Notes under the pieces: model-generated
Database searches by the model: none
Told to the model about the DNA's origin: nothing
Seen by the model: the letters and a program-made list of their open reading frames with translations, nothing else
DNA from: Actinomycetota bacterium
GTDB taxonomy: Bacteria > Actinomycetota > Coriobacteriia > Anaerosomatales > JAUXNU01
Length of the DNA: 64,000 bases
Assembly: GCA_030682655.1 (NCBI GenBank)
Contig: JAUXNU010000127.1
Coordinates: 14,597 to 78,596 of the forward strand
Direction of reading: 5' to 3'
Program-made: the position numbers and the translations under genes
In this document: positions 1-64,000 of the stretch, piece after piece
Layout of the letters: each line of letters starts with the position of its first letter
How positions within the stretch are numbered: position 1 is the first letter of the stretch

Positions 1-162
1 CTTTCCGAGGAGATCGGCCGACTGACCGTCGAGGAGGCCACCGCGGACGAGATCAAGCGTGTCGCCATCGCCGAGGGAATGCTCACCCTTCGGGAGGATG
101 GGTTGGAGAAGGTCCGGATGGGGATAACGTCGATCGAGGAGATCGTACGGGTCATAGTCTAG
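1..162 (+). CDS. pilB: Type IV pilus assembly ATPase PilB/GspE, C-terminal fragment (5' end outside window)
   Basis: Frame is open from the window edge to TAG at 160-162. The tail ADEIKRVAIAEGMLTLREDGLEKVRMGITSIEEIVRV looks like a GspE/PilB C-terminus. pilT and pilC follow directly. Confidence 0.6.
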   Translation, partial: LSEEIGRLTVEEATADEIKRVAIAEGMLTLREDGLEKVRMGITSIEEIVRVIV

Positions 163-185
163 TTCTCGCGAGCCAAGGGGGCGTT

Positions 186-1256
186 ATGCGAGATGTGAAC
201 GAATTGCTGCGTGTCGTGATGGAGAGGGGTGGGTCGGACCTCCATATCACCGTGGGCGTCCCGCCAATGATCCGGCTCAACGGCAGGCTTATGCCGATAG
301 AAGGCGAGCCGTGCCTGACGCCCGACATGACGCGTGAGGCCGTGTTCTCGATCATGAGCCAGGATCGGCGAGCGGCGCTCGAGCAGAATCTCGAACACGA
401 CTTCGCATACTCCATTCCAGGTGAGGCGCGCTTCCGAGTCAACGCGTACTTCCAGCGCGGGAGTCTCGGGGCGGCGTTCCGTCTCATCCCTGTGGAGATT
501 CGCACGATCGCAGACCTTGGTCTTCCTGCCGTTCTCGAAGACCTGGCGATGAAGCCTCGTGGTTTCGTGCTGGTCACAGGACCTACAGGCTGCGGGAAGT
601 CCACGACACTGGCGGCGATGATTGACCATATCAACCACAACAGGGAACAACACATCATTACCATCGAGGATCCGATAGAGTACCTTCACGTGCACGACCG
701 TTCCGTGATCAATCAGCGTGAGGTCGGTTCAGACACGCAGTCGTTCGCCCGCGCGCTCAAGCACATTCTCCGCCAGGATCCCGACGTGATCCTCATCGGC
801 GAGATGCGCGATCTCGAGACAGTCTCTGCGGCATTGACCGCTGCCGAGACCGGGCATCTGGTGTTTGCAACCCTGCATACGCAGGATGCAGTGCAGACGG
901 TCGATCGAATCATCGACGTATTCCCGCCTCACCAGCAGCAGCAGGTCCGCGTCCAGCTGTCGGGTGTGCTGCAGGGGGTCGTAAGTCAGCAGCTCTTGCC
1001 GACCATCGACGGGCGGGGGAGGGTCGTCGCGTGCGAGGTGCTCATTCCTACACCCGCAGTGAGGAACCTCATTCGCGAGGCGAAGACCCATATGATCCAG
1101 ACGGCGATGCAGACGGGTACTTCGCACGGAATGGTAACGATGGACCATGCACTGGCCGATATGTACAGACGAGGTATGATTACGCTCGAGACCGCGATGC
1201 AGCGCGCCGTGGATCAGAACGATCTCAAGTCGCTGCTCTCGCAGACGGGCGGATAG
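186..1256 (+). CDS. pilT: Twitching-motility (retraction) ATPase PilT
   Basis: 356 aa. Walker A GPTGCGKST, Walker B/Asp box ILIGEMRD, His box ATLHT, and the PilT-type N-terminus LLRVVMERGGSDLHITVG. Confidence 0.9.
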   Translation: MRDVNELLRVVMERGGSDLHITVGVPPMIRLNGRLMPIEGEPCLTPDMTREAVFSIMSQDRRAALEQNLEHDFAYSIPGEARFRVNAYFQRGSLGAAFRLIPVEIRTIADLGLPAVLEDLAMKPRGFVLVTGPTGCGKSTTLAAMIDHINHNREQHIITIEDPIEYLHVHDRSVINQREVGSDTQSFARALKHILRQDPDVILIGEMRDLETVSAALTAAETGHLVFATLHTQDAVQTVDRIIDVFPPHQQQQVRVQLSGVLQGVVSQQLLPTIDGRGRVVACEVLIPTPAVRNLIREAKTHMIQTAMQTGTSHGMVTMDHALADMYRRGMITLETAMQRAVDQNDLKSLLSQTGG

Positions 1257-1280
1257 CGAAGAAAGGGAGAGGCCACAGGG

Positions 1281-2492
1281 ATGCCGACCTTCAACTACTC
1301 GGTCCGTGACAAAGCCGGTAAGATAGTCAAGGGAACTCTGGACGGCGACAATAGCGAGGCTGTCGGCGCGAAACTGCGTCAGATGGGCTACATCATCCTT
1401 GAGCTGGACCAGCAGGGCGGAATCGCCGCGCTGAACCAGATCACCTTTGGAACCGGCGTCAACCCCAAGGACGTCTCGATCTTCTCGCGCCAGTTTGCGA
1501 CGATGATCAATGCGGGCCTCTCGCTCACGAAGTGCCTCTCGATCCTCGCGCAGCAGACGGAGAGCAAAGGTCTGGCCGTCGTCATCAACCAGGTGGCCAA
1601 GGACGTAGAAGCCGGGCAGTCACTCTCTGACTCGCTGGCCAAACACCCAAAGGTGTTCCCGCCGATCTTCATCAATATGGTGCGCGCGGGCGAGACCGGC
1701 GGTGTTCTCGACGAAGTGCTCATGCGGCTTGCCGACCACTTCGAGAACGAGCTGGCGTTGAAGGCCAAGATAAAGTCCGCGATGACCTATCCGATTGCGA
1801 TGGGTGCTCTCGTGCTGATAATCCTCGTGGCGATGATGATCTTCGTCGTGCCGACGTTCGAGAAGATGTTCGCGGACATGGGAGGGGAGCTGCCCGCGAT
1901 CACCCAGTTGCTCGTGAACATCTCGAACTACGTTGCCGGGTGGGGTGGGGTCATCACCGCTGTGGTTGCAGTAGCGGTCAACTTCCTGTTCAAGTTCTGG
2001 AAGGGCACGAACAGTGGGAAGCTGATCTGGGACAAGACCCGCTTGAGTGCCCCAGTGTTCGGCACGCTGGTGCGGAAGATCGCTCTCGCGCGCTTCACGC
2101 GGACATTCGGCACGCTCGTTTCCGCCGGCGTGCCGATTCTCTCGGCGCTCGACATCGTTGCTGATACCGCAGGCAATGAAGTCGTCGCTCTCGCCGTGAA
2201 GAGAGCCCGCTCCGCGATCAAGGAAGGCGAGACTATAGCCAAGCCTCTTTCGGAGTCGAGCGTCTTTCCGTCCATGCTCGTACAGATGATCGCGGTCGGC
2301 GAGGAGACCGGTGCTTTGGACGCCATGCTCAACAAGATCGCGGACTTCTATGACGAGGAGGTGGCAACAGCCGTCGACGGTCTCACGTCCCTCATCGAGC
2401 CCCTGATGATGGCGACCCTCGGGCTCGTTGTCGGTGGCATGGTCGTCGCGCTCTACATGCCGATGTTCACTGTCATCACTCTCGTGGAGTAG
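1281..2492 (+). CDS. pilC: Type IV pilus platform protein PilC (GspF family)
   Basis: 403 aa. Duplicated GspF-type domains (FSRQFATMINAGLSL... and FTRTFGTLVSAGVPIL...) and three hydrophobic segments. GGAGAGG RBS upstream. Confidence 0.9.
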   Translation: MPTFNYSVRDKAGKIVKGTLDGDNSEAVGAKLRQMGYIILELDQQGGIAALNQITFGTGVNPKDVSIFSRQFATMINAGLSLTKCLSILAQQTESKGLAVVINQVAKDVEAGQSLSDSLAKHPKVFPPIFINMVRAGETGGVLDEVLMRLADHFENELALKAKIKSAMTYPIAMGALVLIILVAMMIFVVPTFEKMFADMGGELPAITQLLVNISNYVAGWGGVITAVVAVAVNFLFKFWKGTNSGKLIWDKTRLSAPVFGTLVRKIALARFTRTFGTLVSAGVPILSALDIVADTAGNEVVALAVKRARSAIKEGETIAKPLSESSVFPSMLVQMIAVGEETGALDAMLNKIADFYDEEVATAVDGLTSLIEPLMMATLGLVVGGMVVALYMPMFTVITLVE

Positions 2493-2693
2493 GCATCGGT
2501 TCACGATGGTCTGTGCCGCAGCGTCAGCGATCATGCACCGTGACAGGGCTCACAACAGATGCCGTTCATCTGCGAAAGAAGGTGAATACGCTAAAGCCCA
2601 GCTGAACGAGGTCGATAACCCCAATTGAAGAATGTTGGGCGGCGAAAGGCCGCCAAGTCGATTCCCCGGGAGGGGAGAAGGAGGTGCGAAGCC

Positions 2694-3074
2694 ATGAGGA
2701 AGTTCCGTAAGGACGAGGGCTTCACCTTGGTCGAACTGATGGTGGTTGTGCTTATTATCGGTATCCTTGTTGCAATCGCGATTCCCGTGTTCAACGTTGC
2801 TCGTGCCCGGGCGCAGGAGCGCGCGTGTTTCGCGAACCAGCGCACGCTTGAAGGCGCAGCTCAGACGTTCGTTGCTGACGATGTTCTCAACAGCCTTGCG
2901 AATCTCGAGGCCGCCGCCTGGAAGACCGCGGCGAGCGCCAGCGCCGGGGCCCCGCCGTTCATTGGCAGGAATGGATTCGTCGCAGCAGAGCCTGTATGCC
3001 CGACCCTCGGCGGTAGCTACACGTTGACTAATGGCGAGGCGGCTTGCGCGGACGCTTCGCACCTTCACTACTAG
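2694..3074 (+). CDS. pilA: Major type IV pilin (prepilin with class III signal peptide)
   Basis: Internal ATG at 2694 is preceded by GAAGGAGG. N-terminus MRKFRKDEG|FTLVELMVVVLIIGILVAIAIP has the G-1/F+1/E+5 prepilin motif. 126 aa with 3 Cys. A strong hairpin follows the stop. Confidence 0.8.
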   Translation: MRKFRKDEGFTLVELMVVVLIIGILVAIAIPVFNVARARAQERACFANQRTLEGAAQTFVADDVLNSLANLEAAAWKTAASASAGAPPFIGRNGFVAAEPVCPTLGGSYTLTNGEAACADASHLHY

Positions 3075-3112
3075 GAGTTTCGGCTAGCCTGGTTCTTCAG
3101 GTCTAGGAATGA

Positions 3113-3145
3113 GGCCGGCGGGTTCGCCCCGCCGGTCTCTTCGCG
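3113..3145 (+). terminator. Putative intrinsic terminator after the pilin gene
   Basis: GGCCGGCGGG (3113-3122), loop TTCGC, CCCGCCGGTC (3128-3137): a 10-bp stem with one G-U pair, followed by TCTTCGCGTTCC. Confidence 0.5.
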
Positions 3146-3232
3146 TTCCGATGCTGCCGCTCGACCTCGACACCTCTTCAGCGAACCGCTAGGCTCATTC
3201 GTCGTAAAGCCTCTCCAGCCAGGGAAGCGCAC

Positions 3233-4057
3233 ATGAACGCAGCCTACTTCACAGCACTCGCGCTCTTCGGCCTTGCATTCGGCAGCTTCGCCAACGTCGT
3301 CATCTGGCGTTTTCCCCGTGGCGAATCGCTGTCCGTTCCCGGTTCACATTGCCCTGCGTGCGGCCATCCCGTGCGCTGGTACGACAACATCCCCCTGGTG
3401 TCGTGGGGCGTTCTCAGGGCTCGTTGCCGGGACTGTGGATTCCGCATCTCCTTCCGATATCCGCTCGTGGAGCTCACGTCGGCAGTTCTCTGGGTGCTCG
3501 CCGCAGTGCGGTTCGGATTCACCCTCAGGACGGTTGCGTGCGTTGTCCTGTTCTACTTCCTGCTTCTGCTCACGTTCATCGACATCGACACGATGCGTCT
3601 GCCGAACCTGCTGGTGGGGGCGCTCGCCATCACGGGAGTGGTGTTCGTGGCGGCCTCAGCCGTGTCGCACACCGCGATCGCCCCGCTGCTCGGGACGAGT
3701 TCCGGTTCCTCGGCACGACCGATTGTCGTGGCTTTGATCGGCGTGGCGCTCGGGGCAGGGCCGAGTCTGGGCATCGCGCTTGTCTACGAGGTCGTTCGAA
3801 AGCGCCAGGGTTTCGGCATGGGCGACGTGAAGCTCCTGGCCACGCTGGGTATCTACCTAGGGCCATACGCGTTGATGACTCTGGTCATAGGCTCGTTCAT
3901 CGGTGCAGTGTGGGGTGTAGGCGCCAGCGTAGGGAGCGGTGAGGGTGCATCGACCAAGATACCTTTCGGTCCGTTCTTGGCGGCTGGCGCAGTACTGACG
4001 GTTATGTTCGGACCCTCGATGTGGGTTTGGTACATCTCGATAGCTGGACTAGCATGA
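3233..4057 (+). CDS. pilD: Prepilin peptidase / N-methyltransferase PilD (A24 family)
   Basis: 274 aa. CPACGH...CRDCG zinc-type motif, catalytic Asp contexts FIDIDTMRLP and GMGDVKLL, multiple TM segments. Confidence 0.9.
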   Translation: MNAAYFTALALFGLAFGSFANVVIWRFPRGESLSVPGSHCPACGHPVRWYDNIPLVSWGVLRARCRDCGFRISFRYPLVELTSAVLWVLAAVRFGFTLRTVACVVLFYFLLLLTFIDIDTMRLPNLLVGALAITGVVFVAASAVSHTAIAPLLGTSSGSSARPIVVALIGVALGAGPSLGIALVYEVVRKRQGFGMGDVKLLATLGIYLGPYALMTLVIGSFIGAVWGVGASVGSGEGASTKIPFGPFLAAGAVLTVMFGPSMWVWYISIAGLA

Positions 4058-4208
4058 TGCACGGGAATGAGTTCGGGACTATGGTCGAGTGAGCCTCGTG
4101 CCCGCGCGACTCGTGAGCATCAAGTCATGCGCCACGGGTGCCGATAATGCATGTGGATACGTGTGCCGGTTGGCGCACGCCAGAGCAGCATATAGGGGTG
4201 TGTGAGAA

Positions 4209-5705
4209 ATGAAGAGCCTGCGCTTTGGAGCGAGTACTCCCCGTCGAGACGACGATGGTTTCAGCGTTCTCGAGGTTGTGCTCGCTGCGTTCATCATGTT
4301 CTTCGCGCTGACGGCGGTGCTTGGGCTGGTTGGCACGAGCACGCGCATGAGCCTCAGCGCGAAGCAGCGTACGGCGATGGTCAACGCGGTGAACAGCCAT
4401 TTCGAGTGGGTTCGGTCGCTAGACTTCGAGAAGATCGCCAGCACATCTGAGGGTGGCGATATCCTTCCCGTCAAGACGATCACCGTCGACGGATTCACAG
4501 TGACGATCACGACTACCATCAGCGAGGGCACGGGAAACACAAAGGAAGTCCGGGTAGCGGCTGAAGCGGCCGCGCCGGGGTACCGAAGCGTGAGGATGAC
4601 GAGTTTCGCTGCGATTCGCAACAGCGAGGCAATCGTTGTCGGCACCGAAGACAGCCCGCTTGAGATCGACTTCGGCACTCGAACGCCGGTAGCGAACACA
4701 ATCGTATACGAGTCATATGTCATGGGTGGTGCGGACCTGATCATCGACGCGGACGCAGAGACGACTGAACCTGACGGTGTCGTATCCGAACTGGAGTTCA
4801 GCTGTTTGAATCAGCCTCTTCGCAGCGGCTCGACACTGAGTTCTCCGGTGGCCGCGTGGACACCCGGAACGCCCACAGTATCGCAGTCGTTCAAGTGGGA
4901 CACAGAGCAAGTCAAGAGTGTTGATGGACTGACCGTTGCGGCAATCGCTGACGGCTGGCGTGATGTCTACATCATCGCGAGAGACAATCAAGGTCGCGAG
5001 GAGAGGAAGTCTCGACGCCTCTATGTTGACAACAAGAATCCGGACCTTCCGGGGGTTCCGATCGCACAGGTGAACAACAACTCCGAGACGCGCGTCTCGT
5101 GGGCAGCAGCAAAGGACGGCACGCATGATGCATGGTCCTACGAGGTCTTGCTTGAGCAGATCAATGGTTCGGGCAGTCTGGTGAGCGTGGGTACCACCGC
5201 GTGTCCGGATCCCGTCTACATTCACAACGGCTCCACGTTCAGCAGGTACTGCGTTTCCGTGAGGGCCCTGTCGCCGCGGAATCTCGCCAGCGCATACCAG
5301 CCGATCGCAACACCGTACGTGACACGGCCCACCCTCACCGGTACCAGCACGTGTGTCTACACCGGAAGCAACGAATCTCGCAAGTCCACGACGTCCGTCT
5401 CGCTCACGTCCGCCTCACCGACCTTCGCTGCCAGTGGTGTCGCCTACGATGTCTACCGGAAGAACATGAACGATGCGACCCCGGCGTGGGTGTTCGTCAA
5501 GACATCTGACACTAGCGACTTCACCGATTCGGTCGTGAAGACCGTTGGCGCGAATGGTGTAGCCGATCCGTACCTGTACAAGGTGCAGGTCCGCTACTCG
5601 GCTACCGTCTATGCTCCGCTTGCGAACCAGTCCATCTGGTCGGACGAGATAGGTCCGACGACCGTGCTTGAGGGCACCCTCGCGATGGGACACGTCGCAT
5701 GGTAG
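4209..5705 (+). CDS. Large prepilin-leader (minor pilin-like) protein with Ig/FN3-like C-terminal modules
   Basis: 498 aa. N-terminus RRDDDG|FSVLEVVLAAFIMFFALTAVLGLVG matches the prepilin cleavage/methylation motif. The rest is beta-rich, with FN3-like patterns (TRVSWAAA...WSYEVLL...YCVSVRALSP; VAYDVYRKN...YLYKVQVRYS). Confidence 0.65.
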   Translation: MKSLRFGASTPRRDDDGFSVLEVVLAAFIMFFALTAVLGLVGTSTRMSLSAKQRTAMVNAVNSHFEWVRSLDFEKIASTSEGGDILPVKTITVDGFTVTITTTISEGTGNTKEVRVAAEAAAPGYRSVRMTSFAAIRNSEAIVVGTEDSPLEIDFGTRTPVANTIVYESYVMGGADLIIDADAETTEPDGVVSELEFSCLNQPLRSGSTLSSPVAAWTPGTPTVSQSFKWDTEQVKSVDGLTVAAIADGWRDVYIIARDNQGREERKSRRLYVDNKNPDLPGVPIAQVNNNSETRVSWAAAKDGTHDAWSYEVLLEQINGSGSLVSVGTTACPDPVYIHNGSTFSRYCVSVRALSPRNLASAYQPIATPYVTRPTLTGTSTCVYTGSNESRKSTTSVSLTSASPTFAASGVAYDVYRKNMNDATPAWVFVKTSDTSDFTDSVVKTVGANGVADPYLYKVQVRYSATVYAPLANQSIWSDEIGPTTVLEGTLAMGHVAW

Positions 5706-6256
5706 GACGGCTGACAGATGACAGGGGTTTCTCGCTGACCGAGCTCATCACGGTCACGGTTCTCCTGGGCGTGGTGCTCGCCATCTCCTACGGCGCGATG
5801 ATTGCGGTATACCGCGGCACCGACGTGAGCGATCGGCAGGCGACGATTTCGAGAGAGGCTGCTGCGCCGCTTGGAGCTATGGAAGAGATCATCTCTCAGG
5901 CGATCAGCGTGGACACGGCAAACGCCTACACGATGACCGTGCTGACTGATCGTGACAACAACAAAGTGATCGAGCGGCACATCTTCACGGCGAATGCCGA
6001 CGGCACGCTGACTCAGGTGACCTGGCTCACGAATGCCTCACGGGTAAACACGACTCGCATCGGGGATGTCACCTGGTCTCGAAACAACCGCAATGTCGCG
6101 AGAACGCAGCCACTCTTCTACTACTGGGATGGACAGAAGCCGCGTGCGAGGACCACTGATCCGGCACAAGTCGGGTACGTAGACATGAACCTCGTGGTGG
6201 AGGTCGACGGGCGGGAGTACCGGGACACGCGCTCGGTGCTGTTGCGAAACCGCTAG
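5699..6256 (+). CDS. Minor pilin / pseudopilin
   Basis: 185 aa. N-terminus MVGRLTDDRG|FSLTELITVTVLLGVVLAI (G/F/E+5 motif). The start overlaps the upstream stop (ATGGTAG). Confidence 0.7.
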   Translation: MVGRLTDDRGFSLTELITVTVLLGVVLAISYGAMIAVYRGTDVSDRQATISREAAAPLGAMEEIISQAISVDTANAYTMTVLTDRDNNKVIERHIFTANADGTLTQVTWLTNASRVNTTRIGDVTWSRNNRNVARTQPLFYYWDGQKPRARTTDPAQVGYVDMNLVVEVDGREYRDTRSVLLRNR

Positions 6257-6280
6257 GGCGCCACGGACGGAGGAACCAAG

Positions 6281-7732
6281 GTGTTCACGAGGATACGCAA
6301 GGAAGATGGCATTGCGATGGTGGCCGTCGTCGGTGTTGTCGCGCTCATATCGGCTGTCGCCATGGGCGGATTCATCCTGTCCCGCCAGATCCTCCACGAG
6401 TCCGTGCGGGTAGAGAACGAGAGCAAGGCCTTCCAGGTGGCGCAGAGCGGGATGGACCGTGAGCTTGCCACATTCACTCCCGACAAGCTGACAGATGGCT
6501 TCCTTGACAAGACCGGCAGGACCGAGGACGGTACCTACACCATCAGCGTGGCACCTGCATCGGGTACGCCGAATCCCCTGTTCGGCGAGTACGTCCTTAC
6601 TTCGTGGGGAGAGGCACGGGGTGTCTCGGAGTCCGTGAGCATGACCTTCTTCTATATCGACCTCTGGAACATCAACATCGGTTCGGGAGAGAACGCTTCA
6701 ATCGGTGGAGGTCGGGGCTTCAACGGCAACGCTACCATAACTGGCCCCTTGTACATCCGTGGAAACATGGAGTGGGGTTCGAGCGCGCGATACGAAGGAG
6801 GGCCGCTGTTTATCAAGGATGGATACCTCGATATCAGCGGGGCCGGAACCCTTGGCAAGCTGAAGCCGATCAAGTGCTACATCACCAACGGAGTGCGGGG
6901 CAAGGTGGGCAATCTGTACCCCGACGGCCCAATATCCTCGTCTGTTCCCGACATCGAGTTGCCGTGGGTCGACGCAGCGTACATGTCGAGCAAGTACGAC
7001 CTTGCGAAGGCCGAGTCGGCTGACCAACTTATGGGCTCGGAGTCGCGCGGAATCGTCAACACCACCGAAGTCACGACTCTCGGTAACCCATCCACATACG
7101 GTGGCACGAAGGCGACTTCTTCGCCGGCCGCCACGTCTGCATTCTACAAGTACATCGGCGCGTCGACCGGCCCCAAGGCACTTGGAATGGGAACCAACAA
7201 CTTGACCATCGGCGCCACGTCGTTCGGTCGCTGGGAAGGCAACGGGTACCCGGTCGCCTCCGGCCTGCATGACGACTTCGCCTTCGACTACAACACAGGC
7301 ACACTCTACGTCGAGGGTACGGTGTTCATCGACGGAGTCCTCACACTCGGTGATAGGGTGACGAAGTACGTCGGCAACGGCACGCTTGTGGTCAACAACA
7401 ACGTGTTCATCCTGGGCGATCCGCGACCCAAAGACGTGCTGTCCAAGGAGCAGGCACTCGGAATCGTCACGCCGGGCGATGTGAGGATCGGCGAGTCGAA
7501 CAACACCGCCCACTACATCGGCGGCATCTTTGCCAACGGCGTCGTCGGGCTCTATGGCGCGCAGGGGTCGGACCCCACTCGGGCAGAGGGTGCCATCCTT
7601 TGCGGCTCCATCTACGGAGACAAGCCGAACCTGAACATCCACATGAATTCAGAGCTCTCCGAGGCCGGCGTCGAGAGCCTGCCGGGTTCCGGTGGCGGCA
7701 TCGTGTACCAGGGCACCTGGACGCGCAACTAG
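6281..7732 (+). CDS. PilX-N-like pilus-associated protein with Gly/Asn-rich beta-helix-like body
   Basis: 483 aa. GTG start 8 nt after GGAGG. N-terminus IRKEDG|IAMVAVVGVVALISAVAMGG is pilin-like but lacks Glu+5, as in PilX_N proteins. Repetitive G/N-rich strands are present (GGGRGFNGNATITGPLYIRGN..., GNGTLVVNNNVFILGD...). Confidence 0.55.
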   Translation: MFTRIRKEDGIAMVAVVGVVALISAVAMGGFILSRQILHESVRVENESKAFQVAQSGMDRELATFTPDKLTDGFLDKTGRTEDGTYTISVAPASGTPNPLFGEYVLTSWGEARGVSESVSMTFFYIDLWNINIGSGENASIGGGRGFNGNATITGPLYIRGNMEWGSSARYEGGPLFIKDGYLDISGAGTLGKLKPIKCYITNGVRGKVGNLYPDGPISSSVPDIELPWVDAAYMSSKYDLAKAESADQLMGSESRGIVNTTEVTTLGNPSTYGGTKATSSPAATSAFYKYIGASTGPKALGMGTNNLTIGATSFGRWEGNGYPVASGLHDDFAFDYNTGTLYVEGTVFIDGVLTLGDRVTKYVGNGTLVVNNNVFILGDPRPKDVLSKEQALGIVTPGDVRIGESNNTAHYIGGIFANGVVGLYGAQGSDPTRAEGAILCGSIYGDKPNLNIHMNSELSEAGVESLPGSGGGIVYQGTWTRN

Positions 7733-7753
7733 CGTTCAAGAGCCAGCCATCTG

Positions 7754-7781
7754 TTGCCGAATATGAAACATATGGTAGAAT
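7754..7781 (+). promoter_or_regulatory. Putative sigma70-type promoter for pilMNO (extended -10)
   Basis: TTGCCG (7754-7759), 16-nt spacer, TGg-TAGAAT (-10 at 7776-7781), in a locally AT-rich gap about 75 nt upstream of pilM. Confidence 0.45.
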
Positions 7782-7854
7782 CCGCATCGGGAGTTTAGAG
7801 TTGTAGCATCAGTCGAAGTCACGTCGTAGCACTAGTGGTAGAAGGGGGACTCCT

Positions 7855-8985
7855 GTGGGCGCCTTCTCCCTCGGCACCCAGCCGATGCCCATCGGTCTCG
7901 ATATCGGGACCGACCACATTCGCGCAGCCCAACTGAAGCCATCCGGCTCGGGGTTCGTGCTCGGCGCGTATGGGCGCGTCAATCTTCCTATGGGCGCGGT
8001 CGTAGAAGGCGAAGTCGTCGATACAGAAGCGGTTTCCTCGGCGATGAAGGAACTGTGGCGCCGGCACGGTCTTCACGGCAAGGACGTCTCGATCGGCGTG
8101 TCCAACCAGAAGGTCGTCGTGCGGCTGATCGATCTGCCATACATGGAGCGCGCTGAACTTGAGGGCGCGATCCAGTACCAGGCGCAGGACTACATACCGA
8201 TTCCTATCGAGGACGCGATCCTCGACTTCCAGATAATCGGCGACTACATGACGCCGGCCGACGAGCACATGATGGAAGTGCTGCTTGTCGCCGCGCAGAA
8301 GGACATGATCGGCAATGCTGTGCTTGCCGTCGAGCAGGCGGGCCTGAAACTCGCTCAGATCGATGTGACCTCGTTTGCGATCGTTCGTTCGATCCTTGGC
8401 ATGGGTGGCACGGTCCTGCCCGGTGAGGACGAAGCGATCGGCGAAGCGATCGGCGTCATTCACATCTCGTCCGGACTGACCAACATCGTGGTCGTTGAGC
8501 GCGAAGTCCCGCGCTTCACCCGCGTGTCGTCGATCGCCGGCAACCAGTTCACCCAGGCGATCGCCAACGTACTGAACCTCACTTTCGACGAAGCCGAGGA
8601 ACTGAAGATTCGTGTAGGGCTTCCTGACATCGATTCCGCGGCGGCCCAGGCCGTTGTGCCCGATGTCGACCAGCAGACGTATCAGGTCGCCCAGGACGCT
8701 CTCGAGCGCGAGGTCAACAAGTTCATCGCCGAGGTCCGGCGGTCCCTCGACTACTACCTCACCCAGGCGACACAGGTGCGCACGATCCGCAAGATCTACA
8801 TGACGGGCAGCGGTGCGCAGCTCTCCAACATGGCCGGCTACATCGAGAAGGGCCTCCAGGCGGAGGTCGTGCTTGCGGATCCGCTCCAGTGGGTTCAGGT
8901 GCCCGGCGGTCTTCAGGACCTCGTCCTGGCCGATCGAATGGGCTCCGCGCCGGTCGTCGGCCTTGCAATGGGGGGTGCGGTCTAG
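7855..8985 (+). CDS. pilM: Type IV pilus assembly protein PilM (actin-like ATPase fold)
   Basis: 376 aa. IGLDIGTDHIRAAQL phosphate-1-like motif with PilM/FtsA-like architecture. Immediately followed by pilN. Confidence 0.9.
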   Translation: MGAFSLGTQPMPIGLDIGTDHIRAAQLKPSGSGFVLGAYGRVNLPMGAVVEGEVVDTEAVSSAMKELWRRHGLHGKDVSIGVSNQKVVVRLIDLPYMERAELEGAIQYQAQDYIPIPIEDAILDFQIIGDYMTPADEHMMEVLLVAAQKDMIGNAVLAVEQAGLKLAQIDVTSFAIVRSILGMGGTVLPGEDEAIGEAIGVIHISSGLTNIVVVEREVPRFTRVSSIAGNQFTQAIANVLNLTFDEAEELKIRVGLPDIDSAAAQAVVPDVDQQTYQVAQDALEREVNKFIAEVRRSLDYYLTQATQVRTIRKIYMTGSGAQLSNMAGYIEKGLQAEVVLADPLQWVQVPGGLQDLVLADRMGSAPVVGLAMGGAV

Positions 8986-9621
8986 ATGATCCGCATCAAC
9001 CTTCTTCCTCGGGAGATCATCGAGAAGCGCAAGTTCGAGCGCCTGATCACCTTCGTCGCTCTTGGCGGGCTCGTCGTGTTTCTTGTTGTCGCGGCGGTGT
9101 GGGGTGTCATGGCGTGGCAGGTGGCTGGGCGCAACTCGCTGCTTCAGGCCGAGCAGGACACCGCTGTGACGTTGAGGAACAGCGCGGAGGCTCTGAAGGT
9201 CTTCGAGGACAAAGAGGGTGCTCTGGAGTCGCGGCTATCTATCGCCCGCGAAGCTCTCGCAAAGAGGGCCGACTGGGGGAGAATCGTCAACGAATTCTCG
9301 CTCGTGCTGCCGTCGGATGTGTGGTTGGACTCACTGTCAGGAGACGAGGAAAGTGGCCTGACTATCGATTGCAGCGCTCTTGATAGCGTGACGGATGTAC
9401 CGGATTTCGGGCACAAGGCAGTGGCCAAGACACTAGTGCGACTCGCCGATCTTGAACTGGTGGATGAAGTGTGGCTCGTGTCTTCCACGAAGAGCGCCTA
9501 CGAAGATACGGAAGACTATGTGATCACGTTCTCGATAACGACCGGAGTGGTGAGACCGGCGGCGCCGGACACGACAACGAACTCGAGCGAACCTGCCCCG
9601 CCAAGTCAGTCCGCTCAGTGA
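8986..9621 (+). CDS. pilN: Type IV pilus assembly protein PilN
   Basis: 211 aa. The canonical PilN start MIRINLLPREIIEKRKFERL is followed by one TM segment. The ATG abuts the pilM stop. Confidence 0.85.
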   Translation: MIRINLLPREIIEKRKFERLITFVALGGLVVFLVVAAVWGVMAWQVAGRNSLLQAEQDTAVTLRNSAEALKVFEDKEGALESRLSIAREALAKRADWGRIVNEFSLVLPSDVWLDSLSGDEESGLTIDCSALDSVTDVPDFGHKAVAKTLVRLADLELVDEVWLVSSTKSAYEDTEDYVITFSITTGVVRPAAPDTTTNSSEPAPPSQSAQ

Positions 9622-9638
9622 AATGACAGGTTAGCGAG

Positions 9639-10259
9639 ATGAAACTCACTACACAACAGAAGCTCATCATCGCGATTCTCCTGATCGTCCTGGTTGCGGT
9701 CGCCGCGGTCTTCCTTCTCATCGTGCCGCAGTTTGGTGCCCTCGGCGATCTTGACGACCAGATAGCTCAGGCTCAGCAGGACCAGAAGGACGCTTCGCTT
9801 CTCCTGGAGACTCGCAAGGAGAAGAAGCTGCGTGCCAGCGAGACCGATGTGAAGCTGATGCGCCTCGCTAACGAGTTGCCGGAGACACCGGAACTGCCGG
9901 CGATGATCATCGAACTGCAGGACGTAGTGAACGAGTCCGGTCTCGAGTTCGCGTCACTGACTCCGGGGGAACCCACCCAAAGGCCGAGTGATGCGGCCGC
10001 TGAGCCGGAGTACTGGGCGATTCCAGTCTCTCTGACGGTTAGAGGTACCTGGCAGGACACCGTGGACGTCATACAGCGACTCCGCCGACTGACACGACAG
10101 ATGAGAATCGTCAACTTCTCGACATCGAGGTACGAGCCCGACACCGATCTCTTGCCGAGCCGCACATTCGTGGAGACCTCGATCCAGCTCGAGGCATACT
10201 CTCTAGCTACCAAACAGGAGGGGCCGGACAAGACCGTACCTCCTGCCCCGGGCCAGTGA
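9639..10259 (+). CDS. pilO: Type IV pilus assembly protein PilO
   Basis: 206 aa. N-terminal TM, coiled-coil (LDDQIAQAQQDQKDASLLLE) and a ferredoxin-like C-terminal pattern, in the position after pilN. Confidence 0.75.
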   Translation: MKLTTQQKLIIAILLIVLVAVAAVFLLIVPQFGALGDLDDQIAQAQQDQKDASLLLETRKEKKLRASETDVKLMRLANELPETPELPAMIIELQDVVNESGLEFASLTPGEPTQRPSDAAAEPEYWAIPVSLTVRGTWQDTVDVIQRLRRLTRQMRIVNFSTSRYEPDTDLLPSRTFVETSIQLEAYSLATKQEGPDKTVPPAPGQ

Positions 10260-10280
10260 CGGATCGGTGAGGAGACACCT

Positions 10281-10925
10281 GTGGTAGACGACATGACACC
10301 CCAGGACAGCTCTCTGTCTCCGGCAGAGGCCGCTCCCGTGTCCGGCGTTCCTGAGAAGGCCGGGGACTTCCTCTCGACATCCACGGGCAAGCTGATTGTC
10401 ATCGGTGGCGCGGTTCTCGCCTTCCTTGTTGTCGCGGGACTCGTTGCGTGGGCCGTGTTCATGTTCGTACTTGAGCCGTCATCCTCTCCAGATACCGTCG
10501 GAGCCAACGATGCTGCTGCCGGGTCAAAGGAGGCCACTGCGAGCGCCGATGCTATCATAGAACCCGGCGGCGTACCCCTCAGCGATCTGTTCACCTTCAG
10601 GGACGTCTTCGAGCCGTTGATTGTCACGCCAGACGCATCGGAACTCGAGACCACGACGGGGTCTCCCACGTCTACGACTGCAACCTCCGACTCGGTGGCA
10701 GCACCGGATACGAGCAGTCAGACTCTGTATCTTCAGGACATCATCTCAGACAACGGGGTCGCGAGAGCTGTGCTGGTCTTCGAGGGCCAGGAGTACACTC
10801 TGGCCGAAGGCGAGTCCATTCCGGGCTCTCCGTGGGAAGTCCTCACAATCGGCACGACGAGCGTGACGATGCTCTACGGTGACGTGCAGGTGACGATCAG
10901 TATCGGCCAAGGCGTCACGAAGTAG
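10281..10925 (+). CDS. Bitopic membrane protein, last gene of the pilus locus; the C-terminal beta-domain resembles the PilP/GspC HR domain (inference)
   Basis: 214 aa. GTG start 6 nt after GAGGAG. One TM (LIVIGGAVLAFLVVAGLVAWAVFMFV), an S/T/A/P-rich linker, and the C-terminus ARAVLVFEGQEYTLAEGESIPGSPWEVLTIGTTSVTMLYGD. Confidence 0.5.
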   Translation: MVDDMTPQDSSLSPAEAAPVSGVPEKAGDFLSTSTGKLIVIGGAVLAFLVVAGLVAWAVFMFVLEPSSSPDTVGANDAAAGSKEATASADAIIEPGGVPLSDLFTFRDVFEPLIVTPDASELETTTGSPTSTTATSDSVAAPDTSSQTLYLQDIISDNGVARAVLVFEGQEYTLAEGESIPGSPWEVLTIGTTSVTMLYGDVQVTISIGQGVTK

Positions 10926-10953
10926 TCCTCCGGGACTTGTGGGGTCATTCCGG

Positions 10954-10962
10954 TGGTAGAAT
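10954..10962 (+). promoter_or_regulatory. Putative extended -10 element (TGgTAGAAT) upstream of aroC
   Basis: TGGTAGAAT lies 34 nt upstream of the aroC ATG. It is the same 9-mer as upstream of pilM and steA. The -35 is weak (TTGTGG at 10937-10942, 14-nt spacer). Confidence 0.35.
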
Positions 10963-10995
10963 TGCTCTACCGCAACGCCGTCCCCGGAGGAATCA

Positions 10996-12147
10996 ATGCG
11001 CTACGTCACCTCGGGTGAGTCACACGGCAGGGTTCTCACGGCAGTCGTCACCCGGGTACCCGCCGGTATTCCTCTGACCCAGAAGGCGATTGATGACGAT
11101 CTTGCCCGTCGGCAGGTAGGCTACGGGCGGGGTGGGCGGATGCGAATCGAGTCAGATCGTGGCTCCATTGTCTCCGGTGTGCGATTCGGCAGGACGATCG
11201 GGAGTCCTGTGACGATCGCCATCTCAAATCGCGACTGGGACAACTGGACAGACGTGATGTCTGTCTTTGGCGAGCCGGTCGACTCGGCCCGGGTGACCGC
11301 ACCGCGTCCCGGGCATGCGGATCTTGCAGGGGTTCAGAAGACGGGCTCTCGAGACATTCGCGACATCCTTGAGAGGGCCAGTGCTCGTGAGACCGCGGCC
11401 CGCGTTGCGGCCGGTTCGGTCGCCCGAGCATTCCTGACGCAAATGGGCGTAGGGGTGGAGTCGTTCGTCCAGTCCATCGGCGATGTGGCGATGGACGATG
11501 TCGAAGACCCAGCTGCAATCGATGCCGCACTTGTGGATGCCAGCGACGTGCGTTGCCCCGACGAGGCGACTGCGAAACGGATGCGTGTGGCGATCGACGA
11601 AGCCCGTGAGGCGGGCGAGAGCCTCGGAGGCGTCTTCTGCGTGACGGCGACGGGTCTCGTCCCCGGACTAGGTTCGTACGCCGAAGCGTCCCGCCGTCTC
11701 GATGCAGGACTCGCCGCGGCCGTGTGCTCGATTCCCGCGATCAAGGGCGTTGAGTTCGGTGACGGGTTTCGGGCTGCCACGCGCCCGGGTTCCGGCGTTC
11801 ATGACGAGATCCTGTTCGACGAAGGTCGGGGCTTCTACCGCAAGACCAATCATGCAGGTGGCGTCGAGGGCGGCATGACGAACGGGGAGCCGCTGGTGAT
11901 TCGCGCAGCAATGAAGCCCATTCCGACACTCATGAAGCCGCTGGCCAGTGTGGATATGGACACTCATGAGCCAGTCGATGCTTCGAAGGAACGTTCAGAT
12001 GTCTGTGCTGTCCCGGCGGCGGCCGTCGTTGCCGAGGCAGACGTGTCACTCGTTCTTGCCCGCGCCTACATCGAGAAGTTCGGCGGGGACTGTCTGGACG
12101 ACACGATCTCCGCTGTTGCCGCATACCGTGCGAGGCTGCAGCCGTGA
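10996..12147 (+). CDS. aroC: Chorismate synthase
   Basis: 383 aa. MRYVTSGESHG N-terminus and conserved GGRMRIESD and RPGHADL motifs. Confidence 0.95.
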   Translation: MRYVTSGESHGRVLTAVVTRVPAGIPLTQKAIDDDLARRQVGYGRGGRMRIESDRGSIVSGVRFGRTIGSPVTIAISNRDWDNWTDVMSVFGEPVDSARVTAPRPGHADLAGVQKTGSRDIRDILERASARETAARVAAGSVARAFLTQMGVGVESFVQSIGDVAMDDVEDPAAIDAALVDASDVRCPDEATAKRMRVAIDEAREAGESLGGVFCVTATGLVPGLGSYAEASRRLDAGLAAAVCSIPAIKGVEFGDGFRAATRPGSGVHDEILFDEGRGFYRKTNHAGGVEGGMTNGEPLVIRAAMKPIPTLMKPLASVDMDTHEPVDASKERSDVCAVPAAAVVAEADVSLVLARAYIEKFGGDCLDDTISAVAAYRARLQP

Positions 12148-12662
12148 GTCACGTGTTCCTGGTCGGCTTCATGGGCGCCGGCAAGTCGACCGTCGGTCAT
12201 CTGCTCGCCAAGGACCTGGGACACCCCTTCATCGACCTCGACGAAACCATCGAGCAGGACGAAGGCCGTTCGGTGACCCAGATATTCGCCGAGGACGGGG
12301 AGACGGGGTTTCGCTCGTTGGAGACGCGGGCCCTGCGCGCGCTAGGAGACGCGCCTCCATCGGTGGTGGCGTGTGGGGGAGGGGTGATCCTCGTCGACGA
12401 GAACAGGGCGCTGTTGGCCTGCGAAGGGCGTGTGGTCTACCTCGTTGTCACTCCCGGAGAGGCGCTTGCCCGCATTGGCGGAACCGAATCGCGGCCGCTC
12501 CTGGCAGGAGCCGGTGGTGTTGTGGCCGCAACCTCACTTCTGACAGCGAGGGAGTCGCTGTACCGGGCGTCTGCCGACATCGCCGTGGATACCACCGGCA
12601 AGGAACCGTCGACCGTCGCGAGCGAGGTCCTGGCGTTGCTGAAAGGGGTCGAGGTCGAGTGA
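12144..12662 (+). CDS. aroK: Shikimate kinase
   Basis: 172 aa. P-loop GFMGAGKSTVG. GTGA start/stop overlap with aroC. Confidence 0.9.
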   Translation: MSHVFLVGFMGAGKSTVGHLLAKDLGHPFIDLDETIEQDEGRSVTQIFAEDGETGFRSLETRALRALGDAPPSVVACGGGVILVDENRALLACEGRVVYLVVTPGEALARIGGTESRPLLAGAGGVVAATSLLTARESLYRASADIAVDTTGKEPSTVASEVLALLKGVEVE

Positions 12663-13759
12663 GCGATGCGGTCAGGGTCCAGGTGATGACATCGTCAGGC
12701 CTCTATCCGGTGCACATCGGCTCCGGGATCGTGGACTTGTGCGGCTCTCTCGTGAGGGAGCACTCGACTGCTCGTACGGCGGCGGTTGTCACTGACTCGA
12801 ACGTTCAAGCACTTCTCGGAGTGCGGGTCGTCGCTTCGCTTGAGGCTGCGCAGTTCCGCGTGGTTCAGGTCACGGTCGAACCGGGCGAGGCCAGCAAGAG
12901 TTGGGCGCGCGCAGGTGAGGTGCTCGAGGCGCTGGCTGCGCACGGACTCGACCGGGGAGACATCGTGGTGGCGCTTGGCGGTGGGGTGATTGGCGACCTC
13001 GCGGGGTTCTGCGCGGCGGTGTACATGAGAGGCATTTCCTACGCGCAGATCCCCACGACACTTCTGGCGCAGGTGGACTCATCTGTCGGTGGCAAGACCG
13101 CAGTGGACCTGGCGGCAGGCAAGAACCTCGCGGGCGCGTTCCTTCAACCGCGTGCGGTGGTCGCGGATACCGATTCGCCTCGAACCCTGTTGGAGCTGGA
13201 GTGGCGGAGCGGACTCGCCGAGATCGCGAAGTCGGCGGTACTTGACGGCGAGGAGTTCCTGTCGTGGCTTGAGACGCACGCCCAGGGTCTCGTGGACCGT
13301 GATCCCGAGACGGTCAAGCACGCAATCCAGGCATCAGTCGAGTTCAAGGCGCGCATCGTGGCTGGAGACGAGCGAGAATGCGGCGTGAGGGAGTGCTTGA
13401 ACCTGGGGCACACTCTCGGACATGCCATCGAGAAGGTGGCCGGGTATGGCGCGGTCGGCCACGGACTTGCGGTTGCCGAAGGGATGCGCTTCTCGGCGCG
13501 GCTGGCCGCACGCATCGAAGCAGTGTCGCCTGAATTCGTGAGCAGACAGGAAGCGCTTCTAGATGCACTCGGTCTCGTTGAGCTCTCCTCGGTGTACGAT
13601 AGCGAGATGATCCGTACGGCGATGTCTTCGGACAAGAAGGTGCGCAACGGCGCCGTGCGTTTCGTGCTTGCCACGAGCCCCGGAGAGCATGTGGTACGCG
13701 GGGTCGACGGCGGTGTGCTTCAGGAGGAGCTGCGCGAGTGGATGCGCGAGAGGGGTTGA
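12659..13759 (+). CDS. aroB: 3-dehydroquinate synthase
   Basis: C-terminal ~366 aa of the 11948-13759 [14 protein letters not shown] and [20 protein letters not shown] motifs. Start placed at GTG 12659 (GTGA overlap with aroK); ATG 12686 is the alternative. Confidence 0.88.
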
Positions 13760-13763
13760 GATC

Positions 13764-14207
13764 GTGATACGCGTGCTCGTCATCAACGGACCGAACCTGA
13801 ATCTCCTTGGAACGAGGGAGCCGGATATCTACGGCTCGACGACTCTCGCCCAAATCGAGGCGCTGGTGACCCAACAGGCTGCCGATGAGGGCGTGGAGGT
13901 CGGATTCTTGCAGTCGAACCACGAGGGCGCAATCATCGACGCATTGCAGCAGGCACCTGGAGACTACGACGCTGTCGTGATGAATCCGGGTGCCTTCACT
14001 CACTACTCGTACGCGCTGCGGGACGCGGTTGCGGGAGCCGAGCTGCCCGTGATCGAGGTGCACCTGAGCAACATCGCGGCCCGCGAGGAGTTTCGTGCGT
14101 CGAGTGTCATCGCACCGGCATGCATCGGTCAGATATCGGGATTCGGCGTCGGCTCGTACCTGCTCGGCGTTCGCGCCGCCGCTCAGAGCGTTCGGGGCGA
14201 CGCATGA
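13764..14207 (+). CDS. aroQ: Type II 3-dehydroquinate dehydratase
   Basis: [21 protein letters not shown] and [12 protein letters not shown] motifs. GTG start at 13764, just after the aroB stop. Confidence 0.9.
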
Positions 14208-15292
14208 TAGCGGATCGAAGGCTCTCGGCGACCAGGCTCAAGCTGGCACAGCGTCACTCCTCAGCGATCGTCGTGACGAGCGTTTCCAACGTTTCATATC
14301 TGACCGGCTTCGAGAACGTATTCGATAGCGAAGCCAACGTCGCCCTGCTGATCACCTCGGACATCGCTTGCGTCTACACCGACTTCCGCTATGCCGAGGC
14401 GGCCGAAGCGGCGGCCGTAGGGACACCTTGGATAGTCTGCGTGCCCAAGGAATCGCTCTACATCGAGTTGTGCGCATATGCCGCAGAGCGGGGAATCGAT
14501 GAAGTTGCACTTGAGTCGTCGGTGCCCTACGGACGATTCCGGTTCGTCTCCGAGCAGTTCCAGGGCCGGGTCGAGGTCGTGGACGCATGGATCGAGGAGA
14601 TCCGTCAGGTCAAGGAGGCCGCGGAGATCGAGCGCATCTCGGTCGCGGCCGACTTGACCGATCGGGCGCTTGAGCACGTGAAGGGACAGATCGTTTCCGG
14701 TGCGCGTGAGTGCGACATAGCGCTTGCGATCGAGGTCTTCATCCGGCAGAACGGCGGAGACGCAGTTGCGTTCGACCCCATTGTCGCGAGCGGACCGAAC
14801 TCGTCACGTCCACACGCGAAAGTGTCGGACCGCCAGTTCGAGGTCGGGGACTTCGTCACTGTGGATCTGGGCGCGCGTGTGAGTGGCTACTGCTCTGATC
14901 TGACGAGGACCTTCGTGATTGGCAGCGCAAGCGATCGTCAACGTGAGATCTACGACGCGGTCCTCGCCGCAAACAAGGCAGGCATTCTCGCGGCACGCGC
15001 CGGTGTTCGGGGGATGGACATCGATCGGGCGGCACGGGACGCGCTGGGTCAGCATGGACTGGCCGAGGCGTTCGGCCATGGCCTGGGTCACGGGGTCGGT
15101 ATCGACGTTCACGAGATGCCAAGTGTCAGTCCGCGTGGCCGGGATGCCGTCCACGCAGGCTCTGTCGTCACGATCGAGCCGGGCGTGTACATTGAGGGTT
15201 TCGGCGGTGTTAGAATTGAGGATTTGGTGGTCATTGAAGAGGGTGGTTGCCGTGTCTTGTCCGCCGCCCCAAAGGAGCTGATCGAGCTCTAG
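14204..15292 (+). CDS. Xaa-Pro aminopeptidase/dipeptidase (M24B family)
   Basis: ATGA overlap with aroQ. Metal-ligand contexts [25 protein letters not shown] and GVRIEDLVV. Confidence 0.85.
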
Positions 15293-15315
15293 AACCGAGG
15301 GAAGGTACAAGATCT

Positions 15316-15876
15316 ATGGCGGTGTCTACGAACAACTTCAAGAACGGCATGTGCATCATCTACAGCGACAAGATGTGGATCATCGCCGAGTTCCAACACG
15401 TGAAGCCGGGCAAAGGAGGTGCGTTCGTACGCACCAAGCTCAAGGAGCTCAAGACCGGACGCGTGGTCGACGTGACCTTCAGGGCCGGCGAGAAGCTCGA
15501 AGACGTCCGCGTGGAGACCAAGAGGATGCAGTATCTCTACGGCGACGGGTCGTCGTTCCACTTCATGGATAGCGCGAGCTACGAGCAGGTCGAACTGAAC
15601 GCCGACTTCGTCGGTGACACGGCGAAGTGGCTCAAGGAGAATGATGAGGTGGAAGTCCTGATCGCAGGGGGAGAGATGATCGGTGTTGAACCCCCTATGT
15701 TCGTCGAGTTGGTGGTCGTGGAGACAGACCCAGGATTCAAGGGCGATACCGTGCAGGGCGGCACCAAGGCGGCCACACTGGAGACGGGTGCGGTCATCCA
15801 GGTACCGATGTTTGTGAACACCGGCGAAACACTGAAGGTGGACACGCGCGACGGAAGCTATATCACGCGCGTGTAG
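15316..15876 (+). CDS. efp: Elongation factor P
   Basis: 186 aa from the internal ATG. NFKNG...HVKPGKGGAFVRTKLK signature containing the modified-Lys loop. Confidence 0.95.
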   Translation: MAVSTNNFKNGMCIIYSDKMWIIAEFQHVKPGKGGAFVRTKLKELKTGRVVDVTFRAGEKLEDVRVETKRMQYLYGDGSSFHFMDSASYEQVELNADFVGDTAKWLKENDEVEVLIAGGEMIGVEPPMFVELVVVETDPGFKGDTVQGGTKAATLETGAVIQVPMFVNTGETLKVDTRDGSYITRV

Positions 15877-15914
15877 CCTCGTACCCGCACACCTTGTCGT
15901 ATATACTAGCCAAA

Positions 15915-15949
15915 CCGACGCGACGGCAATGCGACCTCGCGCCGGTTTT
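15915..15949 (+). terminator. Possible intrinsic terminator after efp
   Basis: CCGACGCGA (15915-15923) pairs with TCGCGCCGG (15937-15945) with one mismatch and a 13-nt loop, followed by TTTT (15946-15949). Confidence 0.35.
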
Positions 15950-15978
15950 GTACACTCAGATTCCGAGGAGAGAACGGC

Positions 15979-17844
15979 ATGCGTCCAGTGCATATCACCG
16001 ATACGACCTTGCGAGACGCCCACCAGTCGTTGTGGGCTACGCGCATGCAGATCGCTGACATGCTGCCGATTCTCCGCAAGACGGACTCGGTGGGTTACTG
16101 GTCCTTGGAGGTCTGGGGTGGTGCGACGTTCGATGCAGCACTCAGGTTCCTTGACGAGAACCCATGGGAGCGCCTACGCATCATCAAGCAGCACTGCCCG
16201 AAGACTCCGCTTCAGATGCTTCTACGAGGCCAGAACCTCGTGGGTTACCGGCACTACAGCGATGAGATCGTCAGGCGGTTCGTTCACGCGTCGAAGCGGA
16301 ACGGTATCGACATCTTCCGGGTGTTCGATGCGCTCAATGACATCCGAAACGTCGAGGTGTCGGCCGAGGCGATCAAGGAATGCGGCGGGCACTTCGAAGG
16401 AGCCATCAGCTACACGGTCAGCCCTGTGCACACACTGGACAGCTACCTCGAGTACGCACAGCAGCTCAAGGACATCGGAGCCGATACGATCTGCATCAAG
16501 GACATGGCGGGAATGCTCACGCCCTTTCGCACCGAGAAGATGGTGACTGCCCTCAACAACCAGATCGGGCTGCCCGTTCACGTGCACTGTCACTACATCG
16601 GCGGCATGGCACCGATGAACTATCTGAAGGCCGCCGAGGCAGGTGCGGAAATCATCGACACCGCAGTGGTGGCGCTGGCGTTCGGGAACAGCCAGCCTGC
16701 TGTCGAGATGATCGTCGCGGCGCTGAAGGAGTCGCCCTACGACACGGGCCTCGATCTGGATCTGCTGTTCGAGATCGCTGAATACTGGGAGGCGGTCCGC
16801 ATGCGCAAGAAGCTCAAGCGCGGCGTGACATCGCTCCTGCACATGGAGGTCTTCTCTCATCAGGTTCCGGGCGGCATGATGAGCAACCTCGTGAGCCAGC
16901 TTGAACTCCAGAAAGCACCCGACCGGCTCCCGGACGTGCTTGCCGAGATCCCGAAGGTGCGCGCCGAGGTTGGATTCCCACCGCTCGTCACCCCCATGTC
17001 CCAGATCGTGGGCACGCAGGCTGTCATCAACGTGCTTACAGGCAAGCGCTGGGCCGTCGTGCCCAAGGAGATGAAGGACTACATCAAGGGGCATTACGGG
17101 AAGGCTCCCGGCCCCATGGACGAGACTGTCGTTGCGAAAGCCCTCGGCAAGGACGAGCTGCTGCCGCCGGACGTTCGGCCTGGCTCGCTAGTGTCGACGA
17201 CATATGCGGAGGTCGAGGCGGAGATCGGCGACCTCGCGCACTCGGAAGAGGACGTACTCATGTACGCCCTCTTCCCGAACGAAGCAAAAACCTATCTCAC
17301 GCTCCATCAGGAGGGTGCCGAGAAGGCGGTCTTCATGATGGGCGAGGAGATCGAGACCATGATGGAGGGAGAAGAGCCCGTGGACGTGAACCAGATACGC
17401 GAGCTCATCAAGATCGTTGAGACGGCAGGCGTGAGCGAGGTCGTTGTAGAAGAGGGCGGCGTCAAGATCATCGTGCGCAAGGGTGGGTTTGCCGAGATGA
17501 CCTCGGTGGCACCTGCTGCGGCCGCCGCCCCGCCGCCGGCTGCTGATGCCAGCGCGCCTCAGGACGTTGCCGTACGGGATGCGGCCGAGCGCCCGGCGAC
17601 CTGGCGTACGGTGACTTCGCCAATGGTGGGGACGCTCTACCACGCCGCATCACCCGGCGCCGACCCCTTCGTGTCGGTCGGTGACACCTTCGACGAGGGT
17701 GAAACGCTTTGCATCCTTGAAGCCATGAAACTGATGAACGAGATCGCAGCCGAAGAGCCCGGCACCGTGCGTGAGGTTTGCGTCGGAGATGCAGAAGCCG
17801 TCGAGTACGGTACCGTGCTGTTCTACTACGAGCCGCTCGGGTAG
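15979..17844 (+). CDS. pycB: Biotin-dependent carboxyltransferase (5S/OadA/PycB type) fused to a C-terminal biotin carboxyl carrier domain; probable pyruvate carboxylase subunit B
   Basis: 621 aa. N-terminal HMGL-like TIM barrel (ITDTTLRDAHQSL). Ala/Pro linker (APAAAAAPPPAADA). Biotinyl motif CILEAMKLMNEI near the C-terminus. No membrane OadB/OadG genes are adjacent, and a biotin carboxylase gene follows. Confidence 0.8.
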   Translation: MRPVHITDTTLRDAHQSLWATRMQIADMLPILRKTDSVGYWSLEVWGGATFDAALRFLDENPWERLRIIKQHCPKTPLQMLLRGQNLVGYRHYSDEIVRRFVHASKRNGIDIFRVFDALNDIRNVEVSAEAIKECGGHFEGAISYTVSPVHTLDSYLEYAQQLKDIGADTICIKDMAGMLTPFRTEKMVTALNNQIGLPVHVHCHYIGGMAPMNYLKAAEAGAEIIDTAVVALAFGNSQPAVEMIVAALKESPYDTGLDLDLLFEIAEYWEAVRMRKKLKRGVTSLLHMEVFSHQVPGGMMSNLVSQLELQKAPDRLPDVLAEIPKVRAEVGFPPLVTPMSQIVGTQAVINVLTGKRWAVVPKEMKDYIKGHYGKAPGPMDETVVAKALGKDELLPPDVRPGSLVSTTYAEVEAEIGDLAHSEEDVLMYALFPNEAKTYLTLHQEGAEKAVFMMGEEIETMMEGEEPVDVNQIRELIKIVETAGVSEVVVEEGGVKIIVRKGGFAEMTSVAPAAAAAPPPAADASAPQDVAVRDAAERPATWRTVTSPMVGTLYHAASPGADPFVSVGDTFDEGETLCILEAMKLMNEIAAEEPGTVREVCVGDAEAVEYGTVLFYYEPLG

Positions 17845-17849
17845 CGCGG

Positions 17850-19193
17850 ATGTTTGAGAAGATCCTGATTGCGAACAGGGGTGAAGTCGCGCTGCGCGCG
17901 ATTCGAGCGTGTCGCGAAATGGGCGTGGCTACCGTAGCGGTCTATTCCGAAGCTGATCGTGACTCCCTGCACACGCGCATGGCCGACGAGGCCGTGTGCA
18001 TCGGTCCTCCGCCCTCGACGCAGAGCTATCTGAGTATGCCCAACATCATCTCGGCGGCGGTCACGACGGGTGCACAGGCGGTTCATCCCGGCTACGGGTT
18101 TCTCGCGGAGAACGCGGCGTTCGCCCGCGCTGTCGCGGACTCCGGGCTGGTGTTCATCGGCCCGTCGCCTGAGGCCATCGAGCGGATGGGCGACAAGGCG
18201 GTGGCCCGACAGACGATGATGGCGGCCGGCGTGCCCTGCGTTCCCGGCAGCGAAGGTCCCGTCGCGACGGCCGCGGAAGCGCTCACCTTCGCCGAGGAAG
18301 TGGGGTTCCCGGTGCTTATCAAGGCCTCGGCGGGCGGAGGCGGCAAGGGCATGCGCGTCGCCGAGAGCGCCGGTGAGCTTGAGTCGAACTTCACGGCGGC
18401 CAAGACAGAAGCCGCTGCGGCGTTCGGCAATGACGTCGTCTACATCGAGAAGTACCTGACGCGCACTCGACACATCGAGATGCAGGTACTTGCCGACACC
18501 CATGGCAATGCGATCCACCTGTTCGAACGGGATTGCTCGGTTCAGCGGCGCCACCAGAAGCTCATCGAGGAAGCGCCATCCACGGCTCTCACCCCTGAGC
18601 TTCGTGCGGCAATGGGTGACGCGGCCCTTCTTGCGGTGAGGGCGGTTGACTACGTGAACGCAGGCACCGTTGAGTTTCTGCTCGACACGGACGGCTCGTT
18701 CTACTTCATGGAGATGAACACGCGGGTGCAGGTCGAGCACCCGGTCACCGAGCAGGTCACGGGCGTCGACATCATCAAGGAGCAGCTGCGCATCGCGGCC
18801 GGAGAGCCGATGCGACATGCGCGTCAGGAGGACGTCATTCTGCGCGGGCACGCTATCGAGTTCCGCATCAACGCCGAGGACCCGGAGCACAACTTCCGTC
18901 CGCATCCGGGCGAGGTCAGACTTTACAATCCTCCCGGCGGCTTCGGTGTACGCGTGGACAGCCACCTGTACTCGGGCTACACGGTTCCTCCGTACTACGA
19001 TTCTCTCCTTGGCAAGCTGATCGTGTGGGGTGAAACGCGCGAGGACGCCATCGCGCGGGCTCGGAGGGCGCTCGATGAGTTCATCATCGTTGGAATCCCG
19101 ACGACGATCCCGTTCCATCAAGCAGTAATCGAGATCGACGCGTTCCAGCGCGGCGACGTATATACTGATTTCGTCGAAACGTACATGTCGTAG
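17850..19193 (+). CDS. accC: Biotin carboxylase (AccC / pyruvate carboxylase subunit A)
   Basis: Internal ATG at 17850. MFEKILIANRGEVALRAIRACREMG, ATP-grasp GGGGKGMRV, and NTRVQVEHPVTE. Confidence 0.88.
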   Translation: MFEKILIANRGEVALRAIRACREMGVATVAVYSEADRDSLHTRMADEAVCIGPPPSTQSYLSMPNIISAAVTTGAQAVHPGYGFLAENAAFARAVADSGLVFIGPSPEAIERMGDKAVARQTMMAAGVPCVPGSEGPVATAAEALTFAEEVGFPVLIKASAGGGGKGMRVAESAGELESNFTAAKTEAAAAFGNDVVYIEKYLTRTRHIEMQVLADTHGNAIHLFERDCSVQRRHQKLIEEAPSTALTPELRAAMGDAALLAVRAVDYVNAGTVEFLLDTDGSFYFMEMNTRVQVEHPVTEQVTGVDIIKEQLRIAAGEPMRHARQEDVILRGHAIEFRINAEDPEHNFRPHPGEVRLYNPPGGFGVRVDSHLYSGYTVPPYYDSLLGKLIVWGETREDAIARARRALDEFIIVGIPTTIPFHQAVIEIDAFQRGDVYTDFVETYMS

Positions 19194-19227
19194 CGACCGG
19201 CATTGACCGCGAGATGAGGTGCACTGG

Positions 19228-19581
19228 ATGTCCGAAGAGATCAGGCTGGACGGCCTTGGCCTTGCGCCCGGTGTTCTCGAGACTATCGTGACCCTCGCTG
19301 CCAAGAGTGTGGAGGGCGTGGCATGCATATGCGGTCATGGCCTGGCCGGTCTTGCCCAGAAGGCCGTCAGCAAGCCAGGCAAGGCACCGAAGCCCGTGGA
19401 GATTCAGGTAGAAGACGGATCCGTTTCGGTTGCGCTGCACGTTGAATTCGACTACGGCAAGCCCTTGAGGGCCGTAGCTGTCGCCGTGCAGGAAGCGGTT
19501 GCGGACGCCGTTCGCAACCAGGTCGGCGTGCCGGTGCGCGCGGTCAATGTCTTCGTGGACGGCATCGTTTTCAAGGGCTGA
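19228..19581 (+). CDS. Asp23/Gls24-family envelope stress protein
   Basis: ~117 aa. GLAPGVLETIVTLAAKSVEGVA N-terminal pattern typical of Asp23. Sits between accC and nusB, as in Firmicutes. Confidence 0.8.
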   Translation: MSEEIRLDGLGLAPGVLETIVTLAAKSVEGVACICGHGLAGLAQKAVSKPGKAPKPVEIQVEDGSVSVALHVEFDYGKPLRAVAVAVQEAVADAVRNQVGVPVRAVNVFVDGIVFKG

Positions 19582-19615
19582 CAAGCCCCCGAGCAGATCG
19601 GCGTCCAAATCAGAC

Positions 19616-20050
19616 ATGCTTGAGCGCACGCGGGCCAGACGACAGGCTCTTCAGATCCTCTATCAGCGAGAGATCACCGGCGACGATGTCGGGCAGATCT
19701 TGGAGCATCGCTCATACAGCGCCGAGGACGGCGAACCCTCGGCGTTTTGCACGTCTCTGGTTGAGGGTGTCGAAGCCAATCTCGATGAGATCGACGAGCA
19801 GTTGTCCGCGATTTCGGAACACTGGACCGTTCTGAGAATGCCCCTGGTCGATCGCAACATCCTGCGGCTGGCGGTGTATGAGATACTTCATGTCGACGAC
19901 ATTCCGGATTCGGTCTCGATCAACGAAGCGGTCGAGATGGCTAAGACCTACGGTGGCGAAGACTCGTCAAAGTTCGTCAACGGAGTCCTTGGCCGGCTGG
20001 CGGAGATTCGAGTGACTCGCGAGACGGGAGACTCCGGCGAGGATGGCTGA
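19616..20050 (+). CDS. nusB: Transcription antitermination factor NusB
   Basis: Internal ATG at 19616. RTRARRQALQILYQ and LVDRNILRLAVYEIL motifs. Confidence 0.9.
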   Translation: MLERTRARRQALQILYQREITGDDVGQILEHRSYSAEDGEPSAFCTSLVEGVEANLDEIDEQLSAISEHWTVLRMPLVDRNILRLAVYEILHVDDIPDSVSINEAVEMAKTYGGEDSSKFVNGVLGRLAEIRVTRETGDSGEDG

Positions 20051-20390
20051 CGAGAAGCACACATTTGCGGGTACGAGGACGCGTCTGGAGGAGATCGTCG
20101 TCCAAGTTCGCAAGAAGGACACCTCACTCGAACAGAGCCTCGATCTTCTCGAGGAGGGCGTTCGCCTGGCGAATGTCTGCACCGAGCTGTCCGACCATAC
20201 CGAGTGGCGATCAGTGGTCGATGACGCGTCCGACTCGACGGTTCCGATGGGGGACGATCTGGTCGATGGCGCGCAGTCGCTCGATGCGAATACGGAGACC
20301 GGCGCCGACGAGGGCGAGCCGGACGTGGAGGCCGACGACGATGGGGTGGGTCACACTGTGCCGGCTGTCGGGAACGAGGCAGGCGAGTAA
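20043..20390 (+). CDS. xseB: Exodeoxyribonuclease VII small subunit with a long acidic C-terminal tail
   Basis: 115 aa. FAGTRTRLEEIVVQVRKKDTSLEQSLDLLEEGVRLANVC is an XseB helical-hairpin pattern. 8-nt overlap with the nusB stop. The tail is D/E-rich. Confidence 0.75.
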   Translation: MADEKHTFAGTRTRLEEIVVQVRKKDTSLEQSLDLLEEGVRLANVCTELSDHTEWRSVVDDASDSTVPMGDDLVDGAQSLDANTETGADEGEPDVEADDDGVGHTVPAVGNEAGE

Positions 20391-20500
20391 CGCGCCGTTG
20401 ACCGGCTTGCGGGTCCGCTCGATTCGAGCGAACGGGGGGTCTATGCTGGTTCGTAGATCGGCGGTTCCCACGACCACTTGCATGTGGAGATGAAGACCAC

Positions 20501-22450
20501 TTGAGTTCCGAGCGAATTCTTGACACCATACACACCCCTGATGACCTGCGTGAACTCGACGCGGAAGCGCTCAGTACCCTGGCTCGGGAGATTCGCGAGA
20601 TGCTGGTGAACACGGTCTCGGAGACAGGTGGTCATCTGGCGCCCAACCTGGGTGTCGTAGAGCTCACAATCGGGATGCATCGGGCATTGAACTGCCCGTA
20701 CGACAAGATAATCTGGGACGTCGGGCATCAGTCCTACGTGCACAAACTGCTGACAGGCAGGCGCGATTCATTCAGTACGCTGCGTCAGTACGGTGGCATA
20801 TGTGGCTTTCCGAAACGGGCAGAGAGCGCGTTCGACACTTTCGACACCGGGCACGCGTCCAACTCGCTGTCTGTCGCGCTTGGCCTCGCTGCGGCCCGGG
20901 ATGCGCACGGTGGCAAGGAGCACGTCGTCGCGGTCATCGGCGACGGATCGATGACCGGCGGAATGGCGTTCGAGGCGCTGAATCACATGGGTCATCTCGG
21001 CGCCCGCGTCATCATCATCCTGAACGACAACGAGATGTCGATCGCTCAGAACGTGGGTGCGCTAGCGTCGTATCTCGCTCGCGTTCGTCTCGACCCTCGC
21101 TACAACCGGCTTCGTGATGATGTTGAGAGCGCTCTCGGCAAGACGAGACTCGGTGCGGCGATGGTCGCTGCCGGTGAAGCTGCCAAGGAGTCCGTCAAGC
21201 AGCTGATCGTACCGGGCATGCTCTTCGAGGAACTCGGACTGAAGTACGTCGGCCCCATCGACGGGCATGACGTGGCAGCGGTGCAGTCCGCGGTCGCGCG
21301 GGCGAAACAGGTTGATGGACCCGTGATCATACATGCGGTGACGCGCAAGGGTGCCGGCTACGCGCATGCCGAGGACAAGCCAGACACGTTCCACGGAATC
21401 AGTCCGTTCTCAGTAGAGACCGGCGAGGTCAACGGATCAGACGGTCCTCTCACGTACACGGAAGCCTTCGGCCAGTCGATCATCTCCGAGGCTGGTCGTG
21501 ACGAACGTATCGTCGCCATCACCGCCGCAATGCCCGCCGGAACCGGTCTCGACCGCTTCGCGGAGGCCTTTCCGGACCGCTTCTACGATGTCGGGATTGC
21601 CGAGCAGCACGCAGTGGGGCTCGCCGCCGGGCTTGCGCTCGGTGGCCGGCTTCCGGTGGTGGCCATCTACTCGACCTTCCTGCAACGTGCGTACGACCAG
21701 GTCATCATGGATGTCGCCCTTCAGGACCTTCACGTGGTCTTCTGTCTTGATCGGGCAGGGCTGGTTGGGGAGGACGGCCCTACGCACCACGGTGTGTTCG
21801 ACCTGACGTATCTGCGAGCCGTGCCCAACCTGATGATCCTCGCACCGGCCGATGAGGCCGAGCTTGCCAACATGCTGCACACTGCTCTGCTGGCCGATGG
21901 ACCGGTGGCGATCCGCTATCCCCGTGGCAAGGGGACGGGTGTCGGTCTGCCCGATGAGCCGGTTGTTCTCGAGGCCGGTCGTGCGGAGATCCGGAGAACC
22001 GGTACAGATGTCGCTCTGCTCGCCATCGGCAGGATGGTCAAGACTGCGCAGCAGGCCGCGGAGCTTCTCGCCGAGGGCGCGGTCGAGGCGAGCGTCGTGA
22101 ACATGCGTTGGCTCAAGCCGTTGGACCTGGAGACGATCTCATGGGCGGCGGCGAACCATGACCTGGTGGTGACAATTGAGGAGAATACCGGTCAGGGGGG
22201 CATGGGCTCCGCTGTTCTCGAGGCGCTTTCGGACCTCGGAACTGAGATTCCCGTGCAGCGCCTGTCGATTCCCGACTGCTTTGTCACCCACGGGGCGATG
22301 GACAAGCTCCTGGCGGAGGTCGGGCTCACGCCGGATGGGATACGGGGGGCGGTCCTTGGCAGGTTGATGGGCCTGGGACGGGACGGCACGTCCGAAACCG
22401 TTTGGAGTGGAACCGATGACGCGACGCCGAGCCGACGTCGTCATCGTTGA
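20501..22450 (+). CDS. dxs: 1-deoxy-D-xylulose-5-phosphate synthase
   Basis: 649 aa, TTG start. GHASNSLSVALG and ThDP motif GDGSMTGGMAFEALN. Confidence 0.95.
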   Translation: MSSERILDTIHTPDDLRELDAEALSTLAREIREMLVNTVSETGGHLAPNLGVVELTIGMHRALNCPYDKIIWDVGHQSYVHKLLTGRRDSFSTLRQYGGICGFPKRAESAFDTFDTGHASNSLSVALGLAAARDAHGGKEHVVAVIGDGSMTGGMAFEALNHMGHLGARVIIILNDNEMSIAQNVGALASYLARVRLDPRYNRLRDDVESALGKTRLGAAMVAAGEAAKESVKQLIVPGMLFEELGLKYVGPIDGHDVAAVQSAVARAKQVDGPVIIHAVTRKGAGYAHAEDKPDTFHGISPFSVETGEVNGSDGPLTYTEAFGQSIISEAGRDERIVAITAAMPAGTGLDRFAEAFPDRFYDVGIAEQHAVGLAAGLALGGRLPVVAIYSTFLQRAYDQVIMDVALQDLHVVFCLDRAGLVGEDGPTHHGVFDLTYLRAVPNLMILAPADEAELANMLHTALLADGPVAIRYPRGKGTGVGLPDEPVVLEAGRAEIRRTGTDVALLAIGRMVKTAQQAAELLAEGAVEASVVNMRWLKPLDLETISWAAANHDLVVTIEENTGQGGMGSAVLEALSDLGTEIPVQRLSIPDCFVTHGAMDKLLAEVGLTPDGIRGAVLGRLMGLGRDGTSETVWSGTDDATPSRRRHR

Positions 22451-23210
22451 GCGCGGGCTCGTCGCGTCGCGGGAGCGCGCGCGGGCCGCGATCATGGCCG
22501 GCGAGGTCCGCGTCGGTGATGAACCGGTGACCAAGGCCGGTCAGCTGATCGATGACAACGCAGAGATCGAGATACGCCGCCACGCTGACTACGTGTCCCG
22601 CGGCGGGCAGAAGCTGGAAGGCGCGTTCCGCGTGTTCGGAATCGACCCGCGAGACGCTCGGGCAGTGGACGTGGGCGCATCGACCGGAGGTTTCACGGAC
22701 TACCTGCTTCAGCACGGCGCAGAGCACGTGTGTGCCATCGATGTCGGGTATGGGCAGCTGGCATGGTCACTGCGCCAGGATCCCCGAGTGTCGGTGTTCG
22801 AGCGAACCAACATCCGCACGGCTGAGCCGGATGATGTGGGAGCGCCGTTCGATCTGGCGGTCGTGGATGTGTCTTTCATCAGTGTCGGGAAAGTGCTGCA
22901 CAAGGTGTGTTCGATGCTTCGACCGGGTGGTCAACTCGTGGCGTTGGTAAAACCTCAGTTTGAGGCCGGTAAGGGTCGTGTGGGAAAACGTGGAGTGGTC
23001 CGCGAACCTGCGATCCACGAGGAGGTGCTCGAACGGGTCCTTGGCGCGGTTCGAGAAGAAGGTCTTGTCCCCCTCGGACTGACATGGTCGCCTATCACGG
23101 GGCCCGAAGGTAACATTGAGTTCTGGATATGGGCGTCAGATGACGGTGAGGAAGTGGGCGTGTCCGTTTCGGAGGTCGTCGGGGCTGCTCACCGGGAGCT
23201 GGGGAGATAG
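22416..23210 (+). CDS. tlyA: TlyA-family rRNA 2'-O-ribose methyltransferase (S4 + FtsJ domains)
   Basis: RRRADVVIVERGLVASRERA (S4-like) and SAM motif DVGASTGGFTDYLL. ATG 22416 lies 8 nt after GGAG; GTG 22407 is the alternative. Confidence 0.85.
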   Translation: MTRRRADVVIVERGLVASRERARAAIMAGEVRVGDEPVTKAGQLIDDNAEIEIRRHADYVSRGGQKLEGAFRVFGIDPRDARAVDVGASTGGFTDYLLQHGAEHVCAIDVGYGQLAWSLRQDPRVSVFERTNIRTAEPDDVGAPFDLAVVDVSFISVGKVLHKVCSMLRPGGQLVALVKPQFEAGKGRVGKRGVVREPAIHEEVLERVLGAVREEGLVPLGLTWSPITGPEGNIEFWIWASDDGEEVGVSVSEVVGAAHRELGR

Positions 23211-24058
23211 TGCGCGTACTCATTGTTCCGAATGCGGGTAATTCGGTCGCGCTCGCTTCGGCGCGCGAGGTCGTGGCGTCGCTTGCGGCGGGAGGGTTCG
23301 ACCCCGTCCTCACCAGCGATGATGCCGAGGCTTCAGGACTGAAGGACTTCGGGGTCCCGGTCACTGAGATCGGAGAGCCCGGGCTGGTTGTCTCTCTCGG
23401 CGGCGATGGGACGATACTGAAGGCCGTCCACCTGCTCGGTCCGATCGAAGTGCCGATCCTTGGCGTGAACATGGGCAAGCTCGGCTTCCTCACCGGTGCG
23501 CCCTCGGAGGGGCTGCACGATGCCGTGGCGTCGGCCTTGGCAGGGGAAGGGCAGATCGAGCGACGCGAGACACTCGAGGCGATCGTCGTCATGGGTGGCC
23601 GGGAGGTCGGGCGCTATCGCGCCCTGAACGAGGTCTTCGTGGGACGCGGGGCGTCTGGTCGCGTGATCGAAGTATCCCTCTCTGTGAGTGGTACGCCGAT
23701 GATGTCTTTCACCGGCGATGGTGTTATCGTCGCGACCCCAACGGGATCGACCGCATATGCGCTTTCGGCCGGAGGGCCGATCGTGTCACCCTCGGTTCCG
23801 TGCAACGTGGTCGTTCCCGTCGCGCCTCACACGCTGACGACGCGCTCGATGGTGATCGGTTCATCCGACGTCGTCGAGATTCGCTTGCCGGATCCCGCAC
23901 GGCGCGACGGTTGCGTCTCCGTGGACGGCGAGTTGACCCCTTGTCGTAGAGACATAGAATCGGTGACCGTGTGTCGAAGCGAGAGTGACGTCCTGCTCGT
24001 GAAGCTCGATGGACGTGACTTCTATGAGGTTGCTGCTGCCGAGTTCCTCGGAGGCTAG
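23210..24058 (+). CDS. nadK: NAD kinase
   Basis: 282 aa. GGDGTILKA, NEVFVGR and GDGVIVATPTGSTAYALSAGGPIV motifs. Confidence 0.9.
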   Translation: MRVLIVPNAGNSVALASAREVVASLAAGGFDPVLTSDDAEASGLKDFGVPVTEIGEPGLVVSLGGDGTILKAVHLLGPIEVPILGVNMGKLGFLTGAPSEGLHDAVASALAGEGQIERRETLEAIVVMGGREVGRYRALNEVFVGRGASGRVIEVSLSVSGTPMMSFTGDGVIVATPTGSTAYALSAGGPIVSPSVPCNVVVPVAPHTLTTRSMVIGSSDVVEIRLPDPARRDGCVSVDGELTPCRRDIESVTVCRSESDVLLVKLDGRDFYEVAAAEFLGG

Positions 24059-24060
24059 AC

Positions 24061-25683
24061 GTGCTCGAGGAGCTTCATGTGCGTGATCTTGCACTCATCG
24101 AGGACGTGCGTCTTGAGTTTGGGCCGGGCATGACCGTGCTCACCGGGGAGACCGGGGCTGGGAAGACCGCGCTGGTTGGTGCTCTCAAGCTGCTCGTCGG
24201 GGAGCGTGCCGATTCGACGCTCGTGCGTGCGGGGGCGCAGGAAGCGCTGGTCGAGGGGCGGGTCGTCGGCACTGACGGCGAACTGGTCGCGGTCAGGAAG
24301 GTGAGCGCCGACGGGAGATCAAGGTGCTGGATCGACGGGGGCATGGCGACCGTGGGTCAGCTCGCCGAGGGCCTTGGCCCGCACTTCGACCTGCATGGAC
24401 AGCACGAGCACCAGGCCCTTCTCTCGCCTCCGCAACACGTCGGCTATCTTGATCGACACATCGGAGAGGCCGCAACGGGGGCTCTCGCGGCCTATCGCGT
24501 CGCACTCGGGGGGTACCGCGACGCGGTGTCGACTCTGCGCCGCCTCGAGTCCGAGTTGGCCGATTCGGAGAGGACGGGCGACTACCTTCGGTTCGTGACC
24601 CGGGAGATCGAGGCCGTTGCGCCGCACCCCGGCGAGGATGCGGAGATCGATCGCAGACTGCCGATGATGGAGCACGGCGAGCGTCTAACGGCGGCGGCAA
24701 GCGAGGCGTTCGCGTCACTTCGATCCGACGGCGGCGCGGGAGACGCGCTTGCTCGCGCGCAGTCCGTGCTGGCCCGTGTTGCGGGGCTCGACCCGGCTCT
24801 CGATTCGCTGACCGACCGGCTTACGGTCGCGCTTGCGGCCGTCGACGACATCGGTGGGGAGATCCGGGACTATGGTGGCGCCATCGAGTACGACCCGGCG
24901 GCACTGAATACCGCACAAGCCCGACTCTCCGCGCTCGCATCGCTCAAGAAGAAGTACGGACCGCACCTGGACGACGTCATCCGGACTGCGGCGGAGTCTG
25001 CGGAGCGGCTCGACCGGCTGGAGTGCGGCGCGTCGAGCCTGGGGGAGGCGCAGGACCGGGTCGCCACGGCGAAAGGAGACCTCGAGGCCGCAGCCGGGCA
25101 GCTTGCGGACGTCAGGGGAAGGGCCGTGCCGGGTTTCGTGAGTGCCCTCGGCGATGCGGTCTCCGATCTCGCTATGGGCGGTGTGCGGTTTGACGTCGGA
25201 ACGGCCGACCTCGCATTCGAAGAATGGACCGAGGACGGGCCGCAGCGAGTGGAGTTTCTCTATGCTCCCGGGTCGGATCAGCCTGCGCGGCCCCTTTCGA
25301 AGATAGCCTCGGGCGGTGAGGTCTCACGGGTCATGCTTGCGATGAAGGGCGTGCTCGGCAAAGCGGATCGGGTGCCGGTACTGGTGTTCGACGAGATCGA
25401 CGCGGGAATCGGAGGCGCGACGGCGGACGCTGTCGGGCGGCGTTTGAGACAGCTTGCCGCGGATCATCAAGTGCTGGTGATAACCCACCTTGCGCAGGTC
25501 GCGGTTCACGGGGACGCGCACATCGTCGTCGAGAAGACCGACGAAGACGGCGCGGTTCGAACGAGGGCCCGCGAGATCGACGAACAAGAGCGCGTGCTGG
25601 AGATCGCGCGCATGCTGTCGGGAAGCGATACGGGAACGAGCAGGGCGCATGCCGAGGAACTTCTGGCGTCAGCCCGGGCATGA
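24061..25683 (+). CDS. recN: DNA repair protein RecN
   Basis: 540 aa. Walker A GETGAGKTALVGAL, a long coiled-coil middle, and C-terminal SGGEVSRVMLA / VLVFDEIDAGIGG. Confidence 0.9.
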   Translation: MLEELHVRDLALIEDVRLEFGPGMTVLTGETGAGKTALVGALKLLVGERADSTLVRAGAQEALVEGRVVGTDGELVAVRKVSADGRSRCWIDGGMATVGQLAEGLGPHFDLHGQHEHQALLSPPQHVGYLDRHIGEAATGALAAYRVALGGYRDAVSTLRRLESELADSERTGDYLRFVTREIEAVAPHPGEDAEIDRRLPMMEHGERLTAAASEAFASLRSDGGAGDALARAQSVLARVAGLDPALDSLTDRLTVALAAVDDIGGEIRDYGGAIEYDPAALNTAQARLSALASLKKKYGPHLDDVIRTAAESAERLDRLECGASSLGEAQDRVATAKGDLEAAAGQLADVRGRAVPGFVSALGDAVSDLAMGGVRFDVGTADLAFEEWTEDGPQRVEFLYAPGSDQPARPLSKIASGGEVSRVMLAMKGVLGKADRVPVLVFDEIDAGIGGATADAVGRRLRQLAADHQVLVITHLAQVAVHGDAHIVVEKTDEDGAVRTRAREIDEQERVLEIARMLSGSDTGTSRAHAEELLASARA

Positions 25684-25721
25684 CGGTGGAGCTCAGCGTT
25701 CACGCGGCCTGCGCATGCTTC

Positions 25722-25730
25722 TGGTAGAAT
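25722..25730 (+). promoter_or_regulatory. Putative extended -10 element (TGgTAGAAT) upstream of steA
   Basis: TGGTAGAAT in the recN-steA gap, ~72 nt upstream of the steA start. No convincing -35. Confidence 0.3.
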
Positions 25731-25801
25731 CGCGGGTCAGCCGTTTCTGACGGGCGGGGTTCGTCGGTTCGGACGGGCCGTACCTGTCTTGTACGTGGGG
25801 T

Positions 25802-26929
25802 GTGGAGATGCGACATCAGGGCACGGCCCGGCTGGACAAGCGGACGAAGGACCTCGTCAAGAGGCTTGGCAGGGACGACATCGCGATCATCGACCACGTC
25901 GATATGGATCGCGTGAGTGCTGAATCGCTGCTCGAGACCGGGACAGAAGTCGTCATCAACGCCGAGAGGTTCATTTCCGGCGTCTACCCGAACGTCGGCC
26001 CGCTCCTGCTCGCTCGTGGCGGAGTGCGCCTGATCGACGATGTCGGCCCAGAGATATTCCAACGCGTGCGCGAGGGCGATGCGATCGATGTTATCGGCAA
26101 TGAGGTCCTTCTTGCGGGAAACGTTGTCGCGCGCGGAACACGCCTCACCGTGGAAACCATCGAAGCTGCCATGGAGCAGGCCAAGGACGGACTCGAGGAA
26201 CAGCTGGACAAGTTCGCGCGCAACACCTTGGAGTACCTGGAGCGGGAGAAGTCGCTTCTCACCGACGGGACGAACGTGCCAGCCACCCGTACCGAGTTGC
26301 ATGGCAGGCATGCACTTGTCGTAGTCCGAGGCTACGACTACAAGGCCGATCTCGACGCACTCAAGCCGTACATCCGCGAGATTCGACCCGCTCTTGTAGG
26401 TGTGGACGGCGGAGCTGATGCGATCATAGAAGCTGGCTTCAAGCCGGACATCATCATCGGGGACATGGACTCGGTCAGCGACGATGCGCTGCTCTCCGGT
26501 GCGGAGATCATCGTGCATGCCTATCCAGACGGGCGTTGCCCCGGCATGGAAAGGCTGGATGCGCTCGGTGTTCGCGGGGTAGCGTGGCCTCTGGCAGCAA
26601 CAAGCGAGGATCTCGCGCTTCTTCTGGCATATGAGTCAGGAGCTGACCTTGTGGTCGCGGTTGGGACTCACGCGAACCTCGTGGAGTATCTTGACAAGGG
26701 GCGCAAAGGGATGGCTTCCACGTTTCTCGTCCGGCTCAAGGTCGGGCCTAAGCTCGTCGACGCGAAAGGCGTCAACAAGCTCTACCGGACATCGGTCGGA
26801 CCAACGGATCTCATGTTGCTTGTGGGTGCGGCTCTTGTTGCGGTGAGCGTGATCGTGATGATCTCGCCCATGGTTCGCCAGATGCTATCGCTGCTCTTGC
26901 TGCGAGTTCGCACGATATTGGGTATCTAG
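25802..26929 (+). CDS. steA: SteA-like putative cytokinetic-ring protein (thiamine-pyrophosphokinase-like domain + C-terminal TM)
   Basis: 375 aa. GTARLDKRTKDLVKRLGRDDIAIIDHVDMD N-terminus and IIGDMDSVSDDAL motif, with a C-terminal hydrophobic helix. The position directly after recN matches actinobacterial steA. Confidence 0.7.
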   Translation: MEMRHQGTARLDKRTKDLVKRLGRDDIAIIDHVDMDRVSAESLLETGTEVVINAERFISGVYPNVGPLLLARGGVRLIDDVGPEIFQRVREGDAIDVIGNEVLLAGNVVARGTRLTVETIEAAMEQAKDGLEEQLDKFARNTLEYLEREKSLLTDGTNVPATRTELHGRHALVVVRGYDYKADLDALKPYIREIRPALVGVDGGADAIIEAGFKPDIIIGDMDSVSDDALLSGAEIIVHAYPDGRCPGMERLDALGVRGVAWPLAATSEDLALLLAYESGADLVVAVGTHANLVEYLDKGRKGMASTFLVRLKVGPKLVDAKGVNKLYRTSVGPTDLMLLVGAALVAVSVIVMISPMVRQMLSLLLLRVRTILGI

Positions 26930-26956
26930 CTACCTCAGACGACGAGGAGTCGCTGC

Positions 26957-27829
26957 ATGTACAACCTTCGCTACCATATCGCGTCGCTCGTGGCGGTCTT
27001 CCTTGCAATGGCGATCGGCCTGCTCCTTGGCACTATCGTCGTCGAGAGAGGTACTTTCGACAGGCAGCGCGATTCGATCGTGGAGAGCCTTCAGGATGAG
27101 TTTCGCACGCTTGCCGATGAGAACGATGTGCTTCGCACGGACAACGAGCACCTCGACGCTTTCGTAGGTGACCTGGTCCCCGCTCTCACGGGCGATGTCC
27201 TTGCGGGCAAGAGGTTCCTGGTGATCGCGTCGACCGGTAGAACCGACGGGCTCGGGGCTGTGACCCAGGCCATCGGGCAGGCCGGCGGAGAGGTGATAGT
27301 GGCGACGGAGAGCGAAGCCGGGATGGCACTTGCTGATCCCGCGGTCTCTCAGGTAGCGACACCGGTGGTGGGGGATCTGACGGGTGACGATCTGGTTTCG
27401 GCAGTCTCGAAGACGCTTGCTGCCGAGTGGGCGACTCCGGGCGTCGATCGCCCTCTCACAGATGCGCTGAGCGAAGCAGGTGCGATTCGCTTCGATCCCG
27501 CACTGCGGGAAGACGTGTTTGTGGATGGTGTGATCGCGATGGCTGCGTGGGACGGTGTACCAGATGACCTCGCGCTGAGGATAGCCGAGGAGCTTTCCCG
27601 GGTGGGCCGGATCAGCATCGGTGCGGAGGCCGGGACGAATCCGACGGGCGTCGCTGCTGCGAGTGCAGCGCAAGGTCTGTCTGCCGTCGACAACGCCAGC
27701 AGCGCCGCCGGGCGGCTGTCTGTGGTGTGGCTGCTCGCCGGACGGGCAAAGGGCTACTTCGGAACCGGGGATGCCGCTGACGCGCCATGGCCGACGATGG
27801 AGACGAAGACGGGCTCGCCGAAGGACTAG
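26957..27829 (+). CDS. MctB-like (DUF3186 / copper transporter family) membrane-anchored protein
   Basis: 290 aa. MYNLRYHIASLVAVFLAMAIGLLLG N-terminal anchor plus coiled-coil (SLQDEFRTLADENDVLRTDNEHL). Located after steA, as Rv1698 is in Mycobacterium. Confidence 0.6.
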   Translation: MYNLRYHIASLVAVFLAMAIGLLLGTIVVERGTFDRQRDSIVESLQDEFRTLADENDVLRTDNEHLDAFVGDLVPALTGDVLAGKRFLVIASTGRTDGLGAVTQAIGQAGGEVIVATESEAGMALADPAVSQVATPVVGDLTGDDLVSAVSKTLAAEWATPGVDRPLTDALSEAGAIRFDPALREDVFVDGVIAMAAWDGVPDDLALRIAEELSRVGRISIGAEAGTNPTGVAAASAAQGLSAVDNASSAAGRLSVVWLLAGRAKGYFGTGDAADAPWPTMETKTGSPKD

Positions 27830-28518
27830 GCGGGGGTGCGACGACGCTCGAACGCAAGCCGCGCCAACGCCCGTCCGACATGGACGAACTGCTGTCCCCT
27901 GTGGGCAAATCCCGTCAGATCGCGACCGGTTGCTGCGTGACTCATCGTGGTCGGTATCTCGATGACACGCATTCCCGCGCGCAGCGCGCGGACGGTCAGG
28001 GCGACTTCGACCCCGTATCCGAATGCGAAAGGCGTCACGTTCGCGAGACAACGGGCCGACAGCGCTCTTTGACCTGAGAGCGGGGCCTGTGCCACGAACC
28101 CGCCACCCATTCGAGCGATCCCCCAACGTGCGAGACCCTTGACGAGACCGACACCGGCTTTGCCCGCAGGGCGCGGGAATGCGGCAATCACCAAGTCCGC
28201 GCGTCCTTCGGAGACCGGGTCGAGAAGAAGCTGGCCCTGCTCCGCAGACTGGCCCAGGTCCCCGTCGAGAAGCAGGAGCACCTCGATCTCCTCGGCCAGA
28301 TGGGCGATGCCGGTGTCGAGGGCCGCGCCTTTGCCCACGTTGTCGGGCAGGGCGAGCACTTCGGCCCCCGCAGCCCGTGCGACTTCGGCCGTCGAGTCGG
28401 TGGAGCCGTCGTCGACGACCAGGACACGGTCGACACCGCGGATGGAGCGTGCGGCGATCACGGTCGCGCCGATGAGATCGGCTTCGTTGAAGGCGGGGAT
28501 GAGTGCGACGACGCTCAT
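27826..28518 (-). CDS. Family 2 glycosyltransferase (small, DPM1/GtrB-like)
   Basis: 230 aa from the internal ATG at 28518. ALIPAFNEADLIGATV, VVDDGSTDST, and DxD-like LLDGDL. ATGA overlap with the murJ stop. Its stop overlaps the mctB-like stop in a shared CTAG. Confidence 0.8.
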   Translation of the reverse strand: MSVVALIPAFNEADLIGATVIAARSIRGVDRVLVVDDGSTDSTAEVARAAGAEVLALPDNVGKGAALDTGIAHLAEEIEVLLLLDGDLGQSAEQGQLLLDPVSEGRADLVIAAFPRPAGKAGVGLVKGLARWGIARMGGGFVAQAPLSGQRALSARCLANVTPFAFGYGVEVALTVRALRAGMRVIEIPTTMSHAATGRDLTGFAHRGQQFVHVGRALARLAFERRRTPA

Positions 28519-30080
28519 CGAGATCGCCCTGTCAGTCCCACGATGCCTCTCCGGATGAGCGCCACGCCCTCTGGGATCTCGGGTACGCGCAGGAGGGCTG
28601 CGATGCCGTAGGTGACGCCAAGACCGAGCGAGCCGGCGATGGCGAGCTGGACGAGGAATCCGGCGCGCGCGTCGGAAAGACCGCGAGTCGCATACAGCAG
28701 GCCGACGACGACCGCCGCCCCAGCCGTTGATGCGACAAGCATCCGGGCCAGAATGGAGACGACGCCGCGCATGTCGAACGCGCCGATGCGGCGGCGAAGG
28801 ACAAACAGGAGGGCGACGAGGCTTATGGACGCGAACACCGCATCGGAGATAGGGATGCCCCGTAGTCCAAGCCCCTTCCAGCTCCCGATGCCGACTGTGA
28901 GGGTCGCGTACAGCGAAACCTGGACGACGGTCGCCGCGCCGTTGACGAGCATCGGCGTCTTGGTGTCCTGCATCGAGTAGAAGGTCCGGATGAGGAACAT
29001 GAACATTGCGAAGAAGAACAGCGCCACGCCCCACCAGACGAGTACTTCGGCGACGACCGGTATGTCCTCGGCAGTGAAACGACCGGCGCGATACAGGGTG
29101 GTCAGTGGTGTGGCCAGCGTGACAAGCATGGCCGCCATCGGCAGCATGAGGACGCCGGTGATGCGGAGTCCCCTGCCGAAGGTCAGCTTGAAACTCGACC
29201 AGTCGTTGCGTCCGGCCTGGTCGGAGAGCTCGGTGAAGATCGCCGTTGCCAGAGCCACGGCGAAGATGCCGTATGGAAGCTGGTAGAACATCCACGCGTA
29301 CATCAGTGTCGCCGGTCCTTCGGGGGAGACCTCGAAGGCGTAGGCGTTGCGGAAGGACACGGCGATCAGGTTCGTGACGACGTAGAGCACCGTGGGAACT
29401 GCCATCTTGCCGAGCCGGCGCATTCCCGGGTGCTTGAAATCGATGCGCAAGGTGTACGCAGGTTTGAGTCTGAGCAGGCTCGGGAGCTGCACGGCGAACA
29501 TGGCGAGCACTCCGAGAGACGTGCCGACTGCCAATCCGATTCGGGCCAGCTCAGGATTCGTCTCGCGGAAGGGAACGTAGAAGCCCAGCAGAGTGACGAT
29601 CACAACAAGGTTGTTGAACACGGGGCCGATAGTCGGCCAGAAGTAGCGCCTCTGCGAGTTGAGCACGGCGCTGATGATCGATCCTGCGCCGTAGAACACC
29701 ACCTGGACCGCGAAGAATCGGAAGAAGTACGTGGCGAGCGCCGCGTCGTCCGGACTGATACGAAATGTCTGGGTCCTGACGAACGCTTCGGCATACACCG
29801 TGCCAAGGACGGCTACCACGCTCAGGATGAGCGTGGTCAGGTTGAAGAGCGAGCTCGCGAAACGCCAGGCGTCTTCGCGGCTCTTGTCTCCCCACCACTC
29901 CAGAAAGATCGGTATGAAGAGCGACGAGATGATGCCGCCTGCGACGAGCTCGTAGATCATGTTCGGGATGTTGTTCGCGACGCCGTACGATGCAGCGAGC
30001 GCGGTCACTCCGAGCGCGTATGCCGTCGCCCAGGTGCGCACAAACCCCGTGACCCGGGACAGCGTCGTAGATATGGACAT
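28515..30080 (-). CDS. murJ: MurJ/MviN-family (MOP superfamily) lipid-linked glycan flippase
   Basis: 521 aa. LSRVTGFVRTWATAYALG...ANNIPNMIYELVAGG N-terminal MurJ signature and ~14 hydrophobic segments. Confidence 0.85.
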   Translation of the reverse strand: MSISTTLSRVTGFVRTWATAYALGVTALAASYGVANNIPNMIYELVAGGIISSLFIPIFLEWWGDKSREDAWRFASSLFNLTTLILSVVAVLGTVYAEAFVRTQTFRISPDDAALATYFFRFFAVQVVFYGAGSIISAVLNSQRRYFWPTIGPVFNNLVVIVTLLGFYVPFRETNPELARIGLAVGTSLGVLAMFAVQLPSLLRLKPAYTLRIDFKHPGMRRLGKMAVPTVLYVVTNLIAVSFRNAYAFEVSPEGPATLMYAWMFYQLPYGIFAVALATAIFTELSDQAGRNDWSSFKLTFGRGLRITGVLMLPMAAMLVTLATPLTTLYRAGRFTAEDIPVVAEVLVWWGVALFFFAMFMFLIRTFYSMQDTKTPMLVNGAATVVQVSLYATLTVGIGSWKGLGLRGIPISDAVFASISLVALLFVLRRRIGAFDMRGVVSILARMLVASTAGAAVVVGLLYATRGLSDARAGFLVQLAIAGSLGLGVTYGIAALLRVPEIPEGVALIRRGIVGLTGRSR

Positions 30081-30346
30081 TATCGCGGTGGAGCGCGCGA
30101 TAGTGGGCTGGGATATGGTCCTGCCTCCGTTCGGTCAGTCCGCTTGGACCCCTCCGGACCGCGTCACACACAATTGTATCCGAGCATGTGGCGCAGCGGC
30201 TGGGCGCCTTGACGGCGTCGATGACTCGTAGCCGTGTCGTGACCATGTGCCATACCGGCTTCGCGCGGCATTCCGCTATACTTGCGGGTGGGCGCCTCTA
30301 GCCCGGTCCCGTGCAGTCGCACGCAGGGCCATGTCCCCAGATATGA

Positions 30347-30372
30347 TCGTCGCACGTGTACACGTGCGACGA
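30347..30372. promoter_or_regulatory. 26-bp perfect palindrome (putative operator or 5'-UTR hairpin) abutting the RBS of the 771-aa membrane protein gene
   Basis: TCGTCGCACGTGT|ACACGTGCGACGA was checked base by base: 13+13 nt, no mismatch. The right arm overlaps the GAGGAG RBS (30371-30376), and the ATG is at 30382. Confidence 0.9.
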
Positions 30373-30381
30373 GGAGTGTGG

Positions 30382-32697
30382 ATGAAGCGTTCGCTGACAC
30401 TGGTTGTGATCGTCGCGTCGATCGTCGCGACACTACTGCCTGCTGCCGCCGCGAAAGACGTGCAGCCGGCGCGCCGGGTCGTGCTCGTCCTGGCCCCGTA
30501 TCTTGAATGGTCGGACATCACCGCAGAAAGTGCGCCTGCTATCGCAGAACTCGGTGCTTCAGGGGCTCTCGGGAATCTGAACATGCGCAACCGTGGCAGA
30601 CTCTCAAGCTTGTCGTCGCCGGTACAGGGCGCGCTCACCCTCTCGTCCGGTTCATGGGCGGCCGAGGACCCATTGGCAGCGGCGGCGTACGGCTCGGACG
30701 AGTACTACGAGGGCGGGACGGCCGGTGATGCGTTCCTGCGGGCCACAGGGGCCGATTCGGCCGGTGCACAGGTCGTCTACCTTGGGATGTCCCGTGCTTT
30801 GCGCTTCAACGAGCAGGCCGAGACGCTCGCGGTCAAACTCGGCGCTCTCGGCCAGGCAATCGTGGATGCGGGTGGAACCACCGCGGCCATTGGGAACTCC
30901 GATTCCGGGTACGAGGTACGTGGCCTGGCCAGGAGTCGCCCGGCCGCGCTCGTTGCAATGGACGCGCAGGGTCGTGTTGTCCTTGGCGACGTATCATCCG
31001 GACTGCTCCAAAGCGATTCCGAGGCGCCATTCGGCATATCGACCGATCTGGCTGCGTTCGAGAAGGAGTATCAGAGGGTCTCAGAGGAGTTATCGAAGGC
31101 CACAGGGCCAGTGCTGGTCGTTCTCGATCCGGGAGATCTTCAGCGAGCCAAGGAGTTCGCGCCTGAGGCTTCCCCGGCGGTTGCTCGGGCGCACCACAGG
31201 CAGGCGGTCCGGACGCTGGATGTCATCGTCGACATCGTGATGAACGGGCTACCGGACGACAGCGTCATCATGGTCGTTCCGCAGGCGCTGGTTGAGACTC
31301 CCGGTGAGGTCATGGGTCTTGCACCCGTCATCGTCGCCGGTCCAGGTTGGTCTGGATATGCCAGTTCCTCGTCGACGCAGCGAACGGGCCTCGTCACGAA
31401 CCTCGACGTTGCCGCCACGGTGACGGGCTCGCTGGGTATCGAGAAGCCGGTCGAGGTGCTAGGGAACCCCATGGTACCCGTGCGCAACTCGGGCTCACTC
31501 GCGGACAGGGTCGCCGAGTTGTCGTCTATGAACGACGCGGCGGTCGCAGTCGACAGCGCGAAGCCCGCGATCATCAATGCGTTCATCGCGTGCACTACGC
31601 TGATTCTCATGCTCGCGACGGTCGTTCTCCTGCGGGCGCGAAGATGGAGCGTTCGCACGGTCGATCGGGTGTCGCGCTCAGGTATCACGCTGCTGTTGAT
31701 AGCCCTGACGGTTCCGGTGGCATCGACGGCGATGTTCGCGCTTGGGACTCGTCCGCAGAGTGCTGCGGCTGCGAGCGTTCAGTTCGCGGTGGTGGGTGCG
31801 ATTCTGGCCGTCGCGGCGCTCGTGCTGCGACGGTTCGTCGCTCTGCGCGTTCCCGTCGCTATTCTCAGCTTGCTCGCTACCGGCGTGATACTTGTCGATC
31901 AGTGGTTCGACGCGCCGTGGTCCTTCACGAGCTTCCTTGGGTACTCTCCTCTGATGGGGGCGCGCTACTACGGACTTGGGAACGAGAGCGCGGCGGTGTT
32001 GGTCGGCTCGGTGCTCGTCGGAACAAGCCTGCTCATGGATCAGTTCCCTGAGTCTGCCTGGACCCGACACATGCGCTTGTGGCTCCTGCCGGGTATCGGT
32101 GCGGTCATCGTCGGTACCGCCGCAGCCCCGTTTCTTGGGGCAAATGTGGGAGTCGTCGTGTGGGGCGTGGTCGCCTTCGGATTCGCGTGGTCGCTCATGA
32201 ACCGTGTGCGTTTCGGCTGGAGGCTAGCGCTGGGGGTGGCGGCCATCGTCGTCGCGCTTCTGGTGGCGTTCTCACTTGTGGATCTGTCTGCGGGCACGGG
32301 AAGTCAGACGCATCTGGCCCGTGCGTGGGAGAGTGCGCGTGCGGGCGGCGTGGGCGAGCTCTGGCTTATCGTGGCGCGAAAGGCCGAGACGAACATGCGC
32401 GTTCTGACTCGAACGAACTGGGCGTACCTTCTTGTCGCGGTTCTCGGATTCCTTGGCTTCATGCGCTGGAGGCCTCAGGGTGATTTCGCGGACACGCTTG
32501 CGGAGAATCCCTACTTCTCCGCCGCGATGGCTGCCTGCCTCGTGGGTGGAGTGGCTGCATACCTGACCGAGGACTCGGGGATCGTGATCCCGGCGCTGAT
32601 GTTTCTCTACGTAGGAGTGGGCATTCTGTGCCTGATGCTCGACCGGCTGCCCGGTGTCATGCAAAGCGAGCATTCCGGGGAAGGGGACAGCTCGTGA
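30382..32697 (+). CDS. Large envelope protein: signal peptide + ~420-aa extracytoplasmic domain + polytopic C-terminal membrane domain (function unknown)
   Basis: 771 aa from the ATG at 30382 (RBS GAGGAG). MKRSLTLVVIVASIVATLLPAAAAKD signal-like N-terminus. The soluble region has alkaline-phosphatase-superfamily-like edge motifs (VVLVLAPYLEWSD...; TGLVTNLDVAATV). About 9-11 hydrophobic helices start at ~aa 430. Confidence 0.7.
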   Translation: MKRSLTLVVIVASIVATLLPAAAAKDVQPARRVVLVLAPYLEWSDITAESAPAIAELGASGALGNLNMRNRGRLSSLSSPVQGALTLSSGSWAAEDPLAAAAYGSDEYYEGGTAGDAFLRATGADSAGAQVVYLGMSRALRFNEQAETLAVKLGALGQAIVDAGGTTAAIGNSDSGYEVRGLARSRPAALVAMDAQGRVVLGDVSSGLLQSDSEAPFGISTDLAAFEKEYQRVSEELSKATGPVLVVLDPGDLQRAKEFAPEASPAVARAHHRQAVRTLDVIVDIVMNGLPDDSVIMVVPQALVETPGEVMGLAPVIVAGPGWSGYASSSSTQRTGLVTNLDVAATVTGSLGIEKPVEVLGNPMVPVRNSGSLADRVAELSSMNDAAVAVDSAKPAIINAFIACTTLILMLATVVLLRARRWSVRTVDRVSRSGITLLLIALTVPVASTAMFALGTRPQSAAAASVQFAVVGAILAVAALVLRRFVALRVPVAILSLLATGVILVDQWFDAPWSFTSFLGYSPLMGARYYGLGNESAAVLVGSVLVGTSLLMDQFPESAWTRHMRLWLLPGIGAVIVGTAAAPFLGANVGVVVWGVVAFGFAWSLMNRVRFGWRLALGVAAIVVALLVAFSLVDLSAGTGSQTHLARAWESARAGGVGELWLIVARKAETNMRVLTRTNWAYLLVAVLGFLGFMRWRPQGDFADTLAENPYFSAAMAACLVGGVAAYLTEDSGIVIPALMFLYVGVGILCLMLDRLPGVMQSEHSGEGDSS

Positions 32698-33659
32698 CAG
32701 ATTGGACGGCGGAGTCGGTACGCCTCGTCGCCGCGCTTCTGGCCGGATGGGGTCTGCCGGCCCTTGGGATGCACATGTTTGTGCCGACGCTCGAGACATC
32801 CGGACCGCATGTGCGGAACTACCGGGACGCGGATGTGTTCGTCGGACTCGGTACGGTCTGGGTGTTCTGGGTGATCGCGATGGTCGGGCTGAATACCGTA
32901 GCTGTCTCAGGGGTCTTCTTCGGCAGAGAGCTCGCCGCTCCGGTCGTATTCCAGGCCATCCCCGTAGTCGTAGCGGCGTTCGTTTTCGGACTGATCGATG
33001 ACGCCATGGGCGGTTCCGCAGAGAAGGGGTTTGGCGGTCACGTGAGGGCGCTCCTCAGAGGCAGGCTGACGACCGGCGGGCTGAAGCTCCTTGGCATCGG
33101 GGCGGCCTCGCTCGGCGTCGCGCTTGTCCTTGAGCTGTCGCGCGCGGGTGAACCCGGGGCGACTCCCGTGTGGCGGACCGCCGTCGCGGTAGTAGCCGCG
33201 ACCGGAATCATCGCGCTGAGTGCGAACCTCGTGAACCTCCTGGATGTGCGTCCGGCGCGGGCCATCAAGGCGCATACCGCACTGAGTCTCATCGTGGTAT
33301 GCGTGGCAGTGGCACGCGCGATCCAGCTGGACTTCTCCGCGGGCGCTTCTCTCTTCGAGGGTGTTGGTCTGTTCGTCATGATGATCGGGCCGATGGTGGC
33401 CGTGTGGCGCTGGGACGCCAGCGGCCGCGGGATGCTCGGGGATGCTGGAGCCAACGCTGCGGGCGCGCTGGCAGGCTTCATGCTGGCCGCGGTTCTGCCT
33501 CTGCCGGGCCAGGTGATCGCGGCGGCGGCACTCCTTGGCATGAACCTACTCTCGGAGCGGGTCTCGTTCTCGGCCGTGATCGAGCACAACCGCGCGCTGG
33601 CATGGGTGGACGGGCTCGGCAGGATGCCCGAGGTGACCGAAAATCGCCCGGCTTCGTGA
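32694..33659 (+). CDS. MraY/WecA-like (GT4 polyprenyl-phosphate sugar-1-P transferase family) membrane protein with a divergent catalytic loop
   Basis: 321 aa. GTGA overlap with the upstream stop. GLIDDAMG and MLGDAGANAAG resemble the MraY DD and GDxGS loops, but the NxxNxxDGxDGL loop reads NLVNLLDVRPARA. About 9-10 TM segments. Confidence 0.6.
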   Translation: MTDWTAESVRLVAALLAGWGLPALGMHMFVPTLETSGPHVRNYRDADVFVGLGTVWVFWVIAMVGLNTVAVSGVFFGRELAAPVVFQAIPVVVAAFVFGLIDDAMGGSAEKGFGGHVRALLRGRLTTGGLKLLGIGAASLGVALVLELSRAGEPGATPVWRTAVAVVAATGIIALSANLVNLLDVRPARAIKAHTALSLIVVCVAVARAIQLDFSAGASLFEGVGLFVMMIGPMVAVWRWDASGRGMLGDAGANAAGALAGFMLAAVLPLPGQVIAAAALLGMNLLSERVSFSAVIEHNRALAWVDGLGRMPEVTENRPAS

Positions 33660-33715
33660 CAGGTGTGCGGGTATGATGGACGTGTGACAACGAGGCAGGA
33701 GGCTGAAGGGCTCAT

Positions 33716-35329
33716 ATGGCAAAGTACATATTCGTGACCGGTGGAGTCGTATCTTCGCTCGGCAAGGGCATTACCGCCGCCTCCCTCGGGAGGCTGCTCA
33801 AGGCCCGCGGGTTGAAGGTGACCATCCAGAAGCTCGACCCGTATCTGAACGTCGACCCCGGCACGATGAGCCCCTTCCAGCATGGCGAGGTCTTCGTCAC
33901 CGACGACGGGGGAGAGACCGACCTCGATCTGGGTCACTACGAGCGCTTCATCGACGAATCACTCTCGCGCGACTGCAACGTCACTGCGGGTTCGGTCTAT
34001 TCGACCATCGTGACCAAGGAACGCCGGGGCGATTTTCTTGGCGGCACGGTTCAGGTTATTCCGCACGTGACCAACGAGATCAAGGACCGCATCCTGCGCC
34101 TTGCCGAGCAGACGCAGCCCGACGTGATCATCACGGAAGTGGGCGGCACGGTCGGCGACATCGAGTCCCTGCCGTTCCTCGAGGCGATCAGGCAGCTGCG
34201 CAAGGACCAAGGCCGGGAGAACGTCTGCTACATCCACGTGACGCTCGTGCCGTTCATCGCGGCAAGCGCGGAACTCAAGACCAAGCCCACGCAGCATTCG
34301 GTCAAGGAGCTTCGCAGCATCGGTATCCAGCCGGACTTCATCGTGTGTCGCTCTGACCGCCCGATCGACGCGGGGATACGGCGCAAGATAGCGCTGTTCT
34401 GCGATGTCGACCCGAAGGCGGTCGTGAGCGCCCAGGACGCGAGCAGCATCTATGAGGTGCCGCTCCGGCTGCGCGAACAGCAGCTCGACGAGATGGTCAT
34501 CGATCGGCTGCATCTCGACTGCGGGCAGCCGAACATGGACGAGTGGAACGCTTTCGTCGCTCACTCGGCGTCGCTGTCCAGTGAGGTCGACATCGCGCTG
34601 GTCGGCAAGTACGTGCAGCTCCCCGACGCATACCTCTCCGTCACCGAGGCCCTCGACCATGCGGGTATCTTCCACGACCACAAGGTGAACGTGCACTGGG
34701 TGGACGCCGAGTCGTTGACGCCAGAGGAGGTCGACCAGGTCCTTTCGGAGATGGATGGCATTCTTGTGCCCGGGGGCTTCGGCATTCGGGGCATCGAAGG
34801 CAAAGTGCGTGCGGCGCGCTACGCTCGCGAAGGCAAGGTCCCGTACTTCGGTATCTGCCTTGGCCTGCAGGTCGCCGTCGTTGAGTTCGCGCGGTACGTC
34901 GCGGGACTTGAGGGTGCGAACTCGGCCGAGTTCGATCCGGTCACGGAACACCCGGTCATCGACCTCATGCTCGAGCAGCACGAGGTCGACGACATGGGCG
35001 GCACCATGCGCCTGGGCGCCTATCCCTGCAAGGTCACAGCGGGAACCAGGGGCCACGAGGCCTACAAGGAAGAGGTCATCTACGAGCGGCATCGACACCG
35101 CTACGAGGTCAACAACGCGTATCGTCAGAAGCTCGTGGATGCCGGACTCGTTGTAAGCGGACTGAGTCCTGATGGCAAGCTGGTCGAGATGATCGAGCTG
35201 CCGGACCATCCGTGGTTCCTTGGCAATCAGGGACACCCCGAGTTCAAGAGCCGTCCGACGCGTCCGGCACCGCTATTCCGGGACTTCGTCGGGGCGGCGG
35301 TCGATTACCGGCGCGCACGCGAGAGCTGA
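33716..35329 (+). CDS. pyrG: CTP synthase
   Basis: 537 aa. [20 protein letters not shown]-terminus and the glutaminase motif GICLGLQ. Confidence 0.95.
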
Positions 35330-35336
35330 CGGGCGC

Positions 35337-36455
35337 ATGACTGACGGGCGGCTACTGCGGACATTTCTCGACCTGGTGCGTATTGACAGCCCATCGCGCT
35401 CGGAGTCGGTTGTGGCAGCGTATTGCGGAAGCGCTTTTGAAGCGCGCGGGTTCGAAGTGCGTTTCGATGACACCATGTCGAGTACGGGTGCCGACATCGG
35501 GAACCTGATAGCGACGCGTCACGGCGATTCGGAGCGAACGCTCGTCCTTAGCGCGCACATGGACTGCGTGGAGCCATGCCGGGGTGTCGAACCTGTGGTG
35601 GTGGACGGGGTTGTCTCCTCGGCAGGGCAGACCGTGCTTGGCGCCGATGACAAGGCGGGCATCGCGGCGATTCTGGAGGCCGTGGACCGGCTGGACGAAT
35701 CGGGCGCACACACACCGGCGCTCAAGATCATCCTGACAGTCTGTGAAGAGCTTGGACTGCACGGCGCCAAGGCGCTCGACCCGGCGGACGCTGCCGGGGA
35801 TCTCTGCCTGGTGCTCGATGCGGACGGCGAGCCCGGCGGCATCGTCATTGGCGCTCCGACGCACTACACGTTCGTGGCGACATTCCAAGGAACCGCCTCC
35901 CACGCGGGCGTTGCGCCTGAGCGAGGCCGGTCGGCGCTCGTCATGGCATCGCGCGCGATCGCTGCGATGCAGCTCGGCCGGCTGGACGAGAACACCACCG
36001 CCAACATAGGGACCGTCGAAGGCGGAATCGCGACGAATGTGGTAGCCGCATTCGCGAGGGTTACCGGTGAGTGCCGCTCACTCCTCGCCGAAAGGGCGGA
36101 CGAAGTGCGGCTGCTCATGGACCAGGCGATGAGGGAGGCGGCTCGCACCGGGGACGGACAGGTGGATATCGCGTGGACCAAGGAGTACGAGGGGTTCCTG
36201 CGGGACTCCGACGACACGCTTGTCGTGATCGTCTCCGATGCGTGTCGGGAGGTAGGGCTACAGCCCCGGACATTCACGACCGGTGGTGGCAGCGACGGCA
36301 ACGTCTTCTCCAGCGACGGGACTCCCACGCTCGTGCTGTCCTGTGGCATGCGCAACGTCCACAGCACTGACGAGACCGTTCACCTTGCGGACATGGATTC
36401 GATTGCGGCGCTCATCGTCGCGGTGGCAAGCAGGGTGGCCGATCCGTCGTCATGA
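35337..36455 (+). CDS. M20-family metallopeptidase (peptidase T / tripeptidase-like)
   Basis: Internal ATG at 35337. SAHMDCV, GADDKAGIAAILEA, CEELGLHG and a C-terminal GGGSDGN pattern. Confidence 0.8.
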   Translation: MTDGRLLRTFLDLVRIDSPSRSESVVAAYCGSAFEARGFEVRFDDTMSSTGADIGNLIATRHGDSERTLVLSAHMDCVEPCRGVEPVVVDGVVSSAGQTVLGADDKAGIAAILEAVDRLDESGAHTPALKIILTVCEELGLHGAKALDPADAAGDLCLVLDADGEPGGIVIGAPTHYTFVATFQGTASHAGVAPERGRSALVMASRAIAAMQLGRLDENTTANIGTVEGGIATNVVAAFARVTGECRSLLAERADEVRLLMDQAMREAARTGDGQVDIAWTKEYEGFLRDSDDTLVVIVSDACREVGLQPRTFTTGGGSDGNVFSSDGTPTLVLSCGMRNVHSTDETVHLADMDSIAALIVAVASRVADPSS

Positions 36456-37564
36456 GACTCGTGTGGGCCATCGTCACCTCCGTGGAGGCGACAGCTGACG
36501 GTGCGCAGACGCTCGAGGTCGCGCTCGATGACCGGGGCAGTGGACGTGCGATCGCCTACACGCGGCTGACCGGGGAGTGCCGTCTCGCCGACCGCGTCTT
36601 GCTCAATACGACCGCCGTCGACATGTCCCTCGGCACAGGTGGGCTGCACTTCGTGGTGGCCCGCATGGGGGACGCCGAGGGTGTGGCGCTCGACGACCCG
36701 TCCGGCGGACACATCATGAAGATGCGCTATACGCCGTCGCAGATCGACGTGCTTGCCGTCGAGGAGCACGAGAGCCCACACCACTCGATCATGAAGGCTG
36801 CCGAGGACATAGCAGGGCTTCCGGTGGCCTGCTGCGGGCTGCACAGCCAGGTGCCCCTGGTGGCCGCAGCGGTCAAGGCTTTCGACGCGAACTTGCGCAT
36901 AGCATATGTCATGACCGACTTCGCGGCGCTGCCGCTGGTGCTTTCGGATGTCGTGAGGGCCGCTGTCAGGGCGGGATTGATCGATACCACGATCACGTGC
37001 GGACAGGCGTTCGGCGGTGACCTCGAGGCCGTGAACCTGCACTCGGCTCTGCTGGCTGCGCGCCATGTGGCACGGGCGGATGTGGCGATCGCCGCAATCG
37101 GTCCCGGTGTCGTCGGCACCTCGACACCATTCGGCCACGGCGGCATCGCGCAGGGTGAGGCGATAAACGCTGCGGGTGTTCTCGGAGGAGTCCCCGTGGC
37201 ATGCCTGAGGGTCTCCTTCGCCGATGCCCGCGCCCGCCATCGCGGCGTGAGCCATCACACGCTTACCGCGCTCTCGACGGTCGCGCTTGCGCCGGCTCTG
37301 GTCGCGGTTCCCTCGCTTCCCGAAGAGTACGCCGAGGAGGTAGACCTGGCCCTCGAAGAGGCCCACGTGTGGAGCCGGCACAGGCGCGCCATCTCCTCGG
37401 CCGGGAGCACCGCTCCGCCCTCTCTAGGCGGCGTCGAAGTGAGAACGATGGGTCGCGATCTTAACCAAGATCCCGCGTTCTTCGCAGCCGCTTTCGCCGC
37501 TGGGGACGTCTGTGCCAGAGTCGCCCGGGTAGCGCAGGGCAAGCTGCCGCCGACGGGTGAATAG
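36452..37564 (+). CDS. DUF3866-like conserved protein of unknown function
   Basis: 370 aa. ATGA overlap with the M20 gene. Family assignment is from recalled family features (LNTTAVDMSLGTGGLHFV, HSQVPLVAAAVK, IGPGVVGTSTPFGHGG) and was not verified by a search. Confidence 0.55.
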   Translation: MRLVWAIVTSVEATADGAQTLEVALDDRGSGRAIAYTRLTGECRLADRVLLNTTAVDMSLGTGGLHFVVARMGDAEGVALDDPSGGHIMKMRYTPSQIDVLAVEEHESPHHSIMKAAEDIAGLPVACCGLHSQVPLVAAAVKAFDANLRIAYVMTDFAALPLVLSDVVRAAVRAGLIDTTITCGQAFGGDLEAVNLHSALLAARHVARADVAIAAIGPGVVGTSTPFGHGGIAQGEAINAAGVLGGVPVACLRVSFADARARHRGVSHHTLTALSTVALAPALVAVPSLPEEYAEEVDLALEEAHVWSRHRRAISSAGSTAPPSLGGVEVRTMGRDLNQDPAFFAAAFAAGDVCARVARVAQGKLPPTGE

Positions 37565-37686
37565 AGTGATGGGGCCTGCTGCATAAAGCACGGTGTCTGC
37601 GTTACACTGGCCTGAGTTTCTTGCCCGCTGGTGTTCGATCCCAGCCTGGTGTGGTCAGCGGGTCCATCACAGACAAGGAGATTGCC

Positions 37687-38802
37687 GTGATCGTAGGCGT
37701 GCCCAAGGAGATCAAGGACAACGAGTTTCGCGTGGGCATGACCCCTGCGGGCGCGCGCGAATTCGTGAGCCATGGACACACGGTGCTTGTAGAGAAGTCT
37801 GCCGGAGTCGGCTCCTCGTTCGAAGATGGCGAGTACGTGGGCGCTGGTGCCGAGATCGCCGAGACCGCCGAGGAGGTCTTTGCACGCGCCGACATGATCG
37901 TGAAGGTCAAGGAGCCTCAGGCGGCCGAGATCGAGCGTCTTCGAGAGGGGCAGATCCTCTTCACGTACCTGCACCTTGCGCCCGACCTCTCGCAGACCGA
38001 GGGGCTCGTCAAGTCCGGCGCCGTGTGTATCGCCTACGAGACCGTCGAGCTTCCCAATCGCTCCCTGCCCCTGCTCGCGCCGATGTCCGAGGTTGCGGGT
38101 CGAATGGCGACTCAGGTGGGCGCCGAGTACCTGCTCAAGCCGATGGGCGGTAGGGGCATGCTCATGGGGGGCGTTCCCGGGGTTCTCCCAGCCAACGTCG
38201 TCATTCTGGGCGCGGGTGTAGTGGGCATGAATGCCGCCTACGTTGCCGTTGGCATGGGTGCCCACGTCACCGTTCTCGACGTGAACCTGGATCGGCTTCG
38301 CTACATCGATGACCTCTGGGGAAACCGGATCCGCACAGTGTATTCGTTGCGCCACAACATCGAGCAAGCAGTCTATCAGGCCGATCTCGTGATCGGCGCC
38401 GTGCTTCTGGCCGGCGCGCGTGCTCCTTGGCTCGTCACAAGAGACATGCTTCCCGACATGAAGCGCGGTTCGGTGGTCGTCGACGTCTCCGTTGACCAGG
38501 GCGGATGCATCGAGTCGACGAAGCCCACCACCCACTCCGATCCGATCTACTTCGTCGACGGTGTCCTGCACTACGGTGTCGCCAACATGCCGGGCGCGGT
38601 GCCCAACACGTCCACGCTTGCCCTCACCAATGCCACCCTGCGGTATGGTCTGGCGATTGCGAACAAGGGATGGAAGCAGGCCGTTGCCGAGGACGCGGCG
38701 CTGGCCAAGGGCGTGAACGTACTCGCGGGCAAGATCGTCTACGAGCCGGTCGCCGAGGCACACGGCATGGACTACACGCCACTGGAGCAGCTTCTGGGCT
38801 AA
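37687..38802 (+). CDS. ald: Alanine dehydrogenase
   Basis: GTG start 7 nt after [29 protein letters not shown]-terminus and the NAD motif [13 protein letters not shown]. Confidence 0.9.
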
Positions 38803-38811
38803 GGAGCGCAC

Positions 38812-39717
38812 ATGCGCTCTCACGTTGCGGAATTCATGGCCTATCTGGCCGTTGAGAGGGGGGCGTCCCCTCACACGGTCGATGCATACCGCCGCGACCT
38901 GGCAGGCTACATGGACGCGCTCGATGCCCGCGGCGTTGCTGACGTCGATGCGGTGACGCGGGACGACATCATAGCCTACCTCGTGCGACTGCACGAAGCC
39001 GGCCTTGCTCCCAGCACCGTCGAGCGTCGGGTTGCGGCGGTCAAGAGCTTCCACAAGTTCCTTGTGCGCGAGGGCGTTACCGAGAACCAACCGGCTGCGC
39101 GGGTGAGGTTGCCGAAGGTTCCCGAGAGGCTGCCGGACTCCATCTCGATCGAGCAGGCCAAGCACCTGCTTTCGCAGACCTTCGGCGACGGGCCGCCCGG
39201 CATACGGGACCGCGCGATTCTGGAGATGCTATACGGATGCGGAATGCGTGTCAGCGAGTTGACCTCACTCGAACTCGACGACCTGGCGCTTGACGACGGC
39301 TTTGTTCGCGTGTTCGGAAAAGGCGAGAAGGAGCGCGTCGTCCCGATCGGGAAGCCAGCTACGGCTGCCTTGTCGGAGTACCTTGCCCACGGGCGGCCGT
39401 ACCTTCGGACGAAGGGCTCCACCCGGCCAGCGGAGCCGTCAGCCGTCTTTCTCAGTGTGCGTGGCCGACGCCTGACGCGTCAGGCGGTCTACGCGATGGT
39501 ACGGAAGTATGGTGAACTCGTCGGGCTTCGTCTCCACCCTCACACGTTGCGGCACTCGTTCGCTACTCACATGCTCGAAGGGGGTGCGGACCTGCGCGCA
39601 TTGCAGGAGATGCTCGGGCATGCGGACATATCCACAACGCAGGTGTATACGCATGTGGACCGCCAGCACATCCGCGAGGAGTACCTCACAACTCACCCGC
39701 GGGCACGTTTGCGATAG
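38812..39717 (+). CDS. xerD: Site-specific tyrosine recombinase XerD
   Basis: 301 aa. R...HxxR...Y catalytic set (GMRVSEL, HTLRHSFATHMLEGGADLR, GHADISTTQVYTHV). Confidence 0.85.
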   Translation: MRSHVAEFMAYLAVERGASPHTVDAYRRDLAGYMDALDARGVADVDAVTRDDIIAYLVRLHEAGLAPSTVERRVAAVKSFHKFLVREGVTENQPAARVRLPKVPERLPDSISIEQAKHLLSQTFGDGPPGIRDRAILEMLYGCGMRVSELTSLELDDLALDDGFVRVFGKGEKERVVPIGKPATAALSEYLAHGRPYLRTKGSTRPAEPSAVFLSVRGRRLTRQAVYAMVRKYGELVGLRLHPHTLRHSFATHMLEGGADLRALQEMLGHADISTTQVYTHVDRQHIREEYLTTHPRARLR

Positions 39718-39882
39718 TCGTCGTGCGAGGTACCTGAGCGACCGTCGGCGGAAAGCGGAAAGCGCCGTCGGAACGTCTCGCATGAGGCTGGAGGGGGAAG
39801 AATCGATGGTGGTGGGCAAACCAAACGGCTAGTATGGATAGTAGTTGGGGAATTCTGTATTCGAACCGGAGGAGGGATCTGC

Positions 39883-40953
39883 GTGGACGTAAGGTTTAGG
39901 AGAGTCCTAGCACTGATGCTCGTATTCGCGATGGTTCTGGTGTTTGCTGCGGGATGCGGTACGAAAGATGAAGCCAAGCCGGACACCAGCACGGAGACCC
40001 CCAAGACCGACGTCAAGGCTGCCATGGTCACCGACGTAGGCGGCCTCGGCGACAAGTCCTTCAACGATCTGTCGTACGAAGGTCTCAAGAAGGCTGAGAG
40101 CGAACTCGGTGTCAAGATCGAGGTCCTTGAGTCGAAGGAGATCACGGACTACGAGTCGAACATCGATCAGCTCGCTACGGCGGGCTACAGCCCGATCTTC
40201 GCGGTCGGCTTTCTCATGACTGACACGGTCGTGAAGCTGGCCCCGACCTTCCCGGACACCTACTTCGGCGGTGTTGACGAGGAGTTCTACGATGGTGTCC
40301 CGGCCAACGTGGTGTCCCTGCTGTTCAAGGAGCAGGAGGGCAGCTACCTGGCCGGCGTGGTTGCAGGTCTGGCCACGAAGGACTCGTTTGACAGCAAGCT
40401 CAACGCCGACAATGTCATCGGCTTCATCGGTGGCATGGATGTCCCGTTGATCAAGAAGTTCGAAGCTGGTTTCATCGCCGGTGCCAAGTCCGTGAACCCG
40501 GACGTCAAGGTCATCTCGTTGTACACGGGCAACTTCACTGACCAGGCCAAGGGCAAGGAGCTCGGCTACTCGCTCATCGGGCAGAAGGCGGATGTCATCT
40601 TCGCCGCAGCTGGCGCCTGTGGTACGGGCGCGGTCGCTGCTTGCCAGGAGAAGGGCGCCCTGTTCATCGGTGTCGACGCCGACCAGTATGTGACGATTCC
40701 CGGTACTGGCGACGTCATGCTCACTTCGATGATGAAGCGCGTCGACACAGCTGTGTTCGAGGCCATCAAGGCCGTGGTCGACGGATCGTTCCCTGGCGGT
40801 CAGGCGCAGTACTTCGGACTTGCCGAGGGTGGCGTGGATCTTGCCCCGTACCACGATTTTGAGGCCAAGGTCCCGCAGACCATCAAGGATGCCGTCGAGA
40901 AGGCTCGCGAGGACATCGTCAGTGGTGCCGTCACGGTTCCTGAGACTCCGTAG
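39883..40953 (+). CDS. BMP-family (PnrA/Med-like) ABC substrate-binding lipoprotein, probable nucleoside binding
   Basis: 356 aa. Lipobox LVFAAGCG. AAMVTDVGGLGDKSFND and GFIGGMDVPLI motifs. Confidence 0.85.
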   Translation: MDVRFRRVLALMLVFAMVLVFAAGCGTKDEAKPDTSTETPKTDVKAAMVTDVGGLGDKSFNDLSYEGLKKAESELGVKIEVLESKEITDYESNIDQLATAGYSPIFAVGFLMTDTVVKLAPTFPDTYFGGVDEEFYDGVPANVVSLLFKEQEGSYLAGVVAGLATKDSFDSKLNADNVIGFIGGMDVPLIKKFEAGFIAGAKSVNPDVKVISLYTGNFTDQAKGKELGYSLIGQKADVIFAAAGACGTGAVAACQEKGALFIGVDADQYVTIPGTGDVMLTSMMKRVDTAVFEAIKAVVDGSFPGGQAQYFGLAEGGVDLAPYHDFEAKVPQTIKDAVEKAREDIVSGAVTVPETP

Positions 40954-40997
40954 TAGCACGTAGCGCCGCATCTCAGGCGACTTGTTGAGCTAGAATA

Positions 40998-41034
40998 GAG
41001 GGGCGGCGGGCCATGGTCCGGCCGCCCCTCTTTG
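40998..41034 (+). terminator. Intra-operon hairpin (attenuator/terminator) between the binding-protein and ATPase genes
   Basis: GAGGGGCGGC (40998-41007) pairs with GCCGCCCCTC (41021-41030) in a 10-bp GC stem, followed by TTTG. Confidence 0.5.
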
Positions 41035-41060
41035 CTGCACGACCATGCGAAGGGAAGACT

Positions 41061-42626
41061 ATGCCTGTACTTGAGTTGCGCGGCATTACCAAGATCTTCC
41101 CGGGCGTCGTCGCTAACGACAAGGTGTCCCTGAGTCTGGATCGCGGGGAGATCGTCGCGCTCCTTGGCGAGAACGGTGCAGGCAAGTCTACGCTCATGAA
41201 CGTCGTGTATGGCCTCATGGCGCCCGACGGGGGGCAGATACTCGTCGATGACAACCCCGTCCGGATCAAGTCGCCCCGCCAAGCCATCGACTTCGGTATC
41301 GGCATGGTGCACCAGCACTTCATGCTTGTCGAACCGCTGACGGTCACCGAGAACATCGTCTTGGGGAGGGAGCCCGGCCGCTTCGGGGTGATTGACTTTG
41401 CGACTGCCCGCGAGCGGGTGACGGAGATTTCCGCACGCTACGGGCTGACTGTAGACCCGGACATGCGCATCATGGACCTCTCGGTCGGTATGCAGCAGCG
41501 TGTTGAGATTCTCAAGGCGCTCTACCAGGGTGCCCGGGTGTTGATTCTCGACGAACCTACCGCAGTGCTGACACCACAGGAGGTTCGAGAGCTCTTTGGC
41601 GTCGTGCGCTCGCTTGTTGACGAGGGACTGTCGGTCGTCTTCATCACCCACAAGCTGGAAGAGGTGATGGCGGTTGCCGATCGCATCGTGGTCATGCGTG
41701 ACGGAGGAGTTGTCGGGGAGACTCGCCCGGAGGAGACCGACGAGGTGGGACTGGCCCGGATGATGGTCGGGCGCGACGTCGTCTTGAGCGTCGAGAAGGG
41801 CGAAACAACCTGCGGGGCCGACGTGCTCGAGGTCGATGGGCTTACGGTCGACGACGACCGTGGACTGGAGGCGGTGCGCGGTGTGTCCTTCACCGTGTGC
41901 GCTGGGGAGATTGTGGCGATAGCCGGAGTCTCCGGCAACGGCCAAGCTCAGCTTGTGGAGTCGATCGTCGGGCTGCGCCGTCCGAAAGACGGGACCATCC
42001 GCCTCAAGGGCACCGATATCACGCATGCAAGCGCCCGCGCTTCGATCGAGGCAGGCGTGTCGCATATCCCGGAAGACCGCCACCGGCGCGGGCTCGTGCT
42101 CGAATTCGATCTCGCTGAGAACTTGATCCTCGGAGATCACCGCATGGCCCCGTATGCGACCAGAGGCATTATGCACCCGGGGGCAATCACTTCGATGGCG
42201 CTCACGCGAATCGAGGACTATGACGTGCGCACGCCGTCCGAGAAGGTCGAGGCCGGTAACCTCTCCGGAGGCAACCAACAGAAGGTCGTCATTGCGCGTG
42301 AGATGGGGCGCGACCCGGAGCTGCTTGTCGCGGCGCAGCCGACGCGCGGTCTCGACGTCGGCGCGATCGAATTCGTGCACAAACAGATTCTGAAGGAGCG
42401 CCAGGCGGGCAAGGCGGTGCTCCTGGTGAGTTTGGAACTCGAGGAGGTGCTTTCGCTCGCCGACCGGATCCTCGTGATGTTCGAGGGTCAAATCGTCCGG
42501 GAATTCGCGGTCGTGGAAGCAGACGCAGAGACGCTCGGCTACTTCATGACCGGAGGCGGAGGCTCGAAGCTCAACGGCGACAAGCCAGTGTCGGATGAGG
42601 CCGCGATGGAGTTGGGGAACTCATGA
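41061..42626 (+). CDS. ABC transporter ATP-binding protein (tandem NBDs; sugar/nucleoside uptake type)
   Basis: Internal ATG at 41061. Walker A GENGAGKST, signature sequences LSVGMQQRVEI and LSGGNQQKVVI, two Walker B motifs. Confidence 0.9.
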   Translation: MPVLELRGITKIFPGVVANDKVSLSLDRGEIVALLGENGAGKSTLMNVVYGLMAPDGGQILVDDNPVRIKSPRQAIDFGIGMVHQHFMLVEPLTVTENIVLGREPGRFGVIDFATARERVTEISARYGLTVDPDMRIMDLSVGMQQRVEILKALYQGARVLILDEPTAVLTPQEVRELFGVVRSLVDEGLSVVFITHKLEEVMAVADRIVVMRDGGVVGETRPEETDEVGLARMMVGRDVVLSVEKGETTCGADVLEVDGLTVDDDRGLEAVRGVSFTVCAGEIVAIAGVSGNGQAQLVESIVGLRRPKDGTIRLKGTDITHASARASIEAGVSHIPEDRHRRGLVLEFDLAENLILGDHRMAPYATRGIMHPGAITSMALTRIEDYDVRTPSEKVEAGNLSGGNQQKVVIAREMGRDPELLVAAQPTRGLDVGAIEFVHKQILKERQAGKAVLLVSLELEEVLSLADRILVMFEGQIVREFAVVEADAETLGYFMTGGGGSKLNGDKPVSDEAAMELGNS

Positions 42627-43747
42627 GCGAACAGCGCGAGACGCTGCCCGCGCAGCGGGCCTGGATGACGGTCGCACTGAAGATCGGGACGCCGCTTGTC
42701 TCAGCGTTCCTCGCAATCGTCATCGGGTCGATAATCATGTGGGTTTCCGGCTACGATCCCGTGGCTGCCTACGCGGCGCTGTTCAAGGGCGCGTTCGGCG
42801 GCCCCAAGCAGATGGGAGACACGGTCCTGCGGGCAATACCACTCATCTTCACAGGTCTTGCCGTCGCATATGGCTTTCGGGCAGGGCTCTTCAATATCGG
42901 TGCCGAGGGTCAGCTGTTCATGGGTGGTCTTGCGGCCGCTTCGCTCGGGCTCGTCCTTGGGGGGCTACCGTGGATCGTGAGCGTCCCCCTGCTGATTCTT
43001 GCGGCGGCCCTGGCCGGCGCGGCCTGGGCGTTCATCCCGGCGATCCTGAAGGCGCGCATCGGGGCCCATGAGGTCATCACGACGATGATGTTCACCTATA
43101 TCGGCCGCTACATCGTCTCATGGTTGGTGGTAGGGCCACTCAAAGCTCCAGGTCAGATACCGCAGACCACTGCTCTGCCCCTCGAGTCCCAACTGCCGCG
43201 CATACAGACGCTCTTCTCGGACGCGACCCTCGAGGCACTCCCGTTCCTCAAGCTCGGGCGAGCGCACCTTGGAATCGTCGTTGCCATCGCGATCGCGGTT
43301 CTCGTGTGGTTCATTCTGAAACACACGACGCTCGGCTACGAGAATCGTGCGGTTGGGTTCAACCCGTGGGCATCCGAGACGGGCGGCATCTCCGTTCAGT
43401 GGACGATGGTCAAGGCGCTGTGCATCTCTGGCGCACTCGCCGGTCTTGCCGGTGCCGTTGAGGTCATGGGGGTCCACCATCGTCTGTTCGATCAGTTCTC
43501 GTCCGGATTCGGTTTCACGGGCATTGCAGTCGCACTGCTCGCGAAGAACAACCCGATCGGCGTGATTCCGGCAGCGTTGCTGTTCGGTGCGTTGTCGGCC
43601 GGCGCCGGCACTATGCAGCTCGAGGCGCACGTGCCGCAGAAGATCATCCTCATCATCCAGGCTCTCGTGATCTTCTTCGTTGCGGCCGAGGAGATCGTGA
43701 TGTGGTTCATCCGTCGTCGGCAGAAGGAGGTGGTCGGCCGTGCTTAG
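42623..43747 (+). CDS. ABC transporter permease
   Basis: 374 aa. ATGA overlap with the ATPase gene. About 9-10 TM segments, BPD/ribose-type permease pattern (FNIGAEGQ). Confidence 0.85.
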   Translation: MSEQRETLPAQRAWMTVALKIGTPLVSAFLAIVIGSIIMWVSGYDPVAAYAALFKGAFGGPKQMGDTVLRAIPLIFTGLAVAYGFRAGLFNIGAEGQLFMGGLAAASLGLVLGGLPWIVSVPLLILAAALAGAAWAFIPAILKARIGAHEVITTMMFTYIGRYIVSWLVVGPLKAPGQIPQTTALPLESQLPRIQTLFSDATLEALPFLKLGRAHLGIVVAIAIAVLVWFILKHTTLGYENRAVGFNPWASETGGISVQWTMVKALCISGALAGLAGAVEVMGVHHRLFDQFSSGFGFTGIAVALLAKNNPIGVIPAALLFGALSAGAGTMQLEAHVPQKIILIIQALVIFFVAAEEIVMWFIRRRQKEVVGRA

Positions 43748-44693
43748 CGACATCATCACACCCGACTTGTTCGCCTCCGCGCTTCGCATGGCTACGCCAC
43801 TAGCGCTGGCGGCGATAGGGGGGACCATCTGTGAGCGCTCCGGGGTGGTCAACATCGCTCTCGAGGGCATCATGCTCACGGGGGCGTTCTTCGGTACGGC
43901 CGCGGCGCTTGCGACGGGAAGTCTCTGGCTCGGCGTGCTTGTGGCGGTGCTTGCCGGCACTGCCGTGTCTGCTATCCACGCATTCGCTTCGATCAATCTC
44001 CGCGCCGACCAGGTCGTCTCCGGCACCGCGATCAACATTTTCGCGCTCGGCGTCACGGGGTTCCTCATGGAGCGCTTCTACGGGCATCCCGGGACCACGG
44101 ATCCCGCAGGCCTGCTGCGCCCGGTGTTTGGCTTCGGCTCAGCAGGATCGGGCTTCGTGGGCACGGTGTGGGACTGGATCAACGGGGCGCTGCTTTCGCA
44201 CACGCCCATCGTCTACATGGCCATCGTCATCGCGATCGTCGCCCAGTGGGCGATGTACAAGACTCGCTGGGGCCTGCATCTGCGCGCGCTCGGGGAGCAC
44301 CCGCGTGCGGTGGACACCGTCGGCGTGAGCGTAGTGCGCGGCAGGTGGGTCGCGGTTCTCATGAGCGGTGGTCTGGCGGGGCTCGCCGGCGCGAACCTGA
44401 CGCTCGAGCAGGTCGGCAGCTTCACCGAGAACATGACCAACGGCCGGGGGTTCATTGCGCTGGCAGCCAACATCTTCGGGCGTTGGACTCCGGTGGGCTC
44501 CTATCTCGCGTCGCTGCTGTTCGGGTTTGCGGATGCTCTGCAGATCAAGCTCCAGATCCTTCGCGACGTAGTCAATATCCCGCCGCAGTTCTTCCTGATG
44601 CTTCCCTACGTGCTGACCGTTGTCGTGCTCGCAGGCGTGGTGGGTCGCGCTGTGGCGCCCGCAGCAGTCGGCAAGCCGTACAGCAAGGAGTGA
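43740..44693 (+). CDS. ABC transporter permease (second subunit)
   Basis: 317 aa. GTG start overlapping the upstream stop by 8 nt. NIALEGIML motif, polytopic. Confidence 0.85.
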   Translation: MLSDIITPDLFASALRMATPLALAAIGGTICERSGVVNIALEGIMLTGAFFGTAAALATGSLWLGVLVAVLAGTAVSAIHAFASINLRADQVVSGTAINIFALGVTGFLMERFYGHPGTTDPAGLLRPVFGFGSAGSGFVGTVWDWINGALLSHTPIVYMAIVIAIVAQWAMYKTRWGLHLRALGEHPRAVDTVGVSVVRGRWVAVLMSGGLAGLAGANLTLEQVGSFTENMTNGRGFIALAANIFGRWTPVGSYLASLLFGFADALQIKLQILRDVVNIPPQFFLMLPYVLTVVVLAGVVGRAVAPAAVGKPYSKE

Positions 44694-44732
44694 CGCTGCG
44701 TGGTGCGTGAGTCGTTCAGCGGGGGCCGCGCG

Positions 44733-44981
44733 ATGCTGTGGGCTGCGACATGGGGCGCCGGCGTGGCCATTGGCGTGGCACTCGGGGGCTGGCTGACCGT
44801 GGTCGGTGGCGTCGGAACCCCGGGCCCATCGTCACTCAGCTTGACCGAGGACGTCTTCGTCCTCCCGGGACTCGCCGGAGGCGTCGTGTTTCTGTTCCAC
44901 CTGGCGGGGCAGATCCTCGTCGCGGCCATCCGATCGCGCCGATCTGCGCGTGGCAGCGACCAGGGCCACGAAGACCGCTAG
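44733..44981 (+). CDS. Candidate small two-TM membrane protein downstream of the ABC permeases (uncertain)
   Basis: ATG 44733 (GTG 44700 alternative). MLWAATWGAGVAIGVALGGWLTVVGGV...VFVLPGLAGGVVFLFHLAGQILVAAI. My hand count of G/C per codon position gives third position slightly above first position in this frame. It conflicts with the antisense ORF at 44832-45095. Confidence 0.3.
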   Translation: MLWAATWGAGVAIGVALGGWLTVVGGVGTPGPSSLSLTEDVFVLPGLAGGVVFLFHLAGQILVAAIRSRRSARGSDQGHEDR

Positions 44982-45095
44982 AACGCCATAGGCGATCACG
45001 TCACTCGGCATGTCTGGCCGGAAGTCGAATCTTCGGCCAGCCGAGCGCACGAAGTAGGCGGCGGCCGGGAGAGCGACCGCCGCCCACAATGGCAT
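44832..45095 (-). CDS. Candidate small membrane protein downstream of the DUF4349-like gene (uncertain; overlaps the + strand candidate by 150 nt)
   Basis: Internal ATG at 45095, 20 nt after the DUF4349 stop. MPLWAAVALPAAAYFV...VIAYGVLAVFVALVAAT plus an acidic tail. In its unique part (44982-45095) third-position G/C exceeds first-position G/C. Confidence 0.3.
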   Translation of the reverse strand: MPLWAAVALPAAAYFVRSAGRRFDFRPDMPSDVIAYGVLAVFVALVAATRRSARSDGRDEDLPRQVEQKHDASGESREDEDVLGQAE

Positions 45096-45115
45096 CTTGA
45101 TGTCAGGTCGCAGCA

Positions 45116-46123
45116 CTACTCTTCCGCGTCCTGGGGTTCGTCTGCGTGCCGCTTGGCCCGACTGCGCAGAACCGCGCGAATGACGAAGAACAGTGCGAGC
45201 GCGATGAGCAGTATCGGAAGCACGGCGCCGAAGATGATGATGAGACCGTTGATTGTGCCGACGAACGCCCGAATCGCCTGCGTCACTGAGGCGACGAAGC
45301 CCCAATCCGTACCAGACGGCCGGACAACAGCCTGCGGCTCGACAAGTTCGATCGTCACCGTTGCCATTGCCGCCTGACGCTCGAGATAGGCGATTTGCGC
45401 TTGCATCGACTCGATGTCGCCGCGCACGCGGCCGAGCTCCTGCTCGATTGCGAGCATCTCGTCAACCTTCTTGGCCGAGGAGAAGAACTCGCGCAACCGG
45501 GTCTCCTGCGCCTGGAGGTTCTTGAGTCGCGCAGACAGGTCCACATGCTCCTGTGTGACATCCGACTCGTCGGCGGACTGGCGCAGCACTTCGCCGAGAG
45601 CGGAGACTTCCTTCGAGAAGGCATCGAGTTTGTCGGCCGGTATGCGCACTGTCATCCAGCCGGATAGCGCCGACCCATCAGCCAGGGAACCCTGAGCGTC
45701 GTAGCGGTACACCGGCTGGTCGTTGTCTGTGCTGACCTGGAGGTTGGTGACCGAACCCTTGTTCGATGAGACAGCTGCGCGGATCTTGTCGACCGACGCT
45801 TCGACATCGTCGACCTGGACGCGGAGCGCCACGTTGCGGATGACCAGACGGTCGGGAAGGGGTATCGTCGATGCGTCCTCGCCGGCCCCGGCTGTCGGTG
45901 CGGTGTCGTAGGATTCGACCGAGGACTTCATCTCGTCGGTGGCGCCCATCTCCGGGCTTGCCATCTCGACGCCGGTGCTCGATCCGGAGACGCCACTGCC
46001 CCGCTCGCCCGCCTCCTGGGCGCTTTGCACGAGCCCGCAACCTGCGAGAGCTCCTGCGAGCGCGAGCAGCAACGCGATTGAGACTGACATGCGGGTCATG
46101 CGCCGTGTCACGTGTCCCATCAC
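45116..46123 (-). CDS. DUF4349-like lipoprotein with coiled-coil and a C-terminal TM anchor
   Basis: 335 aa. Lipobox LAGALAGCG. DRLVIRNVALRVQVDDVEASVDKIR, then a coiled-coil (LSARLKNLQAQETRLREF...), then C-terminal hydrophobic helices. Confidence 0.65.
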   Translation of the reverse strand: MMGHVTRRMTRMSVSIALLLALAGALAGCGLVQSAQEAGERGSGVSGSSTGVEMASPEMGATDEMKSSVESYDTAPTAGAGEDASTIPLPDRLVIRNVALRVQVDDVEASVDKIRAAVSSNKGSVTNLQVSTDNDQPVYRYDAQGSLADGSALSGWMTVRIPADKLDAFSKEVSALGEVLRQSADESDVTQEHVDLSARLKNLQAQETRLREFFSSAKKVDEMLAIEQELGRVRGDIESMQAQIAYLERQAAMATVTIELVEPQAVVRPSGTDWGFVASVTQAIRAFVGTINGLIIIFGAVLPILLIALALFFVIRAVLRSRAKRHADEPQDAEE

Positions 46124-46156
46124 AAGTCCTCCTGTCCAAGCCGGCGGGGAAAATGC

Positions 46157-46192
46157 CGGACGCCCTTAAGCACTAAGGCGAAAGGGCGTCCG
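46157..46192 (-). terminator. Hairpin downstream of the 46-aa ORF (terminator-like)
   Basis: CGGACGCCCTT (46157-46167) pairs with AAGGGCGTCCG (46182-46192): 11-bp stem, 14-nt loop. On the - strand it is followed by GCATTTTCC. Confidence 0.4.
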
Positions 46193-46218
46193 AATCGTTA
46201 GCAGCGGATTGGCGAAGG

Positions 46219-46359
46219 CTACTCCTTGGCCTGGTCCTCCATCTTCTTGAGCTGCTTGGCGGCGTATGCGCCAAGCCAGGCGCCGAGCGCGACGCACACC
46301 AAGAAGGCAACCAATAGCGTGTTGAAGAGGGGGCTCGCAATGTTCGGAGTGAAATGCAT
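46219..46359 (-). CDS. Unlisted 46-aa single-TM membrane protein
   Basis: Below the ORF-track length cutoff. Translation: MHFTPNIASPLFNTLLVAFLVCVALGAWLGAYAAKQLKKMEDQAKE. Strong RBS GGAGGTG ~10 nt upstream, with its own TTGCCC-18-TAGAAT promoter and a downstream hairpin. Confidence 0.55.
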   Translation of the reverse strand: MHFTPNIASPLFNTLLVAFLVCVALGAWLGAYAAKQLKKMEDQAKE

Positions 46360-46401
46360 TCTGGTCGTTCACCTCCGCATCAGCAGATAAGGTCTTCCGT
46401 G

Positions 46402-46431
46402 ATTCTACTCGCATGCGTGAGCGTCGGGCAA
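46402..46431 (-). promoter_or_regulatory. Putative promoter of the 46-aa ORF
   Basis: On the - strand: TTGCCC (46431-46426), 18-nt spacer, TAGAAT (46407-46402). Confidence 0.45.
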
Positions 46432-46638
46432 CATGCCACACGGGAGACGGCGCTCCATTCACCTTCTAGATTCCGCTGTCAACGTTCGAATCCCTGCCAC
46501 CTGTCTCATAGACGTACAGACTCGGCGTCTGGTTCTTGCGAGAAGACCGCAGTGTTGGTTTGGCCGGTCTGACCGTCCACGACGTGATCGGGCGGATACG
46601 GCGTCCGTGTGTCGTCTTGGGGGAGGCAATGGGGCGAG

Positions 46639-46705
46639 GTGGCACATGGTGGGATACAATCCCATACAGGTGTTGCAAAGTGGGATGAAGTGGCATAAAG
46701 TAGCA
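46639..46705 (+). promoter_or_regulatory. Array of 10-bp-periodic GTGG[G/C]A boxes: putative MraZ operator overlapping the dcw promoter
   Basis: GTGGCA 46639, GTGGGA 46649, GTGTTG 46670, GTGGGA 46680, GTGGCA 46690, GTAGCA 46700. TGGGAT-ACA-ATCCCA inverted repeat at 46650-46664. Confidence 0.5.
46673..46701 (+). promoter_or_regulatory. Putative Pmra promoter
   Basis: TTGCAA (46673-46678), 17-nt spacer, TAAAGT (46696-46701), ~70 nt upstream of the mraZ ATG. Confidence 0.4.
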
Positions 46706-46773
46706 CTGCACGAGGAGGACGCCCACACGAATGGGCGCAAGGTGAACCCGAGCAGACGGGGGGAGGGCAGCAG

Positions 46774-47208
46774 ATGTTCCTGGGCGACTATCAGCACACG
46801 CTGGACGCCAAAGGGCGCGTTTCGCTGCCCGCCAAGTTCCGGGCGGAGATGACGGGCAAGCTCGTCATCGCCAAGGGAATGGAAGGCTGTCTCTACGTCT
46901 ACTCGGCCGAAGAGTACTCCGCCTTCGTGAAACGGCTCATGGGCAAGGACGACTTCGAACCGCGCTTCCGCAAAGTGAGGCGCTACTTCACGTCCGGCGC
47001 GGTTGAAGCCGAGCTTGATTCGGCAGGTCGCATCACGCTACCGCCGCTGCTCAGGGAGTTCGCCAAGCTCGAGAAAGACGTATCGATCACAGGGAACGGC
47101 AACCGCATCGAAGTGTGGAACGCGGATGCCTGGTCCACGTATAGCGGCGAGACTGCCGACGGCATCGAAGACTTCGCCAAGGAGCTCGCCGACGCGGGTC
47201 TCCTGTAG
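46774..47208 (+). CDS. mraZ: Transcriptional regulator MraZ
   Basis: 144 aa. MFLGDYQHTLDAKGRVSLPAKFR and a second SpoVT/AbrB-like repeat (DSAGRITLPPLLREF). Confidence 0.95.
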   Translation: MFLGDYQHTLDAKGRVSLPAKFRAEMTGKLVIAKGMEGCLYVYSAEEYSAFVKRLMGKDDFEPRFRKVRRYFTSGAVEAELDSAGRITLPPLLREFAKLEKDVSITGNGNRIEVWNADAWSTYSGETADGIEDFAKELADAGLL

Positions 47209-47217
47209 GCCTTGACA

Positions 47218-48153
47218 ATGGAATACCGGCACACCCCAGTTTTGCTGGCCGAGGTCACGCAGCACTTATCGTTGCACCCCGGTTCGATAATCGTCGACTG
47301 TACCTTAGGCGGGGCAGGTCACGCGAAGCGGATTGCAGAATCGATCGCACCGACAGGCATTCTCGTCGGCATCGACCAAGATGATTCAGCGCTTGACGCA
47401 GCAGCAGTCACACTCCGCCTCGGCCAGCAGATCATCCTCTTGAAGGGGAACTTCGGCGATCTTGACGACCTGCTAGCGCAGGCCGGCATCCCATACGCCG
47501 ACGGTTTCCTGTTCGACCTCGGCGTGTCCTCGCCACAGCTCGACCTCCGGCATCGGGGGTTCTCGTACCAGGAGGACGCGGCCCTGGACATGCGGATGGA
47601 TGGGCGCGGGTCTATCACAGCAGCAGACATCGTCAATTCCTACTCAGAAGAGCAGCTGACCCGCATCATCCGCGAGTACGGAGAGGAACGGTGGGCCTCG
47701 CGCATCGCAGCCTTCATCCTAGCCGCGCGGGGCCGCCGACCAGTCGAGAGGACCGGCGAGCTCGTCGAGATCATCAAGAACGCAATCCCGGCGTCGGCAC
47801 GTCGCAGCGGGCCTCACCCGGCCAGGCGTACGTTCCAGGCGCTCCGGATCGCGGTGAACTCCGAGCTCGAAGTCCTCGAACGCGGACTTCGAGCTGCGGT
47901 CAACTGGCTTGCACCTGGTGGCCGCATCGCGGTCATCAGCTATCACTCGCTTGAGGATCGCATCGTGAAGACGCTCTTCGGCGAACTTGCGGCGGGGTGT
48001 GTGTGTCCTCCCGAGTTGCCAGCGTGTGTGTGTAGCAGGGAGCCGGTACTCCGAATCGTCACGAAGAAACCCGTCGTGCCTACGGCGGACGAGATTGAGC
48101 GCAACCCGCGGGCAAGAAGTGCGAGGCTCCGGGTGGCAGAGCGAAAGACGTAG
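47218..48153 (+). CDS. rsmH: 16S rRNA (cytosine1402-N4)-methyltransferase RsmH
   Basis: MEYRHTPVLLAEV, DCTLGGAGHA and DLGVSSPQLD motifs. TTG 47212 is the alternative start. Confidence 0.9.
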   Translation: MEYRHTPVLLAEVTQHLSLHPGSIIVDCTLGGAGHAKRIAESIAPTGILVGIDQDDSALDAAAVTLRLGQQIILLKGNFGDLDDLLAQAGIPYADGFLFDLGVSSPQLDLRHRGFSYQEDAALDMRMDGRGSITAADIVNSYSEEQLTRIIREYGEERWASRIAAFILAARGRRPVERTGELVEIIKNAIPASARRSGPHPARRTFQALRIAVNSELEVLERGLRAAVNWLAPGGRIAVISYHSLEDRIVKTLFGELAAGCVCPPELPACVCSREPVLRIVTKKPVVPTADEIERNPRARSARLRVAERKT

Positions 48154-48190
48154 CAGGGTCGGAACGCGGAGTTGAAGGAGGTGGGTCGCG

Positions 48191-48742
48191 GTGGCAGTTG
48201 CAGCACGGAAGGCCTCGTACAATGCGCAGGTGAGTCGCCGCGCTCCTCTTCGGCTGGCCGGATCGGCCTGCGGGCGTCGCGCGAGCAGCCGCGGTGTTTC
48301 GAAGTGCAAGAGCGCATATACCGCATGCTTGACCATCATGGTCGCCCTGGCAGTCGCAGGGCTGGGTCGTGTGGCACTGTCGGTCGAGGCTACAGAAACG
48401 TCCTTCGAGAAGGGCGTGCTTGCCCGAGACATCAAGGCCGAGCGCCTCGAGGGCGATCTTCTTGAGGTGGACAAGAGCGCGCTCACCACGCCCTCGCGCA
48501 TCGAGAGAATCGCGGGCAGCACGATGGAGATGGCTGCTGCGGGGGAGGTGTCCTATCTTGAGCTTCCCGCCGAACCCGTTCCTGTTGCCGAATCCGGTGC
48601 GGAGTGGGGCGAAGAGTCGGACCGGGGCAGTAGCCCTGCGGCGGAAGGCAAGCGAGGCCTGTTCCAGGCGGTGATGGATATGGCTGCAGGTGAGGCGCAG
48701 GTCCTTCTCGTAGGTGATGCAGGACTCGCATCGTCCCGATGA
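48191..48742 (+). CDS. ftsL: FtsL-like cell division protein
   Basis: 183 aa. GTG start ~10 nt after GAAGGAGGTG. Basic N-terminus, single TM (CLTIMVALAVAGLGRVAL), a short coiled-coil. Position between rsmH and ftsI. Confidence 0.65.
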   Translation: MAVAARKASYNAQVSRRAPLRLAGSACGRRASSRGVSKCKSAYTACLTIMVALAVAGLGRVALSVEATETSFEKGVLARDIKAERLEGDLLEVDKSALTTPSRIERIAGSTMEMAAAGEVSYLELPAEPVPVAESGAEWGEESDRGSSPAAEGKRGLFQAVMDMAAGEAQVLLVGDAGLASSR

Positions 48743-50511
48743 CGAAACGGAAGTCCAAGACGCCGGGAGGACATGTGGCGCGAGGGGCCAAGCGAACGAA
48801 TCGGGAGGGCCGGTACACGGTCCTCCTTGCGATTCTGGTGGTCTTTCTCGTTGCCGTAGCTGCGAGGCTCGTCTACCTGCAGGTCGTTGTCGCGTCTGCA
48901 TACGCGCAGCAGGCTGTCGATCAGCGGATGCGAGACATCACGCTTGCCCCGCGCCGTGGCTCCATCTACGACCGCGAGGGCGAGCCATTGGCCGTAAGCA
49001 TGGAAGCGCGCACGATCTACGCCGCGCCCCACTCGGTCGTCGATCCCAAAGGCACCGCGAAGTCCCTCGCGAAGGTCCTTGGCGGGAAAGCCAAGGAGTA
49101 CGAGACGAAACTCACGAAAGACACCGGATTCGTCTACATCGCCCGCAAGGTAGATATGGATCGCGCGAAAGCGCTCGAAGACCTCGATCTGCAAGGGATC
49201 GGGTTCCTTGAGGACTCGCGTCGGACCTACCCGTCAGGGGAGCTCGCGTGTCAGGTACTCGGCTTCGTGGGCGTCGATGACGACGGTCTCGCCGGTCTTG
49301 AGAAGTATTACGACGAAGTGCTCAAGGGTGAACCGGGAGCGATTCTTGCGGAACGGGACCCATTCGGGCGTCCCATCCCCGGGGGCGTCATGCGCAATGA
49401 GGACCCGATCGCCGGCGGGAACGTGGTCCTTACCATCGACAAGGACATCCAATACCAGGCCCAGGTGGAGTTGGCCGCGGCTGTCGAGAAGTGGAAGGCC
49501 AAGAGCGGCTCCGTGATCGTGATGGATCCGCGCGACGGGTCCATCTACGCAATGGCGTCGGTGCCGGGATTCAACCCGAACTTCTTCGGCAAGGCCGATG
49601 ATGCCGCCTATCGCAACCGCCCGATCGCCGACACATTCGAGCCCGGGTCGACCGTGAAGTCCCTCACCGCGGCCTCGGTCATAGACAAGGGTCTCTACGG
49701 GCCGGACAGCATGTTCCGTCTGCCTCCGAGTATCAAGGTCGGCGGTCGGCGAATCGGGGAGTCGCATCCTCGGCCGACTGTGAACTGGTCTCTCTCAGAG
49801 ATCGTGACGAACTCCTCCAACGTCGGTGCGGTCAAGCTCGGTATGGCACTCGGACCGAAGGGCCTGTACTCGTACTTCGACCGTTTTGGTCTGACCGAGA
49901 AGACGGGAGTGGACTTCCCTGGCGAGGCGAAAGGCTGGCTGCCTCCACCCGAGGACTGGTCGTCGTCGACGATCGGCACCGTGCCTTTCGGACAGGGTGT
50001 GTCGATGACCCCGCTTCAACTTGCCAGGTCGTTCGCCGCCATAGCCAACGGCGGAGAGCTCGTCACCCCGCACTTCCTGCTCTCGCTGCCTGAGGACCCC
50101 GATACCGCCTTCAGCTGGCCGAAGAAGCGAGCGATCTCGGCGGAAGCCGCCCGCACGACGACCGAGGTACTCAAGCATGTCGTGTCCGAGGGCACGGGAA
50201 CCGAGGCGGCTGTGTCAGGGTACGCGGTTGCGGGGAAGACGGGCACTGCGCAGAAGGCGCGGACTGACGCTCCCGGATATGCAGCGGGGAAGTACATGGC
50301 CTCGTTCTTCGGGTATCTTCCGGCGGATGATCCGCAGGTGCTGATCGTGGTGATCCTCGATGAGCCATCCAATGCGATCTACGGTGGCGTTGTCGCGGCG
50401 CCGACCTTCAGTGCTCTTGGGCAGTTCAGTGTCTCGCACCTGAAGATCCCGCCCTCGACGGCGACTCCGCGTTCCGTCGACGAGACGGCAACGGGTTCGG
50501 AGAAGCCCTGA
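48739..50511 (+). CDS. ftsI: Class B penicillin-binding protein (FtsI-type transpeptidase)
   Basis: 590 aa. ATGA overlap with ftsL. TM anchor and the SxxK (GSTVKSL), SxN (NSSNVG) and KTG (GKTGTAQ) motifs. Confidence 0.85.
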   Translation: MTKRKSKTPGGHVARGAKRTNREGRYTVLLAILVVFLVAVAARLVYLQVVVASAYAQQAVDQRMRDITLAPRRGSIYDREGEPLAVSMEARTIYAAPHSVVDPKGTAKSLAKVLGGKAKEYETKLTKDTGFVYIARKVDMDRAKALEDLDLQGIGFLEDSRRTYPSGELACQVLGFVGVDDDGLAGLEKYYDEVLKGEPGAILAERDPFGRPIPGGVMRNEDPIAGGNVVLTIDKDIQYQAQVELAAAVEKWKAKSGSVIVMDPRDGSIYAMASVPGFNPNFFGKADDAAYRNRPIADTFEPGSTVKSLTAASVIDKGLYGPDSMFRLPPSIKVGGRRIGESHPRPTVNWSLSEIVTNSSNVGAVKLGMALGPKGLYSYFDRFGLTEKTGVDFPGEAKGWLPPPEDWSSSTIGTVPFGQGVSMTPLQLARSFAAIANGGELVTPHFLLSLPEDPDTAFSWPKKRAISAEAARTTTEVLKHVVSEGTGTEAAVSGYAVAGKTGTAQKARTDAPGYAAGKYMASFFGYLPADDPQVLIVVILDEPSNAIYGGVVAAPTFSALGQFSVSHLKIPPSTATPRSVDETATGSEKP

Positions 50512-50529
50512 TGAGCGGCGCAGGACGCA

Positions 50530-50538
50530 TGATAGAAT
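50530..50538 (+). promoter_or_regulatory. Possible internal extended -10 element (TGaTAGAAT) ahead of murE
   Basis: TGATAGAAT in the 51-nt ftsI-murE gap, 25 nt before the murE GTG. Confidence 0.3.
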
Positions 50539-50562
50539 CGACCGTCTTCTAGGTGGGAACAA

Positions 50563-52020
50563 GTGACTACGACTACCCTTCAGAGTCTTGCAGAGGCAAT
50601 CGGAGCGAACGCTCCCGGTCTCGATATCGGCGTCTCTGGCATCGCATACCGCTCGGACCGGGTCGGGGATGGCGATGTCTTCTTCTGCATTCCGGGATTC
50701 GCGCACGACGGGCACGATTTCGCAGCTGACGCGGTCGCCCGTGGTGCAGCGGCGCTAGTCGTTGAGCGTCTTGTCGACGTTGCGGGTGACGTCCCTCAGG
50801 TGCGAGTACCGGACACCAGGCGAGCACTTGCGCTCGGTTCGGCGCACCTCCACGGTGATCCGAGTGGGCGTATGGACGTCGTCGGCGTGACCGGAACGAA
50901 CGGCAAGACAACCACGACGTACCTGGTCGATAGCATTCTTCGTGCTTCCGGACGCGTGACCGGCGTCATCGGCACCGTGGAAACGCGCATCGGCGGTAGA
51001 CGACTGGCCGCGGCAAGGACGACGCCAGAGTCGGCCGACCTGCAGGCGCTCTTGTCGGAAATGGCCGAGGAGGGAGTCTCTGCTGTCGCGATGGAAGTCT
51101 CCTCTCACGCGATCGACCTGTGTCGCGTCGACGGCGTGCACTTCGCGGTCGCCGCGTTCACGAACCTGACACAGGACCATCTGGACTACCACCAGACCAT
51201 CGAGGAGTACTGGTCGGTCAAGAAGCGGCTCTTCACCGACATGCCGGTTCGCTACCGCGTGGTCAACATCGACGACCCGCTCGGCGCAGGTCTCGCCGCT
51301 GAACTGGACGAGGTCCTTACCGTGAGCATCGGCGGGCTAGAGGCCGACGTACTCGCCGATGACGTCACACTGTCAGCCGAGGGTGTACGATTCCGGCTGG
51401 TCACACCGTCGGGGGTCGCGGACATCAGCCTGCCGCTTACAGGTGACTACAACGTGAGCAACGCGGCGGTGGCTGCTGGGTGTGCGCACGTCCTTGGCGT
51501 GGATATCGAGACCATCGCGCGGGGGTTGGGGGACGCGCATCAAGTCCCGGGTCGTTTGGAGCGCATAGAGGAGGGGCAGCCCTTTGCCGTCTACGTGGAC
51601 TATGCGCATACGCCCGACAGTCTGGCGAAAGCCATCGCGGCGGTGCGAGAGGTCACCACGGGGCGGGTCCTGGTCGTGTTCGGATGCGGTGGAGATCGGG
51701 ACCCGGAGAAGCGGCCGATGATGGGCGCGGCGGTGTCGGAGGGGGCCGATCATGCAATCATCACCAGCGACAACCCGCGCTCGGAGGATCCGGTCGGAAT
51801 CGTCCTGCAGATAGAGGACGGCATGCGAGGCGGCTCCGCATCATACGAGGTGGAACTGGACCGCCGGCGAGCGATCTCACATGCGCTCACGCAGGCTGTT
51901 TGCGGTGATTCTGTGCTGATCGCGGGCAAGGGTCACGAGGACTACCAGATACTCGCAGATCGCACTATTCATTTCGATGACCGCGAAGTCGCGCGTGAGG
52001 AGTTGGGACTGCCATGCTGA
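50563..52020 (+). CDS. murE: UDP-MurNAc-L-Ala-D-Glu:meso-diaminopimelate ligase MurE
   Basis: 485 aa. GVTGTNGKTTT P-loop. The DNPR motif (ITSDNPRSEDP) is typical of DAP-adding MurE. Confidence 0.9.
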   Translation: MTTTTLQSLAEAIGANAPGLDIGVSGIAYRSDRVGDGDVFFCIPGFAHDGHDFAADAVARGAAALVVERLVDVAGDVPQVRVPDTRRALALGSAHLHGDPSGRMDVVGVTGTNGKTTTTYLVDSILRASGRVTGVIGTVETRIGGRRLAAARTTPESADLQALLSEMAEEGVSAVAMEVSSHAIDLCRVDGVHFAVAAFTNLTQDHLDYHQTIEEYWSVKKRLFTDMPVRYRVVNIDDPLGAGLAAELDEVLTVSIGGLEADVLADDVTLSAEGVRFRLVTPSGVADISLPLTGDYNVSNAAVAAGCAHVLGVDIETIARGLGDAHQVPGRLERIEEGQPFAVYVDYAHTPDSLAKAIAAVREVTTGRVLVVFGCGGDRDPEKRPMMGAAVSEGADHAIITSDNPRSEDPVGIVLQIEDGMRGGSASYEVELDRRRAISHALTQAVCGDSVLIAGKGHEDYQILADRTIHFDDREVAREELGLPC

Positions 52021-53426
52021 CACTTGCGGTTGAGACTCTCGTCGAGGTGGTCGCGGGACAGCTGGTCACCGGCTCCGAGGACGCGATGGTGAACGGCCTC
52101 GTGACCGATTCGCGCGATGTCGATCCGGGCATGGCATTCGTGGCGTTCCGTGGTGTGTCTGCCGATGGCCATGACCACCTCGAGCAGGCAGTATCGCATG
52201 GGGCCCGTGCGCTGATAGTCACGCGAAGCCCCGGTGATATCGCCGCCGCGGTGGAAGTCGCAGAGCGTGCGGGTATCGCTGTAGTGCGGGTACCGGATGC
52301 GCTCAAGGCTGTTCAGGCCCTGGCGGCGCACCACAGGGATCGCCTCTTCTGTCCGGTGATAGGTGTGACCGGGTCCACCGGGAAGACGACGACGAAGGAC
52401 TTCATCACATCCGTTCTGTCGACGAGACTGAGGGTCACAGCTACGCTCGGAAACCAGAACAACGAGCTTGGAGTGCCGCTGACGCTCATCCGGGCCGGTG
52501 CCGACACCGACGTCTTGGTAGTGGAGATGGCAATGCGCGGTTCCGGCCAGATCGCGCAGCTGTGCGAGATCGCGCGGCCGACGATGGGGTTGGTGACCAA
52601 TGTGGGCACGAGTCACATCGAGCTCCTTGGCAGCGAAGAGGCGATCGCCTCGGCGAAGGGCGAACTCGTGGAGGCCGTGCCCCCGGAGGGCATGGTCTTC
52701 CTGAATAGCGATGATGTCCGCTCAGCGCCTCTTGCCGACCGCGCGCGGGCCCAGGTTGTTCTCTACGGCCTCGGAGAAGAGTGTGAGATCTGCGCGCGTG
52801 ATGTCACCGTAGACGCTGATAGCCGGCCCTCGTTCGAACTTGTCACTCCGGGGGGCACCCGGCGTGTCACCCTCGCTATTCCGGGTCGGCACAACGTGTA
52901 CAATGCCCTCGCCGCAGCCGCCGTGGCGCGCAACGTCGGTGTGCCACTGGACGACATCATCAGCGGCCTTGAGTCGGCCGAGATCACAGGGATGCGCATG
53001 CAGGTCTTTGAGAGCGCGACAGGCATCCATGTGATCAACGATGCGTACAACGCGAACCCCACATCGATGCGCGCGGCGGTGGAGACCCTTGCGGGCATGT
53101 CCGTAGCGGGTCGCAGGGTCGCCGTCCTTGGCGACATGGCGGAGCTTGGCTCTCTCGCGGAGTTGGCGCACTTCCATATCGGCGAGGAGATTGCGCGAAG
53201 CGGAATCGACACACTGGTGACAGTCGGAGAACTCGGAGCGCGCTTCGCCGATGGCGCACGCGCTGCGGGCATGGACACGGAAGCGATCCGGCCGTGCGTC
53301 ACCGTCGACGAGGCGAGCGAGGTGTTGGATGATCTGCTCAGCCCAGGCGATGTCGTTCTGGTGAAGGCGTCGCGGGTGATGGGGTTGGAGCGCGTTGTCG
53401 AGGCGATTGTGGAGCCGCATGTTTAG
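52014..53426 (+). CDS. murF: UDP-MurNAc-tripeptide:D-Ala-D-Ala ligase MurF
   Basis: 470 aa. GVTGSTGKTTTKD P-loop and a NDAYNANPTSM motif. Confidence 0.9.
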   Translation: MLTLAVETLVEVVAGQLVTGSEDAMVNGLVTDSRDVDPGMAFVAFRGVSADGHDHLEQAVSHGARALIVTRSPGDIAAAVEVAERAGIAVVRVPDALKAVQALAAHHRDRLFCPVIGVTGSTGKTTTKDFITSVLSTRLRVTATLGNQNNELGVPLTLIRAGADTDVLVVEMAMRGSGQIAQLCEIARPTMGLVTNVGTSHIELLGSEEAIASAKGELVEAVPPEGMVFLNSDDVRSAPLADRARAQVVLYGLGEECEICARDVTVDADSRPSFELVTPGGTRRVTLAIPGRHNVYNALAAAAVARNVGVPLDDIISGLESAEITGMRMQVFESATGIHVINDAYNANPTSMRAAVETLAGMSVAGRRVAVLGDMAELGSLAELAHFHIGEEIARSGIDTLVTVGELGARFADGARAAGMDTEAIRPCVTVDEASEVLDDLLSPGDVVLVKASRVMGLERVVEAIVEPHV

Positions 53427-54462
53427 ACTCGCCCAATACCCTACCTACCAGGTCTTCCTCGCCGTGGTGCTGGCGCTTGTTGCGTCCGGCGCTCTGTTCC
53501 CGCTGTGGATACGGGTACTCCGATTCCGCAATATCGGCCAACAGGTTCGGGCGGACGGACCGCAGGGCCATCTCGTCAAACAGGGCACGCCGACGATGGG
53601 TGGAGTCCTCATCCTGTTTGTCATCGCCAGCACCTACCTGGTTCTCGCTGACATCGGACCGCTGTCGATTCTTGCCCTTGGCGTGACGTTCGCGTGCGGG
53701 CTCCTTGGCTTCATCGATGACTGGGCGAAGGTCTGGCACGAGCGTTCGCTGGGACTCAGGCCCCGGGCCAAGATCATGTGGCAGGCGGTTATCGCGATCA
53801 CCTTCGGCGTGCTCGTGGTCAACTGGGCTGGGCTTTCGACCGACGTGGCGCTTCCGTTGGTCGGAGTCAACGTGGACATGGGCGCCCTCTCCAGTATGGT
53901 CAACCTGGGCTCACTGGAGATCGTCGTCCCATGGCTCTATCTGGCCCTGGTGTTCTTCATGATCCTTAGCTTCTCCAATACCGTTAACCTGACCGATGGG
54001 TTGGACGGTCTTGCAGCGGGAACGGTCACCATCGTGATGCTCGCGTATGCCGGCATCGCGTTTCGCCAGGACCGGCTTGAGGTCGCCTTGCTGGCCGCTG
54101 CGATCGCGGGCGCGTGCATCGGATTCCTTTGGTACAACAGCTATCCCGCCGACATATTCATGGGCGACACGGGCTCTTTGGGTCTTGGCGCTGCGATAGC
54201 GGCTTTGGCCATCATCACCAAGACGGAGCTATTAGCCGTTCTCATCGGCGGCATATACGTGGTCGAGGGTCTGTCGGTGATCCTGCAGATCGCTTCGTTC
54301 AAGCTCACCGGGCGCCGGATCCTGCGCATGGCCCCGATCCACCATCACTTCGAGATGATCGGGTGGTCTGAGACGAAGGTGATGGTCCGTTTCTGGATCG
54401 TGACCGGCATCATGGCCGGCGCAGGTTTCGCTCTGTACTTCGTGGGTTCGGTGAGGAAGTAG
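53419..54462 (+). CDS. mraY: Phospho-MurNAc-pentapeptide translocase MraY
   Basis: Internal ATG at 53419, overlapping murF by 8 nt. Canonical GFIDDWAKV, NTVNLTDGLDGLA, MGDTGSLGLG and PIHHHFE motifs. Confidence 0.9.
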   Translation: MFRLAQYPTYQVFLAVVLALVASGALFPLWIRVLRFRNIGQQVRADGPQGHLVKQGTPTMGGVLILFVIASTYLVLADIGPLSILALGVTFACGLLGFIDDWAKVWHERSLGLRPRAKIMWQAVIAITFGVLVVNWAGLSTDVALPLVGVNVDMGALSSMVNLGSLEIVVPWLYLALVFFMILSFSNTVNLTDGLDGLAAGTVTIVMLAYAGIAFRQDRLEVALLAAAIAGACIGFLWYNSYPADIFMGDTGSLGLGAAIAALAIITKTELLAVLIGGIYVVEGLSVILQIASFKLTGRRILRMAPIHHHFEMIGWSETKVMVRFWIVTGIMAGAGFALYFVGSVRK

Positions 54463-54463
54463 A

Positions 54464-55849
54464 GTGCGGAGGCTCAGCGGAGACATACTGGTCGTCGGTC
54501 TGGGCCGCTCAGGGGCAGCGGTGGTCCGCTACCTGCTCTCGTGCATCGTGCATGGCGACAGTATCACCATCACGGCGGTCGATGGCGAGGACACGCCGGA
54601 GCTCCTGCAGTTGGCCGAGGAGTACCGGGCCGTGGGCGTCAGGGTCGAACTCGGATGCGACCGGGTTGACGGGCACTGGGGCCTCGGCATCGTGAGTCCG
54701 GGTATCCCTCCCGGCACGCCGCTTCACATCAGCGCGGTCGAAACATGCGATGAGACGATCGGCGAGCTGGAGCTTGCCTTCCGTATGTCGAGTTCGCCGT
54801 GGGTGGCCGTCACGGGCACGAACGGCAAGACCACGGTGACAAGTCTGGCTTCGCACCTTCTCGAGTGCGCCGGGACGATCACTGAGACCGTGGGCAATAT
54901 CGGGAACCCGGCGATCGACATCGTTGAAGAAGCCGCGCCCGAAGCGGCGATAGTCGCCGAAGTATCGAGTTTCCAGCTGCATCTCGTGACGGAGTTCCAC
55001 CCTCGAGTCGCGGTTCTCCTGAACATCACCCCCGATCACATCGATTGGCATGGCTCGATGGCTGCCTATACGGCGGACAAGACGCGCATCTTCGAGAGGA
55101 TGGGCGCCGGTGACACCGCAGTCATCGACGTGGACGATGCCGGAGCAGCGCCCTACGCAAGTGAGGTCGAGCTGCAGGGCGTGCGCGTCGTGCGCGTAAG
55201 CCGCATGCATGTGCCCGCTGGCGGAGCCGGCCTGGACGGTGGCATGCTGGTGCTGGACACGGACGAGGGCCGGGTCGAACTCATACCGGCGCGAGACCTC
55301 CGGATCAAGGGAGATCACAACATCAGCAACGCATTGGCCGCCGCAGCAGCAGCGCACGCTTTCGGCGCGGACGCCACTGCCCTGCGCGAGGGCCTTGCGA
55401 GTTTCGCCCCCATCGAGCACAGGATCGAATCCGTGACGACCGTCGGTGAAGTGGAGTACTTCAACGACTCCAAGGCGACCAATCCGGGTGCCGTGCTCAT
55501 GGCACTCAGCGCGTTCAGGGACCGCCCCGTGGTACTGCTCCTCGGCGGGCGCAACAAAGACAACCTGTTCGACGAGATCGCCGAGGCGGCTCGGTCATGC
55601 CGAGGAGTGGTCGCGTTCGGCGAGGCCGCAGACGAGATCGTCGCGGCCTTCGATGCCGCCGGGACGCCAGTCGTAGGTGCGAACGGGCTGGCCGACGCCA
55701 CCCGCATCGCGCACGATCTGGCACTCCCGGGCGACGCCGTGCTCTTGTCCCCGGCGTGCGCTTCGTTCGACGAGTTCTCGGGGTATGCTGAACGAGGTCG
55801 GACTTTCAAGCGCATGGTTCTCAAGATGGCCGAGGAGAGGCGAGCGTGA
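54464..55849 (+). CDS. murD: UDP-MurNAc-L-Ala:D-Glu ligase MurD
   Basis: 461 aa. VVGLGRSGAAV Rossmann motif and VTGTNGKTTV P-loop. Confidence 0.9.
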   Translation: MRRLSGDILVVGLGRSGAAVVRYLLSCIVHGDSITITAVDGEDTPELLQLAEEYRAVGVRVELGCDRVDGHWGLGIVSPGIPPGTPLHISAVETCDETIGELELAFRMSSSPWVAVTGTNGKTTVTSLASHLLECAGTITETVGNIGNPAIDIVEEAAPEAAIVAEVSSFQLHLVTEFHPRVAVLLNITPDHIDWHGSMAAYTADKTRIFERMGAGDTAVIDVDDAGAAPYASEVELQGVRVVRVSRMHVPAGGAGLDGGMLVLDTDEGRVELIPARDLRIKGDHNISNALAAAAAAHAFGADATALREGLASFAPIEHRIESVTTVGEVEYFNDSKATNPGAVLMALSAFRDRPVVLLLGGRNKDNLFDEIAEAARSCRGVVAFGEAADEIVAAFDAAGTPVVGANGLADATRIAHDLALPGDAVLLSPACASFDEFSGYAERGRTFKRMVLKMAEERRA

Positions 55850-57087
55850 GCGGCAAACGACACTACGCCGGTGGCCCTGTCGCGCGGTATCTTCTTCTCG
55901 GCTCGACGGCCTTCCTGCTGCTCTTCGGCCTGGTCATGGTCTATTCTGCGTCCTCGGTGTCGGATCTTGTGAACTTCTCGGACGGTGCCTACCACTTCAA
56001 GCGACAGCTCTTGTTCATGGTCGCCGGGCTTGTGTGCATGGGCCTGGCCAGGTTGTATGACTATCGCAAGCTGCGCTCGCTCAGTTGGCCGCTGTATGCG
56101 GTATCGATCACAGGTCTTGTGGCGGTACTTCTCATCGGCGTTGGCAGGTGGGGCGCGACCCGTTGGCTCGATGTAGGCGGTTTCACCATCCAGCCATCCG
56201 AATTCGCCAAGCTTGCGTGCATCATGGTTGTTTCGCTCCTGCTGTGCGACCTCTCTGCGCGCAAGATCGACCGTCGGGACTTCTGGGGACGTCTGTTCGT
56301 GTCTGTGGGGATCGTGCTTGGCTTGGTGATGCTCCAGCCAGACATGGGGACCGCGATGTCCATCGCGGTCGCCGTGTACCTCGTTCTGGTCCTGGGTCGT
56401 ATAGAGTGGCCGATACTCGGTGGAACGCTTGTGGCCGGAGCCGCGGTGGCAGCCGGCGCCATAGCGATCGCGCCGTACCGTGCGGCGCGCTTCCTGGCCT
56501 TCGTCAACCCCTGGGCCGATCCCCAGGGCGGAGGCTATCAGTCGATCCAGGCGATGCTTGCGTTCGGCTCCGGAGGTATTGCCGGTGTGGGTCTCGGCAT
56601 GTCCAGGCAGAAGTTCTTCTACCTGCCAGCTGCCCACACCGACTTCATCTTCGCGATCATTGGCGAGGAACTCGGCCTGCTGGGCACGCTTGCGATCGTG
56701 GTCGCATTCGCCGTGTTCGCCTACGCAGGAATGCGTATAGCGCTCGGGGCGCGTGATGCGTTCGGGCGGTTGCTGGCCGGAGGTCTCACTGTGATGGTCG
56801 TGACCCAGGCGCTCATGAACATGGCTGCGGTCACCGGACTCATGCCTGTCACCGGTATCACGATGCCTCTGGTGAGCTACGGGGGGTCTTCCCTTACATT
56901 CAAGATGCTGTGCGTAGGTGTCATCCTGTCAGTGTCGACGTACGGCATGCGGGGCGTGCGTGCCGTCGCCGATAGACCGATTGCCAAGGAGCCTGCCCGT
57001 GCGCGTATTGGTGAGCGGCGGGGGAACCGCCGGCCACATCTATCCCGCGTTGGCGGTCGCAGCAGTTCTGCGCGCCGTCGGGCCTGA
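55846..57087 (+). CDS. ftsW: SEDS-family peptidoglycan glycosyltransferase FtsW
   Basis: 413 aa. GTGA overlap with murD. QPSEFAKL and YLPAAHTDFIFAIIGEELG motifs. The basic C-terminal tail overlaps murG. Confidence 0.9.
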   Translation: MSGKRHYAGGPVARYLLLGSTAFLLLFGLVMVYSASSVSDLVNFSDGAYHFKRQLLFMVAGLVCMGLARLYDYRKLRSLSWPLYAVSITGLVAVLLIGVGRWGATRWLDVGGFTIQPSEFAKLACIMVVSLLLCDLSARKIDRRDFWGRLFVSVGIVLGLVMLQPDMGTAMSIAVAVYLVLVLGRIEWPILGGTLVAGAAVAAGAIAIAPYRAARFLAFVNPWADPQGGGYQSIQAMLAFGSGGIAGVGLGMSRQKFFYLPAAHTDFIFAIIGEELGLLGTLAIVVAFAVFAYAGMRIALGARDAFGRLLAGGLTVMVVTQALMNMAAVTGLMPVTGITMPLVSYGGSSLTFKMLCVGVILSVSTYGMRGVRAVADRPIAKEPARARIGERRGNRRPHLSRVGGRSSSARRRA

Positions 57088-58126
57088 CGACGTAGCGTTT
57101 GTCGGCACGCCGCGGGGGCTCGAGGCCCGCCTCGTTTCAGAGGCGGGTGTTCGCTTCTTCGGGCTGCCTGCGAAGGGCTTCGACCGCTCGAAGCCCCTGT
57201 CGCTGCTTGTTGCTGTCGCGGTCCTGGGAGTGTCGGCTGTCCGCGCAGTCGGGCTGCTTGCCCGGTTTCGCCCGAACGCCGTCCTCGGGTTTGGCGGATA
57301 CGTGTCCATTCCGGTGGGTATCGCGGCTGTTGTGTGCCGCGTGCCACTTGTGCTCCACGAACAGAACTCCGTGCCCGGGCTTGCGAACAGGCTGCTGGCG
57401 CGGTGGTCTCGCGCGGTTGCGGTCACATACGAGGACTCCGCCGGATACCTTGCGCGCTCGGCACAGGTGGTCGTCACGGGCAACCCGGTGCGCGCGGAGG
57501 TCCTGGCGTCTGGACGAGATCAGGGCCGGGAGATGCTGGGAGTGCCCGGCGACGCGACGATGCTTCTGGTGTTCGGTGGAAGCCGTGGAGCGCGGCACAT
57601 CAACGATGTGCTCGCTCGGTACGCGGGGCGCCTGACGGACTTGCGCGACGTCTACGTGGTGCATATTGCCGGGCGCGATGAGGCCGCCTCGGTGCGCGAA
57701 CGGGTTGGCGGTCTTGGCGTGGATCCCGTCCGCTACCAGGTACTCGAGTACATCGATGAGATGGGAAGCGCCCTTGCAGCAGCGGATCTCGTGATTGCGC
57801 GCGCGGGAGCTACGTCTATCGCCGAGATCACGGCTCTCGGCCGTCCGGCGGTGCTGGTGCCATACCCCTACGCGACCGACGATCATCAGACAACGAATGC
57901 GCGGACCGTCGAAGAAGCTGGCGGCGCGCTCCTGGTGGCCGACTCGGCGCTCGACGGGCCGGAGTTCATCGAGGCCGTCACAGACCTCCTGGTGGACGCG
58001 GGGACACGTGCTACCATGGCAGCCGCATCTAAGTCGCTCGGACATCCTGACGCCGCCGAGCGGGTTGCTTCGCTCGTTGCCGAAGCCGCCTCCGGGCAGG
58101 GTCGCATCGACTGGGAGAAGACGTGA
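56999..58126 (+). CDS. murG: Lipid I UDP-GlcNAc transferase MurG
   Basis: GTG at 56999 gives VRVLVSGGGTAGHIYPALAVA, the canonical MurG N-terminus. 89-nt overlap with the ftsW 3' end. Confidence 0.88.
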   Translation: MRVLVSGGGTAGHIYPALAVAAVLRAVGPDDVAFVGTPRGLEARLVSEAGVRFFGLPAKGFDRSKPLSLLVAVAVLGVSAVRAVGLLARFRPNAVLGFGGYVSIPVGIAAVVCRVPLVLHEQNSVPGLANRLLARWSRAVAVTYEDSAGYLARSAQVVVTGNPVRAEVLASGRDQGREMLGVPGDATMLLVFGGSRGARHINDVLARYAGRLTDLRDVYVVHIAGRDEAASVRERVGGLGVDPVRYQVLEYIDEMGSALAAADLVIARAGATSIAEITALGRPAVLVPYPYATDDHQTTNARTVEEAGGALLVADSALDGPEFIEAVTDLLVDAGTRATMAAASKSLGHPDAAERVASLVAEAASGQGRIDWEKT

Positions 58127-59517
58127 GTTCTGGCGTGTACGCGCACTTCATCGGCATCGGCGGAGCGGGAATGAGCGGAATCGCCTCCGTTCTGAACGAG
58201 CGCGGTATCGGCGTGACCGGTTCCGACCTCAAGGAGTCACGCTACACCACAGCCCTTCGCGAGCAAGGGATCGACGTGTCCATCGGCCACAGCGCCGACA
58301 ACCTTGGCACGCCTGAAGTGGTCGTGGTCTCCTCGGCGATTCCGGAGACCAATCCCGAGCTGGCCGAGGCGCGTCGCGCGGGTCTTGAGGTGTGGCCCCG
58401 CGCGAGGATGCTAGCGCATCTGGCCGAGGACCGCGTAACGGTCGCAATCGCGGGCACCCACGGCAAGACGACCACGAGCTCGATGATCGCCGCCATGCTG
58501 TTCGCGATGGGCGAGGCCCCGACGTTTCTCATTGGCGGGGAGGTTGCATCGTTCGACACCAATGCACGGTGTGGCGAAGGTCGACACTACGTCGTCGAAG
58601 CCGATGAGTCGGATGGCTCGTTCATGTTCCTGGATCCTCTTGTCGCGGTGGTGACGAATGTGGAGGCGGATCATCTGGATCACTACGGCACCTTGGAGGA
58701 GGTCGAGAGGACCTTCGTCGCCTTCATGTCCAAGGTTCCTGCGGATGGGACTGTGGTGGCTTGCGCCGACGACGCCAGACTGATGGAGCTGGTGTCAGGG
58801 ATTCATGCGCGCGTGCTGACGTACGGGTGGTCGGAGATGGCGGACCTTCGGTTCCACTCCCTTGAGTCGAGGGGGCTTGGCCACCGATTCGCTGTTGCGA
58901 TGCCCGATGGCAGCAGTGTGTCAGCGGAGGTGGCGCTGCCCGGGAAGCACATGGTCTCCAATGCGACTGCCGCGATCGCAGTCGCATACGCGCTTGGACT
59001 CGACGCCCTCTCGGCTGGGAAGGGGTTGTCAGGCTTCTCCGGAGTGCGGAGGCGGTTTGATCAGGTCGGCGTCGTGGATGGAATCACGTTTGTTGACGAC
59101 TATGCCCATCACCCGACCGAGGTTCGCGCTACGCTTCGGGCTGCAAAGGAAAGCGGCTTCGGACGAATATGGGCCATCTTCCAGCCGCACCGATACTCCC
59201 GTACCGCAGCGCTGGGTTGGGACTTTGGAGCAGCTTTCGAGGACGCGGACCGTATCGTACTCATGGATGTGTACAGCGCCGGAGAGACTCCTGTGCCGGG
59301 TGTCTCCGGGAAGACGCTGGTCGAGACGATTCTCGCGCAATCACCCCGTGCTCGAGTGGCGTATCTCCCGCATCGTGCGGACATCGAGCCATATGTGCGA
59401 GCGTATGCTCGCCCCGGCGATCTCATAATGACCATGGGCGCTGGCGACGTGACGACTGTCGGGCCCGAGCTGGTGCGCGCGATGGAACCCGGGGAGAAGG
59501 GCCAGAAGTGCCGGTAG
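58123..59517 (+). CDS. murC: UDP-MurNAc:L-alanine ligase MurC
   Basis: 464 aa. HFIGIGGAGMSGIA and IAGTHGKTTTSSM motifs. GTGA overlap with murG. Confidence 0.9.
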   Translation: MSSGVYAHFIGIGGAGMSGIASVLNERGIGVTGSDLKESRYTTALREQGIDVSIGHSADNLGTPEVVVVSSAIPETNPELAEARRAGLEVWPRARMLAHLAEDRVTVAIAGTHGKTTTSSMIAAMLFAMGEAPTFLIGGEVASFDTNARCGEGRHYVVEADESDGSFMFLDPLVAVVTNVEADHLDHYGTLEEVERTFVAFMSKVPADGTVVACADDARLMELVSGIHARVLTYGWSEMADLRFHSLESRGLGHRFAVAMPDGSSVSAEVALPGKHMVSNATAAIAVAYALGLDALSAGKGLSGFSGVRRRFDQVGVVDGITFVDDYAHHPTEVRATLRAAKESGFGRIWAIFQPHRYSRTAALGWDFGAAFEDADRIVLMDVYSAGETPVPGVSGKTLVETILAQSPRARVAYLPHRADIEPYVRAYARPGDLIMTMGAGDVTTVGPELVRAMEPGEKGQKCR

Positions 59518-60425
59518 CCGCAGCATATGAACGGCTGAGGGAAGTCGTGCATGGCTCCGTGCGCCGATCGGAACCCATGACACGGCATACGACGTATCGA
59601 ATCGGGGGTCCCGCGGCCCTCTTTGTCGTGTGCGACACGGTATCCGACATAGCGCACACGTTGCGCGTGCTGTCAGAGGAGGGCGTCGACCACACCGTCA
59701 TGGGCAAGGGGAGCAACATCCTCGTGTCTGACGCCGGGTACGATGGTGCAGTCGTCGTGCTAGGCCGGGAGTTCAAGCGGCACAGCGTCGAGGGTACGCA
59801 GATCCGATCCGGTGCCGGCGTGATTCTGGCGGCGGTAGTGCAGGATGCCTTTTCGCGGGGCTTTGCCGGGATGGAGTTCGCGGTGGGAATCCCGGGCACG
59901 GTCGGCGGGGCGCTGGCAATGAACGCTGGTTCGCGGGACGACTGGATCGGACATCGCGTGGAGAATGTGACGCTGTTCAATCCGGCTCGCGGGCTCTTCG
60001 CGGTACGCGGGTCCGAGGTCGCCTGGGGATACCGCTGCACAGACCTGACCTATCGCGGCCTCATCGTCGAATGCGTGCTCCGTGCCGAGGATGGAGACAA
60101 GGAGCGGATTCAGCGTACGATGGAGTCGGGTCTTCGCCGCCGGAAGGCAACGCAACCACTGGGTGTGCCCTGTGCGGGCAGCGTGTTCATGAACCCGCCG
60201 GGCGATTCAGCAGGTCGACTCGTCGAAAGCGTGGGCAAGAAGGGCGCTTGTGTAGGCGGCGCGCGCGTGTCCGAGGTTCACGCGAACTTCATCGTGAATG
60301 AGGGGGGAGCGAGCGCCCGGGACGTCTGCGCTTTGATCCAGCAGGTACGAGACGCGGTTAGGGACGGGCATGGCATCGAGCTCCAAACGGAAATCCGGTT
60401 CCTCGGCACATTCGACGGGACGTAG
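59508..60425 (+). CDS. murB: UDP-N-acetylenolpyruvoylglucosamine reductase MurB
   Basis: GTG at 59508. HTTYRIGGPAALFV, GKGSNILVSD and AGSVFMNP motifs. Confidence 0.88.
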   Translation: MPVAAAYERLREVVHGSVRRSEPMTRHTTYRIGGPAALFVVCDTVSDIAHTLRVLSEEGVDHTVMGKGSNILVSDAGYDGAVVVLGREFKRHSVEGTQIRSGAGVILAAVVQDAFSRGFAGMEFAVGIPGTVGGALAMNAGSRDDWIGHRVENVTLFNPARGLFAVRGSEVAWGYRCTDLTYRGLIVECVLRAEDGDKERIQRTMESGLRRRKATQPLGVPCAGSVFMNPPGDSAGRLVESVGKKGACVGGARVSEVHANFIVNEGGASARDVCALIQQVRDAVRDGHGIELQTEIRFLGTFDGT

Positions 60426-61323
60426 GAAGGTCGTTATCAGCGCCGAGAGCACGTCTCGGGTGCGCTCGGCGCGACCCGAATCGAAGGGTTCTGCTCGCGG
60501 CGCTGCGCGTGCGCGTGACAACTCGACATCACGAACAGCGGCCGATCGGGCAGCAGCAGCGCGGCGTACGCAACGGGAGCGTCGGCTGGGCCGCCGGAGA
60601 AGGGTGCTGCAGCTGCGTTTCGCCGCCACTGCACTGCTGCTGGTAGCGGTGGTCTCAGGTGGCGTGAGTCTGTACCGATCAAGTGCGTTCACCATCGAGA
60701 AGATAGATGTGGTCGGCAACAGCCGTCTTGGGGCTGCTGACGTACGTGCGATCGCTGCCTTGCCCGATGGCTCGACTCTACTGCGCTACCCCGCGGGGCA
60801 GATCAAGGAGCGGCTCGAGGCAAGTCCATGGATCTCCGAGGCTAGCGTGGCCCGGGACTTTCCCAACGTCCTACGAATCCGCATCACCGAGCGGAAGCCC
60901 TACGCCCTACTGGACCTCGGGGGAGCGAAGCTATGGATGCTCGACTCCTCCGGATTCGTGATAGGGGAGCAGACCGCCGATGTGACATCGACGGTCGTTG
61001 TTGTGAGAGACGTGACGGGAGCTGATCCGCGACCGGGAACGCGTACCGCGTCGGAACCCGTTCTCAACGCCATTGCTGTCTGGGCGGGAATCAGCCAACC
61101 CTTGCGTGAGCGAACGCGTGCTATTTCCGCTCCGAGCATCGACAAGACCGCGCTCATCACCACTGACGATATCGAGATTCTGGTGGGAGCATCCGACGAT
61201 ATCGGCAAGAAGGACCTCCTTGCCCGACAGATTCTGCGCGACCAGAAAGGCAAGGTCGTATACATCAGCGTGCGCTCTGTTGAGCGTCCCACGTGGCGCG
61301 GCATAGACACACCCCAGCCGTGA
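60370..61323 (+). CDS. ftsQ: Cell division protein FtsQ/DivIB (POTRA) with a long basic N-terminal region
   Basis: 317 aa. S/R-rich cytoplasmic N-terminus, TM (ATALLLVAVVSGGVSLY), and a POTRA-like IEKIDVVGNSRL. ATG 60370 overlaps murB by 56 nt; in-frame GTG 60460 is a non-overlapping alternative. Confidence 0.75.
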   Translation: MASSSKRKSGSSAHSTGRRKVVISAESTSRVRSARPESKGSARGAARARDNSTSRTAADRAAAARRTQRERRLGRRRRVLQLRFAATALLLVAVVSGGVSLYRSSAFTIEKIDVVGNSRLGAADVRAIAALPDGSTLLRYPAGQIKERLEASPWISEASVARDFPNVLRIRITERKPYALLDLGGAKLWMLDSSGFVIGEQTADVTSTVVVVRDVTGADPRPGTRTASEPVLNAIAVWAGISQPLRERTRAISAPSIDKTALITTDDIEILVGASDDIGKKDLLARQILRDQKGKVVYISVRSVERPTWRGIDTPQP

Positions 61324-61345
61324 GCCAAGGCGTCTATTCACTTTC

Positions 61346-61375
61346 TTGTTGCAAACCCCTTGTTCTTCGTATAAG
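61346..61375 (+). promoter_or_regulatory. Possible ftsZ-proximal promoter in the AT-richer ftsQ-ftsZ gap
   Basis: TTGTTG (61346-61351) or TTGCAA (61349-61354), 18- or 15-nt spacer, TATAAG (61370-61375). A second TTGACT lies further downstream in the same ftsQ-ftsZ gap. Confidence 0.3.
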
Positions 61376-61466
61376 GTTTATGCGAAGATTGACTGTTGCA
61401 CATGCAGTCTAACCGTAAACTTGAGGTTTACCCAAGGTGGACCGAGGGCATCTCAGGGGAGGAAAC

Positions 61467-62543
61467 ATGCTCGAGACGGGTGCGAACTACCTGGCCGTGA
61501 TCAAGGTCGTCGGTATCGGTGGAGGCGGCACGAACGCGGTCGACCGAATGGTCGAGGCCGGAGTCAAGGGCGTGGAGTTCATCGCGGTGAACACCGATGC
61601 CCAGGCGTTGCTCATGTCCGACGCGGACTACAAGGTCCACGTGGGGGTCAACCTCACCAAGGGACTTGGTGCCGGGGCGGATCCCGATGTCGGGCTCCAG
61701 GCTGCCGAGGAGAACCGGGGCGAGATCAAGGAGGCGCTGCAGGGCGCCGACATGGTGTTCATCACCGCCGGCGAAGGTGGCGGCACGGGTACCGGAGCCG
61801 CGCCCATCATCGCTGAGATCGCGAAGGAAGAGATCGGCGCCCTCACCGTAGGCGTCGTTACGCGCCCGTTCGCCTTCGAGGGGCGCAAGCGCGCGCTTCA
61901 GGCCGAAGAGGGGATCAAGCGGCTTGCCGAGCACGTTGACACCCTTATCATCATTCCGAATGACAGGCTGCTGCAGGTGGCGGAGAAGAAGACGTCGATA
62001 CTGGATGCCTTCAGAATCGCTGATGACATCCTGCGACAGGGTACTCAGGGCATCACTGACCTGATCACCGTGCCCGGTCTCATCAACCTGGACTTCGCCG
62101 ACGTCCGCACGATCATGGAGGACGCCGGTTCTGCACTCATGGGCATCGGCCTGGCGGCCGGTGACAACCGTGCGCATGATGCTGCGAAGGCCGCGATCTC
62201 AAGCCCGCTGCTCGAGTCCAGTATCGAGGGCGCCCAGGGCGTGCTTCTGTCGATCGCGGGCGGTTCGGATCTCGGGCTCTTCGAGGTCAACGAAGCGGCA
62301 GAGGTAGTCGCCACTGCTGCGCATCCGGACGCAAACATCATCTTTGGCGCCGTTATCGATGACTCGATGATGGATCAGATTCGCGTGACGGTGATTGCGA
62401 CCGGTTTCGCGGGGCGCCGCCGTCAGGAGACGATGGAGTTCGCCGCCTCCGACGATGAGTCGAGCTCTTCGGTCCCGACGTTCGAGCCCATTTCTGATGA
62501 GGAACTGGACATCCCTGCGTTTCTCAAGAAGCGTACGTTCTAG
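61467..62543 (+). CDS. ftsZ: Cell division GTPase FtsZ
   Basis: Internal ATG at 61467 after [20 protein letters not shown] and the tubulin signature [11 protein letters not shown]-terminal peptide DIPAFLKKR. Confidence 0.95.
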
Positions 62544-62580
62544 TTGTAGACGCGGTCTGCGAAGGCCGCGATCTCGAAGG

Positions 62581-62618
62581 CCCGGATGCGGCGGCGGTAT
62601 CACCCCGCCGCATCCGGG
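62581..62618 (+). terminator. Intrinsic-terminator-like hairpin after ftsZ
   Basis: CCCGGATGCGGCGG (62581-62594) pairs with CCGCCGCATCCGGG (62605-62618): perfect 14-bp stem, 10-nt loop, followed by CTCCACTTTCTTC. Confidence 0.55.
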
Positions 62619-62643
62619 CTCCACTTTCTTCAGGGAGAAGAAG

Positions 62644-62675
62644 AGACCCGCCGACTTCGAGAAGACGGCGGGTCT
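62644..62675 (-). terminator. Hairpin terminating the convergent - strand gene
   Basis: AGACCCGCCG (62644-62653) pairs with CGGCGGGTCT (62666-62675). On the - strand it is followed by CTTCTTCTCC. Confidence 0.45.
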
Positions 62676-62697
62676 GGTCTTTCCACATTCCTGGAGC

Positions 62698-63252
62698 CTA
62701 CTCCGGTGGAGCGGGTGGTGCTGGTGGTGCAGGAGAGGCGGGCTCCGCAGGAGGTGCGGGTGGCGCCACCTGTGGTGTCGGCGGTGCCGGCGGCGCGGGA
62801 GGCGCCGGCGGCTGGACCGAGGGCGCAGGAGGCGCAGGAGGTGCGGCCATCGGCGGTGCGGCCATCGGCGGTGTCGCAGCTGCGGCAGGAGCGCCCGTTC
62901 CTGGCTTGGGCCCCTTCTTCACGATCATGAAGTAGTAGACCGGAGCTACGACCCAATGGAAGCCGAGGAACCAGCCGACGAGTAGGATGACAAGCCACAT
63001 CGTCTTGGAGCTGCCGGTTGAGTTCGGGAACTCGTACTCCTGGCGTTTGAAGGCGTCTATCACGAGGATTACCCACCAGATGAAGAACGCAAGCATGACC
63101 AGAATGACGATGCCCCAGCATGCGAGGATACCGAATCCCACGGCCGCTCCAGCGGCATCATCACCGTAGGTCTGCGCGAAGGCCGGCGCAGCCGCAAACA
63201 GCGTGATAGCGCCGACCGCAATGGAGGAGAAGGTCGAAAATGACCGCTTCAT
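62698..63252 (-). CDS. Small membrane protein (PLD_N-like hydrophobic core) with signal peptide and a ~60-aa proline-rich C-terminal tail
   Basis: 184 aa from the internal ATG at 63252 (RBS GGGAGGGGG). MKRSFSTFSSIAVGAITLFAAAPAFA|QT signal. WWVILVIDAFKR...KTMWLVILLVGWFLGFHWVVAPVYYF. The tail is made of PAPPAPP-type repeats. Confidence 0.65.
   Translation of the reverse strand: MKRSFSTFSSIAVGAITLFAAAPAFAQTYGDDAAGAAVGFGILACWGIVILVMLAFFIWWVILVIDAFKRQEYEFPNSTGSSKTMWLVILLVGWFLGFHWVVAPVYYFMIVKKGPKPGTGAPAAAATPPMAAPPMAAPPAPPAPSVQPPAPPAPPAPPTPQVAPPAPPAEPASPAPPAPPAPPE
62822..62873. repeat. In-frame tandem DNA repeats inside the proline-rich tail coding region
   Basis: GGCGCAGGA x2 (62822-62839), immediately followed by GGTGCGGCCATCGGC x2 (62840-62869) plus a partial third copy. 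These encode the duplicated PPMAA units. Confidence 0.85.
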
Positions 63253-63404
63253 CGTCTCACCCCCTCCCGAGCAGTCAGTCTTGCACAATCGGGGCCAACA
63301 CCAAGACACGCCCCGGGACCTTACAATGAGTGTGCCCCAAGCAGCCACACTTTGCCACGTATCGGTCACGAGAATGCGCGAAGCCCGTCGTGAGGAGCGA
63401 GTCC

Positions 63405-64000
63405 GTGAGTGATAGCGGGACGTCGATCGCACTACCCGGTCCGCGGCTCGAGCGCTTCACAGATCGCGGAGTCTCCGTCTGGGTTGACCCGGGACTTGCC
63501 GAGGCCGGCATAGCCGTTGCCTTCACGGAGCGCGGAGGCGGCGCGAGCAGCGCACCGTATGACTCCCTGAATCTTGCGGCACACGTTGGCGACGACCTTG
63601 CGCGAGTCGACGAGAACCGTTCGCGAGTTCTGGCGCTCCTTGGCATGTCGGACTTGAGGGACAGACTCGTGAGCGCAGTGCAGGTGCATGGCGACCGCAT
63701 CCGTCTGCTTGGCGGACACGACGCCGGTCGCGGAGCGTTCGCTTCTGGAGGGCGGAATCCAGTCCCGGGAACCGACGCTATGGTGACGCTCTCGGCCGGT
63801 ATGCCGCTTGTGATGCTGTATGCGGATTGCGTGCCACTGGTCCTCGCGACACTGACTCCGGTGCGCTGTGTGGCTGTCGTGCATGCGGGGTGGAAGGGCG
63901 CACTTGCGCGCTTGCCGGAGAAGGCCGTGCGTGTCCTGTGCGATGCAGCTGGTTGTGAGGCCCGCTCGGCGCGTGCGTACGTGGGTCCTCGCATCGGACC
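63405..64000 (+). CDS. pgeF: PgeF/YfiH-family (laccase-domain, peptidoglycan editing factor) protein, 5' part (3' end outside window)
   Basis: Not in the ORF track because it is open at the window end. GTG 63405 lies 7 nt after GAGGAG. My translation contains SLNLAAHVGDD, VQVHG, DAMVT, ADCVPLVL and HAGWKG, the YfiH hallmarks. Confidence 0.8.
   Translation, partial: MSDSGTSIALPGPRLERFTDRGVSVWVDPGLAEAGIAVAFTERGGGASSAPYDSLNLAAHVGDDLARVDENRSRVLALLGMSDLRDRLVSAVQVHGDRIRLLGGHDAGRGAFASGGRNPVPGTDAMVTLSAGMPLVMLYADCVPLVLATLTPVRCVAVVHAGWKGALARLPEKAVRVLCDAAGCEARSARAYVGPRIG

Follow-up and report, generated by a model that had tools for sequence, protein, structure and literature searches.

A putative modular minor pilin with three immunoglobulin-like domains, encoded beside a ComZ-like pilin in a Coriobacteriia type IV pilus locus

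Introduction

Type IV pilins can carry folded modules that have nothing to do with filament assembly; a survey based on InterPro found over 1,200 of these modular pilins, distributed over 264 architectures. FN3 (IPR003961) ranked among the 15 commonest extra domains, and the survey pointed out that modules lacking database signatures are under-counted (PMC8179133). The pilins PilB and PilC of S. sanguinis are examples, the former with a vWA module and the latter with a lectin module (Raynaud et al. 2021, PMC8179133; Shahin et al. 2023, PMC9934059), and both form a tip complex with the I-like pilin PilA (PMC9934059). Large minor pilins are also found among T4b pili, where CofB and TcpB consist of a pilin module, a beta-repeat domain, and a beta-sandwich domain and are proposed to initiate assembly and to lie at the tip (PMC8179133, PMC6561018).

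A second group of relevant systems pairs a small pilin with a pilin that bears a beta-solenoid. In Thermus thermophilus, the pilin ComZ, which is GspK-like and has a solenoid inserted, binds DNA and PilA2 and is the proposed DNA receptor at the tip (Salleh et al. 2019, PMC6561018; structure 6qvi); its partner PilA2, a GspI-like pilin, is the product of a gene in the ComZ locus (PMC6561018). In cyanobacteria, a beta-solenoid PilX strictly co-occurs with PilV subfamilies, and the solenoid has been proposed to act as a tip plug that replaces PilY1; the terms "Ig-like," "fibronectin," and "modular" appear nowhere in the text of that preprint (10.64898/2026.02.12.705559).

Here we describe ORF498, the 498-aa product of a gene in a Coriobacteriia type IV pilus locus, together with the two proteins encoded directly after it, ORF185 and ORF483. 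The locus lies in a 64,000-nucleotide stretch of DNA, referred to as the window, that was analyzed as a whole. To our knowledge, the type IV pili of Actinomycetota, Coriobacteriia included, are essentially unstudied, and our literature search turned up no specific work on type IV pili or minor pilins of Coriobacteriia.

Like PilB and PilC of S. sanguinis, ORF498 combines an N-terminal pilin module, a short linker, and non-pilus domains with a predicted tip location and a monoderm pil locus, but it has three tandem sandwiches on a carrier that resembles an I-type pilin; in S. sanguinis, the I-like pilin PilA has no added module. With the I subunits of H-I-J-K sets (GspI, XcpV/EpsI, PilV, and ComGE) it shares a helix with a four-stranded sheet and a gene position ahead of J-like and K-like genes; those subunits are ∼100 to 130 aa long and have no extension, whereas ORF498 carries ∼350 extra residues and scores below the family cut-offs. 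No H-type gene was found in the ORF498 locus. The Thermus PilA2-ComZ and the ORF498-ORF483 pairs each place an I-like pilin in one operon with a K-like beta-solenoid pilin, but where ORF498 has three Ig modules, PilA2 carries no more than a small subdomain insertion, and Thermus is a diderm with a secretin while the Coriobacteriia locus is without a secretin gene. The cyanobacterial PilV/PilX proteins resemble ORF498/ORF483 in pairing a PilV-type subunit with a solenoid, and the ORF498 pilin module has matches to HpsB, but they belong to another phylum with another cell envelope. CofB and TcpB, compared by description, are likewise large minor pilins with linker-attached C-terminal beta-rich domains, from which ORF498 is set apart by their T4b pilus class and their role as single trimeric initiators.

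Results

The window is chromosomal DNA of ∼60 to 65% GC, and a complete type IV pilus operon, with all genes on the plus strand, occupies its first 11 kb (Table 1). We retrieved 23 loci of this kind from Coriobacteriia and other Actinomycetota, nearly all of them in MAGs (a non-MAG genome among them is Coriobacteriaceae bacterium EMTCatB1) and a few of them the same contig retrieved twice. The order pilT-pilC-pilA-pilD-498-185-483-pilM-pilN-pilO-PilP-like-aroC is found in 23 of 23 wherever the sequence extends, with a PilB gene upstream in syntenic loci, and in most of the 23 the pilT-like and pilC homologs are 67 to 84% identical to those of the window. The PilD gene stands directly upstream of ORF498, and the PilP-like frame after pilO is kept in all loci checked. 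No secretin gene was found in the pil locus. The junction from the pil operon to aroC-aroK-aroB(-aroQ) is itself kept in nearly all 23 loci, wherever the sequence reaches.

The major pilin gives N-terminal matches to PilA_Myxo, ComGC, and GspG. Its mechanically called start, TTG 2625, would give a leader of 31 aa, and ATG 2694 (MRKFRKDEG/F; slashes here and below mark predicted cleavage sites) a typical 9-aa leader and a protein of 126 aa, near the 113 to 123 aa of its homologs; the true PilA start is probably ATG 2694.

Several other features of the window were recorded in passing. Long antisense frames lie opposite real genes throughout, for example a 221-aa frame at 4079-4744 (−) opposite ORF498; they are typical of GC-rich DNA and are not genes. 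At 30247-33659 (+), an 816-aa protein with an extracytoplasmic N-terminal domain and a long multipass membrane C terminus overlaps a 343-aa frame; no Pfam or NCBIfam family matched either, and they adjoin MurJ (28515-30080, −) and a family 2 glycosyltransferase (27826-29295, −). A DUF3866 protein (E = 5e-120), an alanine dehydrogenase, and a XerC/XerD-type tyrosine recombinase (Phage_integrase, E = 3.5e-48) are encoded at 36452-39717 (+) among housekeeping genes, with no further sign of a mobile element.

Table 1. Features of the pilus operon and segments of ORF498 (positions in the window)
Feature	Positions	Strand	Basis or remark
pilT-like ATPase	186-1256	+	ORF; T2SSE Pfam domain in syntenic homologs (L001, L003)
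pilC platform protein	1281-2492	+	ORF; T2SSF Pfam domain in syntenic homologs (L001, L003)
Major pilin PilA	2625-3074	+	Leader RKDEG/FTLVELMVV; N_methyl PF07963, E = 1.5e-8
PilD prepilin peptidase/N-methyltransferase	3233-4057	+	A24_N_bact, E = 9e-34; Peptidase_A24, E = 9e-13
ORF498	4209-5705	+	Gene under study
ORF498 leader peptide, aa 1-17	4209-4259	+	Ends in Gly17; pLDDT <50 (disordered)
ORF498 pilin module, aa 18-140	4260-4628	+	Alpha1 helix 20-70 and sheet 88-137; AF2
ORF498 D2, aa ∼150-277	4656-5039	+	Acidic Ig-like beta-sandwich; AF2 and family profile
ORF498 D3, aa ∼278-362	5040-5294	+	FN3-like beta-sandwich; AF2 and Foldseek
ORF498 D4, aa ∼363-498 and stop	5295-5705	+	Larger distal beta-sandwich, conserved C-terminal Trp; AF2
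ORF185 minor pilin	5699-6256	+	GspJ/PilW-like
ORF483 ComZ-like pilin	6281-7732	+	Predicted fold
pilM	7855-8985	+	PilM_2, E = 3e-56
pilN	8986-9621	+	PilN, E = 0.0026
pilO	9639-10259	+	PilO, E = 1.3e-11
PilP-like 214-aa ORF	10281-10925	+	TIGR03021 pilP_fam, E = 1e-7, 33 bits against a cut-off of 34.65
aroC, aroK, aroB, aroQ	10996-14207	+	Directly after the pil operon

ORF498 runs from an ATG, ∼12 nt downstream of a Shine-Dalgarno-like AGGGG stretch, to a TAG at 5703-5705, and its product is identical to a database protein annotated as hypothetical in an Actinomycetota MAG. The N terminus reads MKSLRFGASTPRRDDDG/FSVLEVVLAAF, a prepilin-type leader followed by a hydrophobic stretch with a glutamate at position +5 (RRDDDG/FSVLEVVLAAFIMFFALTAVLGL). 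The initial annotation had recognized the same G/FxxxE pattern in the major pilin and in the next frame, and it can be seen in all three sequences; likewise, the 7-nt overlap that it reported with the next pseudopilin gene is there (ATGGTAG, 5699-5705), and the length of the mature part, which it gave as ∼470 aa, has to be corrected to 481 aa.

A word-indexed search recovered 28 relatives, and a family profile searched against 1.84 billion cluster representatives recovered 4,953 proteins at an E value of ≤0.001; at ≤1e-30 the family comprises at least 221 clusters (50% identity), nearly all of 480 to 560 aa and aligned end to end. Because of this large full-length family and the kept neighbors, we take ORF498 to be a genuine gene rather than a frame open by chance in GC-rich DNA. 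The glycine at −1 (Gly17) is conserved in 92% and the glutamate at +5 (Glu22) in 100% of the family (n = 150). Queried on its own, ORF498 matched neither N_methyl (PF07963) nor IV_pilin_GFxxxE (TIGR02532) at an E value of ≤1, and Pfam and NCBIfam scans returned no usable family for it; PF07963 does match 10 of 27 family members (best E, 1.9e-5). Some database homologs are annotated with a start at the residue after the glycine, and these starts are probably miscalled.

In an AlphaFold2 model (mean pLDDT, 88; input alignment of 27 sequences), ORF498 has a disordered leader, a helix at residues 20 to 70, a four-stranded antiparallel sheet at 88 to 137 (strands 88-93, 96-106, 111-121, and 128-137, at a pLDDT of ∼80 to 90), a low-pLDDT linker at 142 to 147, and three beta-sandwiches, D2 (∼150-273), D3 (∼280-355), and D4 (∼375-498). 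The pilin-like N-terminal helix and the beta-sandwiches for which the initial annotation asked a structural model to be inspected are thus both present in a high-confidence prediction. Of its proposal that at least two stretches are FN3-like, both stretches fall in confident sandwiches (D3 and D4), and the third sandwich, D2, had been missed. The modeled pilin fold is that of a long N-terminal helix packed on an antiparallel sheet, and with its pilin module, short linker, and folded non-pilus modules, the predicted protein is a modular pilin in the sense of Raynaud et al. 2021. In a Foldseek search of the PDB, the best matches of the model were tandem Ig/FN3 arrays (contactins, titin, fibronectin, and cytokine receptors; E of ∼5e-9).

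The three sandwiches differ in what sequence comparison adds to the model. D2 ends in a conserved D-N-x-x-P, and W230, D248, G249, D259, D274, N275, and P278 in its region are each conserved in at least 91% of the family (n = 150). Profile positions ∼240 to 315 match up to 73 repeats in giant proteins, repeats that Pfam calls Big_13 or Big_7, and by this sequence evidence D2 appears to be related to bacterial Ig repeats; a direct match to Big_13 (PF19077) was found in 1 of 27 family members and was weak (E = 0.14). D3, with conserved residues W298, D303, Y311, R346, and Y347, resembles FN3 at the level of the predicted fold, plus a weak match to an FN3 domain of IFNAR1 (E = 0.37), the only one that phmmer returned for full-length ORF498 against the PDB; fn3 (PF00041) matched neither ORF498 nor its 27 relatives at an E value of ≤1. 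A D4 profile searched against the PDB gave weak matches to Ig-V and cytokine-receptor FN3 domains only (E of ≥0.02), with no carbohydrate-binding or other informative family. Pfam, Foldseek, and profile searches thus describe the Ig/FN3 domains of ORF498 as generic folds with no recognizable binding site or family. Judged by per-domain net charge (medians of −8 for D2, which is consistently acidic, and +2 for D4), no module is basic in a way that would suggest DNA binding.

The final residue, Trp498 (5700-5702), is a tryptophan in 108 of 150 family members. We considered an outer-membrane-type C-terminal signal and rejected it: the sandwich is of a soluble kind, a secretin gene is missing from the locus, and the Coriobacteriia are a Gram-positive group.

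The pilin module looks most like the small I minor pilins (PilV/GspI/ComGE) in sequence searches, at scores below the family cut-offs. Its subthreshold matches among 38 sequences, most of them to I-type models, were to ComGE (23), XpsI (11), HpsB (11; best E, 2.2e-5), and PilV (10; best E, 6.8e-8), and ORF498 itself did not reach the cut-offs of the I-type families (ComGE, E = 0.0075 and 16 bits against 49; XpsI, E = 0.026 and 14.5 bits against 150). A pilin-module profile found no solved pilin in the PDB, and in hhalign comparisons with E. coli K-12 GspG, GspH, GspI, and GspJ it aligned over the hydrophobic helix only (E of 0.0015 to 0.028; probability of ≤16%), so the I, J, H, and G classes are not separable by hhalign. 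The order ORF498-ORF185-ORF483, kept in 23 of 23 loci, fits I-J-K.

ORF185 is a 185-aa prepilin with the leader TDDRG/FSLTELITV and an N_methyl match (E = 1.2e-4). Its family matches GFxxxE in 12 of 12 members, gspJ and gspH in 9 of 12 each, and T2SS protein J PRK08808 in 5 of 12 (best E, 8.4e-6), with HpsC also among the matches; on these profiles ORF185 looks GspJ-like.

ORF483 matched no Pfam or NCBIfam family. Its AlphaFold2 model (pLDDT, 89; pTM, 0.83) has an alpha1 helix at residues 9 to 64, a sheet at 74 to 127, and then a beta-solenoid. The only Foldseek matches in the PDB at an E value of ≤0.001 were the three ComZ chains of 6qvi (7e-10 to 5e-9, at 14 to 15% identity), the next best being at 0.57, and two homologs have been named PilX by JGI. 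Within the family, the glycine at −1 is present in 36 of 38 members and position +5 is A, T, V, or I in 38 of 38, never glutamate; K-type subunits, which cap tip complexes, are characteristically without Glu+5 (PMC9934059). By its model, ORF483 is a ComZ/PilX-type beta-solenoid pilin of K type in Coriobacteriia, and because of the ComZ-only structural match and the consistent lack of Glu+5, it is the likely cap. ORF498 is probably not the cap: it keeps Glu+5, while ORF483 is without it and has the predicted ComZ fold. If the tip binds DNA, ORF483 would likely be a better receptor candidate than ORF498. The C terminus of ORF483 also has a conserved W-x-R motif, in which W480 and R482 are invariant.

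To compare rates of change across the locus, we calculated mean pairwise distances across 18 nonredundant loci. They were 0.26 for PilC, 0.30 for PilM, 0.54 for the ORF483 solenoid, and 0.55 for the ORF498 pilin module, and from there they climbed steadily toward the distal end of ORF498, through D2 (0.64) and D3 (0.67) to D4 (0.73), which had diverged furthest of all the segments measured.

Discussion

We favor, as a reasonably probable reading, that ORF498 is a modular minor type IV pilin in an I-J-K tip or priming complex with ORF185 and ORF483. The earlier expectation of a priming-complex or tip protein is partly supported, with downstream proteins that look like J and K partners and with PilD encoded adjacently; ORF498 is probably not the cap, and any adhesin role is putative. 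PilD would cleave ORF498 after Gly17, and the helices of ORF498, ORF185, and ORF483 would bundle in the membrane, as gene order and the folds of the neighbors lead us to infer. ORF483 would take the top position because it is without Glu+5 and bulky, ORF498 and ORF185 would sit below it, and PilA would polymerize beneath the priming complex that these three form. In a monoderm cell of the Coriobacteriia type, that complex would come to lie at the tip of a retractile pilus, where the Ig arm of ORF498 may project beside the beta-solenoid of ORF483, with D2 probably close to the solenoid and the fast-evolving distal D4 as the most likely candidate contact for an external ligand.

How the arm is used is where the main alternative departs from this picture. 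The Ig modules could instead be a structural brace along the ORF483 solenoid that stabilizes or shields it and perhaps guides the bulky tip through a thick cell wall, with any ligand binding, for example of DNA, left to the solenoid; we consider this possible but doubtful. Architecture and length are fixed across the ORF498 family, which suits a core structural subunit as well as, or better than, a variable adhesin, and all 23 loci encode both ORF498 and ORF483. With PilC and PilM distances regressed out, D2 follows the solenoid (partial r = 0.68) about as closely as its own pilin module (0.73), while D4 is nearly uncoupled from the ORF483 pilin domain (0.05) and weakly coupled to the solenoid (0.32); because they come from 18 related loci with nonindependent pairs and near-saturated distances, these correlations are exploratory and weak either way. 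Also in favor of a brace, the extra subdomain of Thermus PilA2 has been modeled in the hinge of ComZ (PMC6561018) and the I-like PilA of S. sanguinis stabilizes its partner (PMC9934059). The constant arrangement of three modules and the correlation of D2 with the solenoid favor a structural role, whereas a ligand-facing distal end is favored by the fast evolution of D4 and by the flexible linker at 142 to 147, whose floppiness suggests a free arm; the near-uncoupling of D4, the most divergent segment, also speaks against a brace.

A more far-reaching reading, in which the I-type pilin of these Coriobacteriia has acquired a three-domain Ig arm as the obligate partner of a ComZ-like cap, the two making up a tip receptor of two parts (perhaps for DNA or a polymer) and a plug that replaces PilY1, is speculative and, we think, unlikely; if true, it would be a tip architecture described in no model system.

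The preferred tip complex of a surface pilus also has to be weighed against a short secretion pseudopilus, for polysaccharide or protein and of an Hps or type II secretion-like kind, of which ORF498, ORF185, and ORF483 would form the tip. The profile matches of the ORF498 pilin module to HpsB and XpsI/GspI and of ORF185 to GspJ, GspH, and HpsC point that way, as does the assignment of beta-solenoid PilX/HpsA proteins to the hps locus in cyanobacteria (10.64898/2026.02.12.705559). Set against them is a full retractile T4a-like set, with a PilT-type ATPase, PilM, PilN, and PilO, a PilA-type major pilin, and PilB in syntenic loci, and the operon adjoins aro genes instead of genes for a secretion substrate or polysaccharide; we regard a pseudopilus as improbable. 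Least probable is that ORF498 escapes processing and that its N-terminal helix is the uncleaved anchor of a surface Ig-domain protein merely located in a pil locus, for although ORF498 as a query matches neither N_methyl nor GFxxxE and some homologs are annotated from the residue after the glycine, Gly-1 and Glu+5 are conserved, N_methyl matches more than a third of the relatives searched, the predicted fold is that of a pilin, and the gene overlaps that of a bona fide prepilin.

As a putative modular minor pilin, ORF498 is an uncharacterized member of a class already described, since pilins with added modules, FN3 among them, were cataloged in 2021 (PMC8179133), and the concept of how pili gain functions stays unchanged by it. 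What looks distinctive is the combination of a carrier resembling the normally minimal I subunit, its pairing with a ComZ-like cap, and its occurrence in a monoderm phylum. The family would be absent from the InterPro-based catalog because no Pfam or NCBIfam model recognizes its sandwiches; a modular pilin family invisible to domain databases supports the published view that such proteins are under-counted. For the Coriobacteriia, the locus supplies a complete and strictly conserved parts list with a predicted three-protein tip set, namely, an I-like pilin with an Ig arm, a J-like pilin, and a ComZ-like cap, and the ComZ-type solenoid pilin, so far seen in Thermus and recently in cyanobacteria, would be extended by ORF483 to a monoderm phylum.

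Follow-up and report, generated by a model that had tools for sequence, protein, structure and literature searches.

SteA and SteB, encoded side by side in Corynebacterineae (Rv1697-Rv1698/MctB), regulate the RipA cell-separation hydrolase, and SteAB has newly been defined as a cell-separation regulator in M. tuberculosis. SteA carries a conserved pocket resembling a phosphonucleotide site (PMC12977500). In C. difficile, the genes cdr20291_1053-1057 are essential and their knock-down produces short, swollen, chaining cells (J Bacteriol 2025, PMC12548448). Also essential, and linked to chaining, is cdr20291_1124, which encodes a 723-aa membrane protein downstream of alaS (PMC12548448).

We analysed a 64,000-nt stretch (the window; coordinates are counted from its first letter) from Actinomycetota bacterium (JAUXNU01; assembly GCA_030682655.1, contig JAUXNU010000127.1, positions 14,597-78,596 of the forward strand). 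Orthologues of steA and steB are adjacent in the window and share their chromosomal context with those of Corynebacterineae, from recN upstream to pyrG downstream. The arrangement differs from that of Mycobacterium and Corynebacterium, where pyrG lies directly after steB, in that the window and Clostridia have glycan-type genes in the steA-steB cluster. A first-pass annotation had read four of these genes as an insertion in the conserved mctB-pyrG junction that supplies the minimal parts of a lipid-linked glycan pathway. We use BIG for the Pfam-less family of the 771-aa protein and MraYL for the divergent MraY/WecA-fold transferase.

Layout of the locus

The locus comprises the following features.

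25802-26929, plus strand: steA, cytokinetic-ring protein with a TPK-like cytoplasmic domain and a C-terminal TM helix
26957-27829, plus strand: steB (mctB-like), single-pass membrane protein with an extracytoplasmic domain
27826-28518, minus strand: GT2, small soluble GT-A glycosyltransferase, 230 aa
28515-30080, minus strand: murJ, MOP-family flippase, 521 aa
30081-30381: divergent control region, 301 nt, read directly
30277-30282, plus strand: TATACT -10-like box, about 105 nt 5' of the BIG start
30347-30372: perfect 26-bp palindrome with two CACGTG cores, directly 5' of a GGAG Shine-Dalgarno
30382-32697, plus strand: BIG, unnamed family, 771 aa, ATG start at 30382
32694-33659, plus strand: MraYL, polyprenyl-phosphate phospho-sugar transferase-like, 321 aa
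33716-35329, plus strand: pyrG (CTP synthase), co-directional neighbour, NF003792 871 bits
35337-36455, plus strand: PepT-like M20 peptidase, TIGR01883 305.7 bits
36452-37564, plus strand: DUF3866 protein, 370 aa, PF12982 E 5e-120
53395-54462: canonical mraY, PF00953 123 bits and MraY_sig1

Direct reading of the sequence bears out the open reading frames and codon overlaps given in the first-pass annotation. On the minus strand murJ and GT2 overlap in an ATGA at 28518-28515, and on the plus strand BIG and MraYL overlap in a GTGA at 32694-32697, preceded by a Shine-Dalgarno-like GGGGA; GT2 is translationally coupled to murJ, and MraYL to BIG. The convergent stops of GT2 and the steB/mctB-like gene have a CTAG in common (27826-27829), and steA and steB are 27 nt apart. 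The 771-aa and 321-aa gene models reproduce the NCBI proteins P0121 and P0001 exactly.

The identities proposed earlier for steA, the mctB-like gene and pyrG likewise stand. SteA matches NF040608 (500 bits, cutoff 150), PF12555 and the structure 9HMY in the PDB (E 5e-76); SteB matches PF11382 (103.8 bits, cutoff 25.6), and pyrG the NF003792 model listed above. The gene pyrG follows the MraYL gene in actinobacterial loci; between the two no terminator-like site was found, and they are possibly co-transcribed. The listed frame of the PepT-like gene starts at TTG 35220 and the TIGR01883 alignment begins at its residue 44; ATG 35337 is the likely start. This gene keeps its position in Coriobacteriia-like loci, and its stop overlaps the start of the DUF3866 gene (ATGA). 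The DUF3866 protein scores 400.9 bits against PF12982 (cutoff 25), and a sequence search found no solved structural relative for it. The window also holds, as noted before, ftsW and the canonical mraY, together with murG.

The divergent region, earlier put at 300 nt, is 301 nt long, and its palindrome is real (TCGTCGCACGTGT followed by ACACGTGCGACGA, arms of 13). Of all perfect palindromes in the window it is the longest, and an arm length above 11 was reached in none of 40 first-order Markov simulations (0/40). As RNA it would fold into an 11-bp hairpin. It is degenerate in the closest relative, L082, and absent from other relatives, and is specific to the window's lineage. The TATACT box is kept with its flanks in L082 and occurs in 20/29 related intergenic regions as well as in the window itself; one further region, that of L026, carries a TATAAT variant instead. 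The 301-nt region has no match in Rfam, and neither a sigma-70 consensus nor a terminator-like site was found in it.

The BIG, MraYL, MurJ and GT2 proteins

BIG is predicted to have a signal peptide, an ectodomain at about residues 30-370 and about 11 TM helices at about residues 397-752, in keeping with its first description as a secreted domain joined to a polytopic membrane protein. Sequence-profile searches with BIG returned no match, and Pfam assigned a family to none of the 55 members checked (0/55), a weak SGSH_C motif being found in 29/55. The family is very large: 2369 cluster representatives were found at E<=1e-30, with clustering at the 50% identity level giving over 2,300 clusters. 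In the AF2 model (pLDDT 90.6) the ectodomain has an alkaline-phosphatase fold, for which Foldseek finds YejM/PbgA and sulfatases (E 1e-5). A total of 42 PDB matches to BIG have E<=1e-3, including YejM, arylsulfatase A, alkaline phosphatase and NPP. The best 50 PDB matches are all alkaline-phosphatase-superfamily proteins, and among these 50 there is no match to the TM domain.

Described membrane-anchored members of this superfamily, namely PbgA/YejM, LtaS, EptA/MCR-1 and OpgB, resemble BIG in combining an extracytoplasmic alkaline-phosphatase/sulfatase-fold domain with a polytopic membrane domain, which in these proteins faces lipid substrates. BIG differs from them in its reversed domain order, with the ectodomain first after the signal peptide, and in having about 11 TM helices rather than 5. 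In addition, the canonical metal ligands and Thr nucleophile seem not to be conserved in BIG, as judged by sequence position. On the same basis strand 1 ends in A38-P39, helix 80-89 has no conserved Ser/Thr at its start, and the late Asp-His (DH) pair is absent. The canonical alkaline-phosphatase metal ligands and nucleophile seem to be absent from the ectodomain, whose universal invariants are R255, T332 and D342. BIG as a whole is under purifying selection (dN/dS = 0.13). Its most strongly conserved part is the loops of the TM domain, and the invariant charged residues in loops predicted to lie outside are D506, R528, H644, R666, K667 and D731.

The MraYL protein of the window has no sequence match in Pfam, NCBIfam or the PDB, and Pfam stays empty even at E<=10. 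Its AF2 model (pLDDT 93.3) matches MraY and DPAGT1 in Foldseek with probability 1.0 and a TM score of about 0.55; every one of the 35 top-ranked PDB matches is an MraY or DPAGT1 structure, the lowest E being 2e-4. The original MraY/WecA-like call is thus upheld at the level of the fold and not by sequence profiles of the window protein. The Firmicutes orthologue L065, by comparison, scores 45.3 bits against PF00953 (cutoff 27), and for most members from Firmicutes a PF00953 match is already precomputed.

MraYL shares with the MraY/WecA/DPAGT1 proteins (PNPT, PF00953) the fold of about 10 TM helices, the DD pair, the NxxNxxD motif and the Asp of (M/L)GDxG. Its DD pair (D102, D103) and D250 (GDxG) align with the MraY DD and GD motifs and are invariant in 53 MraYL sequences and across phyla; NxxNxxD is kept as N178, N181 and D184, followed by L-R-P-G-R-A. 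MraYL differs from these enzymes in being shorter (270-320 aa) and only 12-18% identical. The DGxDGL of MraY/WecA becomes D-L-R-P-G-R-A-(I/L)-K, and MraYL has an invariant loop of its own, GH...GRLTTGGLK, unlike MraY. The alignment contains no equivalent of the second Asp of DGxDG or of the His-rich (HHH) loop of MraY, so that the donor, and even the activity, of MraYL are uncertain. The first-pass annotation had allowed for a decayed paralogue, which is contradicted by a dN/dS of 0.13 and by 36 residues invariant across phyla.

The MurJ and GT2 assignments are confirmed by profile scores. MurJ matches TIGR01695 over its full length (residues 1-502) with 293.9 bits, above the equivalog cutoff of 235.55, and PF03023 with E 1e-85; by sequence it is a bona fide MurJ. 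It is the sole MurJ match in the window and could be no more than the housekeeping flippase for lipid II. GT2 scores 66.3 bits against PF00535 (gathering score 23.3) and has a full GT-A domain with its DGD motif in LLLLDGDLG. Its best partial matches are AglJ, PpgS and GpgS. The NCBIfam scores against named polyprenyl-phosphate glycosyltransferases fall below cutoff (AglJ 88.9/325, PpgS 62.6/370 and ArnC 21/529 bits), ArnC is also a PDB match, and the likeness to this group is confined to the GT-A core. Glucosyl-3-phosphoglycerate synthases align with the full GT-A domain (E 1.5e-9), and GT2 is about equally like such soluble-acceptor enzymes (GpgS) and polyprenyl-phosphate glycosyltransferases.

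Linkage and fusions across relatives

The order recN-steA-steB-GT2(-)-murJ(-)-BIG(+)-MraYL(+)-pyrG-pepT-DUF3866 is found in 34/34 related Coriobacteriia-like MAG loci, and with it the conserved co-occurrence of BIG and MraYL that the module proposal implied. We also recovered 80 metagenome loci using MraYL motifs alone. GT2 adjoins the MraYL gene or is fused to it in 43/57, steB lies upstream, next to GT2 or the MraYL gene, in 41/47, and steA is upstream in 35/39 of those with enough flank. DUF3866 is found within 5 kb downstream in 27/44. Clostridia have the order recN-(spo0A)-steA-steB-GT2-MraYL-DUF3866-xerD, with DUF3866 immediately 3' of the MraYL gene, and in the clostridial locus L065 BIG is divergent from steA. 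GT2 and the MraYL gene come after steA-steB in other Actinomycetota, too. In two loci (L147 and L153) murJ directly follows the MraYL gene with a 4-nt overlap, and distant high-GC actinobacterial contigs carry the same four components, co-directional, at the steB/pyrG junction. In most Firmicutes, BIG lies away from the steA operon, beside alaS or a GT4 gene whose product weakly resembles glycolipid-anchor synthases.

Fusions in three combinations connect all four proteins. Four contigs encode GT2::MraYL, five clusters at 50% identity contain BIG::GT2::BIG, and a separate cluster contains MurJ::BIG::GT2::BIG (P0402, 2394 aa). The GT2 part of the BIG fusions scores 250-264 bits against a cluster-specific model. 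The BIG-GT2 fusions are located between steB and MraYL-pyrG-NUDIX-xerD on contigs of 72-73% GC. The fusions are the strongest part of the argument for one system.

The C. difficile genes cdr20291_1053-1057 represent the families of SteA, SteB, GT2, MraYL and DUF3866, their products agreeing in length (373, 291, 230, 274 and 355 aa), and related Peptostreptococcaceae loci read steA-steB-GT2-MraYL-DUF3866. The position of cdr20291_1124 after alaS is exactly that of BIG in related Clostridia, and its product is a probable BIG orthologue, by size and synteny rather than by sequence. In C. difficile, unlike in the window, the BIG-like gene is unlinked and the cluster has no murJ.

Taken together, the 34/34 co-occurrence, the recurrence in distant contigs, the fusions and the selection on MraYL support murJ, GT2, BIG and MraYL as one functional unit, as the first-pass annotation had proposed. 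Two parts of that proposal are to be revised. Since steA-steB-GT2-MraYL-DUF3866 is kept in Clostridia and other Actinomycetota, the true unit is larger than four genes and includes steA, steB and DUF3866 (36452-37564). And because GT2 and MraYL follow steA-steB in these groups, loss from the Mycobacterium arrangement is more likely than an insertion into the mctB-pyrG junction. The gene set is ancient, and in both Actinomycetota and Clostridia it accompanies steA/steB. Specific to the window's lineage are the inverted GT2 behind murJ and the divergent arrangement. Papers that mention steAB beyond Actinobacteria make no mention of the GT2, MraYL and BIG genes, and the literature searched contains no description of a link between these genes and SteAB.

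Candidate pathway and alternative readings

On balance, we lean towards the region being one copy of an ancient envelope set in which a polyprenyl-linked glycan or phosphoglycan route is coupled to SteAB-controlled septal hydrolysis. The scheme that follows is inferred in its biochemistry: which lipid serves as carrier, which substrates are used, in what order the steps run, what BIG does and how SteA is connected. At the cytoplasmic face MraYL would charge polyprenyl phosphate with a phospho-sugar or a similar phospho-group, and GT2, physically coupled to MraYL in some lineages, would add the next sugar. MurJ would flip the resulting lipid, or lipid II. BIG, with its invariant polar residues in predicted extracytoplasmic loops beneath the alkaline-phosphatase-fold domain, would then act at the outer leaflet on the lipid that MurJ has flipped, either transferring the head group to the wall or binding and sensing it. 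The pathway would be tied to the SteA-SteB complex, which positions a septal peptidoglycan hydrolase. A bolder version, which we hold only tentatively and think unlikely as a whole, is that the steAB operon in its ancestral form specifies an entire septal glycolipid or phosphoglycan pathway that has so far gone unrecognised. Its parts would be a PNPT enzyme of a new subfamily whose nucleotide pocket is altered, a GT2 dedicated to the pathway, MurJ, and BIG as a new class of extracytoplasmic transferase. The SteA pocket would bind a nucleotide-sugar or nucleotide by-product of the pathway, glycan synthesis would license SteB-mediated activation of the cell-separation hydrolase, and Mycobacteriales would have kept the regulatory half only.

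Several other readings account for part of these observations. BIG could be a non-catalytic lipid sensor like PbgA/YejM, monitoring lipid II or polyprenyl-phosphate intermediates flipped by a housekeeping MurJ and reporting to SteAB and the septal hydrolase, while MraYL and GT2 make a small signalling or priming lipid. The YejM/PbgA periplasmic domain is indeed among the best structural matches of the ectodomain, the canonical catalytic residues seem not to be conserved, MurJ lies above the lipid II flippase equivalog cutoff, and SteAB is itself a regulator with a cytoplasmic ligand. Such a regulatory device is nonetheless improbable in our view: the many invariant charged residues in the outside loops form a pattern typical of an active site, and a GT2 covalently fused between two BIG copies looks more like part of an assembly line than of a sensor. 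Fusion of GT2 directly to BIG would also suit a scheme of two branches, in which GT2 is a polyprenyl-phosphate sugar synthase (AglJ/PpgS/ArnC/GtrB type) whose product is flipped, the TM domain of BIG is a GT-C-like glycosyltransferase decorating a wall polymer, and MraYL starts that polymer separately. GT2 finds its best NCBIfam matches among polyprenyl- or dolichyl-phosphate glycosyltransferases (AglJ, 89 bits; PpgS), with ArnC in the PDB, and BIG is polytopic with an outside domain and conserved acidic residues in outside loops. All those GT2 matches are, however, far under their family cutoffs, GT2 also occurs as a fusion with MraYL, in keeping with successive steps on a single lipid, and no GT-C structure appears among the best 50 PDB matches listed for BIG, with several available in the PDB. 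We regard this division of labour as quite unlikely.

Two further explanations seem very improbable to us. One is a polymer resembling LTA that contains glycerate or phosphate, such as C. difficile PS-III, with a GpgS-like GT2 forming a glycosyl-glycerate unit and BIG as an LtaS-type phosphotransferase or polymerase. The full GT-A alignment with glucosyl-3-phosphoglycerate synthases (E 1.5e-9), the superfamily fold shared with LtaS-type enzymes and the GT4 neighbour of BIG with its weak likeness to glycolipid-anchor synthases speak for it, as does the GlcNAc-(1-2)-glyceric acid in PS-III (compare PMC13558421). This type of polymer is known from a few Clostridia only, whereas the gene set spans two phyla, and BIG shows no evident counterpart of the catalytic Thr and metal site of LtaS. 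The other, already disfavoured, is that unrelated housekeeping neighbours are held together by chromosomal inertia near recN and pyrG. The region of dxs, nadK, recN, pyrG and xerD is an old syntenic block and BIG is elsewhere in most Firmicutes, but inertia fits poorly with three fusion combinations, overlapping start and stop codons, and the same set in three arrangements across two phyla.

The favoured reading, an envelope set coupled to SteAB, provides the first genomic argument for placing MurJ, GT2, MraYL, BIG and DUF3866 in one system with SteAB. Five or six of these genes are orphan essentials in C. difficile, and the reading turns them into a testable pathway and into candidate antibiotic targets in Clostridia.

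Among described systems, the WecA plus WbbL, TagO plus TagA and Wzx/MurJ flippase pathways, with their extracytoplasmic ligases, have the same parts: a PNPT-like initiator, a small glycosyltransferase, a MOP flippase and an extracytoplasmic membrane enzyme. Unlike these linkage-unit and Wzx-type pathways, the set described here includes no LCP, Wzy, WaaL or GT-C homologue. Its extracytoplasmic partner belongs to a new family, and the set has its ties with steA-steB and DUF3866, not with a polysaccharide locus.

Gene layout and the divergent control region

We re-read the module directly from the DNA, and every sequence statement of the first-pass annotation held, including the open reading frames, the ATGA, GTGA and CTAG overlaps, the divergent spacer and the palindrome. 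The features are as follows.

27826-28518, - strand: GT2, open reading frame
28515-30080, - strand: murJ, open reading frame
30277-30282, + strand: G(C/G)TATACT box, about 105 nt 5' of the BIG start, its flanks also kept in the closest relative
30347-30372: palindrome TCGTCGCACGTGTACACGTGCGACGA, directly before GGAG and the BIG ATG
30382-32697, + strand: BIG, membrane protein of 771 aa, identical to the NCBI gene model
32694-33659, + strand: MraYL, MraY/WecA-fold transferase of 321 aa, identical to the NCBI gene model
36452-37564, + strand: DUF3866 gene, its ATG overlapping the stop of the pepT-like gene

The NCBI models identical to BIG and MraYL come from an uncultured Actinomycetota MAG. 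Profile searches placed MurJ above its curated equivalog cutoff and GT2 above the Pfam threshold, and identified steA, the mctB-like gene (steB) and pyrG as the flanks of the module. A PDB sequence search with the mctB-like protein gave no match, although SteB structures exist. Canonical mraY and ftsW, which had been placed in the same window, are indeed present at 53-58 kb together with murG; they belong to a complete dcw cluster (46774-59517, + strand; mraW, class B PBP, mraY, ftsW, murG) about 13 kb downstream of the module.

Several neighbouring gene models deserve comment. The pepT-like frame has a listed start (TTG 35220) within pyrG and its family alignment begins at residue 44; translation more likely begins at ATG 35337, 7 nt past the pyrG stop. 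A 132-aa frame at 22552-22950 (+ strand) lies between dxs and nadK, where relatives have tlyA, has no Pfam match and could be a remnant, or else a small unrelated gene. The long frames at 37255-39165 and 40800-42491 (both - strand), also without Pfam match, may be shadow ORFs in a genome of high GC.

The divergent spacer between murJ and BIG measures 301 nt. Its palindrome, with arms of 13, is the longest perfect one in the window (arms of at most 11 in 40 simulations), and a hairpin of 11 bp can form from it in the leader beside the ribosome-binding site. The closest relative has only a degenerate version and other relatives lack it, so the palindrome is a lineage-specific feature. A conserved operator or riboswitch is ruled out by this non-conservation, by a half-site that showed no enrichment across the window and by an Rfam search of the control region with zero matches. 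The G(C/G)TATACT box recurs about 105-130 nt 5' of BIG in 20 of 29 related loci besides the window, one further locus has the variant TATAAT, and the box is likely a -10 element followed by a leader of about 100 nt; a search of the region for a sigma-70 consensus promoter and for intrinsic terminators found neither. Since the + strand from 30.4 to 37.6 kb showed no terminator-like site, BIG, MraYL, pyrG, pepT and DUF3866 may be carried on a single transcript.

Conservation of the gene set

Scanning one genome per GTDB species for BIG motifs yielded 34 Coriobacteriia-like loci. All 34, as far as their contigs reach, have the order recN-steA-steB-GT2(-)-murJ(-)-BIG(+)-MraYL(+)-pyrG-pepT-DUF3866. 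The same set is found in another arrangement on two contigs of 72-73% GC, where it is entirely co-directional with 4-nt overlaps: one reads tlyA-nadK-recN-steA-steB-murJ-[BIG::GT2::BIG]-MraYL-pyrG-NUDIX-xerD and the other ...steB-[MurJ::BIG::GT2::BIG]-MraYL-pyrG-NUDIX-xerD. In two further contigs murJ directly follows MraYL with a 4-nt overlap. Fusions are recurrent: four contigs carry GT2::MraYL, BIG::GT2::BIG is found in five distinct clusters at 50% identity, and one protein of 2394 aa is MurJ::BIG::GT2::BIG. The GT2 part of the BIG fusions scores 250-264 bits against a model built from the GT2 of the window cluster, and the order BIG::GT2::BIG fits the inferred topology, in which the BIG C-terminus and GT2 both lie inside and the chain then passes outwards again through the signal-anchor of the next BIG. 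Synteny, the alternative arrangement and the fusions are three independent lines of evidence which together indicate, at the level of gene organization, that GT2, murJ, BIG and MraYL are one unit, bearing out the functional module that had been proposed.

We also scanned metagenomes by MraYL motifs alone, obtaining 80 loci that were annotated with models built from the sequences of this study. Counting only loci with enough flank, GT2 lies directly upstream of MraYL or is fused to it in 43/57, steB lies upstream in 41/47 and steA in 35/39, and DUF3866 follows within 5 kb downstream in 27/44. Low-GC loci and named Clostridia (for example Natronincola, Thermoanaerobacterium and a contig with a Peptacetobacter hominis protein) have the order (dxs-tlyA-)recN-(spoIVB-spo0A)-steA-steB-GT2-MraYL-DUF3866-(NUDIX)-xerD, and high-GC loci have steA-steB-(GT2)-MraYL-pyrG...DUF3866. 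The DUF3866 family travels with steA, steB, GT2 and MraYL in both Clostridia and Actinomycetota; sequence and profile searches for its PDB relatives found none.

Given that two phyla share the same site relative to recN, pyrG, NUDIX and xerD, GT2 and MraYL are, as judged from gene order, old companions of steA-steB. Their position in both phyla speaks against the first-pass proposal of an insertion into the mctB-pyrG junction. In Mycobacterium, steB is joined directly to pyrG, and the best reading, by parsimony, is that this junction arose by loss. Two features set the lineage of the window apart: GT2 is inverted and placed behind murJ, and the layout is divergent, BIG preceding MraYL.

Folds and invariant residues of MraYL and BIG

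Neither MraYL nor BIG has any match in Pfam, NCBIfam or PDB sequences even at E<=10, and the profile route (phmmer against the PDB and hmmsearch of the PDB with alignments) likewise gave zero matches for both. The MraYL model (pLDDT 93, from an alignment of 53 homologues) has MraY or DPAGT1 throughout its 35 best PDB matches, with probability 1.0 and a TM of about 0.55. MraYL retains the DD pair (D102, D103), N178/N181/D184 and the Asp of LGDAG (D250). It differs from MraY in having D-L-R-P-G-R-A-(I/L)-K in place of DGxDGL and in lacking the His-rich loop. Because the second Asp of DGxDGL, which lines the uridine pocket of MraY, is replaced, the donor nucleotide of MraYL may differ. Clostridia orthologues (about 275 aa) carry the same special motifs and do reach PF00953. 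Decay of a paralogue is ruled out by a dN/dS of 0.13 against the closest relative and by residues invariant across phyla.

The BIG model (pLDDT 90.6) consists of a Sec-type signal peptide, an alkaline-phosphatase/sulfatase-fold domain and about 11 TM helices. The ectodomain matches the periplasmic domain of YejM/PbgA and arylsulfatase A best (E about 1e-5); among the 50 best PDB matches listed, all of the alkaline-phosphatase superfamily, none covers the TM domain. Unlike in that superfamily, the canonical metal ligands and nucleophile seem not to be conserved in BIG, judged by sequence position. All copies examined share R255, T332 and D342 of the ectodomain; the membrane part has its own invariant residues, D506, R528, N534, P583, H644, R666, K667, N671 and D731, which fall in outside loops predicted from hydropathy and the positive-inside rule. 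The dN/dS of BIG against its closest relative is also 0.13. At E<=1e-30 the family amounts to 2369 cluster representatives (clusters at 50% identity); it has no Pfam model, and a word-indexed protein search under-counts it (133 matches versus thousands).

In Firmicutes loci (L035-L080), a same-strand GT4 (GT-B) glycosyltransferase adjoins BIG in 29/46, and in others BIG directly follows alaS(-ireB) and precedes ruvX; L042 and L050 have two BIG paralogues each. No such GT4 partner was found in the window. An actinobacterial MAG contig (L037, 1-5159) carries BIG-MraYL and then alaS, uniting the Coriobacteriia-type and Firmicutes-type neighbourhoods.

A candidate glycan route beside SteA-SteB

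We consider it highly probable that the genes form one system; the gene fusions weigh against their being mere neighbours, which we disfavour. A polyprenyl-linked glycan or phosphoglycan route is the type of pathway we lean towards, by a modest degree. In such a route MraYL would initiate, GT2 would extend, MurJ would flip and BIG would act outside. Rival readings assign the parts differently: BIG could be a PbgA-like sensor, GT2 could be a polyprenyl-phosphate sugar synthase whose product feeds a GT-C-like BIG, or the product could be an LTA-like polymer. The glycan or phosphoglycan route would be functionally coupled to septal hydrolysis controlled by SteAB.

At the septum, the SteA-SteB complex positions the RipA hydrolase and activates it, and the conserved pocket of SteA, predicted to bind carbohydrate, resembles the AMP/CMP sites of thiamine pyrophosphokinase and CstII (PMC12977500). 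The same study, in which steAB adjoins spo0A in some Clostridia, is silent on glycosyltransferase genes. Both Tn-seq and CRISPRi show that cdr20291_1053-1057 of C. difficile, listed as 'unknown function', are essential; on knock-down the cells become short, swollen and phase-bright and form chains (PMC12548448). Their annotations read, in order, pyrophosphokinase (373 aa), exported protein (291 aa), family 2 GT (230 aa), GT-family protein (274 aa) and DUF3866 (355 aa) (PMC12548448), and both sizes and order are identical to those in loci L163 and L164 of Peptostreptococcaceae. Downstream of alaS, C. difficile has a further essential gene, cdr20291_1124, whose product is a membrane protein of 723 aa and which is associated with chaining and curved cells (PMC12548448). 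In Alkaliphilus, Geosporobacter, Fuchsiella, Frackibacter and one gut-metagenome contig, BIG sits between alaS(-ireB) and ruvX, immediately after the former; the BIG cluster of the gut contig includes members of 711 and 723 aa. For these reasons cdr20291_1124, judged by size and position, is very probably BIG.

Follow-up and report, generated by a model that had tools for sequence, protein, structure and literature searches.

The window, by which we mean the whole 64-kb stretch of DNA analyzed here, is from an uncultured Actinomycetota/Coriobacteriia-like metagenome-assembled genome and contains a 301-bp intergenic region from which two gene pairs diverge (Table 1). On the plus strand lie the genes for a 771-amino-acid (771-aa) protein and a 321-aa membrane protein, and on the minus strand lie genes for a MurJ-like flippase and a putative glycosyltransferase. 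The block is flanked by recN/steA/mctB-like genes on one side and by pyrG on the other. Farther downstream, the window also holds a gene for an XerC/D-type tyrosine recombinase (38812-39717) and the start of a division and cell-wall (dcw) cluster with mraW/rsmH and a PBP transpeptidase (47212-50511). The subject of this analysis is a perfect palindrome that sits within the intergenic region, directly beside the ribosome-binding site of the 771-aa gene.

Table 1. Features of the divergent intergenic region and of the genes that it separates, in window coordinates
Feature	Coordinates	Strand	Basis or remark
GT2 polyprenyl-phosphate glycosyltransferase-like gene, after the murJ-like gene	27826-28518	-	protein scan
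murJ-like flippase gene, divergent	28515..30080	-	protein scan
Candidate -10 box of the divergent murJ-like gene (TACAAT on the minus strand)	30173..30178	-	conserved intergenic block; inference
Degenerate direct repeats GTAGCC-N5-GTGACC-N6-CATACC	30228..30256	.	window version of the conserved GTCACC-N5-GTCACC
-10 box TATACT of the 771-aa gene	30277..30282	+	equivalent place in 37/37 orthologous loci
P1 hairpin GGGC-GCCUCUA-GCCC, 5' end of the leader	30290..30304	+	GGGC block conserved
P2, 10-bp hairpin GGUCCCGUGC-AGUC-GCACG-CA-GGGCC	30305..30330	+	compensatory changes versus L081
UGUCCCC, predicted single-stranded	30332..30338	+	YCCCC mid-leader in nearly all leadered orthologs
Palindrome, last stem-loop of the leader (P3)	30347..30372	+	sequence, simulation, and fold; same in L082
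Shine-Dalgarno core GGAG	30373..30376	+	in a 5-nt linker from the palindrome hairpin to a weak AUG-containing hairpin
771-aa gene: signal peptide, extracytoplasmic alkaline-phosphatase/sulfatase-fold domain, and polytopic membrane domain	30382..32697	+	AlphaFold, Foldseek
321-aa membrane protein gene; GTG overlaps the stop of the 771-aa gene (GTGA)	32694..33659	+	reading frames

Neither product of the plus-strand pair belongs to a described family by the searches made here: Pfam and NCBIfam gave no match for the 771-aa protein, and no family match was found for the 321-aa membrane protein. Insight into the former comes from structure prediction. Its AlphaFold model has a pLDDT of 86, and Foldseek matched the ectodomain to arylsulfatases and to the ectodomains of YejM/PbgA and BcsG, with weak hints at the level of sequence. 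Members of the family occur in many Coriobacteriia metagenome-assembled genomes and, at approximately 27% identity, in Clostridia. Given the alkaline-phosphatase-fold ectodomain, the membrane domain, and this family context, the label "envelope gene" is a reasonable one for a gene whose function is predicted from a model. The family is unannotated, and a membrane protein of 310 to 330 aa is always encoded next to it. Also, in the Coriobacteriia loci that were examined, the 771-aa gene diverges from genes for a MurJ-like flippase and a GT2 protein. An alignment of 18 members of the family has invariant residues at D506, Q507, R528, Y530, G531, N534, E535, H644, R666, K667, and E730-G733.

The palindrome consists of TCGTCGCACGTGT followed without a spacer by ACACGTGCGACGA, giving two 13-nt arms that are free of mismatches and that cannot be extended (A30346 and G30373 are not complementary). 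It contains two CACGTG cores (30353-58 and 30361-66), its half-sites form the dyad GCACGTGT/ACACGTGC, and it runs into the GAGGAG at 30371-76 that precedes the ATG at 30382. An earlier, sequence-only reading of this DNA had described the 13+13 repeat, its two cores, and the positions of GAGGAG and ATG, and all of these agree with the sequence. Its further claim, that this is the longest perfect palindrome noticed in the window outside a terminator position, holds among repeats with zero spacer, where the runner-up has an arm of 9 nt, and needs a small correction when spacers are admitted, as inverted repeat I4 (62580-62619) has perfect 15-nt arms around a 10-nt spacer. I4 has a strong neighbor at 62638-62681, a second inverted repeat with 21-nt arms that are 86% complementary.

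Such symmetry is not expected by chance. In 300 simulated 64-kb windows (first-order Markov), the maximum arm length was between 7 and 12 nt, always short of 13, which corresponds roughly to p < 0.005 per window and makes the palindrome improbable even for a genome of a few megabases. An assembly artifact is ruled out by L082, a separate Logan assembly of this organism in which the sequence is identical. Within the window, it is present once, even when up to three mismatches are allowed. The palindrome core (30351-30368) is, in addition, an 18-bp perfect alternating pyrimidine-purine tract, a Z-DNA-prone type of sequence, and runs rich in GUGUG/CGUG occur at the same site in two relatives, L081 and L001, that are introduced below.

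Placing the palindrome relative to transcription relied on a comparison of 37 orthologous loci, namely the window and 36 other genomes or contigs. A metagenome scan with the 771-aa protein added only one distant locus (L083). The first 140 residues used as a protein query gave no scored match, not even to the source protein P0001, which looks like a limitation of the tool; the full-length 771-aa query recovered the identical protein P0001. In all 37 loci, a -10-like hexamer (TATACT or TATCAT/TATGAT) follows TTCSGC. The distance from this hexamer to the gene divides the loci into two groups. In 28, including the window, about 90 to 125 nt separate the hexamer from a start that is led by a Shine-Dalgarno (SD) sequence. 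The other nine (L004, L005, L008, L009, L012, L015, L016, L028, and L031) lack an SD and have the hexamer 6 to 8 nt ahead of the ATG, which implies that these genes are transcribed as leaderless mRNAs and that the hexamer is the promoter of the gene.

By this comparison, transcription in the window most likely starts at approximately 30288-30290, about 7 nt past TATACT, producing a 5' leader of roughly 93 nt. The distance from TATACT, the one conserved -10 box, to the start of the palindrome is some 65 nt, and in the leader the palindrome would occupy positions of about +59 to +84, outside the promoter. A promoter consensus scan reported no sites and missed the conserved -10 box too, for lack of a -35 match. 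One further hexamer deserves mention, TATGAT (30342-47), which fits TANNNT and whose last base is also the first of the palindrome. It might serve as a second -10 box, in which case the palindrome would coincide with a start site, though the hexamer is not conserved in L081, which has AGTGAA there.

Other signals in the region are conserved at the level of DNA. In the leaderless orthologs, GTCACC-N5-GTCACC repeats stand at a constant -52 relative to the ATG, and many leadered orthologs carry them ahead of the -10 box; carriers with the repeats at about -52 include L009, L028, L005, L016, and L007. These repeats are a candidate site for an activator or response regulator. The response-regulator assignment is drawn from their 11-bp spacing, and we presume a resemblance to OmpR/PhoB-type sites in the style of a PHO box or of MtrA. 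Similarly, a block of the form (A/T)TTGTA or AGTGTA-N-CCGAG is kept in orthologous intergenic regions, and its ATTGTA-N-CCGAG version probably marks the -10 box of the divergent murJ-like gene. As judged by this comparison, the conserved DNA-level signals of the region appear to be the direct repeats and the -10 blocks, not the palindrome.

Two further observations concern the start region of these loci. The leaderless locus L004 has a perfect 9-bp inverted repeat, CCATGGCGC-TCGG-GCGCCATGG, at approximately 5963-5984, 2 nt before its -10 box TATCAT, a position that is far more operator-like than that of the palindrome in the window. Also, an open reading frame (30282-30506) can be read from the GTG at 30288, a GTG or ATG likewise lies 5 nt after the -10 box in L081 and L001, and in L001 the TGA of such a frame (approximately 5844-5960) overlaps the main ATG (ATGA). 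A translated upstream frame was considered and set aside: the frame across UCCCC varies, and L003, L002, and others have no start, so there is probably no real peptide.

Evidence that the leader is under selection comes from L081, the sole close relative, whose protein is 75% identical; no other sequence in the collections searched exceeded 59%. At fourfold-degenerate sites, the window and L081 agree at 39% of positions, compared with the 29% that composition predicts; neutral sites are thus near saturation. By comparison, identity is 76% across the 155 nt before the ATG, 77% across the leader, and 71% across the palindrome region, and the stretch from SD to ATG is identical at 9/9 positions. 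The conservation ends a few codons into the gene, which points to constraint on the leader rather than to a recombination tract.

How this constraint acts is best seen in P2. Between the window and L081, four of its 10 pairs have changed without any being broken, and in three of the four both partners differ (G-C to A-U, C-G to G-C, and G-C to A-U). Because pairs are kept through double changes, the region upstream of the palindrome appears to act as RNA, and these compensatory changes are the best evidence from the alignment for a functional, transcribed RNA there. The GGG of P1 is invariant in an alignment of 20 leaders. The C-run of the single-stranded UGUCCCC element is not complementary to the SD.

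Searches for a structure shared more widely gave a mixed picture. A covariance model of P1, P2, and UGUCCCC, built from two sequences (the window and L081), ranked the leaders of L086 (E = 8.5e-4), L003, L001, and L085 next after its seeds, most of them without significance, and aligned P1 in all four; it found no further copy in 486 kb. An nhmmer sequence profile likewise placed orthologous leaders first, mostly without significance, and found no extra copies. RNAalifold returned no consensus structure for the 20 leaders, whose MAFFT alignment was too poor. Folding z-scores of orthologous leaders averaged about 0; the window alone stood out, along with the 5' part of L081. A long-range pairing between 5' GGGCRC and 3' GYGCCC was rejected, as it performed no better than shuffles (mean z = -0.26). 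Rfam gave no match at gathering scores in the whole window and only noise in 30000-30500 (E = 2.7 to 6.4).

The palindrome itself has a different history from P2. Its counterpart in L081, ACGUCCCGCGUGU-U-AGACGUGUGCCGC, lies in the same register and has an odd center and a 5-nt loop, with 8/13 Watson-Crick pairs and one G-U pair. The differences include a one-base indel in the loop and a change of one A-U to G-U; an RNA hairpin would tolerate both without cost, but a protein that binds DNA as a dimer would be expected to cope with them poorly. An equivalent palindrome is absent from the remaining orthologous loci. Unrelated hairpins stand right before the SD in L001, L095, L097, and L085/L094. 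Over the 40 nt before the SD, the window has a folding z-score of -4.25, while 23 orthologs average -0.03 and so fold no better than shuffled sequence. Leader folding z-scores thus lend no support to a P3 hairpin conserved throughout the family.

Comparing the arms one by one reveals which of them changed. On the left, the window, L081, L001, and L086 all have the core GCRCGUG directly behind CGUC. On the right, a 10-mer beside the SD, GUGUGCCGCA, is the same in L081 and in the outgroup L001, within a right arm that reads UAGACGUGUGCCGCA in the L081 state. In the window, by contrast, reverse-complementing the left arm gives the right arm exactly. Relative to L081/L001, the right arm carries three substitutions and has lost a single base at two places, each change adding to the symmetry, and two of these five changes fall in the loop, where they bring no gain in RNA. 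Since L081 and L001 have the right-arm 10-mer in common and four taxa the left core, the right arm of the window appears to be derived and its left arm near-ancestral, a polarity set by a single close relative and a single outgroup (L001, 58% protein identity). The ancestral element thus looks like an imperfect quasi-palindrome that was symmetrized in the lineage of the window, and we infer that a single template switch made all five right-arm changes. Template switching is documented as a means of creating or perfecting RNA hairpins (PMC8794818; also PMC7202029 and PMC8604942), and quasi-palindrome template-switch mutation is documented in E. coli (PMC7202029).

As RNA, the palindrome is predicted by RNAfold to form a stem of 11 bp with a GUAC loop (-18.3 kcal/mol; z = -3.9). 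The hairpin of about 11 bp with this loop that had been drawn from the sequence alone is hence exactly recovered. The accompanying view that it partly occludes the SD does not survive: only the GA of GAGGAG lies within the stem, GGAG is predicted to be single-stranded, and in a partition function of the full leader, the unpaired probabilities within GGAG are 0.98 (G), 0.93 (G), and 0.89 (A), with an SD opening cost of about 1 kcal/mol. Opening the whole ribosome-docking region costs a similar 10.5 to 12.4 kcal/mol, L081 and a version of the window with an ancestralized right arm included. Predicted SD accessibility is nearly the same in the window, L081, and the ancestralized window, so no clear functional gain is predicted. 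An RNA thermometer or another SD-sequestering hairpin was considered and rejected, given the unpaired GGAG and a perfect stem of -18.3 kcal/mol.

The sequence-only reading had called the palindrome an ideal operator for a dimeric repressor and had taken it to point to dedicated control of the downstream gene pair. A dimeric repressor bound to the dyad would block RNA polymerase, either by standing in its way within the leader or by acting on a second promoter with the TATGAT at 30342-47 as its -10 box. Several observations are in keeping with this: the dyad symmetry runs perfectly straight through the center, the primary sequence is 71% conserved with L081 despite the lost pairing there, and leader-internal operators are generally known, e.g., CIRCE/HrcA. 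The central GTGTACAC would also fit the GT-N-TA-N-AC pattern that we take to be typical of GntR/HutC operators. Nevertheless, the palindrome lies well downstream of the only conserved -10 box. In L081, symmetry falls to 8/13 and the half-site spacing is off by one base, and the other loci have no palindrome. Following the suggestion that further half-sites might define a regulon, searches of the 64-kb window and of 1.0 Mb of relatives' loci found no related site: the 16-mer core has no similar site in the window at three or fewer mismatches, the half-site occurs there five times (3.7 expected), CACGTG occurs 20 times (28.8 expected), and the relatives' loci hold no copy. Viral contigs gave six matches to the 16-mer, about the estimated chance expectation. 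In agreement with the earlier remark that no regulator gene is adjacent, no transcription-factor domain was detected in the proteins scanned within approximately 10 kb on either side of the palindrome. A literature search for the palindrome sequence returned only unrelated primers and oligonucleotides. Taken against its position off the promoter, the symmetry lost in L081, and the lack of a second site or nearby regulator in the DNA and proteins searched, the operator is an unlikely reading. Dedicated control of the gene pair is still plausible and is better credited to the whole leader and to the direct repeats upstream of the -10 box. Even less credible, to the point of being negligible, is a transcription attenuator or terminator or a REP-like repeated element. 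A GC-rich 11-bp stem would suit these classes, but there is no U-tract (the next bases are GGAGUGUGGAUG), a terminator scan reported no sites, no gene ends at the palindrome, and the flanking genes diverge. Against a REP- or MITE-like repeat, the element is single copy in the window, and the 1.0 Mb of relatives' loci contain none besides L082.

We tentatively propose, somewhat short of thinking it probable, that the palindrome belongs to the 5' untranslated leader of a two-gene envelope operon, where it forms an mRNA stem-loop, and is not a promoter operator. A transcript starting about 7 nt after the TATACT at 30277-82 would carry, in order, P1, P2, the single-stranded UGUCCCC, the palindrome, and, one base later, GGAG. 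One replication template switch, i.e., a quasi-palindrome correction of the intrastrand or interstrand kind, would have rewritten the right arm as the complement of the left arm, turning a weak hairpin into an 11-bp hairpin of -18 kcal/mol. The resulting rigid helix would abut the ribosome-binding site without pairing to the SD, and its likeliest effect would be on translation initiation and mRNA stability: it might insulate the SD by keeping the upstream leader off it, restrict the ribosome standby region, or block 5'-to-3' decay just ahead of the SD. That the hairpin functions at the RNA level at all is a possibility that we hold with similar reserve. A strong hairpin at the pre-SD site is not a conserved requirement, as evidenced by the near-zero mean z-score of the 23 orthologs. 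Moreover, symmetry through the four loop bases is superfluous for an RNA hairpin (its chance of arising is 1 in 16) and fits a cause at the DNA level, either a mutational mechanism or protein recognition. The mutational mechanism might be the whole explanation. Under this alternative, which we consider rather unlikely, a recent template switch struck a tolerant part of the leader and left a by-product with no more function than the weaker ancestral element. The derived changes all run toward symmetry, including loop bases that offer no RNA benefit; orthologs do not conserve strong hairpins at this site; predicted SD accessibility is unchanged; and the mechanism is documented (PMC8794818). On the other hand, strong purifying selection acts on the leader around it (77% identity versus 39% at fourfold sites), a change of 13 kcal/mol beside the SD is unlikely to be neutral in such a leader, and without selection a perfect 26-mer would be expected to decay quickly. 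Alternatively, P1, P2, and UGUCCCC might sense a signal in the manner of a riboswitch, with the palindrome hairpin as a lineage-specific output module. The strong conservation of the leader relative to neutral sites, the compensatory changes in P2, the recurrence of GGGC and YCCCC blocks across leadered orthologs, the rank given to orthologous leaders by the two-sequence covariance model (L086 at E = 8.5e-4), and a variable 3' part typical of expression platforms are all compatible with such a device. We nevertheless judge it very unlikely, because nine orthologs lack any leader, leader folding z-scores average about 0, GGGCRC/GYGCCC complementarity is no better than that of shuffles (mean z = -0.26), RNAalifold found no consensus on the MAFFT alignment, Rfam gave no match, 486 kb held no second copy, and the hairpin does not sequester the SD. 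A bolder version, also distinctly unlikely though marginally less so, is that P1, P2, UGUCCCC, and a 3' hairpin that varies among lineages make the whole leader of about 93 nt a cis-regulatory RNA not described before, controlling an uncharacterized envelope-modification operon in uncultured Coriobacteriia, for which the palindrome would be an output helix acquired in one template-switch step.

These results carry a caution, namely, that a perfect palindrome beside a ribosome-binding site is not necessarily an operator. Comparison of orthologous promoters is what placed this one in a transcript, and one close relative is what indicated its recent perfecting. If the template switch is true, the locus offers a clean bacterial case in which a single mutational event made a strong RNA helix in a selected leader. 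Two byproducts of the work are possibly worth more than the palindrome: the 771-aa gene appears to be leaderless in some relatives and has a conserved leader of about 90 to 125 nt in others, and an uncharacterized family of envelope proteins is found in both Coriobacteriia and Clostridia.

Among known leader elements, the palindrome is most readily set beside CIRCE/HrcA, with which it shares an inverted repeat that stands between the start site and the start codon and that can act as both DNA and RNA. CIRCE has 9-bp arms around a 9-nt spacer (consensus TTAGCACTC-N9-GAGTGCTAA), is conserved across phyla, and lies upstream of groES and dnaK; the palindrome differs in having no spacer, another sequence, no such conservation, and a different operon. 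Palindromic repressor operators in general share its dyad symmetry, here 13+13, but not its placement, which, given the inferred start site, overlaps neither a promoter core nor a start site, nor its lack of conserved symmetry in orthologs. As a 5' UTR stem-loop beside a ribosome-binding site, the palindrome also resembles SD-proximal translational hairpins and RNA thermometers. In thermometers such as ROSE and fourU, the SD or AUG is paired in weak, mismatched helices that melt, whereas the helix here is perfect, stable (-18.3 kcal/mol), and leaves GGAG unpaired. Like the 5' UTR stabilizers of ompA, ermC, and aprE and like STAB-SD, it is a stable leader helix near an SD and could impede 5'-end-dependent decay. 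Classical stabilizer stem-loops (ompA, ermC, and aprE) are located at the extreme 5' end, a place that is held here by P1, with the palindrome lying about 59 nt in.

The closest likeness concerns origin. The element is best described as a lineage-specific stem-loop in a conserved, selected leader, probably perfected by a template switch; it is ordinary in kind but has an origin that is unusually clear. It differs from documented hairpins perfected in this way (PMC8794818 and PMC7202029) in that the event here is read from three taxa only. It resembles them in that a relative has an imperfect repeat at the same site, in that the site is apparently transcribed, and in that five clustered differences are accounted for if one arm served as the template for the other.

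Follow-up and report, generated by a model that had tools for sequence, protein, structure and literature searches.

What is the function of an MraY/WecA-like membrane protein whose catalytic loop has been rewritten? This question is raised by a gene at 32694..33659 in a 64,000-nucleotide stretch of DNA from an Actinomycetota bacterium (hereafter the window; coordinates are on the forward strand unless the minus strand is given). PNPT enzymes (MraY, WecA/TagO and GPT) control entry into envelope glycan synthesis and have been validated as targets of antibiotics, and to our knowledge UDP-sugars are used by all characterised members. Translation of the open reading frame gave a stop-free protein of 321 aa that carries GLIDDAMG, NLVNLLDVRPARA and MLGDAGANAAG, exactly as the first-pass annotation had described it, altered loop included. 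The start is a GTG at 32694, where GTGA overlaps by 4 bp the TGA of the upstream partner gene, and the public gene call (P0001, 321 aa) is 100% identical to the target and agrees on the GTG start. The gene at 53419-54462, taken earlier as a bona fide MraY for comparison, is one (PF00953 at 1e-35, MraY_sig1 present) and reads NTVNLTDGLDGLA and MGDTGSLGLG.

The target could not be placed in the superfamily by sequence search of the target alone. No match was found in Pfam or NCBIfam (PF00953 none at E<=1), the profile comparison with MraY was weak (E=0.053), and MraY was the sole sequence match in the PDB, aligned in register. When the AF2 model of the protein (pLDDT 92.3, pTM 0.91) was compared with the PDB by Foldseek, the top 35 matches were all MraY or DPAGT1 (probability 1.00) and the next ones had E>0.5; the best structural match was MraY (E 1.7e-4, TM about 0.55-0.59). 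With MraY and human DPAGT1 as its only counterparts among solved structures, the model shows the protein to have the fold of the polytopic phosphoglycosyl transferases (PNPT). Other family members bridge to the known enzymes by sequence: a Paenibacillus orthologue exceeds the PF00953 (Glycos_transf_4) gathering threshold of 27 bits with 33.7 bits, and among 34 diverse members 11 have a PF00953 match at E<=1. Because the target has no PF00953 match while other members of its subfamily pass, the predicted fold and the bridging members place it in the PNPT/polytopic PGT superfamily at superfamily level, which bears out the kinship with MraY/WecA first proposed. The accompanying claim that the family architecture is kept holds in part: the protein has 9 TM helices and not 10, the C-terminal third differs, and MraY signature 1 (PF10555), the HHH motif of Loop E and TM10 are absent by profile search, sequence and model.

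According to both model and sequence, the active site lies on the cytoplasmic face. After TM1, a cytoplasmic beta-hairpin (strands E39-41/E47-50 in the model) carries N42-Y-R-D (32817..32828; family consensus NYRG), of which N42 is invariant in three alignments; it stands where MraY has Loop A (K70/T75 region), matched by region and not residue-for-residue to K70. GxxDD, the superfamily hallmark of polytopic PGTs (PMC10541605), is found as G99-L-I-D102-D103 (32988..33002) at the cytoplasmic end of a TM helix, invariant in three family alignments and equivalent to D117/D118 of MraY_AA; the DDD motif of MraY is described in PMC6606608. Two further elements are family-specific. One is the cytoplasmic segment K111-G-F-G-G-H116 ... 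G123-R-L-T-T-G128-G-L-K131 (33024..33086), with G112, G115, H116, G128 and K131 unchanged across phyla. The other is the C-terminal cytoplasmic tail S287-E288-R-V-S291-F-S...I296-E...L302...D306-G-L-G309-R310 (33552..33623), with E288, S291, L302, D306 and G309 invariant in the cross-phylum alignment. Past residue ~292 the sequence has no hydrophobic segment, unlike the MraY at 53419-54462, and the model has tail helices at 292-307; the tail (SERxSFSxxIE...DxLGR) stands where MraY has Loop E (HHH) and TM10.

The rewritten loop itself, N178-L-V-N181-L-L-D184-V-R186-P187-A-R189-A-I-K192 (33225..33269), keeps N/N/D (N178/N181/D184), and G194-L195-D196-G-L of MraY is replaced in it by V-R-P-A-R. 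The in-register HMMER alignment of the target to MraY 4j72 covers this stretch. The second Asp/Gly pair is indeed lost and Arg-Pro gained, and a mis-assigned motif is excluded, with no DGxDG loop elsewhere in the target. NxxNxxDxxPxRxxK is present in 367 of the 377 retrieved family proteins and a DGxDG-type loop in none of them (0/377), a difference far beyond chance; in the same census the family consensus is DLRPGRA, of which the DVRPARA of the target is an uncommon form. In the alignment that spans Actinomycetota, Bacillota and Armatimonadota (24-45% identity), P187, R189 and K192 of the loop are invariant, together with D102, D103, N181, D184, G249 and D250.

These residues were mapped onto MraY and GPT by motif-anchored sequence alignment. 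In MraY the roles of G194, L195, D196 and F262 in the uracil pocket have been described (PMC6606608); in GPT the Mg2+ ligands are N185/D252, R301/H302/R303 of Loop E bind the diphosphate and GlcNAc, and a π-stacking Phe is common to MraY and GPT (PMC10258461). On this mapping D250, in the Mg2+-Asp motif M247-L-G249-D250-A-G-A-N254 (33432..33455), which was placed by sequence, HMMER register and the cross-phylum alignment, corresponds to the Asp that binds Mg2+ (MraY D265, GPT D252). N181 and D250 likewise correspond to the GPT ligands N185/D252, and M247 stands in place of the Phe that stacks on uridine (MraY F262, GPT F249). The uracil-pocket residues G194-L195-D196/F262 give way to the family-invariant L/V-R186-P187...R189...K192/M247. 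The first-pass annotation had asked which Mg2+- and UDP-binding residues survive; by this alignment the catalytic and Mg2+ residues do, and those of the uracil pocket have been replaced. The subfamily thus appears, from its conserved residues, to have retained the phosphotransfer machinery and rebuilt the donor pocket.

Could the protein nevertheless be an ordinary UDP-GlcNAc:polyprenyl-phosphate GlcNAc-1-P transferase of the WecA/TagO type, in which the loop has drifted and uridine is bound by other side chains? Eukaryotic GPT also varies the loop (AGxNG) yet uses UDP-GlcNAc, and the target has lost neither the fold nor any catalytic or Mg2+ residue. Automated names ('UDP-GlcNAc:undecaprenyl-phosphate GlcNAc-1-phosphate transferase', 'MraY family glycosyltransferase') say as much, but they are similarity-based only. 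We consider such an enzyme unlikely, since four of the five uracil-pocket positions of MraY (G194, L195, D196 and F262; PMC6606608) are replaced by residues invariant over three phyla, the π-stacking Phe of MraY and GPT has become Met (PMC10258461), and there is no Loop E, the element through which GPT and MraY bind sugar and diphosphate.

The clade with a DxRPxRA loop, whose existence had been left to be checked, exists and is very large. At least 599 homologues were found in a word-indexed search and 3,081 clusters (representatives, 50% identity) in an exhaustive one, with members in Actinomycetota, Bacillota and Armatimonadota that are full-length and conserved in the alignments. We define here an 'RPxR-loop' PNPT-like subfamily, which includes CDR20291_1056 of C. 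difficile and has the motifs NYRG; GxxDD; KGxxGH...TTGxxK; NxxNxxDxxPxRxxK; MxGDxGxN; and SExxSxxxxI...DxxG(R), all of them found in the target. Database labels of the members are inconsistent: hypothetical, 'UDP-GlcNAc-1-P transferase', or MraY itself. The literature searched holds no characterised member, and no enzymatic activity, donor or product is reported there for any. The large RPxR-loop subfamily is distinct and uncharacterised, as the first-pass annotation had suggested among its options. The absence of a Pfam or NCBIfam match also fits a decaying pseudogene or a degenerate, functionless duplicate of MraY. We rejected this reading, to which we give practically no credence: it is refuted by the conservation data, namely the intact ORF, the hundreds to thousands of homologues counted above, which are neither sporadic nor frameshifted, the invariant family motifs, a conserved operon structure and, in C. 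difficile, the essentiality of the operon.

The neighbourhood of the target recurs with the family. Immediately upstream, the partner gene (30382..32697; ATG at 30382, Shine-Dalgarno GAGGAG) encodes a protein of 771 aa with an N-terminal TM anchor, an alkaline-phosphatase-superfamily ectodomain and a membrane domain of ~11 TM. It has 130 homologues and no Pfam match, and its AF2 model (pLDDT 90.7) matches arylsulfatase, YejM, NPP and AP in Foldseek. Through their overlap, partner and target are translationally coupled in Coriobacteriia. Divergent from this pair lies a MurJ-family (MOP) flippase gene (28515..30080, minus strand; PF03023 1e-85), whose stop is overlapped by the gene of a small soluble GT2 of 230 aa (27826..28518, minus strand). 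This GT2 has no TM helix and is related to GpgS/ArnC/AglJ/PpgS, with sub-threshold NCBIfam matches to AglJ, GpgS and PpgS and PDB matches to GpgS (1.5e-9) and ArnC (3.5e-6). Further genes encode the TPK-like cytokinetic protein SteA (25802..26929; NF040608 division_SteA, 500 bits), a SteB/MctB-like protein (26957..27829; orthologues match PF11382 MctB) and, as a recurrent module member, a DUF3866 protein (36452..37564; PF12982 in orthologous loci), which is CDR20291_1057 in C. difficile. SteA, SteB, GT2, MurJ, partner and target are thus all present in the window.

Among 54 target loci, a MurJ-family gene adjoins in 48 and SteA in 46; SteB lies <=8 kb away in 41/54; GT2 is a neighbour in 31/54 and the partner in 29/54. 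The order steA-steB-GT2-target is seen again as an operon in Thermoanaerobacterales, C. difficile and Armatimonadota. The clade's neighbours, which had also been left for checking, therefore form a conserved module of the target with SteA, SteB, a GpgS/ArnC-like GT2, a MurJ-family flippase and DUF3866, joined in Coriobacteriia by the AP-fold membrane protein. The gene order tlyA-recN-steA-steB-pyrG-xerD is an ancient synteny, so part of this signal could be inherited rather than functional. The adjacent MurJ of the window passes the TIGR01695 equivalog cutoff (293.9 bits against 235.55) and one family member is auto-named phospho-N-acetylmuramoyl-pentapeptide-transferase, which would suit a further lipid I synthase, with the target as an MraY isozyme that works alongside that MurJ on peptidoglycan precursors. 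We regard this as very improbable: the target lacks MraY_sig1, HHH/Loop E and TM10 and has other residues in place of the uracil pocket, a canonical MraY is already encoded in the dcw cluster of the window, and the MurJ-like neighbour in other lineages is a diverged paralogue (124 bits against the cutoff of 235).

The GT2 bears on another alternative, in which the target is a non-catalytic membrane scaffold or regulator that, for example, presents polyprenyl phosphate to the TM-less GT2 for a Pren-P-sugar (cf. ArnC/PpgS/AglJ), or regulates SteAB. The relatives of the GT2 include the polyprenyl-P glycosyltransferases ArnC, PpgS and AglJ, so that a Pren-P-sugar pathway fits and the PNPT-like protein need not be catalytic. 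In GT2::target fusions (P0367, P0439, P0440 and P0483) the PNPT-like domain is the membrane anchor. The loss of the uridine pocket agrees with a scaffold as well. However, proteins with about 25% identity overall have kept the Asp triad and the Asn and Asp that ligate Mg2+ strictly invariant across phyla, which is hard to account for without catalysis. MurJ/MOP flippases, the neighbours in 48 of 54 loci, act on diphosphate-linked and not on monophosphate-linked carriers. The non-catalytic paralogue entertained by the first-pass annotation is disfavoured by this invariance, and we hold a scaffold to be rather unlikely.

The reading towards which we lean, with a little more confidence than doubt, is that the target is a working enzyme of a large, uncharacterised PNPT (MraY/WecA/GPT) subfamily, uses a non-canonical donor and starts a lipid-linked envelope glycan. 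As in its relatives, the protein would bind polyprenyl phosphate, which would attack an Mg2+-bound diphosphate donor to give polyprenyl-PP-X. Because the donor-recognition elements are replaced by family-invariant alternatives, the customary UDP-HexNAc and UDP-MurNAc-pentapeptide are presumably not its donors; a different nucleotide, or a diphosphate that carries no nucleotide, could serve instead. With the uracil-pocket residues replaced and the catalytic and Mg2+ residues invariant, a different substrate is the best supported of the meanings proposed at the outset. The module as a whole would build and export a lipid-linked envelope glycan needed for normal cell shape and separation. This is favoured by the gene context, with its MurJ-family neighbours, the recurring operon and the target-partner overlap, by GT2::target fusions in which an extra TM keeps the cytoplasmic topology, and by the existence of GT2::partner fusions (P0238, P0240).

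Among orthologues, experimental data (Tn-seq, CRISPRi) exist for CDR20291_1056 alone. This full-length homologue (26% identity, E=4e-34) encodes NLMNLLDLRPGRAIK and was confirmed as the gene targeted by the two sgRNAs of the published study. It shares all family motifs with the target and has SteA, SteB, GT2 and DUF3866 as neighbours, but it has 274 aa, and its operon lies downstream of spo0A and has neither the AP-fold partner nor a MurJ gene. CDR20291_1053-1056 received 0 transposon insertions, knock-down of the operon by CRISPRi caused a strong viability defect with short, swollen and chaining cells, and the five-gene operon was classed as of unknown function (PMC12157513, PMC12548448). The operon is essential in C. 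difficile; for CDR20291_1056 itself, essentiality is inseparable from polarity on the DUF3866 gene downstream, which is essential too. With its C. difficile member in an operon on which growth and normal morphology depend, the family offers a candidate target for narrow-spectrum drugs.

A bolder reading, possible but doubtful, is that the RPxR-loop family is the first polytopic PGT lineage to abandon UDP-sugars, within an ancient pathway with the GpgS-like GT2, DUF3866, a MurJ-type flippase and SteB. The donor would then be a non-uridine nucleotide or a nucleotide-free diphosphate, possibly made by the adjacent TPK-like 'pyrophosphokinase' SteA, and R186/R189/K192 might hold the leaving phosphate; if true, this would explain the nucleotide/carbohydrate pocket of SteA. 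Such a pathway would be essential in Clostridia, and its lipid-linked envelope component would govern cell separation. On this reading the C. difficile product could be related to glycerate-containing LTA, because α-GlcNAc-(1→2)-glycerate is GpgS-type chemistry.

How does the target compare with known systems? SteA/SteB are known as the cell-separation system of Corynebacteriales (RipA activation), and the target stands directly beside steA-steB in most lineages. The chaining seen when the C. difficile operon is knocked down recalls ste mutants, and the invariant steA/steB linkage suggests that cell separation by SteAB was ancestrally coupled to lipid-linked glycan synthesis; a functional coupling of the target to SteAB may be proposed from this synteny. 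Work on SteAB has until now been confined to Corynebacteriales, which lack the enzyme pair, and the two SteAB papers mention no GT2 or PNPT-like neighbour of steAB in Mycobacteriales. With MraY (PDB 4J72, 5CKR, 8G01) the target shares GxxDD, NxxNxxD and the Mg2+-binding xxGDxG in register, and the cytoplasmic active site. It differs from MraY by L/V-R-P in place of G194-L195-D196 and M in place of F262, by 9 TM against 10 with signature 1, the HHH of Loop E and TM10 missing, by failing PF00953, and by lying outside the dcw cluster, which is 20 kb away and has its own MraY. The fold is common also to WecA/TagO and GPT (DPAGT1; PDB 5O5E, 6BW5, 6FM9), but F249 of GPT is Met in the target, and R301/H302/R303 have no counterpart, the family tail standing there instead. 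By analogy with WecA/TagO/GPT, the target probably has the same role, opening the membrane-committed part of a lipid-linked glycan pathway in which a glycosyltransferase and a MOP flippase come next, and, judging from its rebuilt pocket, its donor is probably different from that of WecA and GPT.

The 321-aa MraY/WecA-like membrane protein studied here (the target) is encoded on the forward strand at 32694-33659. Its translation is clean and contains the motifs reported for it in the first-pass annotation, GLIDDAMG, NLVNLLDVRPARA and MLGDAGANAAG. The gene at 53419-54462 that had served as comparator is indeed a true MraY, with NTVNLTDGLDGLA, MGDTGSLGLG, a PF00953 match (1e-35) and MraY signature 1. 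The target starts with a GTG at 32694, which overlaps with the stop codon of the preceding gene as GTGA; this start agrees with the public gene call P0001.

The rewritten loop is a family trait. A word-indexed search returned at least 599 homologues. An exhaustive profile search gave 3,081 cluster representatives (clusters at 50% identity), with 1,366 reaching E<=1e-30, and at least 570 related coding stretches came up when each species was represented by a single genome. The pattern NxxNxxDxxPxRxxK occurs in 367 of the 377 family proteins gathered; 353 additionally carry GxxDD and GDxG[AS], and none has a DGxDG-type loop. The loop was found in 83/83 loci compared, orthologous and more distant. 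Its consensus is DLRPGRALK, from which the window's DVRPARAIK departs as a rare variant. Sequences from Coriobacteriia, Micrococcales, Acidimicrobiia, Clostridia, Paenibacillus, Thermoanaerobacterales and Armatimonadota (24-45% identity) were aligned and the invariant residues mapped: N42, G99, D102, D103, G112, G115, H116, G128, K131, N181, L182, D184, P187, R189, K192, D241, M247, G249, D250, G252, N254, G257, E288, S291, L302, D306 and G309. The reading as a pseudogene has to be set against the clean reading frame and this conservation, and is the only alternative excluded outright.

Sequence methods alone barely place the target as MraY/WecA-like. Direct scans gave no Pfam or NCBIfam match even at E<=1, the sole match of the family profile among PDB sequences was a marginal one to MraY (E=1.4), and the hhalign comparison to the window's MraY gave a weak E=0.053, so that a comparison of folds was needed; both alignments are in register at GxxDD, NxxNxxD and xxGDxG. 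The AlphaFold model, built on 38 homologues (pLDDT 92.3, pTM 0.91), was compared with the PDB using Foldseek. The 35 best matches comprise nothing but MraY and human DPAGT1 entries (probability 1.00, TM 0.5-0.59) and later matches drop to E>0.5; the fold, as predicted, settles the question. Bridging members exist as well, since a Paenibacillus orthologue scores above the PF00953 gathering score (33.7 vs 27 bits) and 11 of 34 diverse family members touch PF00953.

The window order is tlyA-ppnK-recN-steA-steB, the small soluble glycosyltransferase GT2 (27826-28518, -), murJ (-), the partner (30382-32697, +), the target (+) and pyrG-M20 peptidase-DUF3866-ald-xerD. The region 22407-39717 is the classical actinobacterial block tlyA-ppnK-recN-steA-steB-...-pyrG-...-xerD carrying the four-gene insert GT2-murJ-partner-target. 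A dcw cluster (47212-62000), which begins with mraW at 47212 and holds the canonical MraY, lies about 10 kb past this block. In mycobacteria the order is tlyA-ppnK-recN-steA-steB-pyrG-xerD without the target (for M. tuberculosis partly from PMC12977500). The adjacency of pyrG, considered as a pointer to a CDP donor, was down-weighted because this order is ancestral synteny.

Across the 54 homologous loci with sufficient flanks, the target has as neighbours a MurJ-family gene (48/54), SteA (46/54), SteB (41/54), GT2 (31/54) and the partner (29/54). The order is recN-steA-steB-target-murJ-like-GT1-GT-pyrG in Brevibacterium, spoIVB-spo0A-steA-steB-GT2-target in a Thermoanaerobacterales MAG and steA-GT2-target...M20-DUF3866 in Paenibacillus. 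In one genome from Armatimonadota, steB precedes a GT2::target fusion. Fusions tie the parts of this module together, both GT2::target (P0367, P0439, P0440 and P0483; in P0367 an additional TM keeps the active site cytoplasmic) and GT2::partner (P0238 and P0240). The nearest relative of GT2 is GpgS, followed by ArnC, AglJ and PpgS. One reading of these fusions is that the target does not catalyse but serves as scaffold for a GT2 that makes Pren-P-sugar; set beside the invariant D102, D103, D184 and D250 of the target, it seems unlikely.

DUF3866 (36452-37564, +; also at 3670-4737 of locus L093 and 15387-16532 of L059) accompanies the module in Coriobacteriia, Paenibacillus and C. difficile, and no relative was found among PDB sequences. 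Four distant lineages share a PepT-like M20/M42 peptidase that lies downstream of the module by a few genes (~35334-36455, + in the window; L087 10291-11352, L088 11211-12332, L059 14171-15301). Directly after the module, some Armatimonadota and Bacillota have a soluble P-loop NTPase of 230-234 aa (GxGSGKTE...DLDIVNPYF; L087 9098-9790, L088 7845-8549, L051 ~16160-16700), followed by a ferredoxin; two copies compared share 40% identity and neither has a Pfam match on record. The MAG MFD00032.bin.2.33 holds the whole module twice on different contigs (L012 and L020), which may reflect either genuine duplication or mixing within the bin.

The partner starts at ATG 30382 and has 771 aa; a mechanical ORF of 816 aa was rejected, its 45-codon N-terminal extension (30247-30381) being spurious and the true start following GAGGAG. 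No Pfam domain was found in the partner, which represents an undescribed family. Its model (pLDDT 90.7) has an alkaline-phosphatase-superfamily ectodomain, matching arylsulfatase, YejM and NPP, and then ~11 TM helices; in LtaS, EptA and YejM the two domains come in the opposite order. The membrane domain has the invariants R529-x-Y-G-x-G-N-E536, G587-A-N589, H645, R667-K668 and D732-S733. The ectodomain showed no invariant His, and its metal site may therefore be degenerate. The 610-aa P0340, a candidate partner::target fusion, was set aside. Both the junction and an Arg-rich stretch inside this protein suggest read-through, most likely across the 4-bp overlap of the two genes and caused by a frameshift or by the assembly. 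In five Coriobacteriales/Eggerthellales loci (L013, L017, L025, L026, L032) a partner-like gene (25-28% identity) lies on the strand opposite to the target, beside murJ and GT2, and tight partner-target coupling is therefore not universal in Coriobacteriia.

The family has a member in an essential operon of C. difficile. An essential-gene study places cdr20291_1053-1057 directly after spoIVB-spo0A, annotated as pyrophosphokinase (1053, 373 aa), exported protein (1054, 291 aa), family-2 GT (1055, 230 aa), 'glycosyl transferase family protein' (1056, 274 aa) and DUF3866 (1057, 355 aa) (PMC12157513, PMC12548448). No transposon insertions were recovered in 1053-1056, CRISPRi of the operon caused a strong defect in which cells were short, swollen and phase-bright and formed chains, and its function class was unknown (PMC12157513, PMC12548448); CDR20291_1057 is also essential. 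Using the two published sgRNA sequences for 1056, we recovered the locus on 28%-GC contigs, where gene order and sizes match cdr20291_1053-1057 exactly. The 274-aa protein carries GILDD, KGH, TTGGFK, NLMNLLDLRPGRAIK, MMGDTGSN, TEKYSLTKIIE and DKLGR, aligns end to end with the window target (26% identity, E=4e-34) and neighbours SteA, MctB/SteB, GT2 and DUF3866. The SteAB papers describe RipA activation in Corynebacteriales and steAB downstream of spo0A in Clostridia, leave the conserved nucleotide/carbohydrate pocket of SteA unexplained and do not mention a target-type enzyme.

The most economical reading is that the target is an active polyprenyl-phosphate phosphotransferase, with a donor that is probably neither of the classical ones, UDP-HexNAc and UDP-MurNAc-pentapeptide. 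The lipid-linked glycan that it would prime may be extended by GT2 and flipped by the MurJ-type transporter, with processing outside the membrane, in Coriobacteriia putatively by the partner; such a pathway would have a functional tie to the cell separation that depends on SteAB. The data establish the fold, the conserved residues, the replaced loop, the module with its fusions and the essential C. difficile operon, and from these the catalysis on polyprenyl-P, the altered donor and the order of the pathway are inferred. No characterisation was found in the searchable literature on the polyPGT subfamily, the RPxR loop, 'MraY-like' actinobacterial paralogues or the C. difficile locus tags. The names in databases rest on similarity and vary ('MraY family glycosyltransferase' or 'phospho-N-acetylmuramoyl-pentapeptide-transferase'), and were given to P0514 (WP_425448691.1, Dethiothermospora halolimnae) and P0381 (Paenibacillus alba) even though both lack MraY-specific elements. 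A second MraY, as these names would have it, is highly improbable for a family that lacks Loop E/HHH and the tenth TM helix and has the uracil pocket replaced, and the auto-names risk spreading a wrong name. The subfamily stands out because it is widespread, belongs to an operon essential in a pathogen and brings a new link to SteAB.

In the MraY reference (MraY_AA), catalysis needs the DDD motif D117, D118 and D265, of which D265 binds Mg2+; N190, D193 and G264 line the uridine-adjacent pocket and K70, G194, L195, D196 and F262 form the uracil pocket (PMC6606608). Human GPT with its substrate bound has Mg2+ bridging N185, D252 and the diphosphate and F249 stacked against the uridine, and R301, H302 and R303 of Loop E hold the diphosphate and GlcNAc (PMC10258461). 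Residues of the target were mapped on MraY by motif-anchored HMMER register rather than by coordinate superposition. As in MraY and GPT, D102/D103, N178/N181/D184, G249 and D250 are kept. In contrast to MraY, G194-L195-D196 is replaced by V/L-R186-P187, L198 by R189 and F262 by M247, K192 is extra, and Loop E/HHH and the tenth TM helix after TM9 are missing; the family has in their place an invariant cytosolic tail, SERxSFSxxIE...DxLGR. An enzyme of WecA type that has diverged only cosmetically would share the kept residues, and with P187, R189 and K192 invariant across phyla it is distinctly unlikely. With the catalytic and Mg2+ residues of MraY and GPT kept, and uracil-pocket residues and Loop E replaced, the half of the site performing the chemistry is under strict selection and the half recognizing the donor was rebuilt.
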